From assembly GCA_977020255.1 (NCBI GenBank), contig CDROCS010000998.1, positions 186,001-250,000 of the forward strand: a stretch of 64,000 nt of DNA, read 5' to 3'. Positions 1-64,000 of the stretch are shown piece by piece; positions within the stretch are counted from its first letter, which is position 1, and each line of letters starts with the position of its first letter. A program made the position numbers and the translations under genes. The notes under the pieces are model-generated. The model did no database searches. It was not told the origin of the DNA and saw nothing but the letters and a program-made list of their open reading frames with translations. This DNA comes from Obrimoposthia wandeli. Lineage: Eukaryota.

Positions 1-1380
1 GTTTTCAAAGCGTTTTTGATAGCCTCTATCTTTTGGGGTGCAACGGCAATGACAATTGGAGTCATACTCGCATCACAATTGTATTGGGTTGATTTAAATT
101 TTGCCTCTGAATTCTTTAACTTTGGTCGGCTTCGCCCTTTACATACAAATGGAGTCGTCTTCGGTTTAGTGTGTAACATCTTAATGGGGGTATCACTGTA
201 TGTTGTATGTCGAACTTCTGAAACAACGTTAATTTCTGAGAAGCTTGCATGGGTATTATTCTGGGGGTGGCAAGGGCTTCTGGTGCTAGGCTACATCACG
301 TTACCACTGGGTTTTACCTCAACCAAAGAATATGCCGAGTTTGAGTGGCCATTAGATATTTTAATGGCGGCACTATGGCTGCTATTTGCATATATTTTCT
401 TTGGCACTCTCTTCACTAAAAAAACAAAACACATCTTCGTGTCTAATTGGTTTACTGGCGCAGTCATTATTGTGATCACCATGATCTTCGTAGTGAATAA
501 CTTATCAATACCAGTAACATTAACTAAATCCTATTCTGTTTTTTCTGGTGCCAGTGATGCGTTAGTGCAGTGGTGGTGGGGGCACAATGCCGTTGGATTC
601 CTTCTAACAGCGTCCTTTATCGGCACTAACTATTACATCATTCCCAAGCTGGTTGATCGTCCCATCTATTCTTATCGTCTGTCTATGATCAACTTCTGGG
701 GGCTTATCGGCTTTTATACCTGGGCAGGTACACATCATTTATTGTATTCCTCATTACCCGACTGGATTCAAAATATCGGCGTAGTGATGTCGTTGTTACT
801 TTGGTTGCCATCATGGGCTGGTGCATATAACGCTTACATGACCATTTATTCCAACAAACAAAAGCTACGTGAAAATTACATTGTGTGGTTCTTCATGTCG
901 TCGATCATTTATTACGCCTTAGCGACAGCTGAAGGACCTTTGATGGCAATTCGTTGGTTTAATGTAATTGCACATAATACTAGTTGGGTTATAGGTCACG
1001 TCCATTCTGGCGCATTAGGCTGGGTCGGTATGACTTGTATCGGTACTTTCTACTATCTAGTACCGAAGCTATTTGGTAATCGAGAACTGTGGTCAATGAA
1101 ACTGGTAAAAACTCACTTCTTCCTTGCTCATGCTGGTATTACCTTTTATATCGTGGCGCTGTGGATTGCTGGTATTGGTCAGGGTGTAATGTGGATGGCA
1201 CAAACCGACAGTGGCGCATTAACATACAGCTTTGTCGATACATTAAACTTCATCTCTCCCTACATGTTCTTACGTTTTGTTGGCGGAGCATTATACCTCT
1301 CAGGGATCGTCTTAATGGTGTACAACCTATGGATGACGGTGCGAGTTCAACCTGTTCGAACCGCAGCATCGGAGGCCTAA
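1..1380 (+). CDS. ccoN: cbb3-type cytochrome c oxidase subunit I (5'-truncated by window edge)
   Basis: Frame open from base 1. Motifs RLRPLHTN, WWWGHNAVGFLLT, YTWAGTHHL and GHVHSGALGW carry the heme b/b3/CuB histidines. Confidence 0.97.
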   Translation, partial: VFKAFLIASIFWGATAMTIGVILASQLYWVDLNFASEFFNFGRLRPLHTNGVVFGLVCNILMGVSLYVVCRTSETTLISEKLAWVLFWGWQGLLVLGYITLPLGFTSTKEYAEFEWPLDILMAALWLLFAYIFFGTLFTKKTKHIFVSNWFTGAVIIVITMIFVVNNLSIPVTLTKSYSVFSGASDALVQWWWGHNAVGFLLTASFIGTNYYIIPKLVDRPIYSYRLSMINFWGLIGFYTWAGTHHLLYSSLPDWIQNIGVVMSLLLWLPSWAGAYNAYMTIYSNKQKLRENYIVWFFMSSIIYYALATAEGPLMAIRWFNVIAHNTSWVIGHVHSGALGWVGMTCIGTFYYLVPKLFGNRELWSMKLVKTHFFLAHAGITFYIVALWIAGIGQGVMWMAQTDSGALTYSFVDTLNFISPYMFLRFVGGALYLSGIVLMVYNLWMTVRVQPVRTAASEA

Positions 1381-1383
1381 ATC

Positions 1384-2001
1384 ATGAAGATTAATATTAC
1401 CAAATCTGTCGTGTCATTTATTGTTGTAACATTTCTAGTCGCGTCTTTTTCATTCTTAGTTTGGGTACTTCCGGGCTTTTTCATTCGTGATGATTTAGCA
1501 ATGAAAACCATGGCAAAACCATTAAAGCCGCTGGAATTAGTAGGCCGAGATGTGTATATGGCACAAGGGTGCCATGTGTGCCATACCCAGATGGTAAGAG
1601 ACCTCGAACCTGAACGTGTTCGCTACGGTCGTTCTAATCAAATGGAAGATGATATCTACGAATTCACTTTTTTATGGGGATCCGCACGGATCGGACCTGA
1701 TCTCACTAACATTGGTTTGAAATACACGAATGAATGGCATACCGAACATTTAATTAGCCCACAATCTTTGGTACCAGAATCTATCATGCCACAGTATCCG
1801 TGGTTATTTGAACAGCCTGTAAATAATGCTGATATCGGAAAAAAAATGACGGTGCTACAAACATTAGGTGTGCCGTATTCAGCAGCCGATATAGCGGGAG
1901 CATCAGATATTGTTAAAGGGAAAACCAAAGGCGAAGCCTTAGTGGCTTATTTAATGAGCCTTGGAGTAGATACACATAACAGTATGGGAGATCTACAATG
2001 A
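1384..2001 (+). CDS. ccoO: cbb3-type cytochrome c oxidase subunit II (monoheme c)
   Basis: GRDVY..GCHVCHTQMVR, WGSARIGPDL, SIMPQYPWL; directly after ccoN. Confidence 0.96.
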   Translation: MKINITKSVVSFIVVTFLVASFSFLVWVLPGFFIRDDLAMKTMAKPLKPLELVGRDVYMAQGCHVCHTQMVRDLEPERVRYGRSNQMEDDIYEFTFLWGSARIGPDLTNIGLKYTNEWHTEHLISPQSLVPESIMPQYPWLFEQPVNNADIGKKMTVLQTLGVPYSAADIAGASDIVKGKTKGEALVAYLMSLGVDTHNSMGDLQ

Positions 2002-3473
2002 GTGAATTTTCTGATACTTGGTCCAGTACGCTTACCGTCATCTTCCTGCTTGTCATGCTTGGCGTTGTTCTTTACTTGTTTACTACAAATAAGTTTGCTC
2101 AAACCGACAAATGCTTGTCAACATTTGACGGTATTGATGAGAACGATGCTCCTATTCCTAAAATTGTGTTTTGGGGCTATTTAATCTTCTTTATTGGTGC
2201 CGTGGTATACCTCCTATTGTTTCCTGGTATCGCATCATGGCAAGGCCTTTTGAAATGGAGTGGTAAAAGCGATGCGTATAATGCCCACAGCATTAATCTT
2301 GATACCCGTATAGATAACACTCTGATTAATAACCCTAATGCTAATTTGGCTTTATTAGCGAAAGATGCCGTGATTGTAGATGCTGGTAAATCGTTATTTA
2401 AGGATAACTGCGCAGCGTGCCATGCTATTTCAGGGCAAGGGCAATCAACATTTCCCAACCTTACGGACAGTGAATGGCTTTATGGTGGTAGTGATCAAAA
2501 TATCTACGAAAGTGTTCAGCATGGAAGGCATGGAGTGATGCCTGCGTGGGATGAGCATTTAACACCAGCGGAAATTGATAACGTCACTGACTATGTAATG
2601 AATATCAACAATGCTTCAGCATCCAATGCCATCTTCGAGAAAAACTGTGCAGGTTGCCATGGTAAAAACGCAAAAGGTAACCCCGCCATTGGCGCGCCAA
2701 ATTTAACCGATGATGTGTGGTTACATGGCCGTTCAAAAGAAGCAATCCACAAAAGTATCGCTCATGGATTAAATAATCAGATGCCAGCATTTGGTGGACG
2801 TTTTTCACAAAACCAATTGTTATCAGTCGCCACCTATGTACTGAGCCTTAATCCAGAACATGAAGCCACTTCTGCCAGCTCACAACAGATGTTGTTAAGC
2901 CAATTACTACATCCAGAAACAGCTGGTGCAGGAATGATTCCCGTTACAGTCAAAACCTGTATCGGCTGCCATGGAACAAATGGCGAAGGGCTCGGCAGTA
3001 CTGCACCAAAATTGGCTGGATTGTCATCAGAATATCTGCTGGCTCAGCTTTATAACTTTAAAAATGGCAATCGTAACAATGTCACGATGATATCTATGGC
3101 TGCACCACTAGATGACAAAGCCATGGAAAAAGCAGCCGAGTATTTTGGTCAGCAGACACCGAAAGTATTATCAAAAACAGTATTACGAGGCGATCAAGTG
3201 ATTTATGACGATCTTGCCGCCAAGTTAGTAAACCAAGGGGATTGGTCAAGAGAGTTGCCTTCGTGTGTCACATGCCATGCAACAGCTACCTTGGGTGTCG
3301 ATAATTTTCCACGTCTTGCACAGCAAGATGCTTCTTATTTAGAAAAGCAGTTACTTGACTGGCAACAAGGGATACGTAAAGGGGATCATGACAACATGAT
3401 GGGCAATATTGCCAAGAAATTGACCGATGTTGAGATAAAAGCTATCGCTCAATATCTCGCTAACATGCAGTAA
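1998..3473 (+). CDS. ccoP: cbb3 oxidase subunit III (CcoP) fused to a C-terminal diheme cytochrome c4/TsdB-like module (4 CxxCH)
   Basis: CcoP N-terminus (GIDENDAPIP + TM) with hemes CAACH and CAGCH, then two more c4-type hemes CIGCH and CVTCH (PKLAG..YL..QL, GDWSR, PRLAQQ..Y..KQL). ATGA overlap with ccoO. Confidence 0.9.
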   Translation: MSEFSDTWSSTLTVIFLLVMLGVVLYLFTTNKFAQTDKCLSTFDGIDENDAPIPKIVFWGYLIFFIGAVVYLLLFPGIASWQGLLKWSGKSDAYNAHSINLDTRIDNTLINNPNANLALLAKDAVIVDAGKSLFKDNCAACHAISGQGQSTFPNLTDSEWLYGGSDQNIYESVQHGRHGVMPAWDEHLTPAEIDNVTDYVMNINNASASNAIFEKNCAGCHGKNAKGNPAIGAPNLTDDVWLHGRSKEAIHKSIAHGLNNQMPAFGGRFSQNQLLSVATYVLSLNPEHEATSASSQQMLLSQLLHPETAGAGMIPVTVKTCIGCHGTNGEGLGSTAPKLAGLSSEYLLAQLYNFKNGNRNNVTMISMAAPLDDKAMEKAAEYFGQQTPKVLSKTVLRGDQVIYDDLAAKLVNQGDWSRELPSCVTCHATATLGVDNFPRLAQQDASYLEKQLLDWQQGIRKGDHDNMMGNIAKKLTDVEIKAIAQYLANMQ

Positions 3474-3483
3474 GGAGGCTGAC

Positions 3484-4614
3484 ATGAAACTATTTCGTTA
3501 TTTATCATTTAGCTCTACATCATTCATTTCTGTACGACTGTTTTGCTCAACCTTTTTTTGTTCACAATTGCTTTATTCACAATTGCTTATACTAACACCG
3601 TTACTGTTTTCAATCAGTGTTGTTGCTGAAACGCAATTAGACATGCAACATGAAATTCCGGCTGAACACAAAGACACCGAAGCGAACAAAATGGTGCCAT
3701 ACGCGTTGTCGACAATTCCAAATTCAGAATTCGGCGATAAAGTTAAACTCGGCTATCAACTCGTTACTGACTCTCAGAAAATGAGAGGGAAATATGTATT
3801 TGATAACCAAAACTGTACTAACTGTCACTTAGCATCAGGTAGAAAACCCAATGCTGCACCTTTAGGGGCCGCTTTTTTCGCATACCCTGCTTTTCGTTCA
3901 AAGAACAACAAAGTGAATTCGTATCAGGAACGGATACAAGGGTGCTTTAAGTATTCAATGAATGGGCTAGTTCCACCCAAAGGCAGTGACGAGCTAATCG
4001 CAATTGCCGCCTATTCCTATTGGGTAGGGGTCACCTCAATGTATAATTTCTATGATGTAGAAGCTGATGTACCAGAGCTCTCAGATGCCGCCTTACTGCA
4101 AGGTGGTAACCTGGATGACTTTGTCTTGAATGCTGCGATTAATGGTAAAATGACCATAAAAGAGCGTTCAAAATTACCCGGGCGAGGCTACCCTAAATTA
4201 GCCAAACCGGACATGAAGCCTGATTACGTTCGCGGTAAAACGGTTTACACTAATCACTGTGCTGCTTGCCATAAAGAAGATGGGCAAGGAAGATCTGTGA
4301 AAGGTATTTCATCGTTGCCACCATTGTGGGGTCCGAACAGCTATAACTTAGGTGCAGGTATGCACCGCACAAACACTGCTGCATTTTACATCTATGAAAA
4401 CATGCCTCTTGGCAAAAGTATTCAGCTTTCAAAACAGGAAGCGTGGGATGTTGCGTTATACATGAACTCTCAACAACGACCCCAAGATCCACGTTTTGAA
4501 GGTAATGTAGTTGATACCGATGATATTTATCATAAGCATGACTGTGTGTATGGTGAAAAGGTCAATGGTTCAATACTTGGCAAAGATGCATACCCCAATC
4601 ACCCTGAAGGTTAA
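3484..4614 (+). CDS. tsdA: thiosulfate dehydrogenase/tetrathionate reductase TsdA-family diheme cytochrome c
   Basis: CTNCH and CAACH; RIQGCFKYSMNG (Cys heme-ligand motif); PPLWG.NSYNLGAGM; long hydrophobic N-terminus. Confidence 0.85.
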   Translation: MKLFRYLSFSSTSFISVRLFCSTFFCSQLLYSQLLILTPLLFSISVVAETQLDMQHEIPAEHKDTEANKMVPYALSTIPNSEFGDKVKLGYQLVTDSQKMRGKYVFDNQNCTNCHLASGRKPNAAPLGAAFFAYPAFRSKNNKVNSYQERIQGCFKYSMNGLVPPKGSDELIAIAAYSYWVGVTSMYNFYDVEADVPELSDAALLQGGNLDDFVLNAAINGKMTIKERSKLPGRGYPKLAKPDMKPDYVRGKTVYTNHCAACHKEDGQGRSVKGISSLPPLWGPNSYNLGAGMHRTNTAAFYIYENMPLGKSIQLSKQEAWDVALYMNSQQRPQDPRFEGNVVDTDDIYHKHDCVYGEKVNGSILGKDAYPNHPEG

Positions 4615-4643
4615 AGTGCTGAACACTACATGCAAACAACAAG

Positions 4644-5039
4644 CTATTGACTTTCTTTGGTCATTAGCTTCATTCCAAAATCAAGTTGTTCGCGCCAGAT
4701 TGTATGCAAGTCATCATTGTACTGAGGGTCGTGTTCTTTGACGGCTTGCATTAAACAATCAAACCAGACATTAAATAAATGAGGAGCAATATTCATTTTT
4801 TTATGGCGTAGGGCAATTCTTTTGATTAACTGTTCTTGGGTAAAGGGATCTTGAGTGGGCTGGATCATCGCAAGAGAGGCTTTTAGTGTGAGCATTTGCT
4901 GTTTTTTATCCGTACTCCCAAACATATCTCTAACAGTTACATCTGCATTTATAAATAACGAATAGAATAAAGGTAAAAAATCATCATTGCCCATGCAACG
5001 CTGATAGCTAGCTTGGTAAAGGTTATATTTTTCCATCAA
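4644..5039 (-). CDS. single-domain globin
   Basis: 131 aa; SYQRC..F...FY..F...V..MF and H(F8)-like RIALRHKKMNIAPHLF..W..CL pattern. Confidence 0.75.
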   Translation of the reverse strand: MMEKYNLYQASYQRCMGNDDFLPLFYSLFINADVTVRDMFGSTDKKQQMLTLKASLAMIQPTQDPFTQEQLIKRIALRHKKMNIAPHLFNVWFDCLMQAVKEHDPQYNDDLHTIWREQLDFGMKLMTKESQ

Positions 5040-5179
5040 TAAATCATCTCTTAAGTCACCATTCTCCTAAACAGTCTATGAACACAATTTAGTCTGTGTA
5101 TGATTTTATCTTCGCTTCTTGATGCCCATTCAGATTTCAGACTTTATAACAAAAATCTGACATACCTTTCTTCATTACA

Positions 5180-6034
5180 TCAATTATATGAATACTTAGC
5201 TGATGCCTGTAAAACAGTCTTTATACATAATGCTTCATCCAACATCGGGACGCCAATCACTCGTTTCGGTTTCTTGTCGGTCGAAATAGGTAGCTCAACG
5301 GTGAGTAATGCTTGTTGGTTGTCAGCTTGAATTAACACATTCCCTGTTGGGTCGATGATTTGGCTACCGCCACAATAATGACCACTGATCGCTTGAGTCT
5401 CTTCGACCCCAACTCGATTACACGTTGCAACATACATCGCATTTTCGATTGCACGGGCACGACTTATCACTAAGCTTTGCTCACCACCAAAATTAGCGGG
5501 ATGTAATAGCACATCAACATCACGTTGCGCGTACAGTCGAATAATTTCAGTGAACCATAGGTCAAAGCAAACCGCGATACCGAAACACACCCCTTGGAAT
5601 TTAAACGTAACTAACTCGTCACCACGAGAGAAATACTGCTTATCGACATTAGTAAGCGCTAACTTTCTATAAACATCTTGCAAACCAGATTCATTAACAA
5701 CAACGACACTGTTATAAAATGCACCATGTCGTTTTTCTGCAATACCAGCAACCAAAGTAATGTGATACTTATTGGCAAGCGTAATCAAAGACGTAACCGT
5801 TTTTCCATCAATGCTTTCTGCTAATTGATGGATCTCGTCTGAGTGATCAAAAAGATAGCCCGTCGAAAAAAGCTCAGGCGCAACAACAAGCTCCCCTAAG
5901 CCACCACCAGGTTTACTCGTGGCATTATTTACAGCTTGGCTCATAAGCTGATCTAACAAAGCAATATTACCTGCCACATCTTTATGAATCACATCCATTT
6001 GAACCAAACTAATCTTCATTATTACCCTTAACAA
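5180..6034 (-). CDS. carbon-nitrogen hydrolase (nitrilase superfamily)
   Basis: Glu-Lys-Cys triad motifs APELF, YRKL, VCFDLWF; RARAIEN..YV..NRVG. Confidence 0.9.
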   Translation of the reverse strand: MLRVIMKISLVQMDVIHKDVAGNIALLDQLMSQAVNNATSKPGGGLGELVVAPELFSTGYLFDHSDEIHQLAESIDGKTVTSLITLANKYHITLVAGIAEKRHGAFYNSVVVVNESGLQDVYRKLALTNVDKQYFSRGDELVTFKFQGVCFGIAVCFDLWFTEIIRLYAQRDVDVLLHPANFGGEQSLVISRARAIENAMYVATCNRVGVEETQAISGHYCGGSQIIDPTGNVLIQADNQQALLTVELPISTDKKPKRVIGVPMLDEALCIKTVLQASAKYSYN

Positions 6035-6070
6035 TCAATTCATACGCCTTATATTCACGGTTCAGTTGTT

Positions 6071-6385
6071 CTAATTAGTCACCGCTTTGCCCGCTTTTTT
6101 TAATGCACCTTGATCTTTCTCGGGGGTTCCCATATCAACGGCTTTTCCTGCTACACCATCATCAGGCAATGCATTACCTACTGATTTTGTCGCCGTATCC
6201 TTTGCGGCTTCTGCTGGTGAACATCGCCCACTTACACCGATTGTCGCTTTAGCCGCTGTGCTCTTCATGGCTTTTTCTGGTGTACAGTCAGGATCTATTA
6301 CACCAGCCAGCACATTTCCCCCAATGCAAAAACTCGCCATAACTAAAAGGCTAAATATGCCAGTACTGTATCTGTTCATAAGCAT
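6071..6385 (-). CDS. small secreted hypothetical protein
   Basis: Signal peptide ending VLA, two Cys, Ala/Lys-rich mature part. Confidence 0.65.
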   Translation of the reverse strand: MLMNRYSTGIFSLLVMASFCIGGNVLAGVIDPDCTPEKAMKSTAAKATIGVSGRCSPAEAAKDTATKSVGNALPDDGVAGKAVDMGTPEKDQGALKKAGKAVTN

Positions 6386-6569
6386 TACCTGATTTTATGG
6401 ATTGAACTATAAAATCAGTGTAGCCAACATTTCGCAGCATTTAACAATAAAGGCACTCGTCACAAGCATCACGGTTATTTTCCACCAGCAAGATCAATGA
6501 AAGTGCCAGTTACATAAGATGAAGAATCGGATAGCAACCACTCAATAGCTTGAGCAACTTCTAACGCCG

Positions 6570-7256
6570 TTGCCGCACCAATACCACGCCCAGCACCAGT
6601 CACTAATACGGTTCTCTGAGTATCTAATGTTTTTTTCATCTATTATTTATTCCTTACAAAGCCGCTTAACTTTAACCATTACAAAACAATTAATACAACA
6701 AGTTACGATATTGCGCTATTTTTTGATAACATGCTCGGCATTATACAAGGAAGTGATAAACGCATTGGAAGCTAGCCGTAGAAATTTTAGTGAGAATAGT
6801 AGTAGGGTAAGTGCGCTTATCATATTGTCGATCGTGCTAAACGGCTTTCTATCATCCATTGTTGTGCTTAACCCAACCGCATTCTCTGGTAATAGTAATT
6901 GGTTAACGGCACCGCTGACTGAAAAGGTATTAATCTGTACAGCAGAAGGTCTGCGATGGATAGACCCAAGTATGTTACTGCAAAAGAATGCTCGACAACC
7001 AGCATTAGCCAGTGAAAAATCATCGCTCAATCACAATCAATACCAACACTACCAATTTCACTGCCCACTCTTAAAGCACCACCAGCCCGCAGAATTATTA
7101 GCGTATTTGAGTATATTCATCCTATTCGCAATGTTGGTTGTGGCGACGCTTCAGAGGCTCTCGCTTTGCCTCTTTTTCTGCTATGAAAAAATGTACCTTA
7201 CTTATGCCCCTAAACAGTCTCCGCCTTCTTCATTATCGCCACAAAAAATAAACTAA
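6570..7256 (+). CDS. DUF2946-like membrane protein (possible Cu-binding); true start uncertain, probably downstream
   Basis: TM, ICTAEG, His-rich HCP segment, C-terminal P.QSPP; lies just upstream of a PCu(A)C gene, the usual DUF2946 context. Confidence 0.55.
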   Translation: MPHQYHAQHQSLIRFSEYLMFFSSIIYSLQSRLTLTITKQLIQQVTILRYFLITCSALYKEVINALEASRRNFSENSSRVSALIILSIVLNGFLSSIVVLNPTAFSGNSNWLTAPLTEKVLICTAEGLRWIDPSMLLQKNARQPALASEKSSLNHNQYQHYQFHCPLLKHHQPAELLAYLSIFILFAMLVVATLQRLSLCLFFCYEKMYLTYAPKQSPPSSLSPQKIN

Positions 7257-7343
7257 AAAAATCAGCTAACAATTAGAAGAATATACCCACCCATGCACAA
7301 TGCAGCTTTAAAACAAACAACGAGGTGGAACATGGAGAAAGTT

Positions 7344-7838
7344 ATGAAAAAAAATACATTCATCACCCTGCTATTTAGTAGCGCACTATTTCTATCAAGC
7401 TTTGCAAATGCGCACGATTACAAAGCGGGCGACTTGCAAATTGACCACCCTTGGTCAAAAGCAGTACCCCCCAATTCATCGGTTGCTGCAGCCTTTTTCA
7501 ATGTCACGAATCATGGCAGCGAAAATGATGTATTGATCAGTGCTGAATCTCCGATTGCAGGTAAAGTAGAATTACATGCTCATATTCATGAAGACGGCAT
7601 GATGAAAATGCGTGAAGTTAAAGATATTAAAATCCCAGCAAATGATAGTACTTCACTAAAACCGGGGGCCAATCACATCATGTTTTTCAACCTTACTAAG
7701 GTGCCAAAACTAGGCGATCGCTTTCCACTGACACTGCACTTTAAAAACGCAGGGGAAATGACTATTGAAATTGCAGTTGAAAAAGCAACATATCAGATGG
7801 AAATGAAACCTGAAAAGACAAAAGAGCAGCACCATTAA
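7344..7838 (+). CDS. periplasmic copper chaperone PCu(A)C
   Basis: Signal peptide; H..GDL.I.HPWS; ELHAH..EDGMMKM and PGANHIM Cu motif. Start chosen from GGAG at 7334-7337 (track start 7293). Confidence 0.93.
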   Translation: MKKNTFITLLFSSALFLSSFANAHDYKAGDLQIDHPWSKAVPPNSSVAAAFFNVTNHGSENDVLISAESPIAGKVELHAHIHEDGMMKMREVKDIKIPANDSTSLKPGANHIMFFNLTKVPKLGDRFPLTLHFKNAGEMTIEIAVEKATYQMEMKPEKTKEQHH

Positions 7839-7867
7839 TGCCTAAATAACCACTGATCACTAATACC

Positions 7868-7905
7868 AAGCCGTTTCTTTTGTTTATGCAAAGAAGCGGC
7901 TTTTT
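7868..7905 (+). terminator. intrinsic terminator after PCu(A)C gene
   Basis: AAGCCG..TTCTTT/AAAGAAGCGGCTT stem followed by T-run. Confidence 0.7.
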
Positions 7906-8063
7906 GATAACTAAAATAATTACTCGAAACTAGCCCCCTCACTTCCTTGCATGATATAAATTTGTACGACAAACTAAAGTAATTAAAATTTAAACGTTCA
8001 GTGCGTAACATGCTGGATGTTTATCGCTATCAGGCAAAAAAGTCATATCACAAGGATGTTAAC

Positions 8064-8945
8064 GTGTTAGAAAAAGTTATTGGCATACTCTTTCCAGTTT
8101 TTGCAATTGTACTTGTGGGTTATGCCATAGCAAAGTTACTCAAACCCGATTTCAAACCGATTAACCGGATTAATATGGATGTGTTTTGTCCTGCATTGAT
8201 CTTTTCATCTTTAGTGATGATGAAACCCGATACCACCCAGTTATGGCTATTGGTCGCGGCTGCATGCGCAGTATTATTGCCGGGGTTATTAATGATCCCA
8301 CTTACCCGCATGAATAAATTGTCTTTCAAAGCGTGGGCGCCACCGCAAATGTTTCGAAACAGCGGTAACCTTGCCATTCCATTGTTTGGCTATACCTTTG
8401 GTGAATCGGCAATGGGGGCGGCGGTATTACTTTTTGTAGTTGCAACCACCCTACATATCACTCTAGGCATGGCATTACTGAGTAATAAAGAATCACTGTC
8501 GCTCAAACAACTTTTTAAAACACCACTCTTGCTGGCGACGCTGGCAGCATTAGCCTTTAATTTATTGAATATTCCGGTATGGCAGCCTTTATATGAAGCC
8601 ACACATTTACTCGGTCAAGCATCTATACCTGTCATGCTGCTGTCATTGGGCGCACAAATGGTCAACCTACATAAGTCAGGTATACGGGTAGGCTTAATGA
8701 CCACTCTATTTAGCTTAACCACTGGTGCCATTAGTTTTGCTGTTATTTATTGCTTTTTACCCTTACCACATCAACAACTGCAAATGATGGTGTTATTCAC
8801 CATGCTACCACCTGCGGTAATGAACTTTTTGTTTGCTGAACGCTTTAATGTCGAACCTGAAAATGTTGCATCAATGGTATTATTTGGCAATTTTTTCGCC
8901 ATCATCACATTGCCTTTATTACTGTGGATCGCACTGGCAATCTAG
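8064..8945 (+). CDS. AEC (auxin efflux carrier)-family transporter
   Basis: Hydrophobic ~10 TM; FRNSGNLAIPL and PPAVMNFLFAERF motifs. GTG start with AAGGA RBS (track start 8001). Confidence 0.88.
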   Translation: MLEKVIGILFPVFAIVLVGYAIAKLLKPDFKPINRINMDVFCPALIFSSLVMMKPDTTQLWLLVAAACAVLLPGLLMIPLTRMNKLSFKAWAPPQMFRNSGNLAIPLFGYTFGESAMGAAVLLFVVATTLHITLGMALLSNKESLSLKQLFKTPLLLATLAALAFNLLNIPVWQPLYEATHLLGQASIPVMLLSLGAQMVNLHKSGIRVGLMTTLFSLTTGAISFAVIYCFLPLPHQQLQMMVLFTMLPPAVMNFLFAERFNVEPENVASMVLFGNFFAIITLPLLLWIALAI

Positions 8946-9102
8946 CCAGATAGTGACACCACGAATAATGAAGTGCCATATTTAGCATTGAGGAAATGAT
9001 TACAATGCATTTCGCATGCGTCCTTTTCTTGGTTTACTCTCGAATATCTGCGACAATCCTCACGAAATAAAAATTATTAACTTATAACTACACGGCGCAC
9101 CC

Positions 9103-9396
9103 ATGAAACTATTAATTCGCAACCTTGATCGCATCACAACTGAAGCTGAACTTCAGGCAATGTTTGAGACTCACGGTAAAGTGCAATCTTGCTCATTGGT
9201 CATGGATAAAGAGACTGGCGATTCAAAAGGCTTTGCATTTGTTGAAATGCCTAAAATTGGCGAAGCAAAAGCAGCAATGCAAGCGCTTAACGGTCTAAAA
9301 GTTGCTGGTAATAAAATTCGTGTTAAAAAAACTGACGTGGTTCCAAGTGCAAGCAACAGTACTGAAGACAACGCAAGCGACGATACTAACGAATAA
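9103..9396 (+). CDS. RRM (RNP-1) RNA-binding protein
   Basis: RNP2-like LLIRNL and RNP1 KGFAFVEM; single RRM with acidic tail. Confidence 0.92.
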   Translation: MKLLIRNLDRITTEAELQAMFETHGKVQSCSLVMDKETGDSKGFAFVEMPKIGEAKAAMQALNGLKVAGNKIRVKKTDVVPSASNSTEDNASDDTNE

Positions 9397-9672
9397 TCAG
9401 CTCGGTTCATGATCTGATATTTGATAAAAGGGGGGTGTATATTGCCCCCATTTTTATGCCTATTTTTCACCGAGTTTTATATCTCATAAACAACAACATT
9501 AGCGTCCTTCCCTTATCAACCCTTGTTCTCTGCTTTCTAGCCTCGCTCTAAAAGTCACTTTAAGATTCATATTTATGTATTCTAAACGTTAATATGACAC
9601 TTAATGTTAATTTAATTCATGAGTAAAGCACTAAGATTATTCCACTCTCTAGCTGAACTTAGGAATCATCTA

Positions 9673-10203
9673 ATGAAATACATTTACTTATTATCTGTAT
9701 TGGCGACTGCCGTATCATTCAATAGCCAAGCACTTGAAATAACAAGTCAGGATATTCATGAAGGGCAATTGATGGCAAAAAAATTCGAATACTCAGGTAT
9801 GGGATGTGATGGTGGAAATCAATCACCACAGCTATCTTGGGCAGATGCACCCAAAGGCACAAAAAGTTTCGCGATTACCGCTTTTGACCCAGACGCACCA
9901 ACAGGCAGCGGATGGTGGCACTGGACAGTATTAAATATTCCAGCAACAACACACAGTCTGCCACAAGGTGCATCAGGTAAATTAACACAAGGCTTAGAAA
10001 CACGAACAGATTATGGTAAACCTGGCTTTGGTGGTGTGTGTCCACCAGTGGGTAATGGTATGCACCGCTACCAATTTACAGTGTGGGCATTACCACAAGA
10101 AAAAATCGATTTGCCCGCAGATATTTCACCTGCCGTTGTAGGATTTACACTCAATAGTATGGCAATAGATAAAGCAGTATTAACCGCAACGTATGTTCGT
10201 TAA
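9673..10203 (+). CDS. YbhB/YbcL-family (PEBP/RKIP-like) periplasmic protein
   Basis: Signal peptide; SPQLSW, DPDAPTGSGWWHW, GVCPP.G.HRY. Start with AGGA RBS (track start 9619). Confidence 0.92.
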   Translation: MKYIYLLSVLATAVSFNSQALEITSQDIHEGQLMAKKFEYSGMGCDGGNQSPQLSWADAPKGTKSFAITAFDPDAPTGSGWWHWTVLNIPATTHSLPQGASGKLTQGLETRTDYGKPGFGGVCPPVGNGMHRYQFTVWALPQEKIDLPADISPAVVGFTLNSMAIDKAVLTATYVR

Positions 10204-10212
10204 TTAAATCAC

Positions 10213-11040
10213 TTGGGGTGTCAGTTGAAAGCACTTATTCGGGTCAATACCTACCATGCAAAAAAACCACAGCCATTACGAAATGTGCCGATCTACACCC
10301 CTAGTATTATTGCCGTTCAGTCTGGTCAAAAGATACTGAAATGGCATGATGATACATTAACATTTAATAAAAAAAATTGGTTAGTTATTCCCGCTAATCA
10401 ACAACTCACTTTTATTAATGAACCACATCAAGCACAATTTAATTCTGTTCAGATTTCATTTTTAGCACCTCCTTCTGAGGTGATAATGAGTGCAATCAAT
10501 AATAATAAGAACAATCATAACTTACAGCATATTGAGCAGCCTTTAATTGCGACTGATGCCGCCCTCGATTTTGTTTTTGCGCAACTGGTTGCTATTGTGC
10601 AAAAAAAGCTAAGTATTGAGGTGCAACAGCACTATTTGAATGGTTTTTATCAACAGTTACTGGAGATAGGCGTATTGCATTTACTTTTCCCCTCTTCTAC
10701 TTTATCGATGCGAGAAAAAGTCAGTCGGTACTTATCCACTAATCCTGCGGATCATCATTCTATTGAATCAACCTGTAAGCACTTTGCGACCAGTAAAGCG
10801 ACGTTAACTCGCCATTTAGCCAAGGAAGATACACTCTTTCGCGACGTGTTAGCTGAAGTGCGAATGTTACATGGGCTCAGCTTGATGCAGCAATATTCGT
10901 ATACTCAGCTTGAACTGGCACTACGTTGTGGTTATCAATCAGAATCACGCTTCGGTCAACGTTTTCACCAACAGTTTGGTATTACCCCAAAGCAATACAT
11001 GAAAACGGTAATGCAAAACACCATGAAAAATATAGCGTGA
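10213..11040 (+). CDS. AraC-family transcriptional regulator (YbcM-like position after YbcL)
   Basis: C-terminal AraC HTH (LALRCGYQSESRFGQRFHQQFGITP). Confidence 0.9.
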   Translation: MGCQLKALIRVNTYHAKKPQPLRNVPIYTPSIIAVQSGQKILKWHDDTLTFNKKNWLVIPANQQLTFINEPHQAQFNSVQISFLAPPSEVIMSAINNNKNNHNLQHIEQPLIATDAALDFVFAQLVAIVQKKLSIEVQQHYLNGFYQQLLEIGVLHLLFPSSTLSMREKVSRYLSTNPADHHSIESTCKHFATSKATLTRHLAKEDTLFRDVLAEVRMLHGLSLMQQYSYTQLELALRCGYQSESRFGQRFHQQFGITPKQYMKTVMQNTMKNIA

Positions 11041-11127
11041 AATGTTTCTTGCCCACAAGAGAAAAACCTCCGAGTATTAATTATTGTAAATAAAACCCTC
11101 GAAGGTTCAGTCAATTAATTTTACGAG

Positions 11128-11823
11128 TTAGCCAATATCGAGTACAAATGACGCGATAGAAAAATAGATCATAACGCCAGTAATATCAGCGATAGAAGTA
11201 ATCATTGGTGCACTTGCAGAGGCAGGGTCTAACTTCATTTTATGTAAACCGAAAGGAAGAACGGTGCCAATTAAGCTACCAATTAGAACAATAACAATCA
11301 TGCTTAGTGCAACAACCATCGCAACCTCATAACCGCCACGGTACGCCCCTAAAAAAAAGACCGCCACAGCCATACTTAAACCAAGAGCAAGCGCAACAAA
11401 CACTTCCCTTCCCAGCATTTTTGCCCAATCTTTTGGCGCAACATCGCCCACAGCCAAAGCGCGAACCATGAGGGTTGATGATTGAGACCCTGCATTTCCA
11501 CCGCTATCGATCAATAATGGTAAGAAGAAAACAAGTGCAATATAGGAGGTAATAATATCTTCAAAATAAGCAATGCCAGCACCCGAAAATAGGTTTCCAA
11601 ACACAAGCAACACTAACCAAAATACGCGTTTCTTGTAGAGCATACTGATCGATGCATTTTTAATACTGACACTCAGCGTATCGATGGAAGCGCCTTTATG
11701 AATATCTTCTGTTACTTCCGCTTCTGATAGTACTTTTCCATTTTCTTCAACTTTTCGAAGCATCTCGATACCTTCATTGATCTCATTTTTTTGTTCAATT
11801 ACATTTTTTTGAATTAATTCCAT
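11128..11823 (-). CDS. mgtE: MgtE-family divalent cation transporter, membrane domain only (no CBS/N domain)
   Basis: KKRVFWL, PLLIDSGGNAGSQS, DPASASAPMITSIADITG. Only ~60 aa precede TM1. Confidence 0.85.
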   Translation of the reverse strand: MELIQKNVIEQKNEINEGIEMLRKVEENGKVLSEAEVTEDIHKGASIDTLSVSIKNASISMLYKKRVFWLVLLVFGNLFSGAGIAYFEDIITSYIALVFFLPLLIDSGGNAGSQSSTLMVRALAVGDVAPKDWAKMLGREVFVALALGLSMAVAVFFLGAYRGGYEVAMVVALSMIVIVLIGSLIGTVLPFGLHKMKLDPASASAPMITSIADITGVMIYFSIASFVLDIG

Positions 11824-11835
11824 AATACGTCTCCA

Positions 11836-11863
11836 GATCTGAAGACGTAATTGTCTTCAGATC
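11836..11863 (-). promoter_or_regulatory. perfect 11-bp hairpin abutting the mgtE Shine-Dalgarno
   Basis: GATCTGAAGAC-6nt-GTCTTCAGATC followed immediately on the minus strand by TGGAG, then 7 nt, then ATG. Confidence 0.65.
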
Positions 11864-11864
11864 A

Positions 11865-11921
11865 TCAGGTGCGAGAAAGTGTAAACCGCCGACTAGGGGG
11901 TTCCTGTTTACTTGATTGCAT
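11865..11921 (-). CDS. putative leader peptide MQSSKQEPPSRRFTLSRT (18 aa) upstream of mgtE
   Basis: Hand-translated: AAGG 7 nt before ATG at 11921, TGA at 11867-11865, Pro-Pro and Arg-Arg codons. Not in the ORF track. Confidence 0.5.
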   Translation of the reverse strand: MQSSKQEPPSRRFTLSRT

Positions 11922-12432
11922 GATGTAGCCTTGTTAAAAACAAAGATGGTCTGTTGACCGGGCAGGTAGAAGTGCTTTGAAGAGAACTTTACACCACCTC
12001 ACTCTGGAGGCAGCTCAATGGAGAGACTATCAGAGTGATTTAAAATTAGTATTTATACAACAACTACTTGAATCCACAGTTTGTGCTCCTTATTGATTTT
12101 GACGGGACGTACTTTACCCAATATTGTTATGTTATACCATACCAATGTACAATGTTTTTTTCAGTGACCTATTTAATAGCGTTATTCCCTCAACCACATT
12201 CACTGTACTAATGAATAATAAACAGTGATGACCTTTCATATATACAGATAGGTATAAAGCCACCTAAAGCAATGAATAATAAACGCAATTAATAAGCACG
12301 ACAGAATCGTTATATTCACCAAGAAAATGCTTTATTTTTAACACAAGATCACACTTTATAAATTATTGCCAAAAAGAATATTTCCATTAACTACCATCAA
12401 TTACTCATCGGAGGTCAGATAAGGAAGAATAA

Positions 12433-13374
12433 ATGAAACAATTAATTGTTCTACTCACTCTTTGCTTAGCCGTTGCTACATGCCAAGCATCAACCAGTGC
12501 AAATAATGCAACCCAAAAAGGCTACACAGAAACCCAATACCCCATCGTTTTAGTGCACGGGTTATTTGGTTTTGATTCACTTGCAGGGTTTGATTACTTT
12601 TACGGTATCCCTCAAGAACTCAGTAAAAGTGGTGCCAACGTTTATGTCGCCCAAATATCAGCCACTAATAGTTCAGAGCTACGTGGCGAACAACTGCTTT
12701 TACAAGTTGAAGAAGTGCTTGCGGTAACAGGCGCTGAAAAAGTCAATCTAATCGGGCATAGCCATGGCGGACCAACAGCCCGTTATGTGGCATCAGTCGC
12801 CCCGCAATATGTCGCGTCGGTCACCAGTATTGGCGGTGTCAATAAAGGTTCAACTGTTGCCGATATCATGCGTGGAACCATTTCTGAAGGCTCATTACCC
12901 GAAGGGATTGCGGTTAAATTGGCTGGAGGATTAACCACACTCATTGGGTTACTTTCTGGTGGCGGTGACTTACCTCAAGATCCACTGGCATCACTTGAAG
13001 CCTTAACCACCGAAGGTTCTTTAGCGTTTAATCAGAAATACCCTGAAGGGATCCCCACTTCAAACTGTGGTGATGGTGATTGGGTTGCCGATAACGGCGT
13101 GTATTATTACTCATGGACGGGAACATCAAACTACACCAACGTACTCGATCCCACAGATCCTGCGATGTTCATTTTAGGCTTCGCGTTCGATGAACCGAAT
13201 GATGGCCTAGTAGGTCAGTGTAGCTCACACCTTGGAAAGGTTATTCGCGATGATTATAAAATGAATCACCTTGATGAAATTAACGGTTTATTAGGTATTC
13301 ATCACCTATTTGAAACGGATCCTAAGACCCTTTATCGCCAGCACGCAAACCGCCTACAGCTGCAAGGATTGTAA
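12433..13374 (+). CDS. lipA: secreted triacylglycerol lipase (family I.1)
   Basis: Signal peptide; YPIVLVHG oxyanion motif, GHSHGG nucleophile, NDGLV, NHLDE.N. Confidence 0.95.
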   Translation: MKQLIVLLTLCLAVATCQASTSANNATQKGYTETQYPIVLVHGLFGFDSLAGFDYFYGIPQELSKSGANVYVAQISATNSSELRGEQLLLQVEEVLAVTGAEKVNLIGHSHGGPTARYVASVAPQYVASVTSIGGVNKGSTVADIMRGTISEGSLPEGIAVKLAGGLTTLIGLLSGGGDLPQDPLASLEALTTEGSLAFNQKYPEGIPTSNCGDGDWVADNGVYYYSWTGTSNYTNVLDPTDPAMFILGFAFDEPNDGLVGQCSSHLGKVIRDDYKMNHLDEINGLLGIHHLFETDPKTLYRQHANRLQLQGL

Positions 13375-13376
13375 TC

Positions 13377-14312
13377 ATGAAAAAGACCGCGCTTAAAATA
13401 TCTATCGTTTTTGCTACCTGTATTACTGGTATCTGTATTTTTGCCGCGGTCATATTCAACTTGCACCTGTTTAGCACAGATAAAGCAGCTTTTTTATCAA
13501 CGACGTCAACATCTATACAAACACCTTCAGCAATCAAAGCCGTATCGCAGAAGGATACCAATATTGATATTGATTCTAACCGAGATACCTTCGAGTATTT
13601 TCTCTCTGGTTTAGGTGAAACAGACATTGAGACCCTAAAGAAAAATTTTGCCGAATTTAATGAACAGCAAAACCGTACAGTTAAAATCGATGAAGCACTG
13701 TTTCAACAATATATCGACTACAAAGCGGCATTATTTATCTTAGAACGTACTACGAGTACCGATGCGACCTCGGTAAACTCTCAGCTTTCAGCTATGCATC
13801 AGCAGCTATTAGAGATACAACAACAGTTTTTTACTCCCGAACAACAACAGGCATTATTTGGGGAAGAAAACCAACTACGCGAACTTGCTTTAAAACAACA
13901 AGAACTCAAACACCAAGCGCAATCACCCGCAGATTACCAACAACTTTGGCAAGATGAATTAGACCAATACCCCCCCAACTTACAAGAAAGCTATCGCAAC
14001 GCTAGCCTACTCAACCGATTAGAATTAACCAAAGATATGGATGCACAAAGTCAGTTCTTGATAAGAGAAGATCTCGTGGGCAGTGAAGCGGCAATGCGGC
14101 TCACAAATCTGGATCAGCAGCGAGAAAGCTTCAAGCAACAAGTTGATAAATACTTAGTAGAACGCGAACAAATATTACTCGACACAAACAGTCACCAAGA
14201 TGACAAACTACTAGCCATACAAACACTGCGTGAACTCACATTTGAATCCGACCAATACCGCCGGATTCAAGCGTTAGAGAGTATCCATGATCAACAAGCC
14301 ACGGTATATTAA
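13377..14312 (+). CDS. lipB: lipase-specific foldase (lipase chaperone)
   Basis: N-terminal TM anchor, R..FEYFLS.LGE motif, helical Gln-rich body; 2 nt after lipA. Confidence 0.9.
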   Translation: MKKTALKISIVFATCITGICIFAAVIFNLHLFSTDKAAFLSTTSTSIQTPSAIKAVSQKDTNIDIDSNRDTFEYFLSGLGETDIETLKKNFAEFNEQQNRTVKIDEALFQQYIDYKAALFILERTTSTDATSVNSQLSAMHQQLLEIQQQFFTPEQQQALFGEENQLRELALKQQELKHQAQSPADYQQLWQDELDQYPPNLQESYRNASLLNRLELTKDMDAQSQFLIREDLVGSEAAMRLTNLDQQRESFKQQVDKYLVEREQILLDTNSHQDDKLLAIQTLRELTFESDQYRRIQALESIHDQQATVY

Positions 14313-14332
14313 GTGAGTCGATAAAGCATAAT

Positions 14333-15370
14333 TTAAGCGCGGTTAAATACGCGTTTAGATAGTATCAATGCCTCTAAAATGCATAATAATAAGCCAAGCC
14401 AGATAAAGCTGAAGCTCACCAGCTTCACCTGATCCAATACTTCATGAAACACAAAAATTGCTAGTAAAAATTGTAAGCTCGGCTCGATATATTGGGTTAA
14501 ACCAATCATCGTTANNNNNNNNNNNNNNNNNNNNNNNNNNNNNNNNNNNNNNNNNNNNNNNNNNNNNNNNNNNNNNNNNNNNNNNNNNNNNNNNNNNNNN
14601 NNNNNNNNNNNNNNNNNNNNNNNNNNNNNNNNNNNNNNNNNNNNNNNNNNNNNNNNNNNNNNNNNNNNNNNNNNNNNNNNTATCAAAGTAATTGGTGCTG
14701 CACCTGCATATAAAACAGCCGTCGAGAAATCACTAGAAAAGACAGTCGACGTCTGACTTAAAAAGCTCAATAACATATAACCCAATGCGAACGGCATTAA
14801 TAACGTTACCTCAATCGACATTGATGTTAACGAATCAAATTGGATAAACTTTTTTGTTAGGCCATACAACGCAAATGAGCAGCCCATAACCAATGAAACC
14901 CATGGTAGCTCACCATATGCATACACTTGATAACCGATACCGCAAGCTGCCAGAATAACGGCTATTTGTTGAGCCCAAGATAGCTTATCTTTAAAAAACA
15001 CTATACCTAATGCAACTGAGAATAATGGGTTAATAAAATACCCCAAACTTGCTGCTAATACCTGATCATGCGTTATTGCCCAGGTGAAAGTATAAAGTGA
15101 TATACAATTAAATAATCCTGCGACAAAGCAAAGGCATAATACTTTTTTATACTTCATCGCCATAGAAAAACTTAAATTAGATATTTTAAAACATTTCAAG
15201 GTCAGCAACATTAATGGTACCGAGAAGATAATTCTCATCGCAAGTAACTCATTAGTATCAGCCTGAGGAAGAAGCTGAAAATATAGAGGCAATAACCCCC
15301 AGAGTACAAATGCAATAATTGCAATGAAATTCCCATGAATACGAGAAAACATACTATTTATCCTGAACAA
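14333..15370 (-). CDS. rarD: RarD/EamA-family transporter (spans assembly gap)
   Basis: LWGLLPLYF, ASLGYFINPL, YGELPW.SL..SFALYGL.KK, QYIEPSLQF; interrupted by Ns. Confidence 0.85.
   Translation of the reverse strand: MFRINSMFSRIHGNFIAIIAFVLWGLLPLYFQLLPQADTNELLAMRIIFSVPLMLLTLKCFKISNLSFSMAMKYKKVLCLCFVAGLFNCISLYTFTWAITHDQVLAASLGYFINPLFSVALGIVFFKDKLSWAQQIAVILAACGIGYQVYAYGELPWVSLVMGCSFALYGLTKKFIQFDSLTSMSIEVTLLMPFALGYMLLSFLSQTSTVFSSDFSTAVLYAGAAPITLIXXXXXXXXXXXXXXXXXXXXXXXXXXXXXXXXXXXXXXXXXXXXXXXXXXXXXXXXTMIGLTQYIEPSLQFLLAIFVFHEVLDQVKLVSFSFIWLGLLLCILEALILSKRVFNRA
14515..14680. other. assembly gap (166 N)
   Basis: Run of n characters. Confidence 0.99.
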
Positions 15371-15538
15371 TGTAATTAATGTGACGCACTATCTCTGACC
15401 AAAGACCCTCGGCTAGGCAAGCAAATGCGACTAATCAAACAAGAAGTCTGCGTAATACAGCTGGTGATTTTGAAAAAAGTGGCAGTAATTGCCCATTAAA
15501 GCAACTAACGAAGTGGAAGTTTTAATACCAGTAATATA

Positions 15539-15811
15539 TCAATGTAAATAGATCACATTATTACTTCGTAAATCTGACCATATTAATATTTCCCTATAAT
15601 GCTGTTTAAACAACACTAAAGACAAACTAAAAAATATGAACACCAAGGTAATAATACTGCTGCTTTCTGTTACATCTGATGTTGAAACACTAAGTAAAAG
15701 ACCGACCCCAATACCTAGAGAACACAGAAGTTGCAGCATTGGATAAGAGAGATAAAAAAAAGCTTTTAAGCTAAATAGAAAATAAAATAACCATTTTTTT
15801 AGCACTGTCAT
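15539..15811 (-). CDS. small membrane hypothetical protein (2 TM)
   Basis: ATG at 15811 with AGGAG RBS; two hydrophobic segments. Confidence 0.55.
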   Translation of the reverse strand: MTVLKKWLFYFLFSLKAFFYLSYPMLQLLCSLGIGVGLLLSVSTSDVTESSSIITLVFIFFSLSLVLFKQHYREILIWSDLRSNNVIYLH

Positions 15812-16038
15812 AACAAACTCCTTTCTCTTAATACTATAAGTACCGATAGCATAACGATAAGCTGCTAGCACTAGTTTGCTATATTTGACTATCGCTCATT
15901 AATCGTCAGAAAAAAATATAACTTAAGGCAAGTCATATCCGCAAGTAAAAATATTCAAGATTCTAAATACCAACAGAGACCTGAAAATCACAAGCCTCTG
16001 CTGTCTTAATGAGGAGCACTTACAATGTAGCGTGTGTT

Positions 16039-17193
16039 CTAGCCTTTATTAAGCTGGCCTTCGACAAGCGCCTGCCAATAATTCACGCCCTTCATCAAAA
16101 TATTATCATTAAAATCATACAACGGATTATGCAGTGCCGTACCACCACATTCACCCTGACCATTACCGACCAATATATAACAACCTTTTACTTCACGTAG
16201 CATGAAGGAAAAGTCTTCACTGATAGTAAATGGTTCACAATTACCATTTACATTTTCAGCACCAACTACCTTCTCTGCAGCTTTAACAGCGTGTGCTGTT
16301 TCTTCTGCGGTATTGATGGTAGACAGGAAGCTATTGTTGAAATGATATTTATAATCCACACCGGCAGACATACACTGACCAGCGACAATGCGCTCAATCG
16401 CTTTTTCAATCTTGCCGAGTGCTTCATCGGTAAAGCTACGGGTATCACCCTTGATCTTCACTTGCGATGGGATCACATTCACAGTGCCGTTAGTGGTAAA
16501 TTCAGTAACTGAAATCACTGCAGTTTCGTTGATCGCACTCAGGTTACGCGAAACAATAGTTTGCATCGCCGTAACAATTTGCGCGCCAACAACAATAGGA
16601 TCAGTGCCCATATGAGGCATTGCGGCATGGCCACCTGTCGCAATAACATCAATTTCAAAACTACTTTCACTAGCCATAAGTGAATGAGGTCGAGTCACAA
16701 ACTGACCTTCTGGAATCCCTGGAAGGTTGTGCATCGCGTACACGGCATCAATTTTCCACTTAGTAAACAGGCCATCCGCAATCATAGCTTTGGCCCCGAC
16801 GCCATGCTCTTCGCCCGGCTGGAAAATAAAATAGACTGTACCGTCAAAGTCACGCGTGCGGGCAAGTTCATGTGCCGCGCCAAGTAACATCGCCGTATGA
16901 CCATCATGACCACATGCATGCATCACTCCTTCGTGTACCGAAGCATGTGCAAAACAATTTTGCTCGTGAATATGCAGCGCATCCATATCGGCACGCAAGC
17001 CAATTGAACGATCACTATCACCGCACTTTAAAACACCAACGACACCTGTTTTACCAATATTGCGGTGCACCTCAATACCAAACTCTTCCAGTTTATTAGC
17101 CACCATTTCTGAGGTCATCACTTCTTCAAAGCCAAATTCTGGGTGCTTATGAATATGGCGACGCCAGTCGATAACTTTCTGTTCAATGGTCAT
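16039..17193 (-). CDS. M20D-family amidohydrolase (hippurate hydrolase-like)
   Basis: RRHIHKHPEFGFEE, LRADMDAL, HACGHDGH, QPGEE, SEDF, LHNP.YDFND. Confidence 0.93.
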   Translation of the reverse strand: MTIEQKVIDWRRHIHKHPEFGFEEVMTSEMVANKLEEFGIEVHRNIGKTGVVGVLKCGDSDRSIGLRADMDALHIHEQNCFAHASVHEGVMHACGHDGHTAMLLGAAHELARTRDFDGTVYFIFQPGEEHGVGAKAMIADGLFTKWKIDAVYAMHNLPGIPEGQFVTRPHSLMASESSFEIDVIATGGHAAMPHMGTDPIVVGAQIVTAMQTIVSRNLSAINETAVISVTEFTTNGTVNVIPSQVKIKGDTRSFTDEALGKIEKAIERIVAGQCMSAGVDYKYHFNNSFLSTINTAEETAHAVKAAEKVVGAENVNGNCEPFTISEDFSFMLREVKGCYILVGNGQGECGGTALHNPLYDFNDNILMKGVNYWQALVEGQLNKG

Positions 17194-17249
17194 TTTTCAT
17201 TCTCCAACAACGGTGGCGCAGTTACCTATTGTAACTGCGCAACGTCTAA

Positions 17250-18221
17250 TTAAGCTTCTTGAGGTTTAAGGGTTTTATTGTCGGTTTCTTTTGTTTCAAA
17301 CTTAGTAAACACGTACAGTGCAACAACAATTAGTGATACAACAATTGTTTTACCCAATACCATTTCCTCGCCAAGAGTAACAACAGCCACTAAATATCCT
17401 ACTAACGGCATTAGGTTTAGTGCCATTGTGGCTTTCTCTACACCAATGCGTTTGAATGAATAAAGCTGAATGAGGTAGCTACCACCTGAAATACCCGTTC
17501 CAAGGAAAATAAGTAAACCAATCAGTAATGGGCTCGATAAAATAATATTAATTTGTGATAAATCTAAATCCATAGCAAAGACAACAATAATACCTAGTGC
17601 TGCAACCGATATATATTGATACAACATTGACACAACAGAACCATATTTATCTGCAAGGCTTGCACGTAGGTGAGCTGTCCATGCAAGTGCTAGCATTGAA
17701 CAAGTCACATACACATATCCAAGAAGTGGTGTACCACCTTCGATGTTGTTGGTGGGACCAACACTCATTGCATAGATACAAACTGCTGATGCGATAAATG
17801 CTCCCCACTGAACCTTGTTCATTCTAAAGTTCATGAACATCATGCCAAAAAATACTGTCGCGAATGGCTGCATTCCTTGAATCACACCGTTCTCTGTTGC
17901 ACCAATATGGGATAGAGAGAGGAAATTAAAGAGTGAAAATACCCCTTGGCCAACAATTCCACATAACGCAATTTTTAGGTAATCTTTCTTTTCGATTTTT
18001 AGAGATTTACCAAGATCTTTACTGAGACTTTCGCTACGAGACGTAAAGCTATAAACAATCGTTAAACCAATTACAGCGGTTACGTAACGAAAGAAAACAA
18101 GCGTCATCGGATCGACAGCCATAGACAACGGCTTTGAAACAACTCCCGTCACTCCCCAAATAATGGCGACAGCAATGGCTGCAGTCCATCCTAAGAACGT
18201 TTCTTTTTTAGTTATAGTCAT
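17250..18221 (-). CDS. DMT/EamA-family transporter
   Basis: Two EamA repeats, ~10 TM; sits in operon between the two hydrolases. Confidence 0.9.
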   Translation of the reverse strand: MTITKKETFLGWTAAIAVAIIWGVTGVVSKPLSMAVDPMTLVFFRYVTAVIGLTIVYSFTSRSESLSKDLGKSLKIEKKDYLKIALCGIVGQGVFSLFNFLSLSHIGATENGVIQGMQPFATVFFGMMFMNFRMNKVQWGAFIASAVCIYAMSVGPTNNIEGGTPLLGYVYVTCSMLALAWTAHLRASLADKYGSVVSMLYQYISVAALGIIVVFAMDLDLSQINIILSSPLLIGLLIFLGTGISGGSYLIQLYSFKRIGVEKATMALNLMPLVGYLVAVVTLGEEMVLGKTIVVSLIVVALYVFTKFETKETDNKTLKPQEA

Positions 18222-18294
18222 GTGTGTTTGCCTAATTATTTTTATCGTTATTGTTAGGGCTCTATCATCATTAAAACCCTAGAAAGTATTATTA

Positions 18295-19458
18295 TTAAAT
18301 GATGATCAACTCAGGCTCGGCACGCTTGCTTAGCCATTCAGCACCATCCTCGGTGATCACAATATTCTCTTCGTGAACCATGGATTTACCTGGCGCATAC
18401 ACCATGCCAGGCTCAAGAGTCATCACCATACCTGGCTTTAAAATCGTGTTATCAGTTGCTGTATTAGACGGACGTTCAGTCAGTTCCATACCCAGGCCAT
18501 GGCCAAGACGACCTACATCATTGCCAAGAGCACCATTCGCCTCTAATACTCCCCACATCGCGTTATAGATGTCGGTAGTTGTGGCACCTGGACGTGCAGC
18601 TTCAAAGCCTTTCGTGGTTGCCTCATAAGTCGCACGGTATGCTGCTTTAGTTTGTTCACTTGCGCTGCCAAATGCCCAGTTACGGTCAAAGTCAGAGAAA
18701 TATCCGTCACGTACTGCACCGGTATCAATGATCAGCACATCACCCTCTTCGATAATGCGATCTGTCGGCCCCATAATGATGCTGTCGTAACCATCTGGGC
18801 CTGAACCCGCAATGATATACGGACATTCATCAGCACCGTCTAACAGCATATCGATACGGAACTGCTTACAAATTTCACGTTCTGTCATACCTGAACGAGC
18901 ATAATCAGGGACTTTGTTAAAACCAAGATTAGTGATTCGGCAGATTTCACGGGTCTTTTCTATTTCTGCTTGAGATTTAATTTGACGTAGCTCATGCATT
19001 GCCAGTGATACATCAACAAATTCTTTTTTAACCATGGTGGTTAGCTTCAAGTAGCTGTTAACAGGCATACGTAGATGAGATTCAATACCCAACGTTGCAC
19101 CCACTCGACCATGGCGACACGGCAATGAATTCAATGCGCTAGCTACTAAGCTAATACCATCATCTTCTGGGCGAGGAGATGGCCATGTAATGATATTTTC
19201 AATCCACGTTCCCGCCATACCGCTTGCACCGATTTCAGGAATAACCGCGATTGGCTTACCTTCTGCAGGCACAATAACAAACCAAGGACGAGTTGGGCTG
19301 TGCCAGAATTGAGTATGAAAACCAGTGAAATAACGCACATTAGGTTCAGTGGTAAAAATCATCGCGTCCAAATTCATTTCGTGCATCACTTTCTGTGCAC
19401 GTGCTGTTCTATGTTCAAATTCAGACTGTTCAAAACCACGTTGTAAATAGTTAGTCAT
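18295..19458 (-). CDS. M24-family (Xaa-Pro peptidase/creatinase fold) hydrolase
   Basis: Creatinase-N domain; metal ligands IDTG..GYFSD, GHGLG, TLEP, HEEN. Start MTNY with GAGG RBS (track start 19509). Confidence 0.9.
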   Translation of the reverse strand: MTNYLQRGFEQSEFEHRTARAQKVMHEMNLDAMIFTTEPNVRYFTGFHTQFWHSPTRPWFVIVPAEGKPIAVIPEIGASGMAGTWIENIITWPSPRPEDDGISLVASALNSLPCRHGRVGATLGIESHLRMPVNSYLKLTTMVKKEFVDVSLAMHELRQIKSQAEIEKTREICRITNLGFNKVPDYARSGMTEREICKQFRIDMLLDGADECPYIIAGSGPDGYDSIIMGPTDRIIEEGDVLIIDTGAVRDGYFSDFDRNWAFGSASEQTKAAYRATYEATTKGFEAARPGATTTDIYNAMWGVLEANGALGNDVGRLGHGLGMELTERPSNTATDNTILKPGMVMTLEPGMVYAPGKSMVHEENIVITEDGAEWLSKRAEPELIII

Positions 19459-19809
19459 TGCGACCTCTTCCTTATTGTAATGGTCGTATAGCAACCAGTT
19501 GCAGTGCACAAAAGTGAACTATTATCCGCTACACAGTTCAATATTGTTTACGTTAGGGTGCTGCATGTTACTTACTCTTCAGTTAAATAATGTGACCCAA
19601 GTCGCGCAGTTAACTTTAGTGACCTAAAGCATACCTTGTCTGAATGATTTTGTGACTAAAATCAACTTTAGTTATATTTAGTGAACTTTAGAGTTGTCTA
19701 ACATCGCAATTTATAGTTTTATAGTTACACAAATTTGATTTTAAACTTGTCTTTTGGGTTTATGAAGACCACAATAGTTAACAGAACTAGTTAACCATAG
19801 TGATCTAAA

Positions 19810-20487
19810 ATGAAACCAATGGCATATGCAGCATTTAATGCAGAGTTTACCGATAAAGACCGAGAGTTCCTGGTAACTTATTTTCGGCTTGCCGACACGA
19901 TTGCTGACTTCATTGGTCCTCATTGTGAAGTGGTAATCCACTCATTCGAAAGTTTTGAGAAGTCAGTCGTCAAGATCGTTAATGGGCACCATACTGGTCG
20001 TAAAGTTGGCTCACCGATCACGGATTTGGGATTAAAAATGCTCAGCCTGATCGAGAAAACAGGCGAAGTAACACCAAAGAGTTACTTCACTAACAGTAAA
20101 GATGGCTCTTTACTTAAATCAACAACTTGCGTGTTGGCTGGTGAAGATGGCAAACCGATAGGCTTGTTCTGTATCAATATGAACTTGTCCCATCCTTTTC
20201 CGGAAATAATTAAAACTCTCATGCCAGATATGGCGCATTCACATGTCGGCGTTAACGAGAATTTCAGTTCATCGGCAACAGATGTAATAGAACAAGCGCT
20301 TAACCATGCAGTGCTCGAAATTGACAGTGATGCATCGATCAACCAGAAGGGCCGAAACAAAGCAATTACTAAGTTATTGCTTGAAAACGGCATCTTTGAA
20401 CTAAAAGAGGCAACAGCGCTGGTTTCCGAACACCTTGGAATCACTCGCCATGCCATTTATAAATATATTCGCGAATTTAAAGCGTAA
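19810..20487 (+). CDS. YheO-like PAS + HTH transcriptional regulator
   Basis: GPHCEVVIHS, IVNGHHTGRKVGSPITDL, LKSTT, C-terminal GIFELK..LGITRHAIYKY. Confidence 0.92.
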   Translation: MKPMAYAAFNAEFTDKDREFLVTYFRLADTIADFIGPHCEVVIHSFESFEKSVVKIVNGHHTGRKVGSPITDLGLKMLSLIEKTGEVTPKSYFTNSKDGSLLKSTTCVLAGEDGKPIGLFCINMNLSHPFPEIIKTLMPDMAHSHVGVNENFSSSATDVIEQALNHAVLEIDSDASINQKGRNKAITKLLLENGIFELKEATALVSEHLGITRHAIYKYIREFKA

Positions 20488-20515
20488 TAATTGACTGAAA
20501 GATAAAGAGAAGATA

Positions 20516-20899
20516 ATGAAAACAAAAATCCATACAGATCTTGCACCTGCAGCAATTGGCCCTTATTCACAAGGTTTAGCTTTTAAAGATATGGTATTTA
20601 CATCTGGTCAATTACCACTAGATCCAAGCACCATGGCATTTGTTGAAGGTGGTATTAAAGAGCAAGCCCGTCAATCACTTGCAAACTTAAAAGCCGTGCT
20701 TGAAGAAAGTGGTGCTGGTTTAGATACCGTACTGAAAACAACATGTTTCCTTTCTGATATGGAAAACTTTGTCGCTTTCAACGAAGTGTACACTGAAGTA
20801 TTCGGAACAGAAGTTGCGCCAGCACGTTCATGTGTTGAAGCGGCACGTTTACCTAAAGATGCCTTGGTAGAAGTAGAAGCTATTGCTTTTATTAAATAA
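20516..20899 (+). CDS. ridA: RidA-family enamine/imine deaminase
   Basis: [30 protein letters not shown]. Confidence 0.95.
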
Positions 20900-20959
20900 T
20901 TAGCCACGAGGCTACTTAGGTAGCCTTATTTTCTCGACCTTTCTTTCTGAGTAAACATC

Positions 20960-22141
20960 ATGCTTAACGTATCTAAAAACAGTTTTTATACTGGCCAAAC
21001 ATCGCCAATCTTTAATAAAAACATAGCTAAACAAGCTCGTGCGTTTCATAGCCAAATAGAAGGCTACAAACCTACACCTTTGGTTTCATTACCATTATTA
21101 GCTAAAAAGCTAGGTGTAAAGTCAATATTAGTGAAAGATGAATCTCACCGCTTTGGGCTAAATGCTTTTAAGGTACTAGGCGGTTCATACGCGCTAGGCC
21201 GTTTATTAGCTGAATACCTTAACATTGATATTACTGAAATTGATTTAAAAACAGTCTCTTCAAAATTAGACAAGCCACTGGTATTTACAACAGCAACCGC
21301 TGGTAATCACGGTACTGGTGTTGCTTGGGCTGCTCGAGAGATGGGTCAGAAAGCGGTTGTTTATATGCCAAAAGGGTCTTCACTCGTCAGCGCAGAGCGT
21401 ATACGTGGGCTAGGTGCTGAATGCATCATCACCGATGTAAACTACGATGACACAGTGCGATTGGCCAATAAAACAGCTCAAGAAAATAGCTGGATGCTAG
21501 TGCAAGATACCGCTTGGGAAGGTTACGATAAAATTCCAACGTGGATCTCACAGGGTTACATGACAATGGCAGATGAAGCCATTGATCAAGCTGCTGAAAT
21601 GCCTGAAGGTCAACCAACACATGTGCTTCTTCAAGCTGGTGTAGGTGCAATGGCCGGTGGCATCTTGGGCTATTTAGCTGACAGGCTAGGTGCTGATAAT
21701 TTCAAAACTATCATTGCTGAACCTGCTGTAGCTGATTGTATTTTCCGTTCTGGCACCAGTGAAGATGGCGCCATTGTTAATGTATCTGGTGATCTAAATT
21801 CAATCATGGCTGGCCTAGCATGTGGTGAGCCTAATCCTGTGACATGGCCAATTTTACGTGATTGTAGCGATCTATTTGTTTCTGTTGACGACAACGTTGC
21901 AGCAACAGGCATGCGTATTTTAGGCAACCCTCTAAAGGGTGATCAGGCAATTATCAGTGGCGAATCTGGTGCTATTACGATGGGACTACTTTACGTGCTA
22001 GCTAACCATCCTGAAGGACAGAAAATTGCACAAAGTATCGGGCTTGATCAAGATGCAGTCGTGATGATTTTCAGTACTGAAGGCGATACTAACGCTGATC
22101 GTTACCGTCAAATTGCTTGGGAAGGCATGTTGTCGCTTTAA
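20960..22141 (+). CDS. dpaL: diaminopropionate ammonia-lyase (PLP)
   Basis: VKDESHRFGLNAFKVLGGSYA, TAGNHG, VQDTAWEGY, QAGVGAMA, SIMAGLACGEP, SGESGA, STEGDT. Confidence 0.95.
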   Translation: MLNVSKNSFYTGQTSPIFNKNIAKQARAFHSQIEGYKPTPLVSLPLLAKKLGVKSILVKDESHRFGLNAFKVLGGSYALGRLLAEYLNIDITEIDLKTVSSKLDKPLVFTTATAGNHGTGVAWAAREMGQKAVVYMPKGSSLVSAERIRGLGAECIITDVNYDDTVRLANKTAQENSWMLVQDTAWEGYDKIPTWISQGYMTMADEAIDQAAEMPEGQPTHVLLQAGVGAMAGGILGYLADRLGADNFKTIIAEPAVADCIFRSGTSEDGAIVNVSGDLNSIMAGLACGEPNPVTWPILRDCSDLFVSVDDNVAATGMRILGNPLKGDQAIISGESGAITMGLLYVLANHPEGQKIAQSIGLDQDAVVMIFSTEGDTNADRYRQIAWEGMLSL

Positions 22142-22192
22142 TCATTAAAGCGCCCATATCTCTTTTTATAAAGCAGTGCTCCCTTTAATACG

Positions 22193-22227
22193 ATGCCAGT
22201 CAATTAAACATTGGCTGGCATTTTTTT
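22193..22227 (+). terminator. intrinsic terminator after dpaL
   Basis: ATGCCAGTCAAT-5nt-ATTGGCTGGCAT plus T-run. Confidence 0.8.
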
Positions 22228-22287
22228 AAACATATCTATACGACTTTTTTCAATCGCCATAAAGATAAGTACAGATAGCTCGATTAC

Positions 22288-22760
22288 TCATTTTTGGTGA
22301 CCAACTCTGCTTCTTTTGCATAACGATTTGCCAATATTGCGCAATAAAATATTTGAATCTGGTGATAAAACATAATCGGCAACAAGATCATACCAAATAC
22401 CATCTGCAACAGAATGATCAATTTTATTAATAATTGTTTTTCTTTTTTCGAGCATTTTTAATGCAATCGGTCGGCAAAGCTGCGCAACAATCATGGATAA
22501 TAACAACCATAATAAGGGGTACACAATAAACGTCGCGCTTTGCACAAAGATATGTAAACGCCAATTGCTAATACCTTGTTTGATCGCTTTTGGCGATAAA
22601 CCTACACCGTGTAAAAAGAAGATTAAAGCAATACCTAAACCTGTAATAATATCAAGATGCAATAAACCACCCGATTGCCCTAATGACGGTAAGATAGCAG
22701 CCATATGAGTGAATAGTAGTTCTATTTTAAGTATGACTAACGTAATATAAAAGTCACCGA
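22288..22760 (-). pseudogene. degenerate bile acid:Na+ symporter-like (YfeH/SBF) remnant
   Basis: Recognisable N-terminal block (PSLGQSGGLLHLD..IALIFFLHGVGLS..NWRLH.FVQ..TFIVYPL) jumps to a mid-protein fragment (INKID..VADGIW). About half normal length, no credible start. Confidence 0.65.
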
Positions 22761-22853
22761 AGCTCGCCCCTTGGGAGCTCCTCTGGTCGCTCTGAATCAT
22801 GCATATTGAAGCGGTTTAAGTATATCTGGCTAGGGCTCAATATTGGAATTCAG

Positions 22854-24617
22854 ATGAAAAAATCTTCGGCTGCACAGGATGGTGGCCAGATCCCAGTAGC
22901 ATCATCTTTAAAACTGGCATTAACTGAGCTGGTAAAATTCTCACCCAGACGCGTCGCCGTGTTATTTATGCTAATGCTTTTTCAGGGGCTTACTGCGGGC
23001 GTTGGTTTATTGCTGTTCATCCCATTGCTCGGTGTACTGGATATCGGACTCGACAGTACAACAGGCATCAGTAAGTACTTTGTTCAAGCATTTGACTACC
23101 TGGGCATTGCGCCCAGCCTGTTGTTGATCTTAGTGAGTTATATCGTCGTCGTCTCTGCTGTCGCTTTTTGTCACTACCGAGTCTCGGTGCTTACAACCGC
23201 ACTGCAACAAAACTACATCTGCAATAAACGAAATCAGATTTATCGGGAACTGTTGGCCTGCCGCTGGCTATTTATTATTAACCGTCGTCAAGCAGAGTTA
23301 GTACATACACTCACCGTACAGGTACAACAGGCAGGCAATGCCTGTAGCCAAATGCTACAACTTCAGAGCCAGTTAACACTGGTCAGCGTTTATCTGCTAC
23401 TGGCCGTGATGCTGTCTTGGCAACTGACTGTGCTGACAATGGCTCTCGGACTACTGTTATTTGTGTTGCTCATCCCTACCAACCGACATGCGCTGGCATC
23501 CGGTAAAGCCCGGCAAAACGGATATAAGCAACTCTTCCATCAGATCAGTGAACAGCTTGATAATCTCAAAATCATTAAAAGTTTTGCCAGTGAACATCAG
23601 TTCTCAACATTGATGCTCAGCCACAGTCAGCAACTTGAACAGCAACAAACCCGGCTGGTTCAACTCAATGCCCGCACCAAACTGATTTATACCATCTCGG
23701 CGGTTGTTCTCTTCAGCCTGATTTTTTATCTATCACAACAATGGCTCGCGATCCCTGTCGCCACCTTACTCACCATGCTGTTGATATTTTCCCGGCTATT
23801 GCCGCAGATAGCGGCAATTCAAAGTAAGTTTCAGCAACTCTTACATCTCATACCAGCATTTGCAGACATCCAACAGCTCCAATATGACTGTCGCACTATG
23901 CAGGAAAATACCGAACCACAGCGCCCTGCAATAACCTTCGAAAAGCAGTTCCAACTGAAAAATATCAGTTTTCAGTACAGCTCGATGCAACCAAACGTGT
24001 TTAGCCAGTTATCGCTGAACATAAATAAAGGCGAAACCGTCGCGATTACAGGTCCTTCAGGGGTAGGAAAATCGACATTGGCAGACATCATCGCGGGCTT
24101 AATCACCCCGACTCAGGGGCAAATATACTGCGATGGAAAACCATTAACCGAACAGAATTTACTGAGCTGGCGACAATCGGTAGCTTATGTTACTCAGGAT
24201 ACATTACTGCTGAATGCCAGTATCAGAGAGAACCTGCGTTGGGTGAAACCACTGGCATCTGACCGCGAAATCTGGCTGGCACTTACTCAGGCGGCTGCCA
24301 CCGATTTTGTCCACCAGCAACCACAACAACTGGATACGGTGATCGGCGATAAAGGCATCCGTCTATCTGGCGGGGAACGACAGCGCCTGGCACTGGCTCG
24401 CGCCATCCTCAGTCAGCCACAACTGCTGATCCTCGATGAAGCCACCAGCGCGTTAGATCAGGCCAACGAAAACCACATTATTAATGTGTTACGTCAGTTA
24501 CAGGGGCAACTGACCATAGTGATCATTGCCCATAGCGAGCAAACCATCGTTCATGCGGATAAAAAGATAGTGCTATCGGATAACAATGCCAGCCCAATAG
24601 AGCTTACTTCGGCATAA
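22854..24617 (+). CDS. ABC transporter, fused permease/ATPase (lasso-peptide exporter D-like)
   Basis: 6 TM plus Walker A GPSGVGKST, LSGGERQR, ILDEATSALD. Track start 22806. Confidence 0.9.
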   Translation: MKKSSAAQDGGQIPVASSLKLALTELVKFSPRRVAVLFMLMLFQGLTAGVGLLLFIPLLGVLDIGLDSTTGISKYFVQAFDYLGIAPSLLLILVSYIVVVSAVAFCHYRVSVLTTALQQNYICNKRNQIYRELLACRWLFIINRRQAELVHTLTVQVQQAGNACSQMLQLQSQLTLVSVYLLLAVMLSWQLTVLTMALGLLLFVLLIPTNRHALASGKARQNGYKQLFHQISEQLDNLKIIKSFASEHQFSTLMLSHSQQLEQQQTRLVQLNARTKLIYTISAVVLFSLIFYLSQQWLAIPVATLLTMLLIFSRLLPQIAAIQSKFQQLLHLIPAFADIQQLQYDCRTMQENTEPQRPAITFEKQFQLKNISFQYSSMQPNVFSQLSLNINKGETVAITGPSGVGKSTLADIIAGLITPTQGQIYCDGKPLTEQNLLSWRQSVAYVTQDTLLLNASIRENLRWVKPLASDREIWLALTQAAATDFVHQQPQQLDTVIGDKGIRLSGGERQRLALARAILSQPQLLILDEATSALDQANENHIINVLRQLQGQLTIVIIAHSEQTIVHADKKIVLSDNNASPIELTSA

Positions 24618-24637
24618 TAATCCCCAAGCTACCTATT

Positions 24638-25840
24638 TCACTTTTCAGTTGACGACGATTGTTGTTGCCTGTTGGTATTGCGGCTACCATCAACCAAAAC
24701 GTGACGTCTGAACAGTGCAAGAGGTTTGGCAAACGTGTATAGCCAGCAAAACCGAGCAGGCAGCATTGGCAAGAACTGTATATCGAAAGCATTGATCCGG
24801 AACTTGGTACGAAATGCCAGTAAACCCTCCCAAACAGAATCACTGACAAACACATCCGGCAGAGTCTTTAGCTGATCAACAAAACTACGCCTGGTCAGTG
24901 TCGTGAGTTCCAGCTTATGCATCGAACGTTTAACAAAAAATCGAACCATCGCATCCTGAAACAAACCAGTCGAAAGCGAAACCGGCACCTCACAACCATA
25001 CACCCGTTGGCATAAATTTAATGCCACCAACAACGCTCGCTGCTGTTTCAACTCCCTCGCTAAGATCATTAAATCTGACCAATTAATGTCATTATTTTTT
25101 ATAATCAGCGCAATATCAACCAGCCATTTCAAACGGTGAAACTGGGTATGGGCACCATGCCAGCACAGATAAATAATATAGAAATTCAGGTTTTCATCGG
25201 TAAAGCTTTGCAGGCTTCGGTGGCTCACCGCATAGCGGGACAGCTTAGAATTTGCTACCGTAAGCCGGGAGTGTAGCTCTAATATCGTCCCGTCTTTATG
25301 ACTAAAGGTGAAATCTTTAGTCGCCAATCGCAGCCGATCAATGAAATACGGCGGAAAATCATCAAGAACGCTGGATGTAAAGCCAATGTCAGCAAGCGCA
25401 ACTCTGGCCCGCTCATAATGTTCCGGCTTAACCAGCATATCTATATCATGACTGTGCCTTAATGCCAGATCACCATAAAGCTGCTGAGCCAACTCAAACC
25501 CTTTAAAACTATAGACATCAATACCTGCATTATTAAAAGCCTGTTTAATACGTGCAGAATGCATAAACTGTTGTCGGGTTAGCTTTATCTGACGACGCTG
25601 CTTTTGCTCCAGATAGCGCTGAAATGCTTCCGACAATCCGACTAAATCCAGTGCTTTTAAATGCCGATACACACAAGGCCAGACCCGGTGTTGTTCCAGC
25701 AAGGCTTTAAAGCGGTCTTCATCAATCCCTTGCTGAAATCGCAACCGCACCTCGTGCAGTTTAACCGCATCAATGGTCGGTAAACTCAGACAACACAGCA
25801 ACTGTAATTCCTGACTGATCGTTTCCTTGGATATATCCAT
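24638..25840 (-). CDS. nucleotidyltransferase family protein (NTP_transf_5 type)
   Basis: FKG..LAQQLYG.LALRHSHDIDMLV, ILELH, HGAH..RLKWLVDI. Confidence 0.88.
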   Translation of the reverse strand: MDISKETISQELQLLCCLSLPTIDAVKLHEVRLRFQQGIDEDRFKALLEQHRVWPCVYRHLKALDLVGLSEAFQRYLEQKQRRQIKLTRQQFMHSARIKQAFNNAGIDVYSFKGFELAQQLYGDLALRHSHDIDMLVKPEHYERARVALADIGFTSSVLDDFPPYFIDRLRLATKDFTFSHKDGTILELHSRLTVANSKLSRYAVSHRSLQSFTDENLNFYIIYLCWHGAHTQFHRLKWLVDIALIIKNNDINWSDLMILARELKQQRALLVALNLCQRVYGCEVPVSLSTGLFQDAMVRFFVKRSMHKLELTTLTRRSFVDQLKTLPDVFVSDSVWEGLLAFRTKFRINAFDIQFLPMLPARFCWLYTFAKPLALFRRHVLVDGSRNTNRQQQSSSTEK

Positions 25841-25988
25841 CTAACATCCTGTTGTTGTTTTTTTTAAAAACAAAATCCCTTGCCTTACAACTGCAATTTA
25901 ACATATATGCTGCCGCTATATACCCAAGTGACCTCAAGATGCTCGTTTCAGCGAGAATTTGTTGGGCTCTATGCGGTATTACCTATTT

Positions 25989-26465
25989 TTAATGTTGAGA
26001 CTCCATTAAAAGATAAACGTCAGCGTCGCCAATTTCACAAAAACCCAAACTTTGATAAAGCTTTAAAGCCGGGTTATTTTTTTCAACGTGGATACGCACA
26101 CATTTTCCCAAACTGGCTGCTTTTGCTAAAATATCAACCAGCAGATCTCTTCCTATCCCTTTATTACGATATTGAGGAAGGAGGACAATATCGATAATCC
26201 GAATTTCATCCTCTCTCAAATCTGTGTACAACCTTCCAATTTCCTCTTTTTCCCAGAGAATAATCTCATACTTTGCATCTTCAAATTGTTGTTGATAATA
26301 CTGATGCTGCATATCAAATTGCATCTGTAAAAACTGATCAATTTGTTCTTGAGGCCATCCTGTCATTGCAAGCTCTTCCAAACGCGTGCTCGCATACACT
26401 TTTAACAGAAATGGCAGATCCTCAGGAAGAAAAATAGGTCGAAATTGAATTTCTGGGTAAAGCAT
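25989..26465 (-). CDS. GNAT N-acetyltransferase
   Basis: IIDIVLLPQYRNKGIG acetyl-CoA motif, LHV-like IHVEKNNPALKLYQSLGF. Confidence 0.93.
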   Translation of the reverse strand: MLYPEIQFRPIFLPEDLPFLLKVYASTRLEELAMTGWPQEQIDQFLQMQFDMQHQYYQQQFEDAKYEIILWEKEEIGRLYTDLREDEIRIIDIVLLPQYRNKGIGRDLLVDILAKAASLGKCVRIHVEKNNPALKLYQSLGFCEIGDADVYLLMESQH

Positions 26466-26468
26466 AAC

Positions 26469-26990
26469 TTAAGACCTCGATGGATATGTGCCGTCCAAGG
26501 CGATACAGAAGTTGACGACTGTATATGGTTGGCTATTTTCATGAGACTGGCCTTGTCCCGTACTTTGAATCGTTTCTGAACTCATGGCTGCCGGGTTGGT
26601 TGCCCCCTTCTTATAAAGGTAATTATCTGCCATCTTGGAAAGATACTGCCCCGCTGGATTCGTTTCTGTTCCCCCTGCCTTCACTGCTGTTACAGTGTGA
26701 TTGTGTGAGGGGAGGTTTTGTTGACTGAGTGGAATCACAGGATATCCATCTATCTCGGCCAGAGTGCGATAAGTTAACCCTGGGCCCCTTCTAGGGTTCA
26801 TGGGGCTTCTTCCCTGCAAATTAGGAAGGGCCATCGTCGATCTTCCATCTCCCCCATAATAGTTTGAAATAACGCTGAACAAAATTGAGTGCTGGCTAAT
26901 GGAAAGTAATGCACCATCGCAAAAAGCCCAACCACGAGGCGCATAATCACAAGTAAACATTCGAATTTCACCGACATAAGGTTCGGCCAT
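26469..26990 (-). CDS. phage tail-collar domain protein (MdpB-like), copy 3
   Basis: PYVGEIRMF..APRGWAFCDG..YGGDG..LPNLQGR; LPSHNH; C-terminal HEN.QPY.VVNFCIAL.G.YPSR. Confidence 0.9.
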   Translation of the reverse strand: MAEPYVGEIRMFTCDYAPRGWAFCDGALLSISQHSILFSVISNYYGGDGRSTMALPNLQGRSPMNPRRGPGLTYRTLAEIDGYPVIPLSQQNLPSHNHTVTAVKAGGTETNPAGQYLSKMADNYLYKKGATNPAAMSSETIQSTGQGQSHENSQPYTVVNFCIALDGTYPSRS

Positions 26991-27000
26991 AATAATCTCC

Positions 27001-27540
27001 TTAAGTGCGAGAGGGATAATTCCCTTTCAAAGCAATGATAAAATTAACGCACAAGCTGGGCATTAAATTACCGTGCGCCTCATTTCCCCCTGTATTCAAC
27101 ACCGCTTGCGACACATCGTTATCGGCTAACTCCATATTTTTAGTTGAATCACTACTTTGGGGACCATAGGCATTTACACTCGGTGTTGCCAAAGCGTGTC
27201 CCACCGGAACAGTATTATCTGCCGCTGCACTCGATGCCATTAACCCATGAGTGTGGGCGGGAATTTGATCCTTCGAGAGCGTCGCTTGTTCATCTCCAAA
27301 GCGGGCTCCGATAGGACGGGACATAAGCCCAGGGCCGGTTCCGTAATGCATAGGAAGGCGCCCACGCAAGTCGGGAAGACCAAAGGTCGTTCTTCCATCT
27401 CCTCCATATAAAGTATTGAGTAGAGAGAAAAGGGATTGATTCTGGGAAACATTCAACAACTCGCCATCACAAAATGCCCAGTTTCTCGGGGCGAAATTTC
27501 CAGCAAACATGCGAATTTCGCCTATAAAGGGTTCGGTCAT
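27001..27540 (-). CDS. phage tail-collar domain protein (MdpB-like), copy 2
   Basis: PFIGEIRMFAGNFAPRNWAFCDG..LPDLRGR; IPAHTH; HGNLMP.LCVNFII. Confidence 0.92.
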   Translation of the reverse strand: MTEPFIGEIRMFAGNFAPRNWAFCDGELLNVSQNQSLFSLLNTLYGGDGRTTFGLPDLRGRLPMHYGTGPGLMSRPIGARFGDEQATLSKDQIPAHTHGLMASSAAADNTVPVGHALATPSVNAYGPQSSDSTKNMELADNDVSQAVLNTGGNEAHGNLMPSLCVNFIIALKGNYPSRT

Positions 27541-27549
27541 AAATACTCC

Positions 27550-28089
27550 TTAATTTCTTGGGGGGAATAGCCCCTCGGTTGCGATGATAAAATTAATTAC
27601 CTGAACAGGCTGCATGTTGTTGTGAGCAAGATTGCCCCCTGTGTTACTGATCGAGTCGCCTGCCATAGCAACCGAAGGGGTTTTATTATTATACAATGGG
27701 CGCAGTTCTCCCTGTGCATTTTCCACTTGTGTAGCGAGTAGAGGGACTTTCACTGGACTGTAAGCATCAGCGTTGTCTTGTGAAGCCATTAGGTTGTGAG
27801 TATGCTCTGGAAGCTCTGTTTGGCTCAGGGTAACCTCCTCCACTCCACCCTTATCTCCCATAGAATAATGCCACTGGTTAGCAAGAGCTCCTTGATGAAC
27901 TGGGACTCTTCCTTTCATGTCGGGGAGTGCAAAGGTTGAAATACCATCTCCACCATACTTGTTGCCGATAATGGCAAACAATGTTTGGTGTTGACTGATA
28001 GGGAGGATAGCCCCATCACACTGGGCCCAGCCACGAGGAGCAAAGTTAAAGCCCACCATCGTGATTTGGCCTATATAGGGTTCAGCCAT
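27550..28089 (-). CDS. phage tail-collar domain protein (MdpB-like), copy 1
   Basis: PYIGQITMVGFNFAPRGWAQCDG..LPDMKGR; LPEHTH; HNNMQP.QVINFII. Confidence 0.92.
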   Translation of the reverse strand: MAEPYIGQITMVGFNFAPRGWAQCDGAILPISQHQTLFAIIGNKYGGDGISTFALPDMKGRVPVHQGALANQWHYSMGDKGGVEEVTLSQTELPEHTHNLMASQDNADAYSPVKVPLLATQVENAQGELRPLYNNKTPSVAMAGDSISNTGGNLAHNNMQPVQVINFIIATEGLFPPRN

Positions 28090-28330
28090 ATTATATCTCC
28101 TTTATATTGACTATTAACAATAGTCACTTTAACTAATTAGTATCTATTTTAATTTTCAACGGGAGTTATTGGCATTATCAACAATAATACGCCTTAATTA
28201 ATAATAAATATCTTAACTCCATTTATTTGTAGTCTATTTAAAATAAATTACAATAAAACTAAAAACCTCAACGCTTTTCTTGTTATATTAATTAACAAAC
28301 AATCATACCTATTGGTTTAAACTCGACTTG

Positions 28331-28361
28331 TTACAGTTAATATGACCATTTATGTGATCAG
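28331..28361. repeat. 31-bp direct repeat, copy 1 (upstream of tail-collar operon)
   Basis: TTACAGTTAATATGACCATTTATGTGATCAG; 27/31 identical to 29011-29041. Confidence 0.75.
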
Positions 28362-28502
28362 ATAACACAATTTAATTATTTCGTTATGACGCAAATGTGG
28401 TAGCAGTCACAGTATTAACTGTATTTAAAATGATTCGGCTTAATCTTTATCAACTAAACTCGATATTTGTTACGTTTATGATATCACTCCAACTCTGGTT
28501 AA

Positions 28503-28814
28503 TTAATCCATTCGCTTATAGTTAATAATTGCTTCATATTTATAATGCTGCTCGTCTTCACCCACCGGGACGATAAACAAGGAAAATTGACTTTCTTTTT
28601 CCTTACTTTCCATCGACCAGTTTCCTTGCCTTAAGCGGAAATGATTCTTATTACCATGAAATAAAAGAGAAAAACTCTCAACATTGTTACCGAGGTTTTT
28701 TTTATCCGATACTTCCACTAGTCTTAGCGGTAAGGGGGGTTGTTCCGGGTCATAGCAGACGTCAAAAACCTCATTGTGGGCACTAACAAATTTTTTGTGA
28801 TTGAATTCTTTCAT
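28503..28814 (-). CDS. small hypothetical protein resembling DUF6916 family
   Basis: L.LVEV..ESFSLLFHG..L.QG..F.LFIVPVG..Y.YEAI.N pattern, typical of the small gene found beside tail-collar/GNAT cassettes. Family name from recall, not a search. Confidence 0.65.
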   Translation of the reverse strand: MKEFNHKKFVSAHNEVFDVCYDPEQPPLPLRLVEVSDKKNLGNNVESFSLLFHGNKNHFRLRQGNWSMESKEKESQFSLFIVPVGEDEQHYKYEAIINYKRMD

Positions 28815-29010
28815 ATATCCTTCCTTATCTTTATCTCTTTCAAGCTTATTAAGCCAAAATACACAAGGCCAATTTAATTACGAGTAACACCTTAACTTTC
28901 TTTATTTTTAGACTATTTAAAGCAAGTTTCAATAAGATTGTGGGTGTTCTATGGCTGGTTTGGTTATATTAACTAAATGATAATTAGGCGGCCTAATTTA
29001 AATGATGATT

Positions 29011-29041
29011 TTGCAGTTGATATGACAATTCATGTGATCAG
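29011..29041. repeat. 31-bp direct repeat, copy 2 (upstream of DUF6916-like gene)
   Basis: TTGCAGTTGATATGACAATTCATGTGATCAG. Confidence 0.75.
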
Positions 29042-29066
29042 GCGACAATATTAAATTACGCATTTA

Positions 29067-29501
29067 TTATACCATATAGCGATCGATGACGTGATAGCAT
29101 GCGACGTCATTACCGCCAGTAAGATAAGCATCACCAAGCATCAACCAAGCATGGGCTTTATATTCGCTAGTTGTTTTGTTGACCCCGATATAAACAATGC
29201 CAGCCATTTTCCGCCTTCTCAGCATACTTTGGGCTGCCATCGCCTGCGCCAGGCATTTGCATTGCCATGGCAGGTATTTGGCAACAAGACGTACAGCCCG
29301 GCCTATCTGCTTCGCTTTCTGTGGGCACTGAACTAAGGGATCATCGTCATCCAAATTTTGCTGCCCTAGCATACGGGTTTGCACTGGGTAACGGGCAAAA
29401 AGAATAAGCAGCCGAGCTAGGGCCAACCAGCAACTTGCCTCAACGAGAATAAATCGCTGGTTGGAGCGGACGAGCTTGAAAAATAAGACTAAGTACCTCA
29501 T
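29067..29501 (-). CDS. lasso peptide leader peptidase B2 (transglutaminase-like)
   Basis: KCLAQAMA (Cys), .GV......AHAWL (His); overlaps B1 stop. Confidence 0.92.
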   Translation of the reverse strand: MRYLVLFFKLVRSNQRFILVEASCWLALARLLILFARYPVQTRMLGQQNLDDDDPLVQCPQKAKQIGRAVRLVAKYLPWQCKCLAQAMAAQSMLRRRKMAGIVYIGVNKTTSEYKAHAWLMLGDAYLTGGNDVACYHVIDRYMV

Positions 29502-29776
29502 TCGTTCAAGCTGATAAATTTTTTGGCTTGTAGTTGAGTTAAAAACGCAGCAATGTCGTTTTTACCTTGTTCGGGTGCAACGTCATACTCATCGAGTATT
29601 GTTTCGAATATATTTGACAGTTGGGATGGGTTTTCTAGCAATTGCCAAATCCGAGCACCGATGTTATCGAGTTTGAAATACTTTCCGGTTTGGGTACACA
29701 TTAACACTACCTCACCATCAAGCACGCAGCTCACTTGGTTGGGGCTACGCTCGATAATGCTTGTTTGACTGATCAT
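29498..29776 (-). CDS. PqqD-family RiPP recognition element (lasso B1)
   Basis: LDGEVVLM...GKYFKLDNIGARIWQLL..YDV..DI.AFL.QL. Confidence 0.93.
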   Translation of the reverse strand: MISQTSIIERSPNQVSCVLDGEVVLMCTQTGKYFKLDNIGARIWQLLENPSQLSNIFETILDEYDVAPEQGKNDIAAFLTQLQAKKFISLNE

Positions 29777-29794
29777 TTGGTTTCCTTACAGTAG

Positions 29795-30655
29795 TTAGTC
29801 AATAACCTGATTATGGTCATCCAAGTAGCCAAATTGTCTCATGACCACCTGGTTGTGTTCTATGAAAAGGCTGACTTGCTGATCGCTCAGTTTTTCCCGC
29901 CAATCGCCGACAACACCACGGCGGAAAAAATGTTCTGCGCGCCCCGGCTTTTCATTAAAGCCATTAGCTTGCTCTTGGGCGACTAGCTTGCTAAAGCTCG
30001 TTTTATCTATAGCGCTTTGAATTTCCTGCTCACTGGCTTTAATTCCGGCAAAATGAAGCGCCTTGCCAAAGGTGTCTATAGGGGAAGCATGCATATCTTC
30101 ATAGCGAATAACACAGCAAGGCATATTGGGTGTTTGGGTCCAGCTCTGGACGTGCCCACTCCAGTCGAGCAGCCTCTGCTGTAACTGGGAAGCTTGCCTG
30201 TTTGGATGCGTACCAAAGCAATGATCTTTGTTCATCATCTGGTGCAGGGTTTTTTCAACATTGCCATGGCCGCTATGAAAAGCAAGGGATACACAGACAT
30301 CGAGCGGGTTGCGAATGATATAGATAGCACCGAGTGTCGCTTTGTTAGAAACCAGTGGTTCCCCTTGGTCAGTGTGGGTATAAGCATCGTGAATTTTGTG
30401 AAATCGAGGTTTATCGTACTGCCTGGCAGTGTGTTCATACACTCTAGGACGAAGTCGCTCAATTTCTTTCTCGGTCAGGTCGGCAGAATCATACCCGACT
30501 GCACTCTCAAACCAGTAGCGTGAGCTGGCTATTGAATGTGACTTTGGTGCGTTAATATTCAGTTCTGACTCTTTATTATCTAACGCATGTAAAAATAACC
30601 GGAACCAAGTGTTGCCAGATTTAGGGTATGAGGCCAGCCAGATAATTTTATTCAT
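29795..30655 (-). CDS. PAPS-dependent sulfotransferase
   Basis: IWLASYPKSGNTW (5'-PSB), IRNPLDVCVS (3'-PB), RYEDM, FFRRGVVGDW. Confidence 0.93.
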   Translation of the reverse strand: MNKIIWLASYPKSGNTWFRLFLHALDNKESELNINAPKSHSIASSRYWFESAVGYDSADLTEKEIERLRPRVYEHTARQYDKPRFHKIHDAYTHTDQGEPLVSNKATLGAIYIIRNPLDVCVSLAFHSGHGNVEKTLHQMMNKDHCFGTHPNRQASQLQQRLLDWSGHVQSWTQTPNMPCCVIRYEDMHASPIDTFGKALHFAGIKASEQEIQSAIDKTSFSKLVAQEQANGFNEKPGRAEHFFRRGVVGDWREKLSDQQVSLFIEHNQVVMRQFGYLDDHNQVID

Positions 30656-31572
30656 TGCACCGCCTCAGCCGCAACACAGGTGATCATCTCATCAAGATAA
30701 AATAGATTGTTACTTGGGCGTTTTAAATCAAAGGCAGTTATTTGCTGTACCAGCGCAATGCATTGTTTGAAATGCGTAATTTCCATACCATGACCAATAA
30801 TATATTGCTTGCGGTAGCTATGTGTTTTCAGGCATTCAATGATATCAGCCCCACGAAGCCGTGTGCATTGCACGGTGTCCCCGTTATAAGTACCGAGCTG
30901 GAACAGGTGGCTCAATGGCTTTGGTTCACGGCTAAATACAGGGTGGATAGGCATTTTTCGCTTAGATAATTCGGGTCTGATCCGTAACAGTGTCTCGGGG
31001 TCTTGGTTTAGTTGTTCCAGCGCGTCATGCCATAACTTGGTTTGCGGATAACCCGGATAAACCATTGCAAGGCCGTTGTTGTCGTTAGAAAACTTAATGA
31101 CGCAGAGATCGTCTCCGAGTAATTTGTATCCCCGTTGGCTGAAAGCCGTTGCCAAAGTCGATTTCCCCTGACCGGAATGGCCAACAAGGGTAATGCAATG
31201 GTCACCAACGTCGACCACACTGCCATGTAATACCAGCATGCCACGCTGTTGTAGCAAGGCCCCTAGCGCTGAACCGAGTAAAAAAAGACGGATGGAGTCG
31301 TGATCTGCCCCTGGGGCGGAGTCAATCAGGATCTCTTTACCGTCGCGAACTAAATAACGGGCAACATCATCGACAAGTAATAAAAATTCCCCAGGCTTGA
31401 CCTGATAACGAACACCGAAGGCTTTTGGGTTATCCAGCGTATCAGGGACTGGCGCAAAACGGATATTGACATCGGCCTCGCCGCTGAATTCGCCACTGAA
31501 AAGCTCGGGACATTCGAACTCAGAATCAATATTGAGTCCAAAGCAATAATAGGAATAGTGCTTATCGGTCAT
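30652..31572 (-). CDS. HPr-kinase-like kinase (paeninodin PadeK-type)
   Basis: LHGSVV (His), GHSGQGKSTLA P-loop, LLGDDL. Confidence 0.88.
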   Translation of the reverse strand: MTDKHYSYYCFGLNIDSEFECPELFSGEFSGEADVNIRFAPVPDTLDNPKAFGVRYQVKPGEFLLLVDDVARYLVRDGKEILIDSAPGADHDSIRLFLLGSALGALLQQRGMLVLHGSVVDVGDHCITLVGHSGQGKSTLATAFSQRGYKLLGDDLCVIKFSNDNNGLAMVYPGYPQTKLWHDALEQLNQDPETLLRIRPELSKRKMPIHPVFSREPKPLSHLFQLGTYNGDTVQCTRLRGADIIECLKTHSYRKQYIIGHGMEITHFKQCIALVQQITAFDLKRPSNNLFYLDEMITCVAAEAVQ

Positions 31573-31796
31573 GATCTTTTGTTATCTGTATGATATTAAG
31601 GTTAATAAATGTAACATTGGTCGTTGGTTATGCCAATAGTTTCTATTAAACTACGTGCACTATGTTGCTTTTGTTATACGGCTAGACCATATAACAACGT
31701 TAACTGGTGGACGAATTGAAACTTCACGCTTTGGCTTGATTAGGCTGATTACCTTGCTTGGCGGGCGATTGTTGATTGACTGTTAAGGGATTATAT

Positions 31797-33743
31797 ATGA
31801 GTGGAATCGGCGGTATCGTATTACCAGCAAGGCAAAAAATTGAATTGCAAGAATTGCAGCGAATGTCCAATGCATTGCGTCCTTATGGTCCTGACCGGCA
31901 ACAGGCCTTATTACGACCTGGTGTTGGCTTTCTTCATTGCCTTATGCGCATTACTCCGGAAGATTTTTTTGAGTATCAGCCTCTGGCGTCACCTTCTGGC
32001 ATTTTGTTATGCGCAGATGCCCGTATTGATAATCGTCAGGAATTAGCGGACAAGCTGTCCATTCATGCTTCTCAGCTGAAAACCTTACCTGATAGTCAGC
32101 TTATCATTAAGGCTTACGAGCAATGGGGAGAATCATGCCCTGAGCATCTACTGGGTGATTTTGCCTTTGCGATCTGGGATCCCCGTGAACAAAAGTTGTT
32201 TATGGCCCGGGACCATTTCGGTGTTCGTTCTCTTTATTACTCCCATAAAGGCGATTTTTTTGCCTTTGCCAATGATATGAAAGCGCTATTGGCTCTGCCG
32301 CAAATCAGTGACACGCTAGATCCGCAAAAGCTGGCCGAGTTTGCCGTGTTGATGCATGGCGACACTCATGCCTGTTTCTATCAAGATATCCGTAGGCTTC
32401 CTCCTGCCCATAGCTTGACCTTGGTGAACAACCAAGTTCGGCTTCATCGTTATTACAGGCTTGAAGAAAATGTGCGCGATATTCACTTTTCTAACGATAA
32501 GGAATATGGCGAGGCCTTAAAAGAGCAACTCAACCAAGCTGTTAAGTGTCGGCTGCGCAGCGCCTATCCAATCGGCAGCGAGCTGAGCGGAGGGTTAGAT
32601 TCTACCAGTGTAGCGGGTCTGGCGGCCATTGAACTGGCGAAACAAGGCACAACATTGAATACCTTTACCGCCGTTCCGCCGGTTAGGTATCAGGGTGCAA
32701 AGCGTCGGGGGTGGGATCTTGATGAGCGCCCTTATATTCAAGCCTTTGGTGATATGCATAATAATGTTAATACTCACTTGCTAGAGGTCGATCCTGCTGG
32801 GAAAAACCTCTTTTCATTACTGGACGATACATATCGTCGTCAGGGTTTTCCCAACCGTAATGTCACCTCGACGTGGCTGAATGAGTTGGGCCATATGGCG
32901 GCGGATAAAGGGATAAGGGTAATGCTTAATGGCGGAATGGGAAATTTGACCATTAGTTGGACAGGCCAGTGCCTTTACAGTGAGCTGTTGCAACAAGGAC
33001 GCTGGTTAACTTGGCTAAAGTCGGTAAATCAGGCGAGGCAAACGAAAAATACCTCGCTCAAATCCTTACTGGCAACTTCGTTAGTACCTTTTATTCCCGA
33101 TTCTCTATGGGGCCGTTATCGCCGCCTGCGAGATGGCTATCAACAACCGTGGGTACGATATTCGCTGCTCAATCCAGAAATGGCCAAGCAACAAAATATC
33201 GACACGCGTTTCGATGAGTTAAACTGGGATCCCTATTATCGTCGGCAGGTCAAAGGCCGTGATAGCCGGATCATTCAGCTTGAAAAAAGAAACTGTTTTG
33301 ATGCCCGTGACCAAAATAGTGCTAGGCGCTCACTTGTTGGTGTCGAACGCAGAGATCCTACCCGCGATAAACGGCTGGTTGAATTTTGTTTTGGCATTGA
33401 AGAAGCTGTTTATTGTCAAGGCGGCCAACAGCGGGCATTAATTCGACAAGCAATGCAGGGGGTTGTGCCGGAGGCAATACTGCAACGTCAAACCCGCGGA
33501 ATGCAACCGCCGAGTTATTCAAATCATTTTCATGAGTCACCTTCGCTACTTTGGCAACAATTCGCGCAACTAAAACAATCTGACTCAGCGAGTCAGTATT
33601 TGGATTTACCAAGAATGGAAACAATGTTGCGTCGTGCTTTGGAGGGAAAAGCAGCAGCGTCTGAGTCGGCTATGCTGAAGATGACCCTGGAGCGAGCCTA
33701 TTCTGTTGGGGGCTTTATCTGCCACAATGAAAGTAAAAATTAG
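31797..33743 (+). CDS. lasso peptide cyclase C (asparagine-synthetase-like isopeptide synthase)
   Basis: Starts MSGIGG (Ser where AsnB has catalytic Cys); LSGGLDS ATP motif; ERRDP..DKRLVEFC. Track start 31776. Confidence 0.9.
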   Translation: MSGIGGIVLPARQKIELQELQRMSNALRPYGPDRQQALLRPGVGFLHCLMRITPEDFFEYQPLASPSGILLCADARIDNRQELADKLSIHASQLKTLPDSQLIIKAYEQWGESCPEHLLGDFAFAIWDPREQKLFMARDHFGVRSLYYSHKGDFFAFANDMKALLALPQISDTLDPQKLAEFAVLMHGDTHACFYQDIRRLPPAHSLTLVNNQVRLHRYYRLEENVRDIHFSNDKEYGEALKEQLNQAVKCRLRSAYPIGSELSGGLDSTSVAGLAAIELAKQGTTLNTFTAVPPVRYQGAKRRGWDLDERPYIQAFGDMHNNVNTHLLEVDPAGKNLFSLLDDTYRRQGFPNRNVTSTWLNELGHMAADKGIRVMLNGGMGNLTISWTGQCLYSELLQQGRWLTWLKSVNQARQTKNTSLKSLLATSLVPFIPDSLWGRYRRLRDGYQQPWVRYSLLNPEMAKQQNIDTRFDELNWDPYYRRQVKGRDSRIIQLEKRNCFDARDQNSARRSLVGVERRDPTRDKRLVEFCFGIEEAVYCQGGQQRALIRQAMQGVVPEAILQRQTRGMQPPSYSNHFHESPSLLWQQFAQLKQSDSASQYLDLPRMETMLRRALEGKAAASESAMLKMTLERAYSVGGFICHNESKN

Positions 33744-33890
33744 TAAGTAAAATAAATGGTTTGCCCTGTTGTAAATAGCGAGAATCAATCTACACAAATG
33801 CATTTATACAGGGCGAGCCAACAGCAAGAGGGTTCAAAATGTAAGTTCACCCTACTACTTAAGAGTAAACTTATTTACGGGGTCTGTTAC

Positions 33891-34013
33891 CTAGGAACTC
33901 ATTGAAGAGGAATCAGCACCTGGACCAGCATTGCTCTTTGTCTCAAGTTCCAGCATTTCTTGTAGTTCGGGCTTTATCCAAGCTTGCTTTGTCTGTTGTT
34001 GTACTTTGTCCAT
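33891..34013 (-). CDS. lasso peptide precursor A, 40 aa: MDKVQQQTKQAWIKPELQEMLELETK-SNAGPGADSSSMSS
   Basis: Hand-translated; GAGG RBS; WxxPxL leader box; Thr at -2; core Ser1 with Asp8; C-terminal Ser. Not in the ORF track. Confidence 0.9.
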   Translation of the reverse strand: MDKVQQQTKQAWIKPELQEMLELETKSNAGPGADSSSMSS

Positions 34014-34181
34014 TTTTATACCTCGTTGGTTTAGTTAATATGGTCAATAAGCCATAACAAATAATTTAAAATTAAAACATACCACTAGCTATTGTCTTGT
34101 TGCTTCTTTGTTGTGTCAATGTTGTTTTGTGGTGCTATGTCCTGCTTTTTAATAATTATTTTGCTATGATTTTCATTCTTT

Positions 34182-35192
34182 ATGACAGGATGTCGTGTTA
34201 TGCCGCTTGATACACCCAATTCTCTTCCCGTTACTGCCGTTCCCGATGCCAAAGTCTCTATACGTGATGTATTTGGCATCGACAGCGACATGCAGGTGAT
34301 GGGGTTTACCCAACCTTGTGCCGGTGTGCCTGCCAAAATTGAGGGGTATGCTTTTGATCGGGAAACGACACTGGCCGTTCTCGCGGCTTTTAGCCATAAC
34401 CGCCGGGTCATGTTGCAAGGGCTGCACGGCACAGGAAAATCATCGCATATTGAGCAAGTGGCCGCACGACTGAACTGGCCCTGCCTTCGGGTAAACCTCG
34501 ACAGCAATATCAGCCGGTTGGACTTAATCGGTCGTGATGCCATCGTAGTAGAAAACGGCCAACAAATAACCGCCTTTCAAGAAGGGATACTGCCCTGGGC
34601 GATGCAGCGCCCGACCGCATTGATTTTCGATGAATATGACGCCGGCCGCCCAGATGTGATGTTCGTCTTGCAGCGCCTGCTGGAAAACGAAGGCCAGCTA
34701 ACGCTGCTAGAACAAAATAGGGTGATCGACTCTCATCCCTATTTTCGGTTATTTGCTACCGCCAATACCATCGGACTTGGCGATACCACAGGCCTGTACC
34801 ATGGTACCCAGCAATTGAATCAGGCGCAGATGGACCGCTGGCACATTGTTAGTACCCTCAACTTTCTGCCTTTTAAGCAGGAATTAGGGATCCTCGAAAA
34901 CCAGTTATCAAACATTACGCCAGAACAACAAGCCGTATTGGGCAATATGGTGGCAATGGCACAACTAACCCGAGAAGGCTTTAAACATGGTGATATCTCT
35001 ACATTGATGTCGTTGCGTACCCTGTTGGCCTGGGCCGAGAACTATCAGATTTTTGGTGATCTGGAGCTGGCTTTTAAATTTTCCTTTCTCAATCGCTGCG
35101 ACGAAGAGGAACGGGTGATCATCGGTGAATATTACCAACGCAGTTTTGATTACCCATTGCCAGAGCCAAGCGGAGCGCTGACTTTTGCTTAA
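34182..35192 (+). CDS. cobS: CobS-like AAA+ ATPase
   Basis: GLHGTGKSSHIEQVAARLNWPCLRVNLD, DEYDAGRPDVMFV, LYHGTQQLNQAQMDRW. Confidence 0.92.
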   Translation: MTGCRVMPLDTPNSLPVTAVPDAKVSIRDVFGIDSDMQVMGFTQPCAGVPAKIEGYAFDRETTLAVLAAFSHNRRVMLQGLHGTGKSSHIEQVAARLNWPCLRVNLDSNISRLDLIGRDAIVVENGQQITAFQEGILPWAMQRPTALIFDEYDAGRPDVMFVLQRLLENEGQLTLLEQNRVIDSHPYFRLFATANTIGLGDTTGLYHGTQQLNQAQMDRWHIVSTLNFLPFKQELGILENQLSNITPEQQAVLGNMVAMAQLTREGFKHGDISTLMSLRTLLAWAENYQIFGDLELAFKFSFLNRCDEEERVIIGEYYQRSFDYPLPEPSGALTFA

Positions 35193-36828
35193 ATCAACCA
35201 AGGTTACGGCAGAAAACGAGTCAACGACCAAACAACTGGCGAGTCTTACCGCTAGCAGGCGGGCGCTGGCAGGAAGTTGCAACCTTGACAGCAACGATCT
35301 GCTAACGCGACTACTAGGATCAGCGCTACCCTTACCATCCCTGACCTTGCACCGTGCGACAGCCGATATGGCCGGATTATGGCAGCGCCATCATGATCTC
35401 TTGATTGCCCAACAGCTAAAGCAGCGTTTGGGAGATCACCAGAGCCTATTGTGGATCGAGTGGCTGCGCATTGAAGCTTTGGGGGCACGGCAGCTCAATG
35501 GATTACGGGCCAATACCGCTGTCTTATTTGATTTTTTACTGGTTCAGCAAGCAGGTGGGGATATTGGCCGCCTGCTGGAACTGTTATTACCGTTACGCCG
35601 TAGCCTTAATAACTTAACTTGCGGTCTTGTGACGGCAGATGTGAATGTGGACATTGTTTTCACTGTGAATGAAAGCGAATGCTTGAATCAACTCATCAAT
35701 GATCAATCGGCTTTTGCAGAAGCGGCTTTCATCGCGCTGAATTTTGATAGCTCAGGAGTAAGTGATAGCAATATATCTGCCATCACCCAATCGGCAGAAA
35801 ACCCCGAGCAAGATCCTTTCTCGGAAGAAGAAAATAACGAGCCACAAGCTGATCCCGATATTGAATATGATGAGCAGGCTATCGAAGCGGCCTCGCAACC
35901 TATACCTGAAATTAATCACGCGTTCTCTAGTGATTATCGGATCTTCAGCACCCATTACGATCGCCAAATTGATGCGAACGAATATGCCCAGCAGCAGGGG
36001 CTGAGCTATTCTGAAACGCAGGATGAATATCGTCAATTAGTTAGCCGACTGGCCAATCGTTTGCAACGTCGTATTCAAGCGCTACAGCGACGTCAGTGGG
36101 AGCATGATCTCGACGATGGGCGACTTGATCCCGGCCGCCTGGCACGTGTGGTTGTCTCCCCACTGTCGGCCAGACCCTATAAAAAAGAACGAGAATCGCT
36201 ATTTAAAGAAACCGTGATCACTTTGCTGGTGGATAATTCCGGCTCGATGAAAGGGGAATCGAGCCACATCGCTTATCAGAGTTGCAGTATTATCGCTCAG
36301 TCACTGGAACGCTGCGGGATCAAAGTTGAAGTATTAGGTTTTACCACCGCACAACATAATCAACCGTTACTAGACTGGCAGGCCGCAGGCAGGCCAGAAT
36401 TACCCGGGCGGTTAAATGCGCTAAGACATATTGTTTACAAAACAGCAGACTGTAAATTCCGGCGAGCTCGTGGCGGTTTATCATTGATGCTCAATGAATC
36501 GTGGTTACAGGAAAACATCGATGGTGAGGCCCTGTTATGGGCTTATCAGCGATTGCTGGCAAGGCGTGAACCGAGGCGGATCCTGCTAACAATATCAGAT
36601 GGCAAGCCAATGGATCAGCCGACTCTCCAAGAGAATGATCAGCGCATGCTTGAGCAGCACCTGCATCAAGTGATCAAGGGGATAGAACAAGACGACCGGG
36701 TAGAATTGGCGGCCATCGGCATCGGTCATGATGTTGCGCGATATTACGCTAATGCAATAACAATTTATAACACCAGAGAATTGGGAGAGGTGTTACTAAA
36801 ACAGCTGGAGCAGCTTTTTCTTCGTTAA
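35185..36828 (+). CDS. cobT: CobT-like VWA-domain protein
   Basis: Acidic linker; G.LDPGRLAR, LLVDNSGSM (MIDAS), VEVLGFTT, ENIDGEAL.WA, ISDGKPMD, AIGIGHDV.RYY. Confidence 0.88.
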   Translation: MLKSTKVTAENESTTKQLASLTASRRALAGSCNLDSNDLLTRLLGSALPLPSLTLHRATADMAGLWQRHHDLLIAQQLKQRLGDHQSLLWIEWLRIEALGARQLNGLRANTAVLFDFLLVQQAGGDIGRLLELLLPLRRSLNNLTCGLVTADVNVDIVFTVNESECLNQLINDQSAFAEAAFIALNFDSSGVSDSNISAITQSAENPEQDPFSEEENNEPQADPDIEYDEQAIEAASQPIPEINHAFSSDYRIFSTHYDRQIDANEYAQQQGLSYSETQDEYRQLVSRLANRLQRRIQALQRRQWEHDLDDGRLDPGRLARVVVSPLSARPYKKERESLFKETVITLLVDNSGSMKGESSHIAYQSCSIIAQSLERCGIKVEVLGFTTAQHNQPLLDWQAAGRPELPGRLNALRHIVYKTADCKFRRARGGLSLMLNESWLQENIDGEALLWAYQRLLARREPRRILLTISDGKPMDQPTLQENDQRMLEQHLHQVIKGIEQDDRVELAAIGIGHDVARYYANAITIYNTRELGEVLLKQLEQLFLR

Positions 36829-36854
36829 CTGAGGGCTTTGTTGCAATAATAACG

Positions 36855-37643
36855 CTATGCGATCTTTTGAACTTTTTTCGACCGCATAAACTGGCTTGGT
36901 GTATCACCTAAATGTTGCTTAAAAAAACTGATAAAAGCACTGTCACTCGAAAAATCCAACGCAAAAGCCACATCAGAAACACTCTTACCTTCCGCTAATT
37001 GCTCTATCGCACCATGTAACCGCCATTGCTGTCGCCACGCTTGATAAGGCATGCCTGTTTGCTTGGTAAAAATACGGGTAATTGTTTTTTCGCTGGCACC
37101 AATCTCGTGCGCCATTTGATTCAGCGGTTGAGGGTTTTGACTACCTGATTGCAATAACGCTAACCATTGGATCAATCGGCCATCGGTTGGCAATGTTAAC
37201 TGCAATGATTGCTCGGGCGCTGCTGTTAACTCTTCAATAAATAACGAAGAAATATTATTCTGCAGCTGTGCTGGCATATCCCACTCCCACATTGCCATTC
37301 TTTCGATAAGCGCTTGCAGCAATGTATTAACCCCAATAATTTTCATCCTACTTGGCAGTTCTGGGAAGGCAGCAACATCAAAATACACCGAACGATACGC
37401 GACAACGTTACGCATTTGAGCACAATGAACAGTACCCGCTGGTATCCAAGCCGCTCTTGTTGGCGGTAACACGCACTGCTTATTATCTAACGTAATTGTC
37501 ATACACCCTACAGGGGCATATAAAAGTTGTGCTTTTTGATGTTGGTGCATACCCGAATCATGACGACCAACATCGGCAGCAATACCAATTATCTGCGTAT
37601 CTATATCATCGACATTAAATCTAGAATCATGGTCAATAATCAT
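36855..37643 (-). CDS. AraC-family regulator (cupin + HTH)
   Basis: H.HQKAQL cupin, PPTRAAWIP, C-terminal WRQQWRL..A..L..LDFSSDSAF..F. Confidence 0.92.
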   Translation of the reverse strand: MIIDHDSRFNVDDIDTQIIGIAADVGRHDSGMHQHQKAQLLYAPVGCMTITLDNKQCVLPPTRAAWIPAGTVHCAQMRNVVAYRSVYFDVAAFPELPSRMKIIGVNTLLQALIERMAMWEWDMPAQLQNNISSLFIEELTAAPEQSLQLTLPTDGRLIQWLALLQSGSQNPQPLNQMAHEIGASEKTITRIFTKQTGMPYQAWRQQWRLHGAIEQLAEGKSVSDVAFALDFSSDSAFISFFKQHLGDTPSQFMRSKKVQKIA

Positions 37644-37781
37644 CGTTGAAGTCCAGTTTTTGATGTTTTAGTTTATTATTATTATAACCGGACAAGCTTA
37701 CTATCACTATACCAGCTTACCCTATTCAGTTTTTTCTCTACGATAAAACAAATCTCTTTTGATATATTTTTAAAACAACAC

Positions 37782-37810
37782 TAGACCGACCGGTCTATAG
37801 CGTGTATTCT
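37782..37810 (+). promoter_or_regulatory. NemR-type TetR operator TAGACC-N4-GGTCTA overlapping a sigma70 promoter
   Basis: Perfect 6-4-6 palindrome at 37782-37797; TAGACC-17nt-TATTCT. Confidence 0.7.
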
Positions 37811-37952
37811 GTTGTCAATTCAGTATCGAGGTGAGTTATAAAAAATAAAACATTCGCTCTCACCGGAAGATAACGATTTTAAAACGGTAATCATGAGTAT
37901 TGCTGGCAAGTAATTGGTAACCGAACTTTCACTACTTATAGAGAATATAACT

Positions 37953-38396
37953 ATGTTAGAACGATTTTTTGAGAAAACAATGAAAGCCTATTTATTAGTG
38001 ACAGGCTTTCTTACCGCAACGGCATTTTCAACCTTTTTAGCACCTGAATGGAGCATGCAGAATCTCTTCTTCTACAACGAAGAAATGATGATAAATAAAG
38101 AATACCTTCAAGCCACATACCAGCATTGGGGCGTTATGGTTGGCTCTATTGGTGTGTTACTCATGTTCTCGGCTAAATATAAACAGTTACGTACTTCAAC
38201 CATGATTTACAGTGCATTCGAAAAGTCGATGTTTGTGGGGTTATTCCTCTACAATGTGTGTGTGAATGATTACCAATGGTTCTATGGCTGGAGTGGTGTA
38301 TTTGCATTAGATGGTTTTGTTACCGTGTATTCGCTCGCTTACTTGTATTATTACATCAACCGAGATAAGTCGAAAACCCCCGCTCACCTGCGTTAA
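37953..38396 (+). CDS. 4-TM membrane hypothetical protein
   Basis: Hydrophobic helices, QHWGVMVG and EKSMFV segments. Track start 37914. Confidence 0.75.
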   Translation: MLERFFEKTMKAYLLVTGFLTATAFSTFLAPEWSMQNLFFYNEEMMINKEYLQATYQHWGVMVGSIGVLLMFSAKYKQLRTSTMIYSAFEKSMFVGLFLYNVCVNDYQWFYGWSGVFALDGFVTVYSLAYLYYYINRDKSKTPAHLR

Positions 38397-38444
38397 TTGA
38401 CATCATCATGCAATCATTCAACTTACAGTTCTGAATGTAACCTC

Positions 38445-38478
38445 AAAGCCTAGTTGGAATATTCCATCTAGGTTTTTG
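38445..38478 (+). terminator. intrinsic terminator
   Basis: AAAGCCTAG..GGAAT/ATTCC..CTAGGTTTT stem with T-run. Confidence 0.6.
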
Positions 38479-38643
38479 TTTTATCCCCGTCAACTTTAAT
38501 AATGCCTCACCTAGAGAGCAACCATATTATATTCATTCATCACAACCGCTATCCAAACGTATATTCGATTCATACCCGCCGCAATGTTATAAGAACGTAA
38601 TAGGTACGTACGGCCGTTGAATATCCTTCCTACAGCACGTAAT

Positions 38644-38674
38644 AAAAAACCAGCAGCGATACGCTACTGGTTTT
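38644..38674 (-). terminator. probable terminator downstream of sulfatase maturase
   Basis: AAAACCAG.AGCG/CGCT.CTGGTTTT stem; A-run on plus gives U-tract on minus. Confidence 0.55.
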
Positions 38675-38937
38675 AACTATTATCAACGTTTTTTTCGTAA
38701 AGAGGCAAAACCTATTTAGTAAGTAACCCCTAATGAACAAAATTAATAGCATCAGGTATCAAACTTTCAATGGAAATATACTGATTAAAATTAAGTAGCA
38801 GAAACCCAAAATAATTCAGCCCACTCCACAATAAAATAGGCAGAAATAACAAGCTAAAGGTACGTGTATCACTTTGATTAAAAAGTTTATAAAGCAATAT
38901 GTAACTTAGAATACCAATAATAACAGGGGCAATAAAC

Positions 38938-40170
38938 TTACCTCACCCTTAATTCGCATCCGTTATTTGTCAGTAATGTCGATAATATGGGGTCAATATG
39001 TGAGAAAAATTTCATCCACCCTTTGCAAAGATAGTTCAGACCAAACTCCCCATCATGGGTTTTTAATATTCTATTTTTGGGACATTCACCATGACAAGCA
39101 AACAAGTATTCACAGTGCTTACATTGGCTAGGCAACGCTTTTTGTTTTGCAAACCCAAAGTGCTGCTGATCAGCCGAAAAAGCAATACTAGAGAGTTCAC
39201 GCTCGTTTATATTACCGACTTTAAATTCTGGATAGACATAATGGTCACAGGCATAAACATCACCATTAGGCTCTACAGCTATTCCTTTCCCACAGATCTC
39301 ACTTAATGTACACATAGTGCTCGGTTTACCCATCCAAACACCGACAAAGTTTTCAAAATAAGGGATCAATACTTTGCCAAAGTCATGCTTAAACCATTCA
39401 TCGAATACAGCAATTAAAAATTTTCCCCATTGCTTAGATTCAACGCTCCAACTTTCAACCGCTCCCTGTACGGGAATAATGGATTGATGGCCATAATCCA
39501 ACCACTTTCCATTTGTAGGTGCTGATACTTTATCGACCACTGGAATAAATTGCATTTGTGGCGATTGTACTTCATCACGCAAGAATCGATACACAGCTAA
39601 GGGGTCATTACTTGTTATGTTATTCACACAAGTAAGTGTGGCGAAGTTAACACCATGCTTTTGTAATAGGCGTATCCCTCGCATTGTTTTCTTAAACGTA
39701 CCTCGTCCCGCTTTATTCGTTCTATATTGATTATGTAATGCTTCCGGCCCATCAATACTGACACCAACAATAAACTGATTACTCTGGAAAAATCGACACC
39801 ATTCATCAGTCAGCAAGGTTCCATTAGTTTGTAAATCATTACTGATGGTTGAGTATTCTGGGCAATATTCATTCTGCAAAGCGACAATTTTTTCAAAATA
39901 TTCGACACCTAATAGCGTAGGCTCTCCGCCATGCCAAGAAAAAATAATCTCAGGTGTATTTTGCCCTTCAATATACTGCTTAATATAAATTTCCAGCAGT
40001 TCATCACTCATAATAGGGAGATTTTTCGGCGAGTAATCAAGCAACCCTTGTTTTCCAAGATAATAGCAATATGTACAGTCAATATTACAAACAGCACCAA
40101 TGGGTTTTGCTAAAGCCTGAATTTTTCTATGCGCTTTACCATTAAATTGAGGAACAGAAATTGTAGTCAT
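38938..40170 (-). CDS. anaerobic sulfatase-maturating radical SAM enzyme (AtsB/ChuR type, SPASM)
   Basis: KPIGAVCNIDCTYC, WHGGEP, LQTNGTLL, SIDGP; SPASM Cys (C..C...C.GECPK). Confidence 0.95.
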   Translation of the reverse strand: MTTISVPQFNGKAHRKIQALAKPIGAVCNIDCTYCYYLGKQGLLDYSPKNLPIMSDELLEIYIKQYIEGQNTPEIIFSWHGGEPTLLGVEYFEKIVALQNEYCPEYSTISNDLQTNGTLLTDEWCRFFQSNQFIVGVSIDGPEALHNQYRTNKAGRGTFKKTMRGIRLLQKHGVNFATLTCVNNITSNDPLAVYRFLRDEVQSPQMQFIPVVDKVSAPTNGKWLDYGHQSIIPVQGAVESWSVESKQWGKFLIAVFDEWFKHDFGKVLIPYFENFVGVWMGKPSTMCTLSEICGKGIAVEPNGDVYACDHYVYPEFKVGNINERELSSIAFSADQQHFGFAKQKALPSQCKHCEYLFACHGECPKNRILKTHDGEFGLNYLCKGWMKFFSHIDPILSTLLTNNGCELRVR

Positions 40171-40216
40171 TAAATACCACCTTTATCTTTATTATCAGAA
40201 GGCTCAGTTAGAACAC

Positions 40217-40250
40217 AAAAAGGCAACGCTCTTATCACGTGCGTTGCCTT
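40217..40250 (-). terminator. hairpin/possible partial terminator between sulfatase and maturase
   Basis: AAGGCAACGC-11nt-GCGTTGCCTT with U-tract on minus strand. Confidence 0.55.
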
Positions 40251-40272
40251 ATTTTACGTCTTAGTAGACTCG

Positions 40273-42021
40273 CTATTTCACGTTTTCAAACGGATTCCAT
40301 TTCTCATCCACAGGGATAATATTTTGCTTTTCTACGTAAGCTTTATAATCTGCTAACATTTCATTAAATCGTTCTGGCTGTTTGCTTCGTAAATTATTCT
40401 GCTCTGCAGGATCTTGCTTGGTGTTATACAAGTGCCATTCATTGTCTCCCCCCATTCCCGTAGAGATACGAATAATTTTGTAGTCACCTTTTAGTAAGAT
40501 GCCACTACCAAACAACTCAAAAGGAATCGCGTTGTCTTCACTGTGAACTTCCTGAGTTTCACCCGCAAAGAAAGGTAATAAGCTCACACCACTCATGGGA
40601 GCAACCTTACGTCCTTGATATTCAGTGCCTGGATGCTGCACTTCAGCAATATCAAGAATCGTTGCTGCTATATCTTTAACTTGTGACATGCTGTTAGTTT
40701 GCGTGCCCGGCTTCAATGCGCCTTTCTGTTCTAACGCACCTTTCGCTGGCTTAACAATAAATGGAACACGAATGCCACCTTCTGCGGTATACGCTTTAAA
40801 CCAAGATAAACCGCCTGTTGAAGCACTTGCCCATTCAGGCCCAAGCGAGACGCTTGAATCTGCATTACCTAAATTTTCAGTAGAGTTTTCAAAGTGATGA
40901 GCTGTCCAAGTTCGAATTAAATCGCTGATGTTTTCGCCCGTAACATCTGCCGCTTCTGGTCCGTTATCAGCAAGGTAGATAACGTAAGTATTATCGTATT
41001 CACCGATCTCTTTTAGGTAAGCTGTAATTTGACCTATTTGTTGGTCTTGCAGCTCCATCATCCCCATGGCGACAGACATTTTTTTACCGTACCAAGCTTG
41101 TTCTTTTTCCGTTAAAGAATCCCAAGGTCGGCTTAACGAATTACGTTCAGAAATACTGGCTTGTTTGGGAATAACGCCCATTTGTTTCATTTTGTCGAAG
41201 CGTTCTTGCCGAATGCCATCCCATCCGTTTTCTACGTAATAATCAATTTTGTCTTGATAAGACGATTCGGGAGCCTGTAATGGTAAGTGAATCGCAGTAA
41301 ATGGCACGTAAGCGAAGAATGGTTTTCCATCATCTTTATTCTTATCAATCATCTTGATAATTTCATTGGTATAAATCTGATCCGAGTATTCACCTTTATA
41401 AACATCTTTGACGACTTGACCATTTCGGTAGGTAAATTCTTCTTCGACACCTGGAATTTCGCCTTTTTGTAGCGCTTCAGCGGTATTGGCATTTTTCGCA
41501 GGAAACATCATATTACGATTGAAGTGATTAGAGCCTCCAGCAAGAATGCCATAGCTTTCTTCAAACCCGCGGTCATCAGGTAAATATCCATCGTCATGAC
41601 CTAAATGCCATTTACCCGCTAGATACGTATGGTAGCCATTATCCTTTAGTAAGGTTGATACCGTTACCCCGCTCTTTGTTAGGTATCCTTCATAACCAGG
41701 CTTACCTATGGCATCAGGATAAACAGCATAATCAAATGTACCTAAACCAACTTCATGACTATTCGCACCGGTCAACATCATAGAACGTGTTACCGATGAA
41801 GTGGGTGATGCATGAAAGTTAGTAAATTTCACCCCTTCTTCAGCAAGTTCCATTAAGTTGGGCGTATTCACTTCAGAGCCGTAAGGCTGTGTATCTGCAA
41901 AACCGACATCATCCCCGACGATGACAAGAATATTTGGCTTATCTGCATTATCTGACGCATAAGCACCACCAGCAGTGGCAACCATTGCACTGAATACCAT
42001 TGATTTCTTGAATTTTTTCAT
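40273..42021 (-). CDS. atsA: periplasmic Ser-type arylsulfatase-family enzyme
   Basis: Signal peptide (AYA); KPNIL..GDDVG; PTSSVTRSMMLTG signature; GKWHLG; ADNG; WHLYN...DP.E. Confidence 0.9.
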   Translation of the reverse strand: MKKFKKSMVFSAMVATAGGAYASDNADKPNILVIVGDDVGFADTQPYGSEVNTPNLMELAEEGVKFTNFHASPTSSVTRSMMLTGANSHEVGLGTFDYAVYPDAIGKPGYEGYLTKSGVTVSTLLKDNGYHTYLAGKWHLGHDDGYLPDDRGFEESYGILAGGSNHFNRNMMFPAKNANTAEALQKGEIPGVEEEFTYRNGQVVKDVYKGEYSDQIYTNEIIKMIDKNKDDGKPFFAYVPFTAIHLPLQAPESSYQDKIDYYVENGWDGIRQERFDKMKQMGVIPKQASISERNSLSRPWDSLTEKEQAWYGKKMSVAMGMMELQDQQIGQITAYLKEIGEYDNTYVIYLADNGPEAADVTGENISDLIRTWTAHHFENSTENLGNADSSVSLGPEWASASTGGLSWFKAYTAEGGIRVPFIVKPAKGALEQKGALKPGTQTNSMSQVKDIAATILDIAEVQHPGTEYQGRKVAPMSGVSLLPFFAGETQEVHSEDNAIPFELFGSGILLKGDYKIIRISTGMGGDNEWHLYNTKQDPAEQNNLRSKQPERFNEMLADYKAYVEKQNIIPVDEKWNPFENVK

Positions 42022-42075
42022 AAGATTTCCTCTAATTATTTCTCAAAATTTTAATCGTGTTAAAGGCATGAATAA

Positions 42076-42507
42076 TTAGTGCGCGGCTTGTGACATCCAA
42101 TGCAGTAAATCGAGGGCTTTAGCGTGGTTTTGATTGGCTGCTTTTCCTAGCCATGCGACTGCTTGAGGGCGACTTTGTGTAACACCGGTTCCACTGGCGT
42201 ACATAAATGCTATCTGGATTTGTGCCTCTGGGTTACCGTTTAACGCCGCAACTTCAAACCATTGAGCGGCTTTCACTTCATCCTTTTCAAGCTCTTCACC
42301 AGATAAGTACATATGCCCAATTTTAATTCGAGCCGGATCATTTCCGTTATACGCCTGATTTAAATACGTTTGCACTTTCTTATTTTGGTACGGCTGAGTT
42401 TGAATTACGCTTTTGCTACTCACGATATCACTCGCCTTAACCTCGAATATGAATAGAGGTAGCAGCGCAACAGTTACTGTGATGACTGAATGTTTGAAAT
42501 TCATCAT
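42076..42507 (-). CDS. secreted Sel1-repeat (SLR) protein
   Basis: Signal peptide; G..Y..G...D..KA.QWF.VAA.NG...AQ..Y.SG.GV repeats. Confidence 0.88.
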   Translation of the reverse strand: MMNFKHSVITVTVALLPLFIFEVKASDIVSSKSVIQTQPYQNKKVQTYLNQAYNGNDPARIKIGHMYLSGEELEKDEVKAAQWFEVAALNGNPEAQIQIAFMYASGTGVTQSRPQAVAWLGKAANQNHAKALDLLHWMSQAAH

Positions 42508-42652
42508 TCACCCTCATATAAATGAAAGACAGCTAACTGCTCGTCTTTAATAAGCATTAGCGGATAAGCCTTAACCAACTCAATGGGATTAAGCAATAAA
42601 ATCCGTGGGTAAAAAGCCATCCTTGGCCAATCGCCTTTACATACCAATAACG

Positions 42653-43834
42653 TTAAAGGGCAGCTTCAATAATGCTGTCTATTTTCTCTTCTGATATTGG
42701 GTAGAACTGGAAACAAATATCTTTCTTAATCGCGTCTGAAATATCGGCTTTGATTACTTCGTTAATCTCCCAGCGGTCAAAACAGGTTATTGAACCAGTC
42801 TCTTTCTGAAATGCTTTTAAAAAAGCAACAACACGCTGGAATACCATTTCATTACTACCCGATGTATCAAGAGAAAATGCTTCTGCAAGTTTCTTGGCCT
42901 TAGGCAAGTAAAACTCAGGCAACGCTTCAATCACAAGAGGCATAAGTACCGTGTTTGCATCACCATGTGGAATATGGCAAATTGCGCCAAATGCATGGGC
43001 ACAATTGTGAATAGGAATGCCTCCTAAAGAGGAGTAAAACGCAGAAATAGCCATCGTACTTGCTTGCAGCAACTCAGCTCTTGCTGAAATATTATCAGGC
43101 TGATTAAGTACCTTCGGTAGGTTAGCAACAATCAGCTTTGCTGCTTGAATGCCATATGCATCAGTGAACGGATTACTCATCGGTGAAACAATCGCTTCAA
43201 CGGCATGTGTCAATGCATCCATTCCCGTCGAACGAGTAAGCGCAGCCGGTAATTTTGTCGTGAGCAATGGATCTAATACAGCGATATCAGACTCTAAACC
43301 CGACACGACCAAACTAGCTTTAATATTTTCTTGCTCATTAAAAAACACTGCTATTGGTGACGCTTCAGCTCCCGTACCTGCGGTCGTTGGAACTGCAATG
43401 TGAGGGATTTTAATATCTTCATTGTTTGGCCAAATTTCCATATGACCACCACCCGCGATAACCTCTCGGATATCGTTGATGTTTTTATGCATCGCGTATT
43501 TCACACCTTTTGAAGCATCAATTACGCTACCACCACCAACAGAAAGAATCGCATCGGCTTGAACATTACGGGTAAACTCGATGGCTGAATTGATATTGCG
43601 ACACGTTGCATCAGGTTCGATATCTGTATATATACCAGCAATTTCAATGTCCGTTTGGCCTGCAAAAACATCGACAAACTTTTCAACAAAACCTAACGAC
43701 TCCAGCCCTTTATCCGAAAATAAAACAATGCGTTTTGCTCCTAAACGACTAAAAAGAGCTGGAATATCTTGAATGCCATTTTCATGAGCATGAATCGTAG
43801 TTTTAAGATTAAAACTAAAGTTAGTTGTTGCCAT
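42653..43834 (-). CDS. iron-containing alcohol dehydrogenase (family III)
   Basis: GGGSVIDASK, PTTAGTGAE, GMDALTHAVE, HNCAH, HG.AN. Confidence 0.93.
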   Translation of the reverse strand: MATTNFSFNLKTTIHAHENGIQDIPALFSRLGAKRIVLFSDKGLESLGFVEKFVDVFAGQTDIEIAGIYTDIEPDATCRNINSAIEFTRNVQADAILSVGGGSVIDASKGVKYAMHKNINDIREVIAGGGHMEIWPNNEDIKIPHIAVPTTAGTGAEASPIAVFFNEQENIKASLVVSGLESDIAVLDPLLTTKLPAALTRSTGMDALTHAVEAIVSPMSNPFTDAYGIQAAKLIVANLPKVLNQPDNISARAELLQASTMAISAFYSSLGGIPIHNCAHAFGAICHIPHGDANTVLMPLVIEALPEFYLPKAKKLAEAFSLDTSGSNEMVFQRVVAFLKAFQKETGSITCFDRWEINEVIKADISDAIKKDICFQFYPISEEKIDSIIEAAL

Positions 43835-43865
43835 GTCGGTTTACCTCATTTGTTGTGATGACAAA

Positions 43866-43894
43866 ACAATAACACGAACAAACCGGTCGGTCTA
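43866..43894 (-). promoter_or_regulatory. second NemR-type operator overlapping promoter of the ADH-sulfatase operon
   Basis: Minus strand TAGACCGACCGGTTTG (43894-43879), 14/16 identical to the 37782 site; TAGACC-17nt-TATTGT with TGn. Confidence 0.65.
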
Positions 43895-44177
43895 GGTATT
43901 AAATGCTAGATTTGTAGACGGCAGAATTTAACGAAAGCGAAATGAAAACATTATTAATAAAGATATTAAGCATGATCTATTGACCCGAAGAATCATAAAA
44001 ATAAATACCTAGACTGATACGATTTCAAAAAATCAGTGTGTTGGGGTTTGCATGGAAGTAAATTCAGGTAAAAGAGAGAGCGACTAGTGAGGTAATGGTA
44101 CCTCACTGGTTATCGTTTTTATTTAAAATAAAAAAGCGACTTGCTGAGTATGTCGCTATGTATTTTCGTGACCAATT

Positions 44178-44750
44178 TTATTTCACAGCAAGCAGTGTCT
44201 CTTTCATCGCGTTATCTAGAATCGAACGATTACGTTGCATTGCAGCCATAAGCGTAGTGCCCAGCCATAAACCATAAAGCGTTCGAGAAAGGCCTTCTGG
44301 ATCCTCGATATGGAGCTCACCTGCTTTTCGCCCTTCATCAAAAAAGGATGCCATACGCTGAACTATCTTTTCCGTGCCTTCATTCATTACTGATTGCATT
44401 TTATTTGATGTGCCAGAAATTTCACCAGCCAGCTTTACCACTAGACATTTAATCTGAAAATCTTCCGTTAACTTCGATTCACACCAAAACTCGAAGTATG
44501 CTTTAATGCGATCTTGACGAGATATGGCGTCATTATTGAGGAAAGATTCAAGAGTACCGAGATGCTCTTCAAAATAATTAGCAAGAAGAATTTCGCCAAA
44601 ATGCTCTTTAGATTTGAAGTAATGATAAAAAGACCCTTTGGTTCCTTCGGCAACATTGATAATTTTCATCAAGCCTACACCAGAAAAACCGTGTTCATTG
44701 ATCAAATTAAAGCCGGCATCTAGCATAGCTTGTCGCATATCTTTCATCAT
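44178..44750 (-). CDS. TetR-family regulator, NemR-like
   Basis: G.TKGSFYHYFKSKE.FG HTH; CLVVKLAGE matches the NemR CLxVKL motif. Confidence 0.88.
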   Translation of the reverse strand: MMKDMRQAMLDAGFNLINEHGFSGVGLMKIINVAEGTKGSFYHYFKSKEHFGEILLANYFEEHLGTLESFLNNDAISRQDRIKAYFEFWCESKLTEDFQIKCLVVKLAGEISGTSNKMQSVMNEGTEKIVQRMASFFDEGRKAGELHIEDPEGLSRTLYGLWLGTTLMAAMQRNRSILDNAMKETLLAVK

Positions 44751-45055
44751 CGTTGACCTGTAATAAGTGGAATCAAAACAGTGTAACGGCTCACTATACC
44801 AACCGTCCAGTTTAGAGTAATAAGAGGCAATGATTAATCAATAGATAGAATTGATAACAAGAGGGCATCATAAAAATAATGATACTTTCACCGTAACCAT
44901 GACAATTCCATGACTATCAGTCTTTAATATGCAACGTTGAAATTAAAATATATTTTATAAATTATTTGAACGATGATTTATTAAACAGATATATTACATA
45001 TACGACAAGTAAGTGTATTTACCTTATCGTATATGAATTATGGGGAGTCACTCGC

Positions 45056-45448
45056 ATGCAAAAACGATTAGCCTTGGTTTTATCATTCTGTGTTCTAACT
45101 GCGGTTGGATGCTCACAAGAATCGACGCAAGCAACGACAGTACAAGAGAAAAGCATCAACCCACTGTGTAATACTAACGCTGGTATGGCAGGCGGTTGGC
45201 AAGATTCAGCTGTAACACCAGAAGCAACAGCGGCGGTAGACAATGTGTTAGCCATGATGAACACATCTGCACAACTATCCAAAATTTTGGATGTAAAAAC
45301 GCAAGTTGTGAACGGCATAAACTATGCGATTGATTTTGAGTTAGATAATGGTGAAGTGTGGAATACGCGTGTATACCGAAGCCTTAAGGGTGAATACACC
45401 ATGACACAACCAGCAGTACTTGGCAGCATGGCACAAGATTGTCAGTAA
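45056..45448 (+). CDS. cystatin-domain lipoprotein
   Basis: Lipobox TAVGC; AGGW N-terminal Gly motif; QVVNG (QxVxG) inhibitory loop. Track start 44966. Confidence 0.85.
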   Translation: MQKRLALVLSFCVLTAVGCSQESTQATTVQEKSINPLCNTNAGMAGGWQDSAVTPEATAAVDNVLAMMNTSAQLSKILDVKTQVVNGINYAIDFELDNGEVWNTRVYRSLKGEYTMTQPAVLGSMAQDCQ

Positions 45449-45577
45449 TTTTTAATCTACACGCTACAACGCAAGTAACAAAACACGCTAGTAAAAAGTC
45501 AGTGTTTTAGATTAATACCGATAAGGTCGCCTTAATGGCAACCTTACCGTTTTAAATACGACCTATAACGTAAAAGA

Positions 45578-46999
45578 CTAAAGTGACAATGTACCTGAAA
45601 TAATCAAATACAAGGCGGTAATAGCCCCTCCGACAACCATCGCAGCCAAAAGCTTTTCAATTGGACTAATAAGAAAACTTAGCCCACGTTCTTTTCTTGA
45701 ACGGAAGAAGAATGGTAATCCACACGAATAAAGTAATAGCGACAATAATAGATAATCTAAACCACCAGCATAGATCAGCCATAAACCGTAGGCAGAGCCA
45801 ATCGATGTCAATACCAGCAAAGATACTGCATGTTGTTTATTATTAATCGCGATCTTCAATCCAAAAACAGCACACAATAAGTATGGTATTAGTGCCATCG
45901 ATGAAGCTAGTTGAATCAAGATATTATAACCAGCATCATTAACATAATTAATGACTAAAAATAGCGAGATAAGGCTATTAGTCAGCCACATTGCATTGGC
46001 TGGTACTTGTTTGCTGTTAAGTTTACCAAAAATAGATGGCGCGGTATTTTTAGACCCTCTAGCTGCAAGAAAGAGCATTTCACTGGAAATCATTGTCCAC
46101 GCCAGTAATGCCCCACCAACAGAGACAATCAACCCGATATTAATCAGTACGCCTCCCCAAGGGCCAACTGCAAATTCAAGAACTTGCGCCATTGATGGGT
46201 TTTTCATTCCCGCAAGCTCTGCTTGTGGTACTACACCGAGTGAAAGTAAAGAAACACAGATAAGTAGAGTGATTGTAATAAGAAACCCTAAGATCGTTGC
46301 CCGGCTTACAACCTGCATATTTTGAGCGCGGGACGCATATACTGTGGCACACTCAATACCTAAAAATACCCACACAGTGTAAAGCATGGTGTTTTTAACC
46401 TGACTAGTCACAGAGCCAAGTTCAGGTGATCCCCAAAAATCAATTTGGAACGTTTCAATTTTAAATGCTAATGCAACGAGTAAGATAAATAACAGAATGG
46501 GAATTATTTTTGCGATAGTCACTATAATATTCAGTGTCGTTGCTGATTGAACACCGCGTAACACGAAAAAATGCAATACCCACAACGTAATGATGCCGCA
46601 AATCATAGCGGGAAATGTACTGCCATCACCAAAGAAGTCAAAAGCTTGAAATGAACCGAGTGCACTGTAAATGACGACAAGGTAACCAACGTTACCAACC
46701 CAAACCGAAATCCAATATCCCCATGCGGCATTGAAACCAAGGTAATCACCGAATCCCTCTCGAACGTAACCATAAACACCATCATCAATATCTGAACGGT
46801 TGATCGACAACCATTGAAATATTTTTGCCAAGGTTAACATACCAAAGAAAGTGATAATCCAAGCAATAATAATCGCGCCAGCTCCCGCACCTTCAGCCAT
46901 ATTTTGCGGCAGGCTGAAGATCCCACTACCAACAATCGCTCCAGTTACAAGAGCTGTCATTGCCAACAACCCTAATTTACTCTCACTGTGTCGAGCCAT
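45578..46999 (-). CDS. APC-family basic amino acid antiporter (ArcD-like)
   Basis: G.IVGSGIFSLP, GYISVW.GNV, WVFLGIE.A.V, 12-13 TM. Confidence 0.92.
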   Translation of the reverse strand: MARHSESKLGLLAMTALVTGAIVGSGIFSLPQNMAEGAGAGAIIIAWIITFFGMLTLAKIFQWLSINRSDIDDGVYGYVREGFGDYLGFNAAWGYWISVWVGNVGYLVVIYSALGSFQAFDFFGDGSTFPAMICGIITLWVLHFFVLRGVQSATTLNIIVTIAKIIPILLFILLVALAFKIETFQIDFWGSPELGSVTSQVKNTMLYTVWVFLGIECATVYASRAQNMQVVSRATILGFLITITLLICVSLLSLGVVPQAELAGMKNPSMAQVLEFAVGPWGGVLINIGLIVSVGGALLAWTMISSEMLFLAARGSKNTAPSIFGKLNSKQVPANAMWLTNSLISLFLVINYVNDAGYNILIQLASSMALIPYLLCAVFGLKIAINNKQHAVSLLVLTSIGSAYGLWLIYAGGLDYLLLSLLLYSCGLPFFFRSRKERGLSFLISPIEKLLAAMVVGGAITALYLIISGTLSL

Positions 47000-47013
47000 C
47001 TTTCTTCTCCCTT

Positions 47014-47037
47014 AAAAAGGGGCATCCTGCCCCCCTT
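47014..47037 (-). terminator. intercistronic hairpin with U-tract between ddaH and antiporter
   Basis: Minus strand AAAGGGGGCA-GGA-TGCCCCTTTTT. Confidence 0.5.
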
Positions 47038-47046
47038 TGTGATGAT

Positions 47047-47811
47047 CTAGAACCGTAATGACATACAGCTGACGCCGCCATCAACTTTTCGGTACTCTGA
47101 AGTATCGACAGTCACTACGTTATATCCCAGATCACGGATCTTGTTCTCAGAGATCGGATAGCCACTTGGCATAATGACGTTACCGTTCACCCAAATACAG
47201 TTAGCCGCGTAGCTTTCGTCTTCAGGAATTTCGATAATATTAAGGTGTGAGAATTCAGGCTTATCAACAAACTCACCGCATGCTAGCAAGTTGCCATCTT
47301 CAAGGTAGGCCAACCCAGTTTTCAGGTGTAAAACCTTTTCCATCGTGACTAAACGACCAGTTAGACCGTGTTTTTCAAGTATTGCTACCAATTGGCTAGC
47401 ACCTTCAGTATTCGTACGTGCCGACAGACCAATATAAAAGGTATCTCCGACCATCATGACATCGCCAGCATCAAGCGTACCAGGGGCTTCAATTCGCTCG
47501 ACGTTATCACCATAAAAACGACGAAGAGCTGGTTCAATTGAATCAATTTCCCCACGACGGCTATCCGCCCCCGGACGAGTCACGATACCGCAATGCTTGG
47601 TACACAACGCAGGGTCTTCAACAAAAACAGAATCTGGATAATTTTCGAGGGGAGGAAGTAGCAATATTTCAACACCGCACATTCTGAGCGCATCTAAATA
47701 GGCTAGATGCTGTTTCATCGCCAGCTCATAGTTTGGTTTACCATCATCTGCAGATGAAATACCATCGATAAGTGCTTTACAAGGGGTACGTGCAATAATG
47801 TAATTAAACAT
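47047..47811 (-). CDS. ddaH: N(G),N(G)-dimethylarginine dimethylaminohydrolase
   Basis: PDSVFVEDP (Glu/Asp), HLKTG (His), GGVSCMSLRF (Cys); close to the P. aeruginosa DDAH pattern. Confidence 0.93.
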   Translation of the reverse strand: MFNYIIARTPCKALIDGISSADDGKPNYELAMKQHLAYLDALRMCGVEILLLPPLENYPDSVFVEDPALCTKHCGIVTRPGADSRRGEIDSIEPALRRFYGDNVERIEAPGTLDAGDVMMVGDTFYIGLSARTNTEGASQLVAILEKHGLTGRLVTMEKVLHLKTGLAYLEDGNLLACGEFVDKPEFSHLNIIEIPEDESYAANCIWVNGNVIMPSGYPISENKIRDLGYNVVTVDTSEYRKVDGGVSCMSLRF

Positions 47812-47858
47812 AATCAGTCCTTTTATTATCCGTTTTTAACGCTAAGTAATTACTTATA

Positions 47859-47874
47859 AGCGAGAACTGTGCCA
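47859..47874 (-). promoter_or_regulatory. sigma54 -24/-12 promoter of ddaH
   Basis: Minus strand TGGCACAGTTCTCGCT, exact GG-N10-GC spacing, ~50 nt upstream of ATG. Confidence 0.8.
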
Positions 47875-47951
47875 AAATAAAATAAAACATATAAGTCATT
47901 AAAAATCAATGAGATATATTGAACAGCACAGAAAGATAACAATTAATGCTA

Positions 47952-47984
47952 TGCCGAAATATCGTCAGTGATGAAATTTCAGCA
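47952..47984. promoter_or_regulatory. tandem enhancer (UAS) sites for the sigma54 activator
   Basis: TGCCGAAATATCGTCA and TGATGAAATTTCAGCA, ~80-110 nt upstream of the -24 element. Confidence 0.65.
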
Positions 47985-48063
47985 CCTAATAAAAATGTTA
48001 TTGATTAATAAGATATTACTGTGAATCACTTCGCGATATTGGCCATAGAATAATGATTTAATA

Positions 48064-48079
48064 TGACGATATATCGTCA
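48064..48079. promoter_or_regulatory. perfect 16-bp palindrome just before activator start
   Basis: TGACGATATATCGTCA; same consensus as the 47952 sites. Confidence 0.65.
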
Positions 48080-48088
48080 GCTTGGAAC

Positions 48089-49525
48089 ATGGTAATGACA
48101 GAAGAAGTATCCACACCCTTACTGCCTTTTCTTTCCCAAATAATGGCGGTATTCGATCGCATGTCCAGCTCGTACATTATTATCGATGCGACAGAAACGA
48201 TTATTGCCTATAACGAGATGAGTGCGAAACTGGATGGTGTAGAGGTAGAAAAAATACTTCATAGAAAATTGCTAGATGCCTTTCCAAGTCTAACAAGAAG
48301 CTCAAGTTCAATGATCGTGGTACTCAATAGCAATGAACCTATCTGGAACAAAGCACAGAGCTACCAGACACCTGCAGGTAAGGTGATGACCCTAACCTCG
48401 TCAACATTTCCCATTGTTAACTCGGATAATACGATAATGTTTGTCATCGAAGTCGTTCATGACATCAGTAATTTAAGAGAGTTAACCGATCACGTTATCC
48501 ATTTGACAGAGACCTTAAAGGAAGCACATTCCCTTTCGAATAAGAATCTACAGATTGTAACGAAGAATAAACTGTTCAAACGGGTACTCAAAGAGGCGAA
48601 GTGTTTCGCTCAAACACCGCTCCCAGTCTTGATCGCTGGTGAAACAGGCACAGGAAAGGAATTAGTTGCTCAGTATATTCACCTAAACAGCACGGTAAAA
48701 GATAGTACGATGGTCACTATCAACTGTGGTGCTATCCCGCCAACCTTAATTGAAAGCACACTCTTTGGAACAGTAAAAGGCGCGTTTACTGGGGCTGAAA
48801 ATAAAAAAGGACTATTAGAATTAGCGAATGACAGTACGCTGTTTCTCGATGAAATCAACTCAATGCCGATTGAAGTACAAAGTAAACTATTGCGAGTTGT
48901 TCAAGATGGTTATTTTCGACCTCTGGGAGGGAATAATGAAAAAAAAGTAACCATTCGTTATATCGTTGCGATGAATGAACAACCTGAGGTTGCGATTCAA
49001 AAAAAACACTTACGCTCAGATCTATTCTATCGTCTCGGTGTTTGCATGGTTGTTCTCCCCCCGTTACAAGATAGGTTAGATGATATACCACACTTGGTTG
49101 AATTCTTTATCCGTAAACATAATCCATTGTTAAACACTCATATTAATGGCTATACATCGGACTTTATTCGATCTCTTGAGTCACGATCATGGCCTGGAAA
49201 TATACGGATGCTAGAAAATGTAGTACTCCGTAGCATGTTAATGTGTTCACAAACCAATGATGACGCACTGAATCAATATCACCTCGACACATTAACCCAG
49301 CCTTTCACCGCGATAGAGCCCATCACGCATTATCAAGAAAAGTCGTCGATAAAAAATAGAGGGATCCCTGAATCACTCACCGAGCATCTTGCGAGCTATG
49401 AAAAACAATTATTATCGAGCGCAATGGCACGTTATAAAAACAACCATAGCGAAGTGGCGAGACAACTTAAAATACCCAGAACTACGCTGCAAAGTAAACT
49501 ACGAAAATATGGAATAACAGCATGA
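48089..49525 (+). CDS. PAS + sigma54-interacting AAA+ + Fis-HTH activator (RocR/DdaR-like)
   Basis: [53 protein letters not shown]. Confidence 0.93.
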
Positions 49526-49591
49526 TCTTATTGCTCCGTTCACCAGTCTGCTTCAAAATGATTTTATCTGTCGTCGCTTTAAGTAAATATC

Positions 49592-50473
49592 ATGCGTATT
49601 GATGATCTAAAACTGTTCACAACTGTGGTTCAACTGGGTAGTTTTACTGCTGCTGCAAATGCCATGGATTTACCGCGTGCCAATGTGAGCCGCCGAATAG
49701 GTGAGCTTGAAAAATCACTCAATGCTCAACTCTTTTTTCGTACTACTCGAAAATTACGCTTAAGTCAGCATGGTGAAGCGTATTACAAAGAAGTCTTAAC
49801 CGTTTTAGACGCTTATCAAAAAGCCAATGATACCTTGCTGAAACTTGATGATCGTCCGGTCGGTAAAGTGAAGCTAGGATTATTACCTGAAAGTGACGAA
49901 GCTATTCAGCACATTCTCTACCAATTCCAAGATATGTATCCTGAAATCGATCTTGATATTCGCTCGACCAATAGCTGTTATACCGATATGTATGAGCAAG
50001 GGTTAGATCTCGCGATTCATGCCGGTAAACTTCATGACTCTAGCTTTGTTGCCCGTCATATAGCTCAACTCGGTCGAATGCTCTTAGCCAGCCCAAAGTA
50101 TATCGAACAATACGGCATGCCAAATACATTGGCAGAACTCGCCGCTCATCAATGTATTTGTTACCGCTGGCCAGATGGCACATTGGAAGATAATTGGGAC
50201 CTGATTGATGAAGAAGTAAAAGTTACCTCTCGCCTCGCCAGTAATAATATCGGCTTTATACGCCGAGCCATGCTAGATGGACGAGGAATTGGTATTTTAC
50301 CTCCACTGCTTGCACTTGCCTCTATGGAAAGTGGAGCTTTGGTTCGCGTTTTACCTCAATATCAATCTCGTGCCGATGACGTGTGGTTATTGTATCCAGA
50401 TCGTCACGGTATCAGCCGTGCCACCCGTTTATTGATTGACTTACTATTACAAGAGTTACCAAAAAAACTTTAA
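49592..50473 (+). CDS. LysR-family regulator
   Basis: GSFTAAA..LPRANVSRRIGELEKSL..LFFRTTRKL HTH; substrate-binding domain. Confidence 0.95.
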   Translation: MRIDDLKLFTTVVQLGSFTAAANAMDLPRANVSRRIGELEKSLNAQLFFRTTRKLRLSQHGEAYYKEVLTVLDAYQKANDTLLKLDDRPVGKVKLGLLPESDEAIQHILYQFQDMYPEIDLDIRSTNSCYTDMYEQGLDLAIHAGKLHDSSFVARHIAQLGRMLLASPKYIEQYGMPNTLAELAAHQCICYRWPDGTLEDNWDLIDEEVKVTSRLASNNIGFIRRAMLDGRGIGILPPLLALASMESGALVRVLPQYQSRADDVWLLYPDRHGISRATRLLIDLLLQELPKKL

Positions 50474-50474
50474 T

Positions 50475-50493
50475 TGTCATGATTATCGTGACA
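50475..50493. promoter_or_regulatory. near-perfect palindrome upstream of RND operon
   Basis: TGTCATGATTATCGTGACA; CATGATTATC recurs at 50510-50519. Confidence 0.5.
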
Positions 50494-50571
50494 GTCATTC
50501 ATGCATTGGCATGATTATCTATTGCGATGAACCGATTAGACTGGCCCTCATAATGACAGTGGGAGTCAATA

Positions 50572-51762
50572 ATGAAAAAATTATCGCTTATAAAACAAGA
50601 AAATAGATTAAAAAAGTCCGTCGCCTTATGCCTGATTGCGCCAATTACAGCCGCAATATTAACAGGGTGTACTGAAGCACCAGCGATGACGGCAGATAAA
50701 TCCCCTCGTCCTATTCAGGTAATGCAATTAAATGCGCTCGATAGCACCAGTATTAAACGCTTTTCAGGTGTGCTTGAATCGGCTGATTCAGCCAACCTGG
50801 CTTTTCGTGTTCCGGGTACTATCACCGAGATATTATTCAATGCGGGTGACGCGATTCAACAAGGTCAGGTTATTGCCCGCCTCGATCCGAATGATTACCA
50901 AGTTACGGTCTTAGAATTAGACGCCCGTTTAGCAGAAGCGAAAGCGGCACATAAACTTGCGACCATTGAATTAAAACGCGTGAAACAAGCAACGGGAGAT
51001 AACGCCATTGCTGAGGTCAATTTAGATCGTGCAATCAGTGGTTACGAGCGCAGTAAAGCCATGGTACAAGTCGTACAGCAAAATCTAAAAAAAGCCCAAG
51101 ATGCGTTGTCTTATACCGAGCTAAAAGCCCCATTCGATGGTGTCATTGGTCATCGTTTCTTTGAACAATTTGAGCAAGCAGCTCCAGGCATTCCAGCCTT
51201 TACCTTACATCAGCCTAACCAATTACAAGCGGTGATTGATGTACCTGAAAATCTAGCCAATCAATTTATTTCGATGAAAAGAGCACAAATTCGACAAAAT
51301 CAAAGTAATAGCGAACTTCAACAAATAGAACACACGAGCCAACAACAAGTAAATGTAAGCTGGTACGGCAGCCAACAATCGATTCCTGCCACCTTGAAAG
51401 AAATCAGTACCATTCCTGATCCGATCAAGCAAACCTTCACTGTCACCTTTTTATTAAGTAATACTGACGACAGCTTATTAGCCGGTAAAGCCATTCAGCT
51501 TGATGTCCCTTTCCAGCAAATAAACAGTCAATATTGCGTGCCATATTCCTCGCTGATATCAAGCAATGAGCAACAGTCTGTTTTTCTCGTTAAAGACAAT
51601 ATTGCAATAAAAACCCCAGTATCGGTCAATGCCCTTAATGCAAATAAAGCCTGTATTACTGGCGAGCTTCAAGCCGGTGACAAAGTAGTGACTGCGGGTG
51701 TGCATTTTTTAGAAACCGGTATTCAGGTTGGTAAAACTGAAACAATCAATATCACCCAATAA
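50572..51762 (+). CDS. RND efflux periplasmic adaptor subunit
   Basis: Lipobox-like LTGC; LAFRVPG, coiled-coil hairpin, LKAPFDGVI, GEL.AGDKVV. Confidence 0.94.
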   Translation: MKKLSLIKQENRLKKSVALCLIAPITAAILTGCTEAPAMTADKSPRPIQVMQLNALDSTSIKRFSGVLESADSANLAFRVPGTITEILFNAGDAIQQGQVIARLDPNDYQVTVLELDARLAEAKAAHKLATIELKRVKQATGDNAIAEVNLDRAISGYERSKAMVQVVQQNLKKAQDALSYTELKAPFDGVIGHRFFEQFEQAAPGIPAFTLHQPNQLQAVIDVPENLANQFISMKRAQIRQNQSNSELQQIEHTSQQQVNVSWYGSQQSIPATLKEISTIPDPIKQTFTVTFLLSNTDDSLLAGKAIQLDVPFQQINSQYCVPYSSLISSNEQQSVFLVKDNIAIKTPVSVNALNANKACITGELQAGDKVVTAGVHFLETGIQVGKTETINITQ

Positions 51763-51773
51763 GGAACAGAACG

Positions 51774-54700
51774 ATGAATTTAGCGGAATTTGCTATTAAG
51801 CAACGCACTTTCGTGGTTTTTTTCTGCGTATTGTGTGTGATTACAGGTATTGGTTCATATTTTAAACTCGGAAAGTTAGAAGACCCTTCTTTTACCGTAA
51901 AAAGCGCAGTGGTAGTAATACTCTACCCGGGTGCATCAGCGCAAGAAGTAGAGCAACAAGTCACTGATAAAGTTGAAACTCGGTTACAAGAAATGGGCTC
52001 AGTATGGAAACTGCGTTCATTGTCTCGCCCGGGTAGTTCAATGATTTTTGTTGATCTGCAAGAAGCAACCAATTCTAAAGATCTGCCACAACAGTGGGAT
52101 TTACTGCGTCGTAAAGTAAATGACGTAAAACTTACCCTGCCAGCCACTGCACAAATCAGTATTGTGCAAGATGAGTTTTCTGAAGTGTATGGCATGTTGT
52201 TTTCTGTTTATGGCGACGGCATTGAACCATCAGAGTTACGCTTATATGCCAAAGAACTTCAACGTCGCTTAAAAACCGTTGACGGTATCAAGAAAATTGA
52301 GCTCCATGGTGTACGTAATCAAGTGGTTAATATCGATTTACCTGACGAGCGTTTAGCGGAATACGGGATCTCTGCCGCGCAAGTTGTTAACCAACTGACC
52401 AGTCAAAATATGACGTTCGATGCGGGCAGTTACGCAGCAGGCGTTGAGCGTATTCGTATTGATCAAAGCAGCGCATTTAAATCGCTCGATGATATTCGCA
52501 ATTTAATGATTAAAGGCGGTGTAAGTAAATTCAGTACAGGCTTGATCCGTCTTGGTGATATAGCCAATGTTTCGATGGGTTACCAAACCCCTGCATTATC
52601 AGAAAGTCGTTTTAATGGTTACGATGCCATCACCCTTGCTGTTAGCCCAGTAAGTGGTGTTAACGTTGTGTCTTTGGGTGATTCGATCACCAGCATCATT
52701 AATGAGTATCAACAAACATTACCTATTGGGGTCGAGATTGGCACCATTGCTTTTCAACCTGATGAAGTCAGTAAATCAATCAATAACTTTGTGACTAACC
52801 TTATCGAAAGTGTCGCGATTGTTGTTATTGTTCTACTAATTTTTATGGGCTTTAAAAGTGCGGTCATTGTTGGTTCAAGCTTATTACTGACCATACTCCT
52901 CACGTTGATTTACATGTATGTGGCAGGTATCGACTTGCAGCGAGTCTCACTGGGTACTTTCATCTTAGCGCTCGGAATGTTGGTTGATAATGCCATCGTT
53001 ATCACCGATATGTTCATTGTTAAACTCAATAAAGGCGTAGAACGCACTAAGGCGGCAATTGAATCGGTCAAAGGGGCTGGCGTACCTCTGCTAGGTGCTA
53101 CCGTTATTGCGATTATGGGCTCGAGCCCTGTTCTATTTTCAAAAACAGATTCTGCTGAATTTGCCAGTTCGGTCTTTCTAATTGTCTGTTCATCGCTACT
53201 GTTTTCTTGGCTTATCGCCATGACAGTAACGCCGCTTATATGTTGGTTATGGATTAAACCCAAAAAAATCAAAGAAGGAGCAGTATCAGATCCTAAAGCC
53301 TCAGCTTACTATCGTGCAGTCTCTTGGACAGTCACAAACCCGCTAAAAACATTAGCATTATTGATCCCATTATTGGTTGCCACTGGTATTGCAGTACCCA
53401 AGGTAGCAATTAACTTTATTCCTAGCTCTGATCGCCCAATGGTCTTTCTTGATTACTGGCTACCTAATGGTGCCAAAATAGAGCAAACATCGACAGATAT
53501 GCAACGTATAGAACAATGGCTAATCAAACAGCCAGAAGTTACTACGATTTCAGCATATGTCGGTGCTAGTGCGCCTCGTTTCTCGGTCACCGTTGAACCA
53601 GAACCTTATGATCCAAGCTATGGTCAAATTGTTATCAATACCACAGACTATGAAGCCATCACCGCATTAACTCTGCGAGGTGATGCATGGCTTAAAGCTG
53701 AGTTCCCGTATGCAGAACCACGTTTTCGTCCTTTAAAGCTAGCAACCAAAGATAAATACAGTATTGAGGCGCGCTTTGTTGGCCCGGATCCAGAGGTATT
53801 GCAGCAATTATCAACGCAGGCCCAAGCCATTATGGCGGCTAACCCTCATACGAAATATATTCGTGATGATTGGCGCCAACCAAGCAAAGTCATTGTGCCG
53901 ATCATCAATCAGGAACAAGCCCGTCGTGCAGGTATAAACCGCACCGATATTGCGCTTGCGATGAAACGTGCAACCGATGGCGTCACGTTAAGCCAACTTC
54001 ACCAAGGGGATGAACTTATCCCTATCAAACTACGAAGTGCAGAAGCCAATATCGGATCGATGGAAACACTGCCTGTTCGATCGCTTCTAGGCATGCACAG
54101 CGTACCTTTAGGGCAAGTGGTTGATGGCTTCGAGCTTAAAACAGAGCAAAGCATGATTTGGCGACGTAATCGCTTACCTGCAATCACGGTACAAGCCGAT
54201 GTCAGTGGTGCTACTGCATCTGATGTGCGTAAGCAACTGGCTCAATCGATTGAATCTATTGCATTACCTGCTGGTTATCAGTTTGAGTGGGGAGGTGAAT
54301 ATTACGATGAGCACCGTTCTATCACTGACACCTTAAAGCAAATGCCTAAAGCGATGCTTATTATGGTCATCATTATGGTTGCCTTATTTAACGGCTTTAA
54401 ACAGCCCGTTATTATCTTAATCACGCTGCCTCTTGCTGCTACAGGCGCAACATGGACCTTGTTATTGTTGGACAAACCCTTTGGATTTATGGCACTCATT
54501 GGCGCTATCACTCTATCGGGCATGATTATCAAAAATGGCATCATGTTAATGGATCAAATCGAATTAGAGCGTGCTAATGGCCGTGAACTTGATGAGGCCA
54601 TTAAAGAAGCCACACTCAACCGAACCATGGCAATCTCAATGGGTGCGCTTACCACCGCACTAGGTATGATTCCATTATTATCGGATCGCTTATTCGACCA

Positions 54701-54836
54701 AATGGCTGCCACCATTATCGGAGGCTTAGCTGCAGCAACGGTACTGTCACTGTTTGTGATGCCCGCGTTGTATCGTCTGTTCTATCGCCCGAAAACAAAA
54801 GCTCAAGCAGAGGAGAGTCAATATGAAAACGCTTAA
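51774..54836 (+). CDS. RND efflux permease (AcrB/AcrD/AcrF family)
   Basis: EDPSFT, YPGASAQEVE, GMLVDNAIV (TM4), G..IKNGI, 1020 aa. Confidence 0.97.
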   Translation: MNLAEFAIKQRTFVVFFCVLCVITGIGSYFKLGKLEDPSFTVKSAVVVILYPGASAQEVEQQVTDKVETRLQEMGSVWKLRSLSRPGSSMIFVDLQEATNSKDLPQQWDLLRRKVNDVKLTLPATAQISIVQDEFSEVYGMLFSVYGDGIEPSELRLYAKELQRRLKTVDGIKKIELHGVRNQVVNIDLPDERLAEYGISAAQVVNQLTSQNMTFDAGSYAAGVERIRIDQSSAFKSLDDIRNLMIKGGVSKFSTGLIRLGDIANVSMGYQTPALSESRFNGYDAITLAVSPVSGVNVVSLGDSITSIINEYQQTLPIGVEIGTIAFQPDEVSKSINNFVTNLIESVAIVVIVLLIFMGFKSAVIVGSSLLLTILLTLIYMYVAGIDLQRVSLGTFILALGMLVDNAIVITDMFIVKLNKGVERTKAAIESVKGAGVPLLGATVIAIMGSSPVLFSKTDSAEFASSVFLIVCSSLLFSWLIAMTVTPLICWLWIKPKKIKEGAVSDPKASAYYRAVSWTVTNPLKTLALLIPLLVATGIAVPKVAINFIPSSDRPMVFLDYWLPNGAKIEQTSTDMQRIEQWLIKQPEVTTISAYVGASAPRFSVTVEPEPYDPSYGQIVINTTDYEAITALTLRGDAWLKAEFPYAEPRFRPLKLATKDKYSIEARFVGPDPEVLQQLSTQAQAIMAANPHTKYIRDDWRQPSKVIVPIINQEQARRAGINRTDIALAMKRATDGVTLSQLHQGDELIPIKLRSAEANIGSMETLPVRSLLGMHSVPLGQVVDGFELKTEQSMIWRRNRLPAITVQADVSGATASDVRKQLAQSIESIALPAGYQFEWGGEYYDEHRSITDTLKQMPKAMLIMVIIMVALFNGFKQPVIILITLPLAATGATWTLLLLDKPFGFMALIGAITLSGMIIKNGIMLMDQIELERANGRELDEAIKEATLNRTMAISMGALTTALGMIPLLSDRLFDQMAATIIGGLAAATVLSLFVMPALYRLFYRPKTKAQAEESQYENA

Positions 54837-56400
54837 GTGGTCTCCGATTGCCCTTGTACTTGCATTGACGCTAACCGGTTGTGCTGTAGGGCCTGATTAT
54901 CAAAAGCCAGAACACACGATTGACACGGAGTACTTATACCAAGATACAAAGGGTACAGTACAAGGTGATCAGCAAAATATTCAATCTCAAATCAATACTC
55001 AACACAGTAGTACGCCATGGTGGTATCAGTTTGATGATTCTATTTTGAATCAGTTGGTTGCAGATGCTCAACAACAAAACATCTCCTTAAAAATGGCCGC
55101 GGAACGCGTTAAAGCGGCACAGGCTTACCAACAAGCCATAGAGTCATTTAAAGTGCCAACCGTTAGTCTAGGTGCTGGCTACAGTACAGCGCAGTTCAGT
55201 GATAATGACCCGTTATTAGGTCCGGTTGTTTCAGCCAATAACCCACTGGGTGCGCCATTAATGGATGCTAAACAAAGTGGTTTTTTCGCTGGCGCAACCA
55301 TAGCTTGGGAAGTGGATTTATTTGGCCGTATCGATAGCCAAGCTCAAGCCGCTTCGATACGTAAAGAACAAGCCATCATTTTTCGTGAAGGCTTAAATAC
55401 CGCGATCACTGCCGATGTGATTCATAACTACTTGCAAATGCGAGGGGCACAAGAGCGAAAATCCATAGCAATGCAAACAGTTAACGATCAAAAAACCACA
55501 CTAGCATTAGTGACTAAAGTACTCGCGAGCGGGTACGGATCTGAGTTAGATTTGGCACGCGCCAAAGCCATGTTTGCTGCATCAAAAGCCGTAGTGCCAC
55601 AACTGGCAACAGCTGAAAATGTGCACCGCCAACGCTTAGCTATTTTGCTTGGTGATACACCGTCACAGATGCAGAATAGACTCAATCCAATCTCAGAAAA
55701 TAAGCTTGTGGTCAATACACAGAAAAAAGCACCATCAGTCGTCGGTTCACAGGAAAGAGACGCAACAACAGTTAAAAAAATGCCTGAAATGTCCGGTTTA
55801 ATCCCAGTAGGATTGCCATCAGACTTGCTACAACGCCGCCCTGATTTACGTATTGCAGAACGCGAAATGGCTGCGATAAATGAGGAATTAGGTGCAGCGA
55901 TTGCGGCAAAATATCCGAAGTTTTTCTTAACTGGCGCACCCGGTCTTGTGGCGAGTGATTTCGATGACGTATTTAGTAGCAGCTCAACTGCATGGATTGC
56001 CAGTGTAGGGGTAAGTTGGAATATTTTTGATGGTGGGCGAAGCGATGCCATGGTCGATATTCAAGAAGCCCGTTTTAAAAACAGTGCTCTTACCTATCAA
56101 TACGCCGTCAATAATGCGATCGGCGAAGTAGAAACCTTACTTCAAGGCTACGGTAATAGTCAGGAATATCAATCACTAGTATTAGAATCTAAACAGCAAA
56201 CAGATCGGGCCGTATCAAAAGCGGAATCACTTTATGAAGCAGGTTTAGTGGATTATTTATCAGTGCTAGATGCACAACGTCAGCAGCATTTATTACAAGA
56301 TAGGGTTGTTACTGCTCGCTTACAAACAGCTCAGGTAGCTGTGGGGTTGCACAAGGCTCTTGGCGGTAACTGGCAACTCAATTCCAATATGGCACAGTAA
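54823..56400 (+). CDS. RND outer-membrane factor lipoprotein (NodT/OprM type)
   Basis: LTGCAVGPDY, WW..F.D..L, WEVDLFGR, P.DLLQRRPD, ALGG.W. Confidence 0.96.
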   Translation: MKTLKWSPIALVLALTLTGCAVGPDYQKPEHTIDTEYLYQDTKGTVQGDQQNIQSQINTQHSSTPWWYQFDDSILNQLVADAQQQNISLKMAAERVKAAQAYQQAIESFKVPTVSLGAGYSTAQFSDNDPLLGPVVSANNPLGAPLMDAKQSGFFAGATIAWEVDLFGRIDSQAQAASIRKEQAIIFREGLNTAITADVIHNYLQMRGAQERKSIAMQTVNDQKTTLALVTKVLASGYGSELDLARAKAMFAASKAVVPQLATAENVHRQRLAILLGDTPSQMQNRLNPISENKLVVNTQKKAPSVVGSQERDATTVKKMPEMSGLIPVGLPSDLLQRRPDLRIAEREMAAINEELGAAIAAKYPKFFLTGAPGLVASDFDDVFSSSSTAWIASVGVSWNIFDGGRSDAMVDIQEARFKNSALTYQYAVNNAIGEVETLLQGYGNSQEYQSLVLESKQQTDRAVSKAESLYEAGLVDYLSVLDAQRQQHLLQDRVVTARLQTAQVAVGLHKALGGNWQLNSNMAQ

Positions 56401-56410
56401 AAATAAATAT

Positions 56411-56485
56411 GTAGTACGAACTTTTAAAGTGAGGTGTAGTTTGACTCCCACTCTAACAACATTTCACAACGAAAGTTCGTACTAC
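56411..56485. repeat. 75-bp element bounded by perfect 14-bp inverted repeats
   Basis: GTAGTACGAACTTT (56411-56424) and AAAGTTCGTACTAC (56472-56485). Confidence 0.8.
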
Positions 56486-56629
56486 CCTTTCTACATAGAG
56501 AGACAGACGCTAGTATTTAACGGCGGTTAAGCCGTGCTTGCACGCGTTGACACCAATATTGCCCTTCATTGATTCCACGGACTAAACCATTTATTGAACG
56601 ACACGCCAACAAAAAAAGAATTAATACAT

Positions 56630-57334
56630 CTACTCTGCGTTTAAATAACGAATCACCTTGCCAGGATTACCGCCAAACAATACATTTTCAGGGACATCTT
56701 TCGTCACAATACACCCAGCAGCAATAACAGAACCTTTACCAATACGAACCGGACGTACAATATGGCAATTGGTACATAACCACACATCATCTTCTATCAC
56801 TAAATCTGCCATTTTGGGGTTATCACGTTCATCAATATTCACACCATGACCACTATGGCCACTTATCATTGTTCTACCTGCAATCATCACGTTATTACCA
56901 ATAATGACTTTTGTCCCAACAGTAATACCAGTTTGCCAACCAATATAGCAATCACTCCCTATCACTAACTCGCACTGCTCATTATCAGGGTGACCATGAA
57001 TACTCATCGCACCATTAAGACAAGCATTATTACCAATAGAAATTGAAACCGGACCAGCGATTAATGGCATGCCATTTTCAAGTTGCAAACCATTTGCATA
57101 TTGAGTTAGCCGTGATTGCATCATAGGAACGTAGATAAATAAGTTCATACAACGTTGAAAAACGCCAACCATCAATTTGTAACAGAAGTAGATAGGCTTA
57201 TAGAGTATTGCTAGCGGTGGTAATTGCCCGTATTTTACAAATTTCACAATACGGTAAAGAAGTTTACTAACCATTGAATCTTGTCTTTTTATATTCCGTC
57301 TGAGTGTAGTGATCATCTGCCGCTCCTTTTTCAA
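56630..57334 (-). CDS. hexapeptide-repeat (LbH) O-acyltransferase
   Basis: Repeated IG..C.IG hexads; VRIGKGSVIAAG.IVTKDVP..GGNPGKVIR. Confidence 0.9.
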   Translation of the reverse strand: MKKERQMITTLRRNIKRQDSMVSKLLYRIVKFVKYGQLPPLAILYKPIYFCYKLMVGVFQRCMNLFIYVPMMQSRLTQYANGLQLENGMPLIAGPVSISIGNNACLNGAMSIHGHPDNEQCELVIGSDCYIGWQTGITVGTKVIIGNNVMIAGRTMISGHSGHGVNIDERDNPKMADLVIEDDVWLCTNCHIVRPVRIGKGSVIAAGCIVTKDVPENVLFGGNPGKVIRYLNAE

Positions 57335-57590
57335 TGGTAAAGCTTATACCCAAGTTACTTCAAGATACTTATAACGTTAATTAAGCCGTTCAGAATAAAG
57401 TGCCCGTGTCTGATTTATTTAGCTTCAACTTTGAATAACAGCCACAATAAAAACATACATAAAACATGCCAAATAATAGATATATCTTTGATATAAGCGT
57501 TTCCATCGTACGTTCTTAGCTTGCTTGCAATAAATGAGGTATGAAGATAGATATTTAGCGGTTCGCGATAAAGCAGATAAAAAGGCAAAT

Positions 57591-57619
57591 AAAAAAGAGG
57601 GCTTAAAGCCCTCTTTTTT
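57591..57619. terminator. intrinsic terminator of lpxL (symmetric, potentially bidirectional)
   Basis: AAAAAAGAGGGC-TTAAA-GCCCTCTTTTTT. Confidence 0.85.
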
Positions 57620-57624
57620 ATGAT

Positions 57625-58554
57625 TTACTTATACAGTGATGGCTCACCCTCTGGGCGGGTTTTAAAGCGGCGATGCAACCACAAGTATTGCTCTGGGGCT
57701 TCCATAATAGAGCGCTCAACAGCCTTATTAACGTAAGCGGCAGCAGCATCAATATCTTTATGTGGAAAGGCATCTAATGGTGGAAAAATCTTTAACGTAT
57801 ATTTTCCTGAATCGCTATTTCTAATCATGGTAAATGGTACAGCCGCACAACCCGATGCATCGACTAACAAGCTTGTACCTGTGGTTGTACAGGCATTTTC
57901 AACGGCAAATAGCGGTGCAAATGTCGAACGACGGGCACCATAATCATGATCAGGGGCGTACCAGACTAGCTCGCCCTTACGTAAAGCGCGCAGCATGCCT
58001 TTTACATCTTTACGATCTATCATGTCTTTGTTCGAGCGCGAGCGACCTTTATATTGAAAATAATCAAAACACGGGTTGTTATTCGGACGATACACACCAA
58101 CTCCTGGGGTGCTTAAACCAAACGCACGTGCACCTAACTCCAAATTCATCGAGTGAATAGCGATTAGTAAAACGCCCTTCCCTTCTGCCTGTAGCTTTTT
58201 AATGTGCTCTATACCTTCGATCTCAACATGGCGCTGCACACGTAGGTCTGGCCAAAACCACGCCATTCCAGTTTCGAATAACGCTAAACCTGTATTTTCC
58301 TGATTCTTATGAATCAAGGCATCACGCTCTGGTTCAGACATATCAGGAAAACACAGCTCTAGATTGCGTTTTACCGTTTCTCTACGACGGGATGCAAGAC
58401 GGAAAGCTAACCAACCAACACCTTGCCCCATACGGAATTGAATAAAATAAGGAAACCAGCTAATCAGATATAAAATTGATATCATCATTAACGTCGGCCA
58501 ATAACGTGGATGTAAAAAAGCTTTCTTAAACGTAGGGGGGGTAAATTTACTCAT
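57625..58554 (-). CDS. lpxL: lipid A late acyltransferase (LpxL/LpxP family)
   Basis: FLHPRYW, H....E(D) motif HSMNLE, YRP.NNP, APDHDYG, PEQYLWLHRRFKTRP. Confidence 0.93.
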   Translation of the reverse strand: MSKFTPPTFKKAFLHPRYWPTLMMISILYLISWFPYFIQFRMGQGVGWLAFRLASRRRETVKRNLELCFPDMSEPERDALIHKNQENTGLALFETGMAWFWPDLRVQRHVEIEGIEHIKKLQAEGKGVLLIAIHSMNLELGARAFGLSTPGVGVYRPNNNPCFDYFQYKGRSRSNKDMIDRKDVKGMLRALRKGELVWYAPDHDYGARRSTFAPLFAVENACTTTGTSLLVDASGCAAVPFTMIRNSDSGKYTLKIFPPLDAFPHKDIDAAAAYVNKAVERSIMEAPEQYLWLHRRFKTRPEGEPSLYK

Positions 58555-58924
58555 AACTTGGAAATAATTCCTTATTCATTGCACATAAAGAATGCTTGGT
58601 ACTCACAACAAAAAAACAGTGTATCATAACTGATCTTAATAACTTAAACCTAAGGTTTCCTAATAGATGTTCACAAAAGAAATAATCAGATCGGGAAATA
58701 ATGAAGTATAGCCATAAATAAATAGGCTGTACTTTCTTGAATAACACTGTGTTGATTGAAAGATATACCCAACGATATATTACGCTACTGCTTTATGATA
58801 TACCTGTTGATAATATCATTATATTTCTGAATAAAAGCTGAAAAAGGACTATTTAGTCAGTTATCTGTGCGCTATTTTTTGGAATCTTAGATTGATAATT
58901 AATATATAACTTTATTTAATGTGT

Positions 58925-61891
58925 TTACCAAAAAACACCTGAAACATTAAGATAAAACTGTTCTTTTCCTAGATTTTCATCAAACCCATGCGCATAACCC
59001 AAAGTAACCGGTAGTGTTAAGCCATACCCTAACTTGGTTTCAATCGTTATTTGTACACCCGTTCCCGTTAGCTGTTGAATATCGTTACTCTTATTCCACG
59101 CTGCACCCGAATCTATAAACACTGAACCTGAAACATCGCCAAGACCAACGGGATACAGCCCCCAGTTGCGCTCTAATCGACCCAGCCACGTTTCTATTGC
59201 TAGCCGTTGAGTGGCATAGCGGTGACCTCGTTGTACCGATTCATCGTAGCCGCGTAATGCTTGCGTATCTCGTCCAAATAAACGCGATTCTTCAAAAAGA
59301 TCGGTTCCACCTAATCGGAATAACTTCGCGCTATCATCAGCATAACCAAAACCTAATCGCCCGGTTAACGTGGTTCTTCCGGTGAAATCCCATGTTCCTC
59401 GCCACTGCCCTTGGTATTTTTCACCGCTATAATCGCCATTAAATAATGCGTTTGTTTCCACAATAAAATCCGCATAGTGCCCCCAACCAATACCGGGCAC
59501 ATTTAAATATGTTTCGCGGTTATCGAATGTAAACGCAAAACCGAACAATGATTCATCAACGGGTCGAGATGGCGGAAGGTTAGACAAGCTAGGCTCTGAT
59601 ACCAGTAATTCTTTTTCCCAAGTAACACCAGCATGTAACGCTAAATCATCTTCCCATGCAGTGAACATGTTATTACGTTGCAGCAATATATTGTCATCTT
59701 GAGTAATACGCCAGCCTACCACTTCATTACCTGACGCTGCAGTTTGTATGAGATTTTCAATATTATGGCTGCGTTCATAAGCAAATAACCAGCGATTATC
59801 ATAACGATAACTCGCATTAAAATTAGCGACATTATTGTCAAAATCCCAAGTACTTGAAACCCAATAATTGTGCCGACTTAATGCATCAGAACCCGAGGTA
59901 ACAAACCCGACTTGCGTTGAGGTATCATCGATAAAAAGCAGTGGTAACCATGTGCGTGGGCGCAAACTTGGCCACGGGCTATAAGGTTCAACCGCCGACT
60001 TTTCACTGGTATTAACCACAACCGGCGGATAATCATACCGACCTTGCTGGCTGTTAACCGTAAATGTTGTTAGCGGCTTTGGTTGCTCAATAATCTTCAG
60101 GTAATATCCATCGGTATCATACGCTTGATAGGCTAACCCTGAATAAGGCTGCCACTGTGGCTGAAATGCCCCTCCGATTTCACGTGTCCATTGCGTTACT
60201 TCGCCAGAATTGGGGGCGATAACAAAAATATTATATATCCCCTCATAATCAGCACTGTATGCAATGCGCCCATCGGGTAAATAGACTGGACTATTTTCAG
60301 TGGCTTTTGTATCAGTAAGGGGCAGCCAATCTATATCTAAAAGAGTATTTGATGGTGTGTTTAGATTGAGAACTTGATTATTATTGGGGCTTTGATGACC
60401 TGTTGGAAGAGAAGTAATAGGCAGGCGTTCTAAATTCCACCCTTGATGCGGCCGTTTCATTGACGCAACAACAAAGTCTCCTGTTGGTGAAATATCAAAG
60501 CCACCTAACACATCCCCTTGTTCACCACGCCACACTAACGATGTATGTGAATTTTGCGAATCAATTAGCCAAAGCTCGCTTAATCCATCGACATTTCGAC
60601 TCGCTAATAGCTGTCGACCGTTTAACATCCAGCGTACTTTACGAAACCGTTGCCTTTCCGTCAGCCTTACCCAAGCATCATCTTGATAGCGAAACAAATC
60701 GTTAGTTTGTCGACCATCAACATAATCAACAATACGTGAAACAACTAGCCCACTAACAGGGTGCCAATCTAACGCTGTAACCCCTTTGCTATGAACAATA
60801 TCACGCCATTTATCTTCTGACTGTTCATCATTAATGAGTAGCGAGATGATGGAACGATCTTCACCATTTTTACGGGTAACCAATAACCCCTGATTACTTG
60901 GTGCGGTTACTTGTAAATACGGGTTAATTACAATATCTCGCCCAGTCACTGCTTGCTGAGCGAGTTCTCTTATTTGTGCGTCATAATGCGTTTCAAAATC
61001 TTGCTTAAAATCATCCCACAATTGGAAAAAATCTTTACCAAATGCTGTTTCAGCAGTGCCATTCAATAAAAAATAAGGAAGTAATTTTCGGCTATAATCC
61101 TGTAAAAAAAGCGCTAGTTTTTCTTCCCCATACGTTGTCACTAGATATTCAATAAAATATGCACCATACAAATATTGCGACCCTAACGGCCATTCGCGTG
61201 AAGCCACAACAACCTGTTCAAGATCGTTAAGCTTGCCGCTAGCCACTTCCATTCGCATTTGCATGTCATACACACTGCCTTGCAATCGCCCATAGCCCAG
61301 TGTTTTATTTGTTTCTAAGTAAACCGCCACCCCTTCAATAAGCATTGAAGGCGTTAAAGCATGAGGAAATAACAAGCCATTACGCCCAAGTACCTTACGG
61401 ACTCCTTTTACAGCCCCAGCACCGAGTTCCATGTGCATGATGTGTGCGTATTCATGACGAATAAGCATGTGTAGCCATTCGTCATTCGCTTCAAGACCAT
61501 TCGCATCTTCAGGGGGGCTCATGAATAAACGGATTTGAGCAAAAGGAAAAGGCGTTGCCCAGCCATTAGAAAAATCAAAATCATCGACCAATACAATTTC
61601 GGTACGGTTTTCTGGAGCAGAAATAAAAAATGGTAGCAGCTCGTTGTGAACACGCTCTGCAATGTCTAATGATTTAGCGGCTTGTGATTGATGCCCGTCG
61701 CGAAAGTGAATGGTGAAATGTTCAGAATGCTGGCTTAACCATGTTTGATTTTGGCGATCCCAAGAAACGGATTGGGCTGCCACTGCAGCAGGAACAATAG
61801 AGCTGACGCCAAGCAATAAACCGACTAATAGACAACTATGTGTACCAATATAAACGGTTCTTCTGAGAGTACTTCCCTTTACACTCATCAA
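58925..61891 (-). CDS. outer-membrane protein: N-terminal HExxH peptidase-like domain + TolB-like propeller + Omp85/BamA-type barrel
   Basis: Signal peptide; HEYAH then IEGVA; SP.GD and P..LPDGRIAYS PD40-like repeats; LRGY motif; alternating barrel strands; terminal aromatic. Confidence 0.75.
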   Translation of the reverse strand: MMSVKGSTLRRTVYIGTHSCLLVGLLLGVSSIVPAAVAAQSVSWDRQNQTWLSQHSEHFTIHFRDGHQSQAAKSLDIAERVHNELLPFFISAPENRTEIVLVDDFDFSNGWATPFPFAQIRLFMSPPEDANGLEANDEWLHMLIRHEYAHIMHMELGAGAVKGVRKVLGRNGLLFPHALTPSMLIEGVAVYLETNKTLGYGRLQGSVYDMQMRMEVASGKLNDLEQVVVASREWPLGSQYLYGAYFIEYLVTTYGEEKLALFLQDYSRKLLPYFLLNGTAETAFGKDFFQLWDDFKQDFETHYDAQIRELAQQAVTGRDIVINPYLQVTAPSNQGLLVTRKNGEDRSIISLLINDEQSEDKWRDIVHSKGVTALDWHPVSGLVVSRIVDYVDGRQTNDLFRYQDDAWVRLTERQRFRKVRWMLNGRQLLASRNVDGLSELWLIDSQNSHTSLVWRGEQGDVLGGFDISPTGDFVVASMKRPHQGWNLERLPITSLPTGHQSPNNNQVLNLNTPSNTLLDIDWLPLTDTKATENSPVYLPDGRIAYSADYEGIYNIFVIAPNSGEVTQWTREIGGAFQPQWQPYSGLAYQAYDTDGYYLKIIEQPKPLTTFTVNSQQGRYDYPPVVVNTSEKSAVEPYSPWPSLRPRTWLPLLFIDDTSTQVGFVTSGSDALSRHNYWVSSTWDFDNNVANFNASYRYDNRWLFAYERSHNIENLIQTAASGNEVVGWRITQDDNILLQRNNMFTAWEDDLALHAGVTWEKELLVSEPSLSNLPPSRPVDESLFGFAFTFDNRETYLNVPGIGWGHYADFIVETNALFNGDYSGEKYQGQWRGTWDFTGRTTLTGRLGFGYADDSAKLFRLGGTDLFEESRLFGRDTQALRGYDESVQRGHRYATQRLAIETWLGRLERNWGLYPVGLGDVSGSVFIDSGAAWNKSNDIQQLTGTGVQITIETKLGYGLTLPVTLGYAHGFDENLGKEQFYLNVSGVFW

Positions 61892-61996
61892 CGTTCCTTA
61901 TTCGATTAATCCCATGCTTGTAGCCATAGCACGTGTATCGCTAACACACTTTTTACGCCAAGGCATAAACATCATTACATTGAATAATATTATAGG

Positions 61997-62236
61997 ATGA
62001 CACACTTTTCTCAACTTTCCGACGAGCAAGACACAGCAATGATGGGGGATGAGCTTAAGATGATTGGGCGATGGCATGATTTAGTTAGTGGCACAGGAGT
62101 CGCAATATGTGAATCTGATAGCGCTGCAGCTATATCAGCGTATGCGCTGAAATGGAATAATGATATGGATATCTCAGTGCAAGTAGTCGTGGATGACACC
62201 ACGGCTAAAAAACTAGGAGAAAGCTTATTGTTATAA
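61997..62236 (+). CDS. DUF3303-like small protein, possibly N-terminally truncated
   Basis: IGRWHDL..GTGVAICE.D...W...D..VV.D pattern; in-frame TAA at 61985 upstream. Confidence 0.5.
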   Translation: MTHFSQLSDEQDTAMMGDELKMIGRWHDLVSGTGVAICESDSAAAISAYALKWNNDMDISVQVVVDDTTAKKLGESLLL

Positions 62237-62383
62237 GGCTCTGTTCAATAGCCTTTATCTAAGCGCCGCAAAGTGTGTAATACCATTATGGATAAGTACT
62301 GACTAATGCCTTTCGTTGTTGATATGCGATCTACAGTTCAAGAACGAAAGGCACAATTTATAGTATACCTTCATCAATCACGG

Positions 62384-62590
62384 CTATTGCATCCCCATTT
62401 GTACCTTGTATTTACTGACTGCACGTTCAAAAAAATCACGGTCATCATCGTCTGAAATATTATTGCTCAACTGTGCAAATGCATCATAACCCGCCTTGGC
62501 ATTTTTCACTTTCCACACGGTATAAGCAGCCTGCTTATCTAACTCGATGCGATTTCTCTCTGTTTGGGATAGAAGCGATAGGTTTTGCAT
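62384..62590 (-). CDS. DUF3283-like small protein
   Basis: NLSLL...E.NRIELDKQAAY.VWK.K pattern recalled from Vibrionaceae proteins. Confidence 0.6.
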   Translation of the reverse strand: MQNLSLLSQTERNRIELDKQAAYTVWKVKNAKAGYDAFAQLSNNISDDDDRDFFERAVSKYKVQMGMQ

Positions 62591-62675
62591 AATTGATCTC
62601 TACAGCATTACGATTAATAGCCGATCTTATAAGATTTTAGCTGTAATACCAATCGAATCATTTCACCACACCAAG

Positions 62676-63440
62676 CTAAAAGCCAAGTACAATTTTAAGA
62701 ATGATAAAGAAAGCCACAACCACTGCCATCATCAACATTACGCTCACAACAGGGCTAATGGTTGATGCACATGGGTTGCTAATTACATCGGCAAGCTTTG
62801 GCTCATCGTCGGTGCGATCTATCGGTGCTGTCACTAAATCAGCAATATAATGGTGGGCAGTCTCGATCGCGTCTTCACTTGAATCGATTACCTGCGCACT
62901 GAACCAGTGTTCGGTATCGACCAGTTGTTCACTCACAACAGGCAACGACTTCATCAATGTGCCACATCGGCGGTCAATAACCGATACCATGATCTGGTTG
63001 TCTTTTTCACCCAGTACCCAACACGGAAAATAATCACCATCTAATTTCACTTTACTTGGATACGGGTAATCAACTTGACTAACCGCCTGTAATAATCCTT
63101 CTTGTTCTGAAAATATTGACTGTAACCCTTGCAAGCCACGCTCTAACCAATGGCTCATATTATTGCGATAAACAGACTGCCGTAATGGTGTAACCCGCGC
63201 AAATCCACGTGCAATATATTCAATAAATGCATCTGAGATCGGTTGTTTATCTGTCCACATATCAGAGGTATTGATTGGCGTCAGATCAAGGCTGTGATAA
63301 ACCGTTCCATTGGTCGCAACCAACTTAATTTGATTACCACTACCTTCTGAACACTCGACACACCATGTACTTGCAAGCTCTGCTAATACGACAGGGTACA
63401 CACGTTCAACGGTCGCCAAATAGTGCTGATAATTTGTCAT
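62676..63440 (-). CDS. hypothetical protein with C-terminal TM anchor
   Basis: 254-aa ORF with AGAGGG RBS and hydrophobic C-terminus; no family recognised. Confidence 0.7.
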   Translation of the reverse strand: MTNYQHYLATVERVYPVVLAELASTWCVECSEGSGNQIKLVATNGTVYHSLDLTPINTSDMWTDKQPISDAFIEYIARGFARVTPLRQSVYRNNMSHWLERGLQGLQSIFSEQEGLLQAVSQVDYPYPSKVKLDGDYFPCWVLGEKDNQIMVSVIDRRCGTLMKSLPVVSEQLVDTEHWFSAQVIDSSEDAIETAHHYIADLVTAPIDRTDDEPKLADVISNPCASTISPVVSVMLMMAVVVAFFIILKIVLGF

Positions 63441-63686
63441 AGTACCCTCTCTTAATACATTGAAAAGTTATGTTAAACTCAAAAAATAATCGATTTTAGT
63501 TCCTCTTCATCATAATAATCTTCTTGATCATTAACTTTGACTTACCTCCTAGCTTGATAATTTTTTATACCATTTTACTTTTCATCATCCACTGCATCGC
63601 GATTAAAAGTCAGAAAAATCACTACAGTTAAAAAAACAACCCCACTAAGTTTAGTTCGAACGACAACAAGCACATATTCACCAGAC

Positions 63687-63720
63687 AAAAAAAATGCCAG
63701 TCATCAGACTGGCATTTTAT
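63687..63720 (-). terminator. intrinsic terminator of putP
   Basis: AAAATGCCAGTC-ATCA-GACTGGCATTTT with A-run. Confidence 0.85.
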
Positions 63721-63743
63721 TTTCAATTAAAATTGATTAGGCA

Positions 63744-64000
63744 TTAATCAAACTCTACAAGGTTCTTCTCGTATTGGTCGAATTGCTTTTGGATTTTCTC
63801 TGATGGCTCACCTGTTGTCAGGCTCACAATCACTACCGACAATGTCGCTAGAATAAAGCCTGGTACGATTTCATAGATATCGAAAATACCACCTGTAATC
63901 TGCTTCCAGATAACAACCGTTAATGCACCCACGATAATACCGACTAGCGCACCATTACGGTTCATACGCTTCCAGTAAAGGCTAAGTAACAGTACAGGAC
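63744..64000 (-). CDS. putP: sodium/proline symporter, C-terminal part (runs off window)
   Basis: LSLYWKRMNRNGAL.G...GALTV..W...YEIVPGF. Confidence 0.9.
   Translation of the reverse strand, partial: PVLLLSLYWKRMNRNGALVGIIVGALTVVIWKQITGGIFDIYEIVPGFILATLSVVIVSLTTGEPSEKIQKQFDQYEKNLVEFD

What the first reader, a model, noticed from the sequence alone, without database searches (positions are those of the whole stretch)
1..4614. cbb3 oxidase operon hard-wired to a thiosulfate dehydrogenase (ccoN-ccoO-ccoP::c4-tsdA)
Seen: four tightly coupled genes (gaps of 3, -4 and 10 nt), no ccoQ, and a TsdA-motif gene as the last member. Known: TsdA oxidises thiosulfate to tetrathionate and passes electrons via TsdB/c4 to terminal oxidases. 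Inference: a self-contained thiosulfate-to-O2 chain giving lithoheterotrophic energy under low O2 to an organism from a normally heterotrophic lineage, probably as a second cbb3 isoform.
Basis: partly seen in the sequence, partly recalled or inferred. Interest (0 to 1): 0.8.

Follow-up and report, generated by a model that had tools for sequence, protein, structure and literature searches.

The report
Oxidase fused to its thiosulfate-enzyme partner
A Photobacterium contig carries a spare cbb3-type oxygen reductase whose third subunit is fused to TsdB, the usual electron acceptor of thiosulfate dehydrogenase, with the TsdA enzyme gene 10 bases downstream, so thiosulfate oxidation looks wired straight to oxygen reduction in one operon.

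Summary
Four same-strand genes lie 3, -4 and 10 nt apart with no ccoQ: ccoN (starts 18 nt before the window), ccoO, a 491-aa four-haem ccoP, and a dihaem gene.

The last gene is a TsdA. It matches M. purpuratum TsdBA at E 1e-65 and A. vinosum TsdA at 1e-32, and it keeps the active-site Cys and the haem-2 Met.

The extra C-terminal half of CcoP is specifically TsdB-like. Its closest free-standing relatives (45-51% identity) all sit 9-10 nt upstream of a tsdA, and it nests inside TsdB in a tree.

The same operon occurs in several Vibrio genomes and in metagenome contigs. Moritella and Shewanella have the same oxidase followed by sorAB (sulfite dehydrogenase). This scan had already noted that sorAB form on other DNA of the same assembly.

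The CcoN forms a clade apart from housekeeping CcoN, and four relatives also keep a canonical ccoN. The contig is Photobacterium near P. indicum, inside a mixed 1.35-Gb assembly.

Not shown: transcription, enzyme activity, and a housekeeping oxidase in this same cell. Caveats are an unusually long TsdA signal peptide and IS elements just upstream.

I class it as a new variant of a known kind. No paper on the fusion was found.

The parts
1..1380 (+). ccoN, catalytic subunit I of a divergent cbb3 oxidase (465 aa; the ATG lies 18 nt upstream of the window at G000:C998:185983)
   Evidence: Pfam COX1 1.7e-93. TIGR00780 scores 545-554 bits, below the 583 cut-off. It aligns without gaps to P. stutzeri CcoN 3mk7_A at 538 bits. 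His54, His201, Tyr245, His251, His252, His339 and His341 align with the residues I recall as H60, H207, Y251, H257, H258, H345 and H347 of that enzyme.
1384..2001 (+). ccoO, monohaem subunit II (205 aa, CHVCH at residue 63)
   Evidence: Pfam FixO 5e-57. NF011055 scores 224 bits against a cut-off of 218.
1998..2852 (+). ccoP core (residues 1-285): membrane anchor, FixP_N and two haem c sites (CAACH 138, CAGCH 217)
   Evidence: TIGR00782 scores 215 bits (cut-off 180) over residues 42-285. FixP_N scores 33 bits. PDB CcoP chains 8snh_G and 3mk7_C match at about 1e-39.
2853..2948 (+). linker of about 32 residues between the CcoP core and the added domain, standing where a free TsdB has its signal peptide
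   Evidence: The region is variable and gapped in the alignment of six fusion proteins. Sequence shown.
2949..3473 (+). TsdB-like dihaem cytochrome c4 domain fused to CcoP (residues 318-491; CIGCH 321, CVTCH 423; conserved Met-containing motifs TMISM and DNMMGN)
   Evidence: It matches the TsdB half of PDB 5lo9 (residues 18-188) at 1.6e-21 and c4 6q2u at 9.5e-23. The best free-standing homologues (45-51% identity) are all encoded 9-10 nt upstream of a tsdA. It nests within TsdB in a tree.
3474..3483 (+). 10-nt spacer containing the GGAGG ribosome-binding site of tsdA
   Evidence: Free tsdB-tsdA pairs show the same 9-10 nt spacing.
3484..4614 (+). tsdA, dihaem thiosulfate dehydrogenase (376 aa; CTNCH 111 with Cys154 as the candidate sixth ligand of haem 1; CAACH 259 with Met307 for haem 2)
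   Evidence: PDB 5lo9 matches at 1.2e-65 and A. vinosum TsdA 4wq7 at 1.4e-32, with the R-I-Q-G-C-F and N-M-P-L-G motifs aligned.
3484..3627 (+). unusually long predicted signal peptide of TsdA (48 aa, about 30 aa longer than in homologues), containing an imperfect 15-bp tandem duplication at 3561-3590
   Evidence: Alignment and DNA. No signal-peptide predictor was available, so export is inferred from the hydrophobic stretch ending VVA|ET.

Best explanation
This is an accessory cbb3-type cytochrome c oxidase dedicated to thiosulfate. TsdA in the periplasm oxidises two thiosulfate to tetrathionate at its Cys-ligated haem 1 and passes the electrons through its haem 2 to the TsdB-like dihaem domain. 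That domain is part of the membrane-anchored CcoP subunit. From there electrons run through the two CcoP haems and the CcoO haem to haem b and the haem b3-CuB site of CcoN, where O2 is reduced. The path bypasses the quinone pool, the bc1 complex and soluble cytochromes. Energy can therefore be conserved only by the oxidase itself. The four genes are most likely one transcript. Shown here: the identity of each part, the fusion, conservation of the arrangement, and separate ancestry from housekeeping cbb3. Inferred: direction of electron flow, co-transcription, physical docking of TsdA, and the physiological benefit.
For: 1. TsdA identity. PDB 5lo9 matches at E 1.2e-65 and 4wq7 at 1.4e-32, with the active-site Cys and haem-2 Met motifs conserved in all ten relatives examined.
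2. The CcoP extension is TsdB. Its closest free-standing homologues (E 1e-42 to 1e-53, 45-51% identity) are each followed 9-10 nt later by tsdA, while the next tier of c4-like proteins reaches only 31-35%. In a tree the fused domains group together (93/94) inside bona fide TsdB (98/97).
3. Tight coupling. The spacings are 3, -4 and 10 nt, and tsdA has a strong SD.
4. Conservation. The same ccoN-ccoO-ccoP::tsdB-tsdA order is found in Vibrio sp. 10N.286.49.B1/C2, V. inusitatus, Vibrio sp. SS-MA-C1-2 and the Logan contigs carrying P0003. A 43%-identical metagenome fusion (P0249) sits on a 2.3-kb contig that shows only the ccoP::tsdB-tsdA part.
5. Co-inheritance. CcoN, the c4 domain and TsdA each place the window with the two Vibrio operons.
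6. Direction. The sister operons of Moritella and Shewanella replace tsdA with sorAB, a sulfite dehydrogenase that can only donate electrons. TsdB is described as the natural electron acceptor of TsdA, whereas the tetrathionate-reducing C. jejuni enzyme does not reduce TsdB (PMC5146829).
7. An intact oxidase. All metal-ligand residues of CcoN are conserved.
8. Docking test. The c4 domain with TsdA and four haems gave a median ipSAE of 0.40 against 0.00 for the best control. This is weak support only.
Against: There is no expression data; no RNA run holds the locus. No recognisable FNR box or other conserved regulatory site lies upstream, and IS5-like and IS6-like transposase genes abut the 353-bp upstream region, so the native promoter may be disturbed. 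The TsdA signal peptide is atypically long and holds a tandem duplication, so export is not assured. Haem 2 has Asn-Met, as in C. jejuni and M. purpuratum TsdA, not the Lys-Met of the strongly oxidising A. vinosum enzyme, and TsdA enzymes are reversible. The docking score is weak and a like complex (5lo9) is already solved, so that score may reflect memory of the known structure.
Confidence: 0.75

Rival explanations
1. The fused c4 domain is a general tethered entry point for electrons from the bc1 complex. TsdA then uses it in reverse as a tetrathionate reductase, or works in both directions, so the operon gives a branch point between O2 and tetrathionate rather than a thiosulfate-to-O2 chain.
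For: TsdA enzymes are bifunctional, and the haem-2 Asn-Met arrangement is that of the tetrathionate-reducing C. jejuni enzyme. Cytochromes c4 are reported donors to cbb3 oxidases (PMC9237845). The c4 domain matches P. aeruginosa c4 about as well as it matches M. purpuratum TsdB in the PDB.
Against: The domain nests within TsdB proteins, which are acceptors of TsdA. C. jejuni TsdA does not reduce TsdB in vitro. The sister operons carry sorAB, which can only donate electrons. M. purpuratum TsdBA also has Asn-Met at haem 2, and I recall it as a thiosulfate oxidiser.
Confidence: 0.12
2. The operon is a horizontally acquired island flanked by IS elements that is silent or decaying in this strain, for example because TsdA is not exported or the promoter was lost.
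For: Transposase genes lie directly upstream. The signal peptide is 48 aa and holds a duplication. None of 67 Photobacterium species representatives carries a close copy of this tsdA; six have a TsdA at 42-56% identity to the window's (52% over the full length at best), and the three read in detail have a free tsdB-tsdA pair. Vibrio sp. SS-MA-C1-2 has its ccoP split in two.
Against: All four reading frames are intact, every haem site and metal ligand is kept, and the ribosome-binding site is strong. Near-identical sequence turns up in two other environmental samples.
Confidence: 0.08
3. The adjacency has no functional meaning. The oxidase works with ordinary cytochromes, and TsdA passes its electrons elsewhere.
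For: In some organisms TsdA uses acceptors other than TsdB (PMC9237845).
Against: A covalent fusion of TsdB to CcoP, the conserved gene order in several lineages, and congruent trees of three components argue against coincidence.
Confidence: 0.04

Closest known systems
TsdBA of Marichromatium purpuratum (PDB 5lo9), and free tsdB-tsdA pairs of Pseudomonas stutzeri, Thiomonas, Halomonas and Shewanella japonica
   Same: The same two modules occur in the same order: a dihaem c4-type TsdB directly ahead of the dihaem TsdA with its Cys-ligated active haem. The 10-nt tsdB-tsdA spacing of the free pairs is kept.
   Different: Here TsdB is fused to CcoP of a terminal oxidase, not to TsdA, and it is not free. 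TsdA carries an inter-domain insertion of about 45 residues that is shared with marine gammaproteobacterial TsdAs and absent from the A. vinosum and M. purpuratum enzymes.
Canonical ccoNOQP cbb3 oxidase (P. stutzeri 3mk7; Vibrionaceae housekeeping enzyme)
   Same: The three core subunits, all cofactor ligands and the CcoP membrane anchor are the same.
   Different: There is no ccoQ and no adjacent ccoGHIS. CcoN is only about 50% identical, scores below the TIGR00780 cut-off and sits on a long, fully supported separate branch. CcoP has four haems instead of two.
bc1-cbb3 supercomplexes with a tethered cytochrome (P. aeruginosa 8smr/8snh with c4; R. capsulatus 6xkx with an engineered CcoP-cyt cy fusion)
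   Same: A c4-type or cy-type cytochrome is held at CcoP to wire a donor complex to the oxidase (PDB matches).
   Different: In those the donor is the bc1 complex, and the R. capsulatus fusion was engineered. Here the fusion is natural and the donor is a periplasmic sulfur enzyme.
ccoN-ccoO-ccoP::c4-sorAB operons of Moritella dasanensis and Shewanella psychropiezotolerans / UCD-KL12
   Same: The oxidase clade and the fused c4 domain are the same (CcoN 67-70% identical; clade support 100/99).
   Different: The last genes are a SorA-family molybdoenzyme plus a dihaem SorB-like cytochrome instead of tsdA.
ccoN-ccoO-ccoP::trihaem operons of many Vibrio, Photobacterium, Shewanella and Psychromonas species
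   Same: This is the sister clade of ccoQ-less oxidases with an extended CcoP (CcoN 61-64% identical).
   Different: CcoP is 718-732 aa with five haems. Its added part resembles the trihaem cytochrome subunits of membrane dehydrogenases by its three spaced CxxCH sites and my recollection of those subunits; no family search confirmed this (one search gave only weak SoxX and CcoP hits). A small monohaem cytochrome gene precedes ccoN, and no conserved dehydrogenase gene follows.

Membership tests
TsdA thiosulfate dehydrogenase / tetrathionate reductase | Dihaem c-type cytochrome with two CxxCH sites in two class-I-like domains | tested here: met
   CTNCH at 111 and CAACH at 259. Both domains align to 5lo9 and 4wq7.
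TsdA thiosulfate dehydrogenase / tetrathionate reductase | [quoted passage not shown] | tested here: met
   Cys154 in RIQGCFKYSMNG aligns with the Cys of RIGDCFERSLNG in A. vinosum TsdA. The motif is kept in all ten relatives. Its role is described in PMC5146829.
TsdA thiosulfate dehydrogenase / tetrathionate reductase | Strictly conserved Met at haem 2 (A. vinosum Met209, C. jejuni Met255) | tested here: met
   Met307 in NMPLG. The preceding residue is Asn, as in C. jejuni and M. purpuratum.
TsdA thiosulfate dehydrogenase / tetrathionate reductase | Curated family model (Pfam PF21342 SoxA-TsdA_cyt-c) | tested here: inconclusive
   25.1 bits against a gathering score of 27 (E 1.7e-5). The direct match to solved TsdA is far stronger.
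TsdA thiosulfate dehydrogenase / tetrathionate reductase | Export to the periplasm | tested here: inconclusive
   An N-terminal hydrophobic leader is present, but it is 48 aa long and about 30 aa longer than in homologues. No predictor was available.
TsdA thiosulfate dehydrogenase / tetrathionate reductase | Thiosulfate to tetrathionate activity | not testable with these tools
   This needs an enzyme assay.
TsdB (electron acceptor of TsdA) | Dihaem c4-type cytochrome with candidate His/Met ligation of both haems | tested here: met
   CIGCH at 321 and CVTCH at 423, with conserved TM..M and DNMM motifs. It matches c4 structures and the TsdB half of 5lo9.
TsdB (electron acceptor of TsdA) | Encoded immediately upstream of tsdA | tested here: met
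   The coding region ends 10 nt before tsdA, as in the free tsdB-tsdA pairs.
TsdB (electron acceptor of TsdA) | Closer to TsdB proteins than to other c4 cytochromes | tested here: met
   The top four free-standing hits are 45-51% identical. All three whose context was read are TsdB. The next tier reaches 31-35%. The domain is nested in TsdB in the tree.
TsdB (electron acceptor of TsdA) | Free, soluble periplasmic protein with its own signal peptide | tested here: not met
   It is the C-terminal domain of membrane-anchored CcoP, and a linker stands where the signal peptide would be. It is therefore a TsdB-derived domain, not a TsdB protein.
cbb3-type cytochrome c oxidase (CcoNOP) | CcoN with the ligands of haem b, haem b3 and CuB and the cross-linked Tyr | tested here: met
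   Gapless alignment to 3mk7_A with all seven residues conserved. The residue numbering of the P. stutzeri enzyme is from my memory of the published structure.
cbb3-type cytochrome c oxidase (CcoNOP) | Curated equivalog scores for ccoN, ccoO and ccoP | tested here: inconclusive
   ccoP scores 215 against 180 (met). ccoO NF011055 scores 224 against 218 (met), but TIGR00781 scores 179 against 201 (not met). ccoN scores 554 against 583 (not met). This pattern fits a divergent subfamily.
cbb3-type cytochrome c oxidase (CcoNOP) | ccoQ and linked ccoGHIS assembly genes | tested here: not met
   There is no ccoQ, since ccoO and ccoP overlap, and no ccoGHIS lies within 10 kb on either side. ccoQ is not essential in the known enzymes (my knowledge).

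The most novel reading that the evidence does not exclude
The extended CcoP defines a modular family of substrate-dedicated oxidases. A TsdB-derived or trihaem extension of subunit III would act as a built-in docking wire. A periplasmic dehydrogenase (TsdA here, SorAB in Moritella and Shewanella) would then form a stable 'thiosulfate oxidase' or 'sulfite oxidase' supercomplex with cbb3. The result is a complete respiratory chain encoded by one operon that works independently of quinones and bc1. The trees suggest that the TsdA-linked form came first and that tsdA was later exchanged for sorAB.
Probability: 0.35. Interest if true: 0.75.

Novelty: new variant of a known kind. Interest (0 to 1): 0.62.

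Why it matters
How electrons from TsdA reach oxygen in tetrathionate-forming heterotrophs has been a matter of suggestion. PMC9237845, citing Kurth et al. 2016, says only that TsdB could possibly donate directly to cbb3 oxidases. A natural fusion of TsdB to CcoP is evidence of the 'Rosetta stone' type for exactly that link. It also makes the link testable, because cultured strains carry the operon (V. inusitatus NBRC 102082; Moritella dasanensis ArB 0140 for the sulfite version). The finding shows in addition that common marine heterotrophs (Photobacterium, Vibrio, Moritella, Shewanella) have a distinct, uncharacterised clade of cbb3 oxidases with extended CcoP subunits. These may let them harvest energy from thiosulfate or sulfite at oxic-sulfidic interfaces such as sediments and animal guts.

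Tried and rejected
**Regulatory sites.** I looked for FNR-type (TTGAT-N4-ATCAA) and sigma-54 sites upstream of ccoN in the window and six relatives. Nothing was convincing or conserved. Promoter and terminator scans gave no more hits than shuffled sequence.

**Expression.** Two searches of public runs found no RNA library holding the locus. Co-transcription therefore could not be tested. The reads laid were low-depth contigs, and none of the listed pieces bridges the CcoP-TsdB junction.

**Complex prediction.** The c4 domain with TsdA and four haems gave a median ipSAE of 0.40 (runs 0.40, 0.19, 0.81). The best control scored 0.00, the partner pLDDT was at least 85, and the runs agreed in at least 2% of contacts. 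In the tool's calibration the mark was reached by 51 of 78 solved complexes and 2 of 108 mismatched pairs, but passes at 0.60 or below are weak. A like complex (5lo9) is already solved. I count this as weak support only.

**Linking contigs.** I used the IS6-like element as a probe to link this contig to a contig with a housekeeping ccoN. Close copies lie only on C998 and C5920, so no link was obtained.

**A rejected assumption.** I first took the 714-732-aa 'CcoP' proteins of Aliivibrio and Photobacterium, one of them labelled thiosulfate dehydrogenase by JGI, for CcoP-TsdB-TsdA triple fusions. Their sequences show a different trihaem extension.

**Literature.** Seven full-text searches found no report of a CcoP-TsdB fusion or a cco-tsdA operon. 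The key paper by Kurth et al. 2016 (J Biol Chem) is not held and could not be read.
Full report
**What is there.** The window is G000:C998:186001-250000, part of a 294-kb contig in a 1.35-Gb, 6912-contig assembly. That assembly holds more than twenty bacterial ccoN genes, so it is a mixture of organisms, not one genome. Positions 1-4614 carry four + strand genes: ccoN, ccoO (1384-2001), a 491-aa ccoP (1998-3473) and a 376-aa dihaem cytochrome gene (3484-4614). The spacings are 3 nt, a 4-nt overlap and 10 nt. ccoN really begins at an ATG 18 nt before the window. There is no ccoQ. tsdA has a GGAGG ribosome-binding site 5 nt ahead of its ATG. Promoter-like and terminator-like matches inside the block are no more frequent than in shuffled sequence.

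**The oxidase.** Pfam and NCBIfam name the first three products CcoN, CcoO and CcoP. CcoN scores below the ccoN equivalog cut-off (554 against 583 bits). It nevertheless aligns without a gap to P. stutzeri CcoN (3mk7_A, 538 bits). It keeps the residues that I recall as the ligands of haem b, haem b3 and CuB, and the cross-linked tyrosine. CcoP residues 1-285 are an ordinary membrane-anchored dihaem CcoP (TIGR00782 215 bits; PDB CcoP chains at about 1e-39).

**The added domain is TsdB.** Residues 318-491 of CcoP hold two more CxxCH sites. They match cytochrome c4 structures and the TsdB half of the M. purpuratum TsdBA fusion (5lo9 residues 18-188, E 1.6e-21). Searched alone against 5.8 billion proteins, the domain's best free-standing relatives are 45-51% identical (E 1e-42 to 1e-53), and the next tier drops to 31-35%. 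I read the genomic context of three of the top four: Shewanella japonica, Gallaecimonas kandeliae and a gut metagenome. In each, the protein is encoded 9-10 nt upstream of a SoxA/TsdA-type dihaem cytochrome, so each is a TsdB. The window has the same 10-nt spacing between the end of ccoP and tsdA. In a maximum-likelihood tree the fused domains group together (93/94) inside the TsdB proteins (98/97), next to the free TsdB of other Photobacterium species. The simplest history is that a tsdBA pair was joined to ccoNOP and a linker took the place of the TsdB signal peptide.

**The last gene is TsdA.** It matches M. purpuratum TsdBA (E 1.2e-65) and A. vinosum TsdA (1.4e-32) over both haem domains. 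Cys154 in RIQGCF aligns with the haem-1 cysteine ligand. Met307 in NMPLG aligns with the strictly conserved haem-2 methionine. The residue before that Met is Asn, as in the C. jejuni and M. purpuratum enzymes. The Pfam SoxA/TsdA model falls just short of its threshold (25.1 against 27 bits). There are two oddities. An inter-domain insertion of about 45 residues is shared with other marine gammaproteobacterial TsdAs. The leader is 48 residues, about 30 longer than in homologues, and contains an imperfect 15-bp tandem duplication at 3561-3590.

**Conservation.** Full-length CcoP::c4 fusions are rare.
- The word-indexed protein search returned eight clusters.
- The pattern scan of 185,579 species genomes returned four species.
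- In the exhaustive HMMER search of 1.84 billion representatives, the two top hits are the only single-stretch, full-length matches among the 150 listed.

The order ccoN(465)-ccoO(205)-ccoP::c4-tsdA recurs in Vibrio sp. 10N.286.49.B1/C2, V. inusitatus NBRC 102082, Vibrio sp. SS-MA-C1-2 (where ccoP is split in two) and the Logan contigs carrying P0003. A 43%-identical metagenome fusion (P0249) sits on a 2.3-kb contig that shows only ccoP::c4 followed by a tsdA 52% identical to the window's. Moritella dasanensis, a Moritella MAG, Shewanella psychropiezotolerans and Shewanella sp. UCD-KL12 have the same three oxidase genes. There they are followed by a SorA-family molybdoenzyme and a dihaem SorB-like cytochrome. 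The Moritella form is also present in this assembly on contig C1101, where CcoN is 100% identical to that of M. dasanensis. Earlier notes of this scan had flagged that form on other DNA of the assembly.

**A distinct oxidase clade.** In a CcoN tree of 58 sequences, the oxidases with extended CcoP form a fully supported clade (100/100) on a long branch away from canonical CcoN. Within it:
- The c4-fused enzymes are a clade (100/99).
- The SorAB-linked subgroup has support 100/100.
- The TsdA-linked subgroup, which includes the window, has support 85/42.

The three oxidase-linked TsdAs are likewise a clade (95/99). CcoN, the c4 domain and TsdA thus tell the same story of co-inheritance. The sister group is large. 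At least 45 species of Vibrio, Photobacterium, Shewanella and Psychromonas carry ccoN-ccoO-ccoP::trihaem (718-732 aa, five haems). A small monohaem cytochrome gene precedes ccoN, and no conserved partner gene follows.

**Is it a second isoform, and in what organism?** The genomes of the two Vibrio, the Shewanella and the Moritella carriers each also have a canonical ccoN (750-765 bits) besides the fusion-type ccoN (545-552 bits). Among 67 Photobacterium species representatives, six have a TsdA at 42-56% identity to the window's, and the best full-length matches are 52%. The three of these read in detail have a free tsdB-tsdA pair, and none has the fusion. Together with the IS5-like and IS6-like transposase genes directly upstream, this points to horizontal acquisition. 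A canonical ccoNOQP lies on contig C1028 of the assembly. Its CcoN is 93% identical to canonical Photobacterium CcoN, and its GC content (42%) matches the window's. I could not link the two contigs.

**Mechanism and direction.** TsdB is described as the natural electron acceptor of TsdA, and the tetrathionate-reducing C. jejuni enzyme does not reduce TsdB (PMC5146829). c4 cytochromes donate to cbb3 oxidases, and a direct TsdB-to-cbb3 route has been suggested but not shown (PMC9237845). The fusion fits that route. The sorAB sister operons add a second argument, because sulfite dehydrogenase can only feed electrons in, which argues for donor-to-oxidase flow. From memory, the tetrathionate/thiosulfate couple lies near +0.2 V. 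Entry at the cytochrome c level is then the only option, and the oxidase is the only coupling site. The docking prediction gave weak support only (median 0.40 against 0.00 for the best control).

**What remains open.** Transcription, activity, export of this particular TsdA, regulation, and the presence of a housekeeping oxidase in the same cell are all untested. No paper describing the fusion was found in seven searches, and the most relevant paper could not be read.

**Verdict.** This is a real, conserved and rare arrangement. It is a new variant of known parts that supports a previously only suggested electron route, and it points to a wider family of uncharacterised oxidases.

Noticed in passing
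L024-L069 (e.g. L051:5598-10157, Vibrio harveyi chromosome 2); also G000:C2105 (L085:1-3683): A widespread sister family of ccoQ-less cbb3 operons: small monohaem cytochrome c, ccoN (about 469 aa), ccoO (about 203 aa), and CcoP fused to a trihaem cytochrome (718-732 aa, five CxxCH). It occurs in at least 45 Vibrio, Photobacterium, Shewanella and Psychromonas species, and no conserved partner gene follows. Its function is unknown.
   Followed up: partly
G005 (genome of L024, Photobacterium sp. SKA34): A ccoN family search at E<=1e-100 found only the trihaem-type ccoN (626 bits) and no canonical ccoN. In this lineage the extended-CcoP oxidase may be the only cbb3 enzyme.
   Followed up: no
L084:1118-6554 (G000:C1101:120117-125553): A Moritella dasanensis-like contig in the same assembly carries ccoN-ccoO-ccoP::c4-sorA-sorB (96.5-100% identical to M. 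dasanensis). This is the sulfite version of the same design, and earlier notes of this scan had flagged it.
   Followed up: partly
L081:2612-7163 (Vibrio sp. SS-MA-C1-2, CP090981.1): The same cco-tsdA operon, but ccoP is called as two genes (119 aa and 359 aa). This is either a frameshift or a sequencing error.
   Followed up: no
window 3561-3590: An imperfect 15-bp tandem duplication (ttcacaattgcttta / ttcacaattgcttat) lies inside the TsdA leader and gives ...CSQLLYSQLL.... It is part of a roughly 30-residue extension that homologues lack.
   Followed up: partly
window 4644-5039 (-): A 131-aa globin-like protein (Pfam Globin 28 bits) is convergent with tsdA, and its stop codon lies 29 nt from the tsdA stop. 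It is not found next to the operon in the Vibrio relatives.
   Followed up: no
window 7293-7838 (+): A PCu(A)C-type periplasmic copper chaperone (Pfam 4e-39) lies 2.7 kb downstream of the oxidase genes. It might serve CuB insertion, but the adjacency is not conserved in the relatives.
   Followed up: no
window 6475-6639 (-): A 54-aa ORF joins the N-terminal TGxxxGIG motif of a short-chain dehydrogenase directly to a C-terminal SDR-like tail. It looks like the remnant of an internally deleted gene.
   Followed up: no
L012:1746-9629 (G000:C998:177746-185629): Three transposase genes lie in the 8 kb upstream of ccoN: an IS110/IS1111-type, an IS6/IS240-type and an IS5-type. Close copies of the IS6-type element occur only on contigs C998 and C5920.
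   Followed up: partly
P0250 (metagenome contig, no DNA held): A canonical ccoN-ccoO-ccoQ-ccoP-ccoG-ccoH operon has a 516-aa CcoP that also carries extra cytochrome c domains. CcoP extensions are therefore not confined to the ccoQ-less clade.
   Followed up: no
L013/L008 (G000:C506:2240659-2242300): A free tsdB (205 aa) and tsdA (350 aa) pair lies on a 3.8-Mb contig of another bacterium in the same assembly. It is 46% and 55% identical to the window's fused domain and TsdA.
   Followed up: partly

What the first reader, a model, noticed from the sequence alone, without database searches (positions are those of the whole stretch)
1998..3473. Tetraheme CcoP: oxidase subunit III fused to a TsdB/c4-like electron donor
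Seen: four CxxCH motifs in one frame. Hemes 1-2 look like CcoP and hemes 3-4 like the c4/TsdB diheme (GDWSR, PxLAG). Known: CcoP is normally diheme, and tsdB normally sits directly upstream of tsdA, which is where this module lies. Inference: a tsdBA operon was captured by in-frame fusion, covalently tethering the donor cytochrome to the oxidase.
Basis: partly seen in the sequence, partly recalled or inferred. Interest (0 to 1): 0.72.

Follow-up and report, generated by a model that had tools for sequence, protein, structure and literature searches.

The report
Oxidase subunit fused to electron donor
In a marine bacterium, the outer cytochrome subunit of a spare oxygen-reducing enzyme (cbb3 oxidase) is naturally fused to the small cytochrome that normally takes electrons from a thiosulfate-oxidising enzyme encoded next door, which points to a rare hard-wired route from thiosulfate to oxygen.

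Summary
Window 1998-3473 (+) is one intact 491-aa ORF with four CxxCH motifs. Residues 1-285 are a genuine CcoP: membrane anchor plus two hemes, above NCBI's ccoP cut-off. Residues 286-314 are an unconserved linker. Residues 315-491 are a cytochrome c4-type diheme module. On a tree this module groups with free-standing TsdB proteins that sit just upstream of tsdA, not with housekeeping c4. A real tsdA follows 10 nt later behind a strong ribosome-binding site. It is not a misassembly: an independent contig spans it, and the same ccoN-ccoO-ccoP::tsdB-tsdA cassette occurs in Vibrio inusitatus, Vibrio sp. 10N.286.49 and a metagenome contig. The fusion is rare. It was found in 4 of about 185,000 species genomes, and two other clusters matched end to end among 1.84 billion protein representatives. 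It is not unique to this genome. It belongs to a ccoQ-less accessory clade of cbb3 oxidases, kept beside the canonical oxidase, whose CcoP always carries an extension. A sister group has the same module followed by sorAB (sulfite dehydrogenase). A common third group has a triheme dehydrogenase-type extension. The best reading is a tethered electron entry, thiosulfate to TsdA to TsdB module to CcoP to O2. The direction of flow is inferred, not shown. I found no paper describing it. It is a new variant of a known kind.

The parts
1..1380 (+). ccoN, catalytic subunit of the accessory cbb3 oxidase. The gene starts 17 nt before the window, at L007:1468 (465 aa).
   Evidence: PF00115 at 314 bits. 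P. stutzeri CcoN 3mk7_A matches at E 7.9e-161 with the heme b, heme b3 and CuB histidines and the cross-link tyrosine aligned. It is 77-78% identical to CcoN of the Vibrio cassettes but only about 50% to canonical CcoN.
1384..2001 (+). ccoO, monoheme subunit II. Its stop overlaps the ccoP start (ATGA), and there is no ccoQ between them.
   Evidence: PF02433 FixO at 193 bits and NF011055 at 224 bits, cut-off 218. Overlap seen. No ccoQ-sized ORF in this operon or in the loci examined in this clade.
1998..2852 (+). CcoP part of the fusion, residues 1-285: two predicted N-terminal helices (FixP_N anchor) and hemes 1-2 (CAACH at 2409-2423, CAGCH at 2646-2660).
   Evidence: TIGR00782 at 215 bits, above the 180 cut-off, over residues 42-285. 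P. aeruginosa and P. stutzeri CcoP match at E 1e-38 to 1e-40 over residues 6-289. Helices 2-30 and 55-74 in the model.
2853..2939 (+). Linker, residues 286-314.
   Evidence: Only 4-14% identity to homologues, against 44-62% in the flanking domains. pLDDT below 50 over residues 290-313. Length varies between the two groups.
2940..3473 (+). TsdB/c4-type diheme module, residues 315-491, with hemes 3-4 (CIGCH at 2958-2972, CVTCH at 3264-3278), plus the stop codon.
   Evidence: c4 6q2u at E 1.5e-23 and the TsdB half of 5lo9 at 5.7e-22. Met364 and Met468 align with the methionines at positions 66 and 167 of P. stutzeri c4, which I recall as its heme ligands, and are invariant. The module groups with free TsdBs on the tree.
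3474..3483 (+). Intergenic 10 nt; the Shine-Dalgarno sequence TAAGGAGG spans the ccoP stop codon and these bases, ending 5 nt before the tsdA start.
   Evidence: Sequence read.
3484..4614 (+). tsdA, a diheme thiosulfate dehydrogenase/tetrathionate reductase with a long hydrophobic leader.
   Evidence: TsdA half of 5lo9 at E 1.2e-65 and AvTsdA 4wq7 at 1.4e-32. Two CxxCH motifs. The heme-1 cysteine (IQGCF.YSMNG) and the heme-2 methionine (GAGMH) are conserved in five orthologues.

Best explanation
This is a four-gene cassette, ccoN-ccoO-ccoP::tsdB-tsdA. It encodes a second, accessory cbb3-type cytochrome c oxidase. Its outermost subunit, CcoP, carries the TsdB diheme cytochrome on a flexible linker of about 30 residues. 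TsdB is the normal electron acceptor of thiosulfate dehydrogenase TsdA. The proposed path is as follows. Periplasmic TsdA oxidises two thiosulfate to tetrathionate at its His/Cys heme. It passes the electrons through its second heme to the two His/Met hemes of the tethered TsdB module. From there they run through the two CcoP hemes, the CcoO heme and CcoN heme b to the b3-CuB centre, where O2 is reduced. This would be a thiosulfate:oxygen chain that bypasses the quinone pool, bc1 and soluble carriers, so energy would be conserved only by the oxidase. Shown: the gene structure, the domain identities, conservation of all heme ligands and of the CcoN metal ligands, the TsdB affinity of the module, conserved synteny, and rarity. 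Inferred: that the subunits assemble, that TsdA docks on the module, and that electrons flow towards O2.
For: Domain identities come and intact CcoN ligands. The genes are translationally coupled: ATGA overlap of ccoO and ccoP, and TAAGGAGG 5 nt before tsdA. The same cassette lies in different flanking contexts in Vibrio sp. 10N.286.49.C2/B1 and V. inusitatus. A 46%-identical metagenomic copy also has tsdA, 4 nt downstream. The closest free relatives of the module are TsdBs encoded 9 nt upstream of tsdA. The tree puts fused modules with free TsdBs (91/92), apart from housekeeping c4 (97/98). The sister operons have the same CcoP::TsdB-like protein followed by SorA (554 bits) and SorB (88 bits), an enzyme that only delivers electrons, and their CcoN forms a clade with the tsdA-linked ones at 100/99. 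Both halves of the fusion diverge in step while the linker does not. Genomes carrying the cassette also keep a canonical CcoN, so this oxidase is a dedicated extra. From the literature: TsdB is the natural acceptor of TsdA (PMC5146829). A direct TsdB-to-cbb3 route has been proposed but only as a possibility (PMC9237845, citing Kurth 2016). A c4 sits bound in the P. aeruginosa bc1-c4c5-cbb3 supercomplex and feeds cbb3 (PMC10556555; PDB 8smr).
Against: There is no expression or biochemical evidence; no RNA run holding the stretch was found. TsdA enzymes are bifunctional and direction cannot be read from sequence. The residue before the heme-2 methionine is Gly, as in the oxidation-biased MpTsdBA, but an N254G change made C. 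jejuni TsdA more reductive (PMC5146829). The only precedent for an extended CcoP, in Neisseria, carries electrons out of the oxidase branch to nitrite reductase (PMC2924362). The structure model is of low confidence (mean pLDDT 63.5) and says nothing about docking. No FNR-type box or convincing promoter was found upstream.
Confidence: 0.7

Rival explanations
1. General entry port. The fused diheme is simply a built-in cytochrome c4 that takes electrons from bc1, like the bound c4 of the Pseudomonas supercomplex. TsdA would be only one of several donors, or an unrelated neighbour.
For: c4 is the best PDB match by a small margin. c4 is a bound donor to cbb3 in P. aeruginosa (PMC10556555). A different downstream enzyme (SorAB) goes with a homologous (44-46% identical) module in the sister group, so the module is not tied to TsdA.
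Against: The module groups with tsdA-linked TsdBs, not with the housekeeping c4 genes. Every full-length tetraheme CcoP whose surroundings were read (9 loci) has a periplasmic sulfur-oxidising enzyme immediately downstream: tsdA in 4 of 4 type A loci and sorAB in 5 of 5 type B loci. Carriers also keep a canonical oxidase for ordinary respiration.
Confidence: 0.13
2. Exit branch, as in Neisseria. Electrons arriving at CcoP from bc1 leave through the TsdB module to TsdA, which works as a tetrathionate reductase under low oxygen.
For: The third heme domain of Neisseria tri-heme CcoP supports nitrite reduction by NirK/AniA (PMC2924362). TsdA is a physiological tetrathionate reductase in C. jejuni (PMC5146829). 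cbb3 oxidases are typical of microoxic life.
Against: The sister operons pair the same kind of module with SorAB, which can only donate electrons. An exit branch would not need its own extra CcoN and CcoO beside the canonical oxidase. In tsdBA organisms TsdB is described as the acceptor of TsdA (PMC5146829).
Confidence: 0.1
3. Artefact or dead gene. The two halves are separate genes joined by an assembly or sequencing error, or the fusion is a recent accident that is not expressed.
For: Only contig-level, not raw-read, evidence was available. The one contig spanning the whole stretch may come from the source sample.
Against: The same in-frame architecture occurs in at least nine proteins from isolates and metagenomes, with all four CxxCH motifs, both methionine ligands and 150 other positions invariant. 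It is present in complete genomes. Pieces at least 99% identical occur in runs from two other studies. Both halves are conserved under evident constraint.
Confidence: 0.02

Closest known systems
TsdB, the diheme electron acceptor of TsdA, and the natural TsdB-TsdA fusion of Marichromatium purpuratum (PDB 5lo9)
   Same: Two c4-type heme domains with conserved His/Met ligand positions. The GDW-containing block lies before the second CxxCH. The module is encoded directly upstream of tsdA. It matches the TsdB half of 5lo9 at E 5.7e-22 and free TsdBs at 48-52% identity.
   Different: It has no signal peptide of its own and is fused by its N-terminus to the C-terminus of CcoP. In M. purpuratum TsdB is fused by its C-terminus to TsdA. 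Here the tether is to the electron sink, not to the enzyme.
Tri-heme CcoP of Neisseria (CcoP fused to a c5-type domain; PMC2924362)
   Same: It is a natural C-terminal extension of CcoP by a soluble-carrier cytochrome domain through a low-complexity linker, arising from a rare gene-fusion event.
   Different: Neisseria has one extra heme, of c5 origin, in the only oxidase of the cell, and the extra domain supports nitrite reductase (NirK/AniA). Here there are two extra hemes, of TsdB origin, in an accessory ccoQ-less oxidase next to an electron-donating enzyme.
bc1-c4c5-cbb3 supercomplex of Pseudomonas aeruginosa (PDB 8smr/8snh; PMC10556555)
   Same: A diheme c4-type cytochrome held at the oxidase passes electrons into cbb3.
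   Different: There the c4 is a separate protein bound non-covalently and is fed by bc1. Here it is covalently part of CcoP and is encoded with a dehydrogenase.
Engineered CcoP-cytochrome cy fusion of Rhodobacter capsulatus (PDB 6xkx/6xkz) and caa3-type oxidases with a fused cytochrome c domain (the latter from my own knowledge)
   Same: The donor cytochrome is covalently joined to an oxidase subunit. 6xkx_p is listed as 'CcoP, cytochrome c-type cyt cy'.
   Different: 6xkx is man-made and monoheme. In caa3 oxidases the fusion is to subunit II of an A-type oxidase, and the donor is the general carrier rather than the partner of a specific enzyme.

Membership tests
CcoP (cbb3 oxidase subunit III) | Score above the curated cut-off of the ccoP equivalog model | tested here: met
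   TIGR00782 at 215.1 bits against a cut-off of 179.95, residues 42-285
CcoP (cbb3 oxidase subunit III) | N-terminal membrane anchor (FixP_N) followed by two CxxCH cytochrome c domains | tested here: met
   PF14715 at 33.4 bits (cut-off 24.9). CxxCH at residues 138 and 217. Helices 2-30 and 55-74
CcoP (cbb3 oxidase subunit III) | Encoded after ccoN and ccoO in one operon | tested here: met
   ccoN and ccoO lie immediately upstream with overlapping or adjacent stops and starts. ccoQ, usual in canonical operons, is absent. It is regarded as an assembly factor, not part of the mature enzyme (PMC10556555)
CcoP (cbb3 oxidase subunit III) | Assembles with CcoN and CcoO into an active oxidase | not testable with these tools
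   Only indirect: the CcoN metal ligands are conserved
TsdB (electron acceptor of TsdA) | c4-type diheme with two CxxCH and methionine sixth ligands | tested here: met
   The alignment to c4 (1etp) places Met364 and Met468 on positions 66 and 167; that these are the heme ligands of 1etp is my recollection. Both are invariant in the 9 fused proteins
TsdB (electron acceptor of TsdA) | Closer to tsdA-linked TsdBs than to housekeeping c4 | tested here: met
   48-52% identity to Shewanella TsdBs. Clade with free TsdBs at 91/92, against the c4 clade at 97/98*. Support is moderate, not starred
TsdB (electron acceptor of TsdA) | Encoded directly upstream of tsdA | tested here: met
   10-nt gap to tsdA, against 9 nt in free tsdBA pairs
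TsdB (electron acceptor of TsdA) | Free periplasmic protein with its own signal peptide | tested here: not met
   The module has no start or signal peptide and continues in frame from CcoP. It is a TsdB-derived domain, not a TsdB protein
TsdB (electron acceptor of TsdA) | Is reduced by TsdA | not testable with these tools
   Needs purified proteins
TsdA (thiosulfate dehydrogenase/tetrathionate reductase), for ORF 3484-4614 | Diheme protein with a His/Cys active-site heme 1 and a conserved methionine at heme 2 | tested here: met
   The cysteine in IQGCFKYSMNG aligns with the cysteine of AvTsdA and MpTsdBA in the block that PMC5146829 describes as holding the heme-1 ligand. GAGMH aligns with their heme-2 methionine block (ligand roles from PMC5146829)
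TsdA (thiosulfate dehydrogenase/tetrathionate reductase), for ORF 3484-4614 | Significant full-length homology to characterised TsdA | tested here: met
   E 1.2e-65 to the TsdA half of 5lo9 and 1.4e-32 to 4wq7. The Pfam SoxA-TsdA domain is just below cut-off, 25.1 against 27

The most novel reading that the evidence does not exclude
The window shows one member of an undescribed class of 'plug-in' cbb3 oxidases in marine Gammaproteobacteria. This is a ccoQ-less accessory clade in which the C-terminus of CcoP acts as a swappable socket wiring the oxidase directly to a particular periplasmic or membrane dehydrogenase. A TsdB module goes with TsdA (thiosulfate). A homologous module goes with SorAB (sulfite). 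A triheme ADH/FDH-type cytochrome subunit, found in many Vibrio, Photobacterium and Shewanella, would serve a still unknown donor or quinol. Each would be a substrate-specific respiratory chain that does not need bc1.
Probability: 0.45. Interest if true: 0.75.

Novelty: new variant of a known kind. Interest (0 to 1): 0.6.

Why it matters
Where the electrons of TsdA/TsdB go in aerobic, tetrathionate-forming thiosulfate oxidisers has been a matter of suggestion. [quoted passage not shown] A natural fusion of TsdB to CcoP, with tsdA kept next to it, is independent genomic evidence for that route. It also offers an experimental handle: a stoichiometric, membrane-bound thiosulfate:O2 assembly in culturable strains (V. 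inusitatus NBRC 102082, Vibrio sp. 10N.286.49.C2). The sorAB-linked sister group and the common pentaheme CcoP suggest that accessory cbb3 oxidases of marine heterotrophs are specialised by changing the electron-entry module on CcoP. That would change how second and third cbb3 operons, now all annotated simply as 'subunit III', are read. It bears on heterotrophic sulfur oxidation in the sea and gives a natural template for tethered donor-oxidase designs.

Tried and rejected
- The genome search 'relatives' failed. G000 is a 1.35-Gb, 6912-contig assembly with no relatives in the collection, so I used own-genome searches and handles instead.
- Taxonomy of the window's organism is not settled. The large ORFs scanned in the window yielded no housekeeping marker. 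An arginine/ornithine antiporter was only 37-47% identical to Photobacterium and Vibrio genomes. The closest CcoN is 78% identical, to a Vibrio.
- An FNR/ANR box search upstream of ccoN found no site in the 350-nt upstream region, and the overall count was at chance level. Promoter and terminator scans were uninformative.
- AlphaFold2 on a 9-sequence alignment gave mean pLDDT 63.5 and pTM 0.44. That is too weak for fold search or docking statements, so I used it only for the helices and the disordered linker.
- Kurth et al. 2016 (JBC, TsdB as electron-accepting unit) is not held in the library. I cite it only through papers that quote it.
- Ten literature searches found no description of a CcoP-TsdB fusion, a tetraheme or pentaheme CcoP, or a cbb3 operon linked to tsdA or sorAB. 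The library lacks most subscription journals, so this is absence in what was searched.
- I first misread the 46 other loci (L026-L071) as canonical CcoP. One search showed that the 44 whose ccoP ORF could be read are all the 718-732-aa pentaheme type. Canonical copies were then found through CcoN.
- P0126, a 516-aa tetraheme CcoP in a canonical ccoNOQP-ccoGH operon, is not the same thing. Its extension resembles CcoP's own domains, not TsdB.
Full report
**What is in the sequence.**
Window 1998-3473 (+) is a single open frame of 491 codons. Its ATG overlaps the stop of the preceding gene (ATGA), with a GGGAG ribosome-binding site about 9 nt upstream. It holds four CxxCH motifs, at residues 138, 217, 321 and 423.

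Pfam finds the FixP_N anchor and four cytochrome c stretches. NCBI's ccoP equivalog model scores 215 bits against a cut-off of 180 over residues 42-285. Solved CcoP subunits of Pseudomonas match residues 6-289 at E 1e-38 to 1e-40.

The last 192 residues match cytochrome c4 of P. aeruginosa and P. stutzeri (E 1.5e-23 and 1.9e-21). They also match the TsdB half of the Marichromatium purpuratum TsdBA fusion (E 5.7e-22). All three matches run across both heme domains. In these alignments Met364 and Met468 fall on positions 66 and 167 of P. stutzeri c4. I recall those as the methionine ligands of that protein; the numbering fits the aligned CxxCH histidines at positions 18 and 123.

**The neighbouring genes.**
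- Upstream are ccoN and ccoO. ccoN is 465 aa and starts 17 nt before the window. It matches 3mk7_A at E 7.9e-161 with the histidines and the tyrosine of the active site aligned. ccoO is identified.
- No ccoQ lies between ccoO and ccoP.
- Ten nucleotides after the ccoP stop, behind TAAGGAGG, starts a 376-aa protein. It matches the TsdA half of 5lo9 at E 1.2e-65 and A. vinosum TsdA at about 1e-32.
- The heme-1 cysteine block and the heme-2 methionine block of this TsdA are conserved. The ligand roles are taken from PMC5146829.

**Is the fusion real?**
A Logan contig of run X1 spans 1300-4700 with one substitution, in ccoO. X1 may be the source sample. A piece from X3, the same sample, covers 2751-2908. 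Runs from two other studies, an invertebrate gut metagenome and a sediment metagenome, contain pieces at least 99% identical on either side of the linker. All runs were available only as assembled contigs, so no raw-read check of the junction was possible.

Comparative evidence is more telling.
- A word-based search of 5.8 billion proteins found eight clusters aligning over 98-100% of the query (P0001-P0005, P0007, P0008 and the fragment P0006). Everything else was an ordinary CcoP of about 300 aa or a form of 714-732 aa.
- An alignment of nine full-length members keeps all four CxxCH motifs, both methionines and a QGDWxR..P.C.TCH block invariant.
- The CcoP part and the diheme part diverge in step: 58% and 62% identity to the Vibrio proteins, 46% and 44% to the Moritella/Shewanella ones. 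The linker, residues 286-314, is 4-14% identical and is predicted to be disordered.

This is the signature of an old, selected fusion with a flexible tether. It is not an assembly error.

**What the C-terminal module is.**
Its closest free-standing relatives are Shewanella cytochromes, at 47-52% identity. The one in S. japonica lies 9 nt upstream of a 349-aa TsdA homologue. A second such pair lies on contig C506 of the same assembly. The TsdA proteins of these pairs are 55-56% identical to the window's TsdA.

In a maximum-likelihood tree, the fused modules and these free TsdBs form one group (support 91/92). They are separate from the housekeeping c4 proteins (97/98*), four c4-like genes from the same assembly, three of which flank genes whose N-termini resemble polA and yihA. 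In the best tree all fused modules lie on one side of a branch, but with weak support (62/91). A single origin of the fusion is therefore allowed and mildly favoured, not shown.

**The wider family.**
The assembly that holds the window is 1.35 Gb in 6912 contigs and contains many bacterial contigs. Some of these carry related operons. Combining them with public genomes gives three types.

| Type | Gene order | Where found |
|---|---|---|
| A | ccoN-ccoO-ccoP::tsdB-tsdA | the window; Vibrio sp. 10N.286.49.C2/B1; V. inusitatus; an ENA metagenome contig at 46% identity with tsdA 4 nt downstream |
| B | same architecture (488 aa, 43-45% identical), then SorA (554 bits) and SorB (88 bits) | Moritella dasanensis; a Moritella MAG; Shewanella sp. 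UCD-KL12; S. psychropiezotolerans; contig C1101 (the CcoP on C5637 also matches end to end, but its surroundings were not read) |
| C | small cytochrome c (seen upstream of ccoN in the two loci read), then ccoN-ccoO-ccoP of 713-732 aa with five CxxCH | at least 44 species of Vibrio (including V. harveyi chromosome 2), Photobacterium, Shewanella and Psychromonas |

The type A cassettes sit in different flanking contexts. The type C extension matches the triheme cytochrome subunit of quinone-dependent alcohol, fructose and glucose dehydrogenases (8gy2_B, E 8.7e-61).

None of these operons has ccoQ. Genomes that carry them also have a canonical CcoN at about 50% identity. V. inusitatus and Vibrio sp. 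10N.286.49.B1 have three oxidases: type A, type C and canonical.

On a CcoN tree the canonical proteins form one clade (100/100*), the accessory ones another (100/100*), and types A and B group together (100/99*). My sequence filter kept only one type C CcoN in that tree.

**Rarity.**
A pattern scan of one genome for each of 185,579 species found the tetraheme form in four species, two of them with tsdA. An exhaustive phmmer scan of 1.84 billion representatives found only two other clusters matching end to end, P0004 (type B) and P0125 (type A). The architecture is thus rare, not routine, and not unique to this genome.

Other extended CcoPs exist but are different things.
- A 516-aa tetraheme CcoP in a canonical ccoNOQP-ccoGH operon has an extension that resembles CcoP's own domains.
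- Triheme forms of 430-452 aa also appeared.
- The known tri-heme CcoP of Neisseria is described in PMC2924362.

**Mechanism.**
The best-supported reading is a tethered electron entry. TsdA oxidises thiosulfate. Its natural acceptor TsdB (PMC5146829) is here part of CcoP. Electrons continue through CcoP and CcoO to the CcoN active site.

The arguments for this direction are indirect.
- The module is of TsdB descent.
- The enzyme gene is kept directly downstream, and the genes are translationally coupled.
- The sister group pairs a homologous module with sulfite dehydrogenase, which can only donate electrons.
- The cassette is an extra oxidase beside the canonical one.
- A c4 sits bound in the P. 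aeruginosa supercomplex and feeds cbb3 (PMC10556555).
- The tetrathionate/thiosulfate couple is of high potential, about +0.2 V by my own recollection of Kurth et al. 2015. Only a cytochrome c-level acceptor would fit.

The main caveat is that TsdA is reversible. The one studied extended CcoP, in Neisseria, sends electrons outwards to nitrite reductase. I give the entry model 0.70, a general c4-like port 0.13, an exit branch to a tetrathionate reductase 0.10 and an artefact 0.02.

**Comparison with the known, and novelty.**
The parts are all known: CcoP, TsdB, TsdA, the c4-to-cbb3 route, and fusions of carriers to oxidases. TsdB fused to TsdA is known in M. purpuratum, and CcoP fused to a c5 domain is known in Neisseria. 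I did not find described, in ten full-text searches, TsdB fused to CcoP, a cbb3 operon ending in tsdA or sorAB, or the pentaheme CcoP clade. Databases name all of them 'cytochrome-c oxidase, cbb3-type subunit III'.

An earlier first-stage note of this scan read the same stretch the same way (s1-237374). I rate this a new variant of a known kind, with interest 0.6. It turns a published suggestion, TsdB donating to cbb3 (PMC9237845), into something testable in culturable strains. It also hints at a modular logic for accessory cbb3 oxidases.

**Limits.**
- No expression data, no raw reads and no reliable 3-D model were available.
- The organism is not identified beyond a marine gammaproteobacterium close to Vibrionaceae.
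- The order of events (tsdA or sorAB as the first partner, one fusion or two) is not resolved by the trees.
- Counts from the pattern scan are lower bounds.

Noticed in passing
L004:316-2472 (-) on contig C2105 of the same assembly; L026-L071, e.g. L053 (Vibrio harveyi chromosome 2) and L030 (Photobacterium angustum): This is a common accessory cbb3 operon without ccoQ, preceded by a small cytochrome c in the two loci read upstream. Its CcoP is 713-732 aa with five CxxCH motifs. The extension is homologous to the triheme cytochrome subunit of quinone-dependent alcohol, fructose and glucose dehydrogenases (8gy2_B, E 8.7e-61). It occurs in at least 44 species, and I found no paper on it. It might make the oxidase quinol-fed or dehydrogenase-fed.
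   Followed up: partly
L002:1492-4311 (contig C1101), L016:6001-9529, L017, L024, L025: The sister cassette is ccoN-ccoO-ccoP::TsdB-like (488 aa) followed by sorA (554 bits, cut-off 600) and sorB (88 bits, cut-off 93). This would be a putative hard-wired sulfite:oxygen chain in Moritella and Shewanella.
   Followed up: partly
window 7293-7838 (+): A PCu(A)C copper chaperone gene (PF04314, 133 bits) lies 2.7 kb downstream of the oxidase cassette. By my own knowledge, chaperones of this kind serve copper delivery to heme-copper oxidases.
   Followed up: no
window 4644-5039 (-): A small globin-like protein of 131 aa (PF00042, 28 bits) is convergent with tsdA, and its stop lies 30 nt from the tsdA stop. 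A CN hydrolase follows at 5180-6034 (-).
   Followed up: no
L007:134-1114, which is 371-1351 nt before the window start: An IS5-type DDE transposase (DDE_Tnp_1_5, 90 bits) sits just upstream of ccoN. The cassette lies in different flanks in each genome that carries it, which suggests it moves as a unit.
   Followed up: partly
window 3484-3630: TsdA here has an N-terminal hydrophobic leader about 28 residues longer than its orthologues. The leader contains a short direct DNA repeat (cacaattgcttta / cacaattgcttat) around 3563-3592. It may act as a membrane anchor rather than a cleaved signal peptide.
   Followed up: no
G000 as a whole; contig C1101 (L008): The assembly holding the window is 1.35 Gb in 6912 contigs and carries many bacterial contigs with at least 20 CcoN genes. 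CcoN of C1101 is identical to that of Moritella dasanensis ArB 0140. The window's contig is one bacterium among several in a host or mixed assembly.
   Followed up: partly
P0126 (Logan contig of SRR14005105): A canonical ccoNOQP-ccoGH operon has a 516-aa tetraheme CcoP. Its extra two hemes resemble CcoP's own domains, an internal duplication. This is a separate way of lengthening CcoP.
   Followed up: partly

Follow-up and report, generated by a model that had tools for sequence, protein, structure and literature searches.

Results

Gene content of the island

The window (the whole stretch of DNA analysed, 64,000 nucleotides) contains a complete set of lasso-peptide genes, namely precursor A, B1, B2, C and D, together with genes for a kinase, a sulfotransferase and a nucleotidyltransferase (Table 1). 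All are present and intact, in the orientations given in the preliminary description of the locus. The gene coordinates likewise agree with its placement of DUF6916, three collar genes and a GNAT, all in the same direction, between B2 and the nucleotidyltransferase, and with a cobS gene that diverges from the precursor. The spacer common to precursor and cobS measures 168 bp and holds the promoter-like site. Only the left boundary needed adjustment: the region was correctly recognised, and position 22854, taken as its start, falls inside the D reading frame, which begins at 22806.

Table 1. Genes and sequence features of the island, in window coordinates.
Feature	Position	Strand	Basis
D, ABC exporter (permease and ATPase)	22806..24617	+	ABC_membrane + ABC_tran
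NTP_transf_5 nucleotidyltransferase	24638..25840	-	PF14907 E=9e-44
GNAT acetyltransferase, last gene of collar cassette	25989..26465	-	Acetyltransf_1/7/10
Collar paralogue 3, 173 aa	26469..26990	-	PF07484 E=4e-24
Collar paralogue 2, 179 aa	27001..27540	-	PF07484 E=5e-28
Collar paralogue 1, 179 aa	27550..28089	-	PF07484 E=6e-26
CRP-like palindrome, in DUF6916-Col1 spacer	28396..28411		one mismatch to TGTGA-N6-TCACA
DUF6916 small beta-barrel protein	28503..28814	-	PF21880 E=5e-18
B2 leader peptidase	29067..29501	-	Transglut_core3; NF033537 73.8 bits, above cut-off 33
B1 leader-binding protein (RRE, PqqD-like)	29498..29776	-	PqqD E=7e-18
PAPS-type sulfotransferase	29795..30655	-	Sulfotransfer_1 E=2e-26
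HPrK-like lasso-peptide kinase	30652..31572	-	Hpr_kinase_C P-loop region 32.1 bits, slightly below cut-off 33.3
C lasso cyclase (Asn-synthetase-like)	31776..33743	+	GATase_7 + Asn_synthase
Precursor peptide A, 40 aa	33891..34013	-	core SNAGPGADSSSMSS
Promoter-like site reading into precursor	34091..34119	-	TTGACA-17-GACAAT, 10/12 matches; consensus match only
CobS-like AAA+ (AAA_5) ATPase	34182..35192	+	CobS_N + AAA_5
CobT-like VWA protein, 547 aa	35185..36828	+	CobT_C E=2e-63
AraC-family regulator at island edge, membership uncertain	36855..37643	-	HTH_18 + AraC_binding

Every lasso gene received Pfam and NCBIfam assignments and its reading frame is unbroken; B1 (72.6 bits to NF033536, model cut-off 80) and C (436 bits to NF033535, cut-off 525) score below their models' thresholds. 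Domain assignment found no peptidase domain in the D exporter, which is just 45% identical to D of P. kasasachensis, a gene placed elsewhere in its cluster. The precursor combines a W..P..L leader and Thr at -2 with a 14-residue, Ser/Gly-rich core carrying Asp8 and a C-terminal Ser. An identical copy lies on an independent metagenome contig (L178), and orthologues in four relatives (L001, L165, L166 and BD1-7) share the conserved leader and have very different cores. Because the core contains few bulky residues, a threaded lasso is not assured.

Tailoring enzymes

The HPrK-like kinase has 1387 homologues; a search of 185,579 species genomes located it in only 303 stretches, and lasso genes flank it in most of 80 genome loci. 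Thr(-2), Asp8 and the C-terminal Ser of the window precursor fit the known substrate rule of the kinase (PMC8498205). Of 83 kinase loci, 64 encode a sulfotransferase, whose gene immediately follows that of the kinase in all loci mapped, and the closest solved relatives of the window enzyme are the glycopeptide-antibiotic sulfotransferases Teg12, Teg14 and StaL. By analogy with pseudomycoidin PsmN (PMC8498205), the NTP_transf_5 protein, whose family occurs in 33 of the kinase loci, is a candidate phosphate-glycosylating tailoring enzyme.

The collar cassette

Collar paralogue 3 matches phage tail protein phrog_9116 over its full length, and paralogue 2 has PDB sequence matches to a long tail fibre and to gp12, the short tail fibre of T4. 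Genes for a virion or tail were not found near the cassette, and relatives of the collars number only 11 in 2.9 million viral contigs, whereas metagenome contigs yielded at least 592. Two motifs, HxH and HxN, are invariant, and each paralogue has separate orthologues in other loci, giving three paralogue clades. These clades and motifs, the gp12 similarity and the 1:1:1 precedent of virophage DSLV2 (PMC12724248) make it probable that the collars assemble into a heterotrimeric binding module stabilised by metal. The Col2 monomer model is poor outside the collar domain (C-terminal half), and no residue was found that separates lasso-linked from free collars. DUF6916 (AF2 pLDDT 88), whose fold matches, to VgrG/gpD/tail-tube-like barrels, are all weak, accompanies collars in lasso-linked and free cassettes alike, and occurs without collars upstream of the lasso kinase in L040.

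The DUF6916-Col1 spacer is 413 bp long and AT-rich, and its CRP-like block is also conserved where L001 and L165 have the orthologous spacer; the count of CRP-like sites within the window is no higher than chance. Judged by its sequence, the spacer may be a separate regulated promoter region of the collar genes.

The GNAT is a member of this cassette and not a lasso tailoring enzyme. That it (perhaps with the collars) modifies the peptide itself, as the albusnodin acetyltransferase does, would accord with its co-directional position beside the lasso genes and with the existence of acetylated lasso peptides (PMC8498205). The cores of the window precursor and its relatives contain no Lys, however, the N-terminal amine would be consumed in the ring, and the gene tracks collar triplets whether lasso-linked or free-standing while being absent from single-collar and collar-less clusters, which makes this reading very improbable.

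No signal peptides were found in the collar proteins and no export route is evident, so the earlier suggestion of a secreted trimeric fibre-tip protein is not supported. The same observation would suit a cytoplasmic immunity or chaperone function, in which a collar heterotrimer with DUF6916 and GNAT sequestered or escorted the anionic peptide before export; the cassette is embedded in the same direction as the biosynthetic genes, and in single-collar clusters the collar gene lies directly upstream of the precursor. We nevertheless consider this function unlikely, given that collars are missing from most kinase-type clusters, that close cassettes exist without lasso genes and often near adhesin genes, and that the peptide class has no known antibacterial target (PMC8498205).

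The CobS/CobT-like pair

Family membership of the second module is clear (CobS_N, AAA_5 and CobT_C; E=1.5e-88 to solved CobT), and a B12-binding radical SAM enzyme is encoded in the lasso cluster of Desulfobacter latus. Both facts would agree with an ordinary aerobic cobaltochelatase motor or cobalamin-related helper that is a mere neighbour of the lasso genes, yet several observations render this improbable. Both proteins fall under their NCBIfam equivalog cut-offs (CobS-like, 467.8 bits to TIGR01650, cut-off 558.6; CobT-like, 374 bits to TIGR01651, cut-off 759). The CobT-like protein has 547 residues against the canonical 600-630 and only its residues 202-545 can be aligned to solved CobT, which leaves the N-terminal ~200 residues unaligned. 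CobN and cobalamin genes were not found within the 64 kb window. The nearest relatives are all lasso-linked, and beyond them identity falls to alphaproteobacterial CobT; the lasso-linked CobTs form one group (support 100/99), on long branches and with alphaproteobacterial comparators only. In the gammaproteobacterium BD1-7 the pair, with a CobS copy 77% identical to that of the window, is inserted between C and the kinase, and in D. latus, from a strict anaerobe lineage, it adjoins the lasso cluster.

CobST is linked to lasso genes in only two independent lineages, and a lasso-gene neighbourhood is seen in three; no CobST is in view in the P. kasasachensis-type arrangement. Among Photobacterium relatives the pair travels along with the island, and the order C-A-CobS-CobT is kept in the window, L166 and L178, with different right-hand flanks in all three. 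In L166 and L178, CobT is followed by short remnants of the AraC C-terminus, and nucleotide homology ends at ~36873. We regard the pair as a probable AAA+/VWA remodeller that operates independently of CobN.

Co-occurrence of the modules with lasso genes

Of 43 judgeable kinase-anchored loci, 12 (from Vibrionaceae, Desulfobacterota, Verrucomicrobiota and Nitrospirota) have collar genes among or directly beside the lasso genes, and the other 31 have no collars. Conversely, when the closest relatives of the collars served as anchors, 4 of the 26 long loci contained lasso genes and 22 had none within reach. Loci combining the two, with varied gene orders, come from P. kasasachensis, Syntrophobacter, Desulfobacterales, Syntrophorhabdaceae, Verrucomicrobiota/Opitutaceae, Nitrospirota and Geobacteraceae; in L058 a collar sits between C and the precursor, and in L013, L045 and L054 between C/precursor and nothing else. 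On the collar tree, lasso-linked collars group within each paralogue clade, with 10 label changes against 33 when labels are shuffled (none of 500 shuffles was as low as 10). The kinases of collar-bearing loci are scattered over their tree, implying at least five gains or losses.

Identical combinations thus recur in unrelated genomes, which places the arrangement beyond chance, and the chance mosaic raised in the preliminary description is not borne out, because both modules are found with lasso genes elsewhere, across phyla. A mosaic in which cobST and the collar cassette are passengers with no relation to the lasso genes, brought together in a variable island by shared mobility or insertion hot-spots, would account for a self-contained and usually free-standing cassette with a possible promoter region of its own, for a G+C content above that of the flanks, for different flanks in relatives and for module orders that vary among Photobacterium species. 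It is hard to reconcile with a recurrence that spans four or more phyla and includes collars wedged among lasso genes, with reciprocal enrichment far beyond plausible background, with a separate lasso-linked collar lineage and with CobST inside the BD1-7 cluster, and we judge it distinctly unlikely.

Being self-contained and in most cases found on its own, the cassette counts as an optional accessory and not an obligate part; neither it nor the lasso cluster needs the other. The proposal of one functional unit survives the co-occurrence test against a chance mosaic with this qualification. Of the functions suggested for that unit, a surface or adhesion device receives an indirect hint from the giant adhesin genes often found beside free-standing cassettes and is otherwise unsupported, and nothing speaks for an anti-predator device. 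We found no publication in the searchable literature linking the collar cassette or CobS/CobT with lasso peptides, in keeping with the earlier statement that neither is known to have a characterised role in RiPP biology.

Discussion

Our favoured explanation, which we hold to be reasonably probable, is a horizontally mobile kinase-type (paeninodin-like) lasso cluster with two optional accessory modules kept adjacent by selection. As these modules recur beside the same lasso-cluster type in distant bacteria, a working partnership with the lasso peptide is probable.

The host would be a Photobacterium close to P. frigidiphilum. Following established knowledge of the family, B1 would bind the conserved leader, the kinase would phosphorylate the linear precursor at its C-terminal Ser, and the sulfotransferase and NTP_transf_5 protein may add further anionic or glycosyl groups. 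B2 is predicted to cleave after Thr(-2)-Lys(-1), and C to join Ser1 to Asp8, using up the N-terminal amine in the ring; D would then export a Ser-rich, strongly anionic product of 14 residues. The first module comprises DUF6916, the three collars and the GNAT. Assembled 1:1:1, the collars could form a heterotrimer resembling the T4 gp12/gp37 tip, held together by a metal on its axis at the invariant HxH, acting as a binder of a surface glycan or anionic ligand and not as an enzyme. This module may share an extracellular or surface process with the peptide, and possibly binds the modified peptide. The client of the CobST motor would be a protein or peptide of the lasso system, its task being other than cobalt insertion.

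Several known systems resemble parts of this locus. Clusters of the paeninodin/pseudomycoidin type share the A, B1, B2, C, D and kinase genes and have Ser as the last precursor residue, and nucleotidyltransferase and sulfotransferase genes have already been noted in them (PMC8498205). The window differs in its gammaproteobacterial host, its very short core, the kinase-sulfotransferase pair as conserved nucleus, and two additions, a CobS/CobT pair and a collar cassette embedded among the lasso genes. The AAA_5 ATPase adjoining a VWA partner reproduces the domain architecture of aerobic cobaltochelatase CobST (class I chelatase, AAA+/VWA), an ATP-driven motor on a client subunit (bioRxiv 10.64898/2026.10.09.757910), whereas the window pair has no CobN in view, sub-threshold scores and a CobT that is shorter and diverges in its N-terminal region. 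Virophage DSLV2 and T4 tips offer a parallel for the collars: three consecutive, co-oriented collar-domain genes of ~175 aa with HxH and gp12 similarity, the three consecutive PF07484 proteins of DSLV2 forming a 1:1:1 heterotrimer that binds LPS (PMC12724248). The window collars, by contrast, are cellular and stand with GNAT and DUF6916. Finally, free-standing 'microcystin-dependent protein' (COG4675) triplets on many metagenome contigs have the same three collars, GNAT and DUF6916 at 47-60% identity; these copies are without lasso genes and often near giant cadherin/Big_9, HYR, RTX or autotransporter proteins, whereas the window cassette belongs to a lasso-linked sub-lineage.

Results

A kinase-type lasso cluster with collar and CobS/CobT-like genes

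ORF listing combined with Pfam and NCBIfam scans recovered every gene named in the preliminary description of the window, including the lasso set of precursor (A), PqqD-like RRE (B1), leader peptidase (B2), cyclase (C) and ABC exporter (D), with the accompanying kinase, sulfotransferase and NTP_transf_5 nucleotidyltransferase. A co-directional minus-strand row bears out the claim that DUF6916 (PF21880), three PF07484 Collar paralogues (Col1 to Col3) and a GNAT gene lie between B2 and NTP_transf_5, and the plus-strand cobS/cobT pair does diverge from the minus-strand precursor. Taken as a whole, the description was correct. Within the row the lasso genes overlap or lie 18 bp apart and the collar and GNAT genes 3-10 bp apart, with larger spacers at B2-DUF6916 (252 bp), DUF6916-Col1 (413 bp) and GNAT-NTP_transf_5 (148 bp). 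The 168-bp spacer common to the precursor and cobS carries a strong promoter-like site directed into the precursor.

Features of the lasso island and its surroundings in the window
Feature	Position	Strand
Sole N run	14515-14680	
SBF_like ORF, 170 aa	22288-22800	-
D (exporter)	22806-24617	+
NTP_transf_5	24638-25840	-
GNAT		-
Three Collar paralogues		-
CRP-like palindrome, DUF6916-Col1 spacer	28396-28411	
DUF6916		-
B2		-
B1		-
Sulfotransferase		-
Kinase	30652-31572	-
C (cyclase)	31776-33743	+
Precursor, 40-codon ORF	33891-34013	-
CobS-like/CobT-like pair, ORFs overlapping	34182-36828	+
AraC-family regulator	36855-37643	-
Radical SAM enzyme and adjoining sulfatase	38938-42021	-
ORF, 988 aa	58925-61891	-

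The B protein is split, with B1 matching PqqD (E=7e-18) and B2 matching NF033537 at 73.8 bits (cut-off 33). C combines GATase_7 and Asn_synthase domains, and its top NCBIfam match is the lasso cyclase model NF033535, an exception model whose cut-off of 525 is not reached at 436 bits. The kinase matches the P-loop region of Hpr_kinase_C at 32.1 bits, marginally below the Pfam cut-off of 33.3; a sequence search of the PDB found no lasso kinase structure. The precursor has a W..P..L leader, Thr at -2 and the core SNAGPGADSSSMSS, with Asp8 and the C-terminal Ser that lasso kinases require (review PMC8498205). Orthologous precursors retain Thr(-2), a core Asp (position 8 or 9, within the 7-9 range of Asp or Glu expected of this class) and the terminal Ser. 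Judged by its precursor, split B protein, cyclase and HPrK-related kinase sequences, this is a kinase-type (paeninodin-like) lasso peptide cluster, and kinase, nucleotidyltransferase and sulfotransferase genes are already known from such clusters (PMC8498205).

The closest proteins to the window genes come from Photobacterium. CobT shares 92% identity with a protein from a P. frigidiphilum MAG, and the kinase is 74% identical to that of P. kasasachensis and 55% to that of a gammaproteobacterium of the BD1-7 clade. A JGI metagenome contig (L178) matches window positions 29506-36873 at 95% identity and encodes exactly the same precursor. The G+C fraction of the island (0.45-0.48) exceeds that of its flanks (about 0.40-0.42), and the only N run in the window lies far from it. 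A search for direct or inverted repeats flanking the island found none, and there were no Rfam matches between 20 and 40 kb.

Several further features were observed at the island borders and beyond. D and NTP_transf_5 (window 22806-25840 versus L001:710-3585) share 45% and 30% identity with their P. kasasachensis counterparts and occupy the opposite end of the cluster there, whereas the other cluster genes are 56-79% identical; this low identity and altered position suggest non-orthologous replacement of the export/nucleotidyltransferase module. The 170-aa SBF_like ORF matches only the first ~90 of 313 positions of the transporter model; it probably represents a truncated leftover at the island's left edge. 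Beside cobT stands an intact AraC-family regulator, of which only short C-terminal remnants follow cobT in the P. frigidiphilum MAG (L166:5229-5362) and in L178 (2021-2212); it may be a present or former regulator of the island. An anaerobic sulfatase-maturing radical SAM enzyme that scores above the TIGR03942 cut-off adjoins a sulfatase roughly 2 kb outside the island; for the 988-aa ORF further away, Pfam returned no domain with E of 1e-5 or less.

The collar cassette recurs beside lasso clusters

The preliminary description proposed looking for the collar, GNAT and DUF6916 genes beside lasso genes elsewhere, and such co-occurrence was found. In a forward test, 35 kinase homologues were aligned and one genome per species was scanned, giving 303 confirmed relatives among 185,579 species genomes, a lower bound from a single search pattern. 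The best 80 of the 303 were taken with ±10 kb and searched by tblastn with the window proteins and by iterated HMMs. B1, B2, C and the sulfotransferase stand alongside the kinase in most of the 80 loci, and the conserved nucleus of the family comprises kinase and sulfotransferase plus B1, B2 and C; the sulfotransferase is present in 64 of 83 kinase loci and follows the kinase immediately in every mapped locus. Collars were present in 12 of the 43 kinase loci with at least 7 kb on each side of the kinase.

These collars take two forms. One, a triplet accompanied by GNAT and in some cases by DUF6916, occurs in P. kasasachensis (two triplets), Syntrophobacter (L013), a verrucomicrobial MAG (L045), Desulfobacterales (L054), Opitutaceae (L060) and Syntrophorhabdaceae (L070, two triplets); the other, a single collar gene of ~205 aa, lies between C and the precursor or kinase in L027, L036, L038, L057 and L058. 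Despite varied gene order, the collars adjoin lasso genes: they begin 68 bp past C in L013, follow C and an intervening precursor in L045, and end 114 bp ahead of the precursor in L058. The P. kasasachensis triplets are arranged in tandem with GNAT in between (L001:9860-13728), and six collar genes are also seen in L070 and in a metagenome locus, L155. Additionally, in the Desulfobacterota-type clusters (L058:6840-7703, also L027, L038 and L057) C and the single collar gene are separated by a 287-aa protein that has no Pfam domain, and a partial relative of it is present beyond GNAT in L054; this protein may be one more accessory of lasso clusters that bear collars.

In the reverse test, metagenome contigs were scanned with a Col2-type alignment and the 80 closest relatives (47-60% identity) were examined. 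Nearly all have the same set of three collars, GNAT and DUF6916, which identifies the cassette as a self-contained module. Kinase, sulfotransferase, B1 and C were found in four of the 26 collar loci of at least 9.5 kb (L111, L145, L151 and L155). Kinase-type lasso clusters being rare, we estimate that this 15% exceeds chance by orders of magnitude; the sample is skewed towards relatives of the lasso-linked collar, so the figure does not describe PF07484 triplets at large. Free-standing cassettes share no enzymatic neighbour, and often have giant surface proteins as immediate neighbours: cadherin-like/Big_9 proteins of 1100-1950 aa (L085, L108, L114), a 1900-aa autotransporter (L132), and HYR, RTX, collagen-like and Big_12 proteins.

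The three paralogues separate into clades in a tree built from 209 collar proteins; each of these clades has orthologues in many loci, and the single-collar proteins occupy a supported clade of their own. Within each clade the lasso-linked collars cluster, with 10 label changes against about 33 when labels were shuffled (0 of 500 shuffles as low); no residues separating lasso-linked from free collars were found. In the kinase tree, collar-bearing clusters are scattered, with at least five changes forced by well-supported branches and seven in the best tree. The two trees also conflict in some pairings: the L054 and L013 collars are sisters while their kinases lie far apart, and the L070 collars group with verrucomicrobial ones. 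From this clustering, scattering and conflict we infer that a single collar lineage was attached to, or dropped from, various lasso cluster lineages on repeated occasions. This pattern has the look of an optional functional accessory, unlike random juxtaposition.

Nature of the collar, DUF6916 and GNAT proteins

Along their whole length the collar proteins match phage tail proteins (phrog_9116), and at the N-terminus they match the collar/receptor-binding region of T4 gp12. An alignment of 17 sequences shows no variation in the HxH and HxN motifs; in the gp12 and gp37 trimers, HxH coordinates an axial metal. In a virophage, three consecutive PF07484 proteins have been shown to assemble 1:1:1 into a heterotrimeric fibre with LPS-binding activity (PMC12724248). 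By analogy with this precedent, the three consecutive, co-oriented collar genes of the window, with their conserved HxH and paralogue clades kept across loci, suggest a similar 1:1:1 assembly. An AF2 monomer of Col2 is confident for the collar domain only, with low confidence past residue ~66 (pLDDT 59.7 overall, below 50 at residues 94-163).

A prophage or tailocin would surround the collars with further phage genes for tail, baseplate, capsid or lysis functions, and the neighbours are instead lasso genes, GNAT and DUF6916; this collar subfamily is also rare on viral contigs (11 loci). Action of the kinase on the collar C-termini is rejected, since these do not consistently end in Ser. An albusnodin-type tailoring role for GNAT is likewise rejected, since GNAT accompanies collar triplets, not lasso genes, and no Lys acceptor occurs in the core peptides of the window and its relatives. 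No signal peptides were found in the cassette proteins. PADLOC defence models gave no match for the collars, GNAT, DUF6916, CobT or NTP_transf_5, and only weak P-loop matches to IetA for CobS.

DUF6916 is modelled as a small beta-barrel (pLDDT 88). Fold searches of the PDB and BFVD returned no significant match; the weak recurrent ones, mostly to VgrG/gpD/tail-tube-type barrels (E >= 0.018), at most hint at a tail ancestry. A profile search retrieved 7472 cluster representatives at 50% identity, and a word-indexed search two proteins; three look-ups of random representatives led mostly to contigs below 4 kb, L084 alone being informative. In L040, a locus with two lasso clusters, DUF6916 (9660-9956) stands 39 bp upstream of a lasso kinase without any collar gene. 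The palindrome in the DUF6916-Col1 spacer has one mismatch to TGTGA-N6-TCACA and lies within a block that P. kasasachensis and L165 conserve in their orthologous AT-rich spacers. The collar genes may have a cAMP-CRP-dependent promoter of their own.

CobS/CobT-like pairs beside lasso clusters

CobS and CobT of the window are members of the cobaltochelatase motor family. Both fall under the equivalog thresholds (CobS 467.8 bits against 558.6 for TIGR01650; CobT 374 against 759 for TIGR01651), and CobT is about 60-80 residues shorter than canonical, aligning to the solved CobT over residues 202-545 only. No CobN or cobalamin pathway genes were found in the 64-kb window or in the BD1-7, Desulfobacter latus, L166 and L178 loci.

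Co-occurrence with lasso genes, also proposed as a check, was found in BD1-7 genomes, where CobST lies between C and the kinase, and in D. latus, where it follows the lasso cluster past reverse-transcriptase and HNH-endonuclease genes that are probably a mobile-element remnant. The D. latus cluster (L080:10863-13094 and 15770-17659) additionally encodes a B12-binding radical SAM enzyme, and its reverse-transcriptase and RRXRR/HNH genes stand between C and cobT. In P. kasasachensis-type clusters no cobST was present within the sequence in view. The window, L166 and L178 share the order C-precursor-CobS-CobT with differing flanking genes, and nucleotide homology among the three stops about 45 bp past cobT. 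Uncharacterised proteins beside CobT in D. latus, in BD1-7 and beside the window island showed no similarity to one another.

The four lasso-linked CobTs fall on the same side of a 100/99 branch, with long branches of their own and a one-sided comparator set; the next relatives outside Photobacterium and BD1-7 are ordinary alphaproteobacterial proteins. Recent phage origin of cobS is rejected, phage CobS being at most 37% identical. A functional link between CobST and the lasso cluster is, on balance, the likelier case. Canonical CobST is an ATP-driven motor that presents a VWA domain to its client (bioRxiv 10.64898/2026.10.09.757910); from this mechanism, the most economical inference is that the window pair would be a remodeller with a non-CobN client.

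Core peptides differ between near-identical islands

Over a stretch taking in cobT, cobS and the precursor's leader half, the window and L166 are 92.7% identical, against 73% over C. Identity breaks sharply inside the precursor gene (window 33891-33940 versus L166:2193-2245), and the cores are unrelated (SNAGPGADSSSMSS in the window, FNTNTNTDANSNSSS in the P. frigidiphilum MAG); the break, the lower identity of C and the unrelated cores together suggest recombinational replacement of core and cyclase. Leaders are conserved across five relatives, and their cores have in common only a length of 14-15, Asp8 or Asp9, richness in Ser/Thr/Asn/Gly and the terminal Ser. Such rapid core replacement fits a molecule engaged in specific recognition. 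The tail of the window core has few bulky plug residues, so the modifications may be important for any lasso plug.

Discussion

The lasso cluster itself belongs to an already known type; the new part is the recurrence beside lasso clusters of the collar cassette, for which the evidence is strong, and of the CobS/CobT pair, for which it is moderate. In the literature searched, no paper joined 'lasso peptide' with 'tail collar', DUF6916 was not mentioned, and pairing 'lasso peptide' with CobS or 'phage tail' returned irrelevant co-mentions only.

On the best-supported reading, the exported anionic peptide shares a process with two partners, a heterotrimeric binding module and an AAA+/VWA remodeller. 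A more specific scheme can be proposed, in which the collar heterotrimer would be a receptor or carrier derived from a phage fibre tip, recognising the phospho/sulfo/glycosyl tail of the lasso peptide. Together, peptide and fibre would make up a recognition system of two components, with attachment to surfaces, discrimination of kin or strains, or delivery among its conceivable tasks, while the motor would load, unload or remodel the peptide-collar complex. The core swap between near-identical islands would represent the peptide half of a co-diversifying pair. That all of this holds jointly (a collar heterotrimer dedicated to the modified lasso peptide, a CobS/CobT-like motor acting on the complex and a co-diversifying peptide) we consider unlikely.

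We know of no activity assigned to phosphorylated (paeninodin-type) lasso peptides as a class. About one in four of the nearest kinase-type clusters has a binding module resembling a tail-fibre tip, and some have an AAA+/VWA motor. These are the first concrete candidate protein partners for such peptides, and they hint at a binding or surface role over a classical antibiotic one. Furthermore, the association offers a way into the function of two orphan families that are very common, the COG4675 'microcystin-dependent' collar triplets and DUF6916, and a CobN-independent context for CobS/CobT-like motors.

Compared with known systems, the window pair differs from the aerobic cobaltochelatase CobNST in its sub-equivalog scores and in the absence of CobN from the loci examined. 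For the collar genes the comparison is with a DSLV2-like or gp12-like fibre tip, against which the window presents three consecutive, co-oriented PF07484 genes with the HxH motif.

What the first reader, a model, noticed from the sequence alone, without database searches (positions are those of the whole stretch)
33891..34013. Unannotated minimal lasso precursor with a 14-residue core
Seen: leader with WIKPEL and T(-2)K; core SNAGPGADSSSMSS gives a Ser1-Asp8 ring and a tail of only 6 residues whose single bulky side chain is Met. It contains AGPG, as in the paeninodin N-terminus. Known: lassos need steric plugs to stay threaded. Inference: among the shortest lasso cores; phosphate, sulfate or sugar groups on the tail Ser may act as the plug, a possible new stabilisation principle.
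Basis: partly seen in the sequence, partly recalled or inferred. Interest (0 to 1): 0.85.

Follow-up and report, generated by a model that had tools for sequence, protein, structure and literature searches.

The report
Short lasso peptide precursor gene
This 40-codon gene is a genuine precursor of a small knotted ("lasso") peptide from a known phosphorylated class; its short 14-residue core is normal for that family, and the idea that an added chemical group holds the knot was published as a speculation in 2019.

Summary
Window 33891-34013 (-) encodes a 40-aa peptide: a leader with WIKPEL and Thr at -2, then the core SNAGPGADSSSMSS, whose only acidic residue is Asp8.

It is not a chance ORF.
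- A profile built without it finds it as the single hit among 1353 six-frame segments (E 3.9e-11; next best 0.44).
- It is 100% identical in a relative whose flanks are 92-94% identical.
- Orthologues beside the same cyclase keep the 40-codon length, the leader, Asp8 and the final Ser.

The gene belongs to a complete paeninodin-like cluster: HprK-like kinase, sulfotransferase, B1, B2, cyclase, PsmN-like nucleotidyltransferase and ABC exporter.

- Short cores are the family norm. Of 143 library representatives, 126 end in Ser, and core lengths peak at 13-17 aa; 14 representatives have 13 aa.
- Huascopeptin, a characterised lasso, also has 13 aa.
- The "modification as plug" idea was published for pseudomycoidin (Zyubko 2019, "third strategy") and could not be tested here.
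- In its favour, 28 of 70 short-tail relatives have no F/W/Y/H/R/K in the tail, and the terminal Ser is the only constant tail feature.

Verdict: a new member of a known kind, of moderate interest as a test case.

The parts
33891..34013 (-). Precursor gene A: 26-aa leader (WxxPxL motif, Thr at -2) plus 14-aa core SNAGPGADSSSMSS, then the stop codon
34091..34119 (-). Promoter-like site (TTGACA-17-GACAAT) about 78 nt upstream of the precursor ATG. This is a consensus match only.
33745..33814 (-). Hairpin followed by a U-rich tract after the precursor stop; a likely terminator
31776..33743 (+). Lasso cyclase C (asparagine-synthase-like). The true start is probably the ATG at 31797.
   Evidence: the relative's product is 648 aa
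30652..31572 (-). HprK-like kinase K. H116, K137, D154 and D155 are invariant in 36 homologues.
   Evidence: the His-Lys-Asp-Asp motif is cited
29795..30655 (-). Sulfotransferase (Sulfotransfer_1); its start overlaps the kinase stop by 4 nt
   Evidence: adjacent to K in 70 of 87 loci
29498..29776 (-). B1, the PqqD-like leader-binding protein
29067..29501 (-). B2, the transglutaminase-like leader peptidase
24638..25840 (-). PsmN-like nucleotidyltransferase (NTP_transf_5)
22806..24617 (+). ABC exporter (D-like); 46% identical to the transporter of the Photobacterium kasasachensis cluster

Best explanation
The ORF is the precursor (A) of a class II lasso peptide of the paeninodin-like, C-terminally phosphorylated type.

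Shown from sequence and comparison:
- a conserved 40-codon gene beside the cyclase;
- a leader with the B1-recognition motif WxxPxL and Thr at -2;
- a core with one acidic residue (Asp8) and a C-terminal Ser;
- an intact set of K, sulfotransferase, B1, B2, C, N and D genes.

Inferred by analogy with paeninodin, ThcoK/SyanK and pseudomycoidin:
1. B1 binds the leader.
2. The HprK-like kinase phosphorylates the side chain of the last Ser (core Ser14) on the linear precursor, perhaps several times.
3. The PsmN-like enzyme may add hexose to that phosphate.
4. The PAPS-type sulfotransferase adds sulfate to an unknown hydroxyl. The tail has four more Ser residues.
5. B2 cuts after Lys26.
6. C joins the Ser1 amine to the Asp8 side chain, giving an 8-residue ring with a 6-residue tail.
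7. The ABC transporter exports the product.

Whether the tail stays threaded, and by what means, is open.
For: ORF, motifs and uniqueness.

Purifying selection: the gene is 123/123 nt identical to L001 although the flanks are 92-94% identical. Against L003 and L004 the differences fall mostly on third codon positions (23 versus 13/13 and 15/11), and length and stop are kept.

Orthologous small ORFs lie beside the cyclase in Photobacterium kasasachensis, in BD1-7 clade genomes and in metagenome contigs.

Family: 35 of 36 distinct precursors found in 87 kinase loci end in Ser, against a background of 9.4%. The library search gave 267 representatives, and 126 of 143 short ones end in Ser.

Enzymes. 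Kinase catalytic residues are invariant.

Published biochemistry: the kinase acts on the C-terminal Ser of the linear precursor, the [Y/W]xxPx[L/V/I/F/A] motif is bound by the discrete leader-binding protein (RRE, here B1), and PsmN adds hexose.
Against: There is no expression or product evidence. The one metatranscriptome run that held part of the stretch covered the neighbouring CobS-like gene, not the precursor.

The role of the sulfotransferase is unknown in any lasso system.

The exporter lies about 9 kb away on the other strand, with a tail-collar/GNAT cassette in between.

The tail has no classical bulky lock residue, so the product may not be a stable lasso.
Confidence: 0.8

Rival explanations
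1. PTM-locked lasso. The phosphate, polyphosphate, hexose or sulfate on the C-terminal Ser is installed before ring closure. It then serves as the lower steric lock directly under the 8-residue ring, with Met12 or the short loop above.
For: The kinase acts on the linear precursor before cyclisation. Unmodified pseudomycoidin is unthreaded, and a bulky L21F change restores threading; the authors propose the modification as a lock. In this family the only invariant tail feature is the terminal Ser. Tails are short, peaking at 5-8 residues after the acceptor. 28 of 70 short-tail cores have no F/W/Y/H/R/K in the tail.
Against: Nothing here tests threading. 42 of the 70 do carry an aromatic or basic tail residue, and only 3 lack every medium-to-large side chain, so Met/Leu/Gln-type residues might suffice. 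Paeninodin is a phosphorylated lasso whose phosphate lies far from the ring; that detail is my own recollection.
Confidence: 0.3
2. The mature product is a branched-cyclic (unthreaded) or only transiently threaded peptide. The phosphate, sugar and sulfate groups serve activity, solubility, export or self-protection rather than topology.
For: Wild-type pseudomycoidin purified without K/N is a branched cycle. The tail SSSMSS has no classical lock residue. Lys acetylation of other lasso peptides serves self-resistance.
Against: The complete B1/B2/C machinery is conserved across phyla with these short cores. Pre-folding by C normally yields threaded products.
Confidence: 0.3
3. A chance ORF or a dead remnant: the small ORF is not translated, or the cluster is inactive.
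For: No transcript evidence was obtained.
Against: Profile E 3.9e-11 and a unique hit. The gene is identical in a diverged relative. Orthologues are syntenic. All cluster genes are full length compared with their homologues.
Confidence: 0.03

Closest known systems
Paeninodin (Paenibacillus dendritiformis) and the ThcoA/SyanA precursors with HprK-like kinases
   Same: A split B1/B2, the cyclase C, an HprK-like kinase with the His-Lys-Asp-Asp motif, a C-terminal Ser on the precursor, and a sulfotransferase and nucleotidyltransferase in some clusters.
   Different: The paeninodin core has 23 aa with an Ala1-Asp9 ring and a 14-residue tail (sequence recalled; its mass is consistent). Here the core has 14 aa, a Ser1-Asp8 ring and a 6-residue tail. 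The gene order differs, and a tail-collar/GNAT cassette is embedded.
Pseudomycoidin (Bacillus pseudomycoides)
   Same: The kinase plus the PsmN-type nucleotidyltransferase modify the C-terminal Ser with phosphate and then hexose. The tail lacks an effective bulky lock, and the modification was proposed as the lock.
   Different: Its core is longer (residue numbers up to His23 are quoted) with an Ala1-Asp9 ring. No sulfotransferase role is described. The host is a Firmicute.
Huascopeptin and chaxapeptin (shortest characterised class II lassos)
   Same: Very short cores: 13 and 15 aa against 14 here.
   Different: Both are actinobacterial, unmodified and locked by ordinary side chains. Huascopeptin has a Gly1-Asp7 ring.
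Kinase/sulfotransferase lasso clusters of Geobacter, Pelobacter and Desulfobacca noted in 2014
   Same: An HPr-kinase-like gene and a sulfotransferase lie next to lasso genes, with their role called unclear. The same kinase-sulfotransferase pair is adjacent in 70 of 87 loci here.
   Different: In that survey, precursors could mostly not be assigned. Here the precursor family is defined, and the host is a relative of Photobacterium.

Membership tests
Lasso peptide precursor (class II) | Leader motif [Y/W]xxPx[L/V/I/F/A] bound by the B1/RRE protein | tested here: met
   W12-I-K-P15-E-L17. W and P are invariant in 20 aligned relatives. The motif is as quoted.
Lasso peptide precursor (class II) | Thr at the penultimate leader position | tested here: met
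   T25 is invariant in alignment A2.
Lasso peptide precursor (class II) | Asp or Glu at core position 7-9 as ring acceptor | tested here: met
   Asp8 is the only acidic residue of the core. Of 70 short-tail relatives, 52 have the acceptor at position 8 and 18 at position 9.
Lasso peptide precursor (class II) | Adjacent B1, B2 and C genes | tested here: met
   PqqD, Transglut_core3 and Asn_synthase; NCBIfam lasso B2 model above its cutoff; best NCBIfam matches of C and B1 are the lasso cyclase and lasso PqqD chaperone models, both below their cutoffs.
Lasso peptide precursor (class II) | A macrolactam product with a threaded tail | not testable with these tools
   This needs MS, carboxypeptidase digestion, ion mobility or NMR.
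Paeninodin-like phosphorylated lasso peptides | HprK-like kinase in the cluster with the catalytic His-Lys-Asp-Asp motif | tested here: met
   Hpr_kinase_C hit. H116, K137, D154 and D155 are invariant in 36 sequences. The motif is as quoted.
Paeninodin-like phosphorylated lasso peptides | C-terminal Ser on the precursor | tested here: met
   The core ends in Ser. 35 of 36 and 126 of 143 relatives end in Ser.
Paeninodin-like phosphorylated lasso peptides | Accessory nucleotidyltransferase (PsmN-like) and ABC exporter | tested here: met
   NTP_transf_5 at 24638-25840 and the ABC transporter at 22806-24617.
Paeninodin-like phosphorylated lasso peptides | Phosphate observed on the terminal Ser | not testable with these tools
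   This needs MS of the expressed product.

The most novel reading that the evidence does not exclude
In a widespread family of 13-15-residue lassos, including this one, the enzymatically added phosphate, sugar or sulfate on the last Ser is the only lower lock of the thread. The knot would then be held by a removable modification and could be released by a phosphatase. That would be a third, switchable way of stabilising lasso peptides.
Probability: 0.25. Interest if true: 0.6.

Novelty: new member of a known kind. Interest (0 to 1): 0.35.

Why it matters
The gene is a well-supported precursor assignment for a cluster type in which precursors were long hard to assign. It also sits in a large, uncharacterised set of very short, Ser-terminated lasso cores found across many phyla.

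Its tail has no aromatic or basic residue, and the cluster holds a kinase, a nucleotidyltransferase and a sulfotransferase together. That makes it a compact, convenient substrate for two experiments:
- testing the 2019 proposal that a C-terminal modification can lock a lasso;
- finding out what the lasso-associated sulfotransferase does.

It does not establish a new principle by itself.

Tried and rejected
- A genome-contig scan with the single kinase sequence found nothing. The scan with the alignment worked.
- A word-index search with the 40-aa precursor returned only itself. The exhaustive profile search was needed.
- Expression: of 18 runs, one metatranscriptome held part of the stretch. 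Its contigs lie on the CobS-like gene, and only a 38-nt piece with unlike flanks touches the 5' end of the precursor gene. This gives no evidence either way.
- The Zhu 2016 JBC paper could not be read, and the FEBS Letters paper is not held. SyanA could therefore not be compared.
- I tested whether sulfotransferase-bearing clusters have more Ser/Thr in the tail. The means were 0.25 and 0.09, one-sided p = 0.049, with only 7 precursors from clusters lacking the gene and no correction for relatedness. I treat this as inconclusive.
- AGPG as a sign of homology to paeninodin is rejected: the register differs, and the motif is absent from the nearest relatives.
- A second precursor in the window was sought and none was found.

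Full report
**What is there.** The minus strand of 33891-34013 encodes a 40-aa peptide. Its leader carries W12-I-K-P15-E-L17 and ends in Thr25-Lys26. The remaining 14 residues are SNAGPGADSSSMSS. Asp8 is the only acidic residue of the core, so a Ser1-Asp8 ring of eight residues with a six-residue tail is the only canonical lasso reading.

The gene has three plausible expression signals:
- GAGG lies 7 nt before the ATG (read).
- A TTGACA-17-GACAAT site lies about 78 nt upstream.
- A hairpin followed by a U-tract lies after the stop.

**Surroundings.** The ORF sits 148 nt from the convergent end of an asparagine-synthase-like lasso cyclase (31776-33743). Divergent from the cyclase runs a long minus-strand gene row:
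- an HprK-like kinase (30652-31572);
- a sulfotransferase whose start overlaps the kinase stop by 4 nt (29795-30655);
- a PqqD-like B1 (29498-29776);
- a transglutaminase-like B2 (29067-29501);
- DUF6916, three tail-collar-domain genes and a GNAT;
- a PsmN-like NTP_transf_5 gene (24638-25840).

An ABC transporter converges on this row at 22806-24617. On the other side of the precursor lie CobS-like and CobT-like genes. Every component of a paeninodin-type cluster is present and full length.

**Is the ORF real?**
- A profile of 19 relatives, built without the window's sequence, finds it at E 3.9e-11 among 1353 six-frame segments of the window. The next best scores E 0.44, and a motif regex hits only this ORF.
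- In metagenome contig L001 the kinase is 94% identical and the flanks of the ORF are 92-94% identical, yet the 123-nt gene is identical.
- In L003 and in Photobacterium kasasachensis (L004) the orthologue keeps exactly 40 codons and the same stop position. Differences are concentrated on third codon positions.
- Their cores are SGGGVGGDISGSAS and SGGGVGADASGEAS. The leader, Asp8 and the last Ser are kept while the rest of the core varies.
- BD1-7 clade genomes have a 41-aa version ending in GTSSTS.

**The family.** The kinase has 1387 homologues in the word-index search. I fetched 80 loci with an alignment of 36 of them.
- The sulfotransferase lies directly after the kinase in 70 of 87 loci. 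B1, B2 and C are detectable in about 60.
- An iterated profile over all six-frame segments of these loci found 36 distinct precursors. Of these, 35 end in Ser, against 9.4% of background segments.
- An exhaustive profile search of 1.84 billion representatives gave 267 hits at E <= 0.001.
- Of 143 short hits among the 150 listed, 126 end in Ser.
- The core length distribution is 13 aa (14 hits), 14 (22), 15 (24), 16 (31) and 17 (22).
- The first core residue is most often Ser (45) or Gly (39).

The window's 14-residue, Ser1, Ser-terminated core is therefore typical of its family, not an outlier.

**How it most likely works.** Published work on paeninodin, ThcoK/SyanK and pseudomycoidin shows four things, as summarised:
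- Its activity depends on a His-Lys-Asp-Asp motif.
- PsmN adds one or two hexoses to that phosphate.
- Discrete B1 proteins bind [Y/W]xxPx[L/V/I/F/A].

Here the corresponding features are present. H116, K137, D154 and D155 are invariant in 36 kinases, and the leader and the terminal Ser fit. I therefore infer, but did not show, this order of events:
1. B1 binds the leader.
2. The kinase phosphorylates Ser14 of the core.
3. Hexose may be added to the phosphate, and sulfate to an unknown hydroxyl.
4. B2 cuts after Lys26.
5. C closes the Ser1-Asp8 ring.
6. The ABC transporter exports the product.

The sulfotransferase carries what I recognise from memory as PAPS-binding motifs (PKSGNTW near the N-terminus and RRGVVGDW near the C-terminus). 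Its acceptor is unknown in any lasso system.

**The plug idea.** The idea is not new. Zyubko et al. (2019) reported the following:
- Pseudomycoidin made without the kinase and PsmN is a branched cycle.
- An L21F change restores threading.
- They proposed that the bulky C-terminal phosphate-hexose "may serve as a lock", "an additional, third strategy".

I found no later test of this in the searchable library, which omits most subscription journals.

The family data give some support but do not decide:
- The terminal Ser is the only constant tail feature.
- Tails are short, at 5, 6, 7 and 8 residues after the acceptor in 18, 26, 26 and 24 cores.
- 28 of 70 short-tail cores have no F/W/Y/H/R/K in the tail.
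- Only 3 of the 70 lack every medium or large side chain.

A product that unthreads, or that is held by Met12-type residues, remains equally possible.

**Comparison and novelty.** The closest known systems are paeninodin and pseudomycoidin. They share the enzyme set, the terminal Ser and the kinase. They differ in core length (23 aa or more against 14), ring size (9 against 8), gene order and host.

Kinase plus sulfotransferase next to lasso genes was already noted in 2014 for Geobacter, Pelobacter and Desulfobacca, with precursors mostly unassigned. Among characterised lassos, huascopeptin (13 aa) is shorter.

This is a new member of a known kind. The short-core subfamily is uncharacterised experimentally, as far as I could find.

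**Limits.**
- There is no expression or product evidence. The only RNA run holding part of the stretch covers the CobS-like gene.
- The two primary Zhu 2016 kinase papers could not be read, so their content is taken from reviews.
- The paeninodin sequence is recalled and checked only by mass.
- The link between the sulfotransferase and Ser/Thr-rich tails is weak (p = 0.049, uncorrected).

**Earlier notes of this scan.** My gene calls agree with those headlines.

Noticed in passing
window 34182-36828; L005/L006 5079-7737; L008 about 5087-7740: The CobS-like AAA+ and CobT-like VWA pair travels with this lasso cluster in two arrangements. It lies next to the precursor in the window and L001. It lies between the cyclase and the kinase in three BD1-7 clade genomes (CobS 77-78% identical). 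It is absent from the Photobacterium kasasachensis cluster, which has the nucleotidyltransferase and ABC genes at that position instead.
   Followed up: partly
window 25989-28814; L004 9173-13728; L003 5955-6770: A DUF6916, three tail-collar-domain genes and a GNAT are embedded in the minus-strand gene row between B2 and the PsmN-like gene. The same cassette follows B2 in L003 and L004, and is duplicated in L004. Weaker Collar/GNAT homologues also lie in kinase-sulfotransferase lasso loci of distant phyla (L016, L048, L063, L073).
   Followed up: partly
L087 8001-9251; L088 4010-5221; L089 2107-3318 (proteins P0122, P0125): ORFs of 403-416 aa lie directly after PqqD-B2-cyclase genes in at least six metagenome contigs. 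Each holds 5-6 tandem cassettes made of a lasso-leader-like stretch (TWVPPAxTxLPISATA), a core-like stretch with Asp near position 8, and a Pro-rich spacer. This looks like a multi-cassette lasso precursor. No kinase is present there, and I found no description in the searchable papers.
   Followed up: partly
L068 1019-1585; L053 12648-13935: Some kinase-sulfotransferase loci carry 3-5 tandem precursor genes. Those of L068 have Tyr- and acid-rich cores (for example YYYEDEYCYPYS) that resemble tyrosine-sulfation sites. This hints that the sulfotransferase acceptor may differ between clusters.
   Followed up: no
window 31776-31797: The mechanical ORF of the cyclase starts at a TTG. The family model aligns from residue 8, and the close relative's product is 648 aa. 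The real start is therefore probably the ATG at 31797, which leaves a 224-nt divergent promoter region towards the kinase.
   Followed up: partly
window 34179-34556: Contigs of a marine-sediment metatranscriptome run (X12) lie on the CobS-like gene at 90-98% likeness. This suggests that a relative's copy of this gene is present in an RNA library. DNA carry-over cannot be excluded.
   Followed up: no
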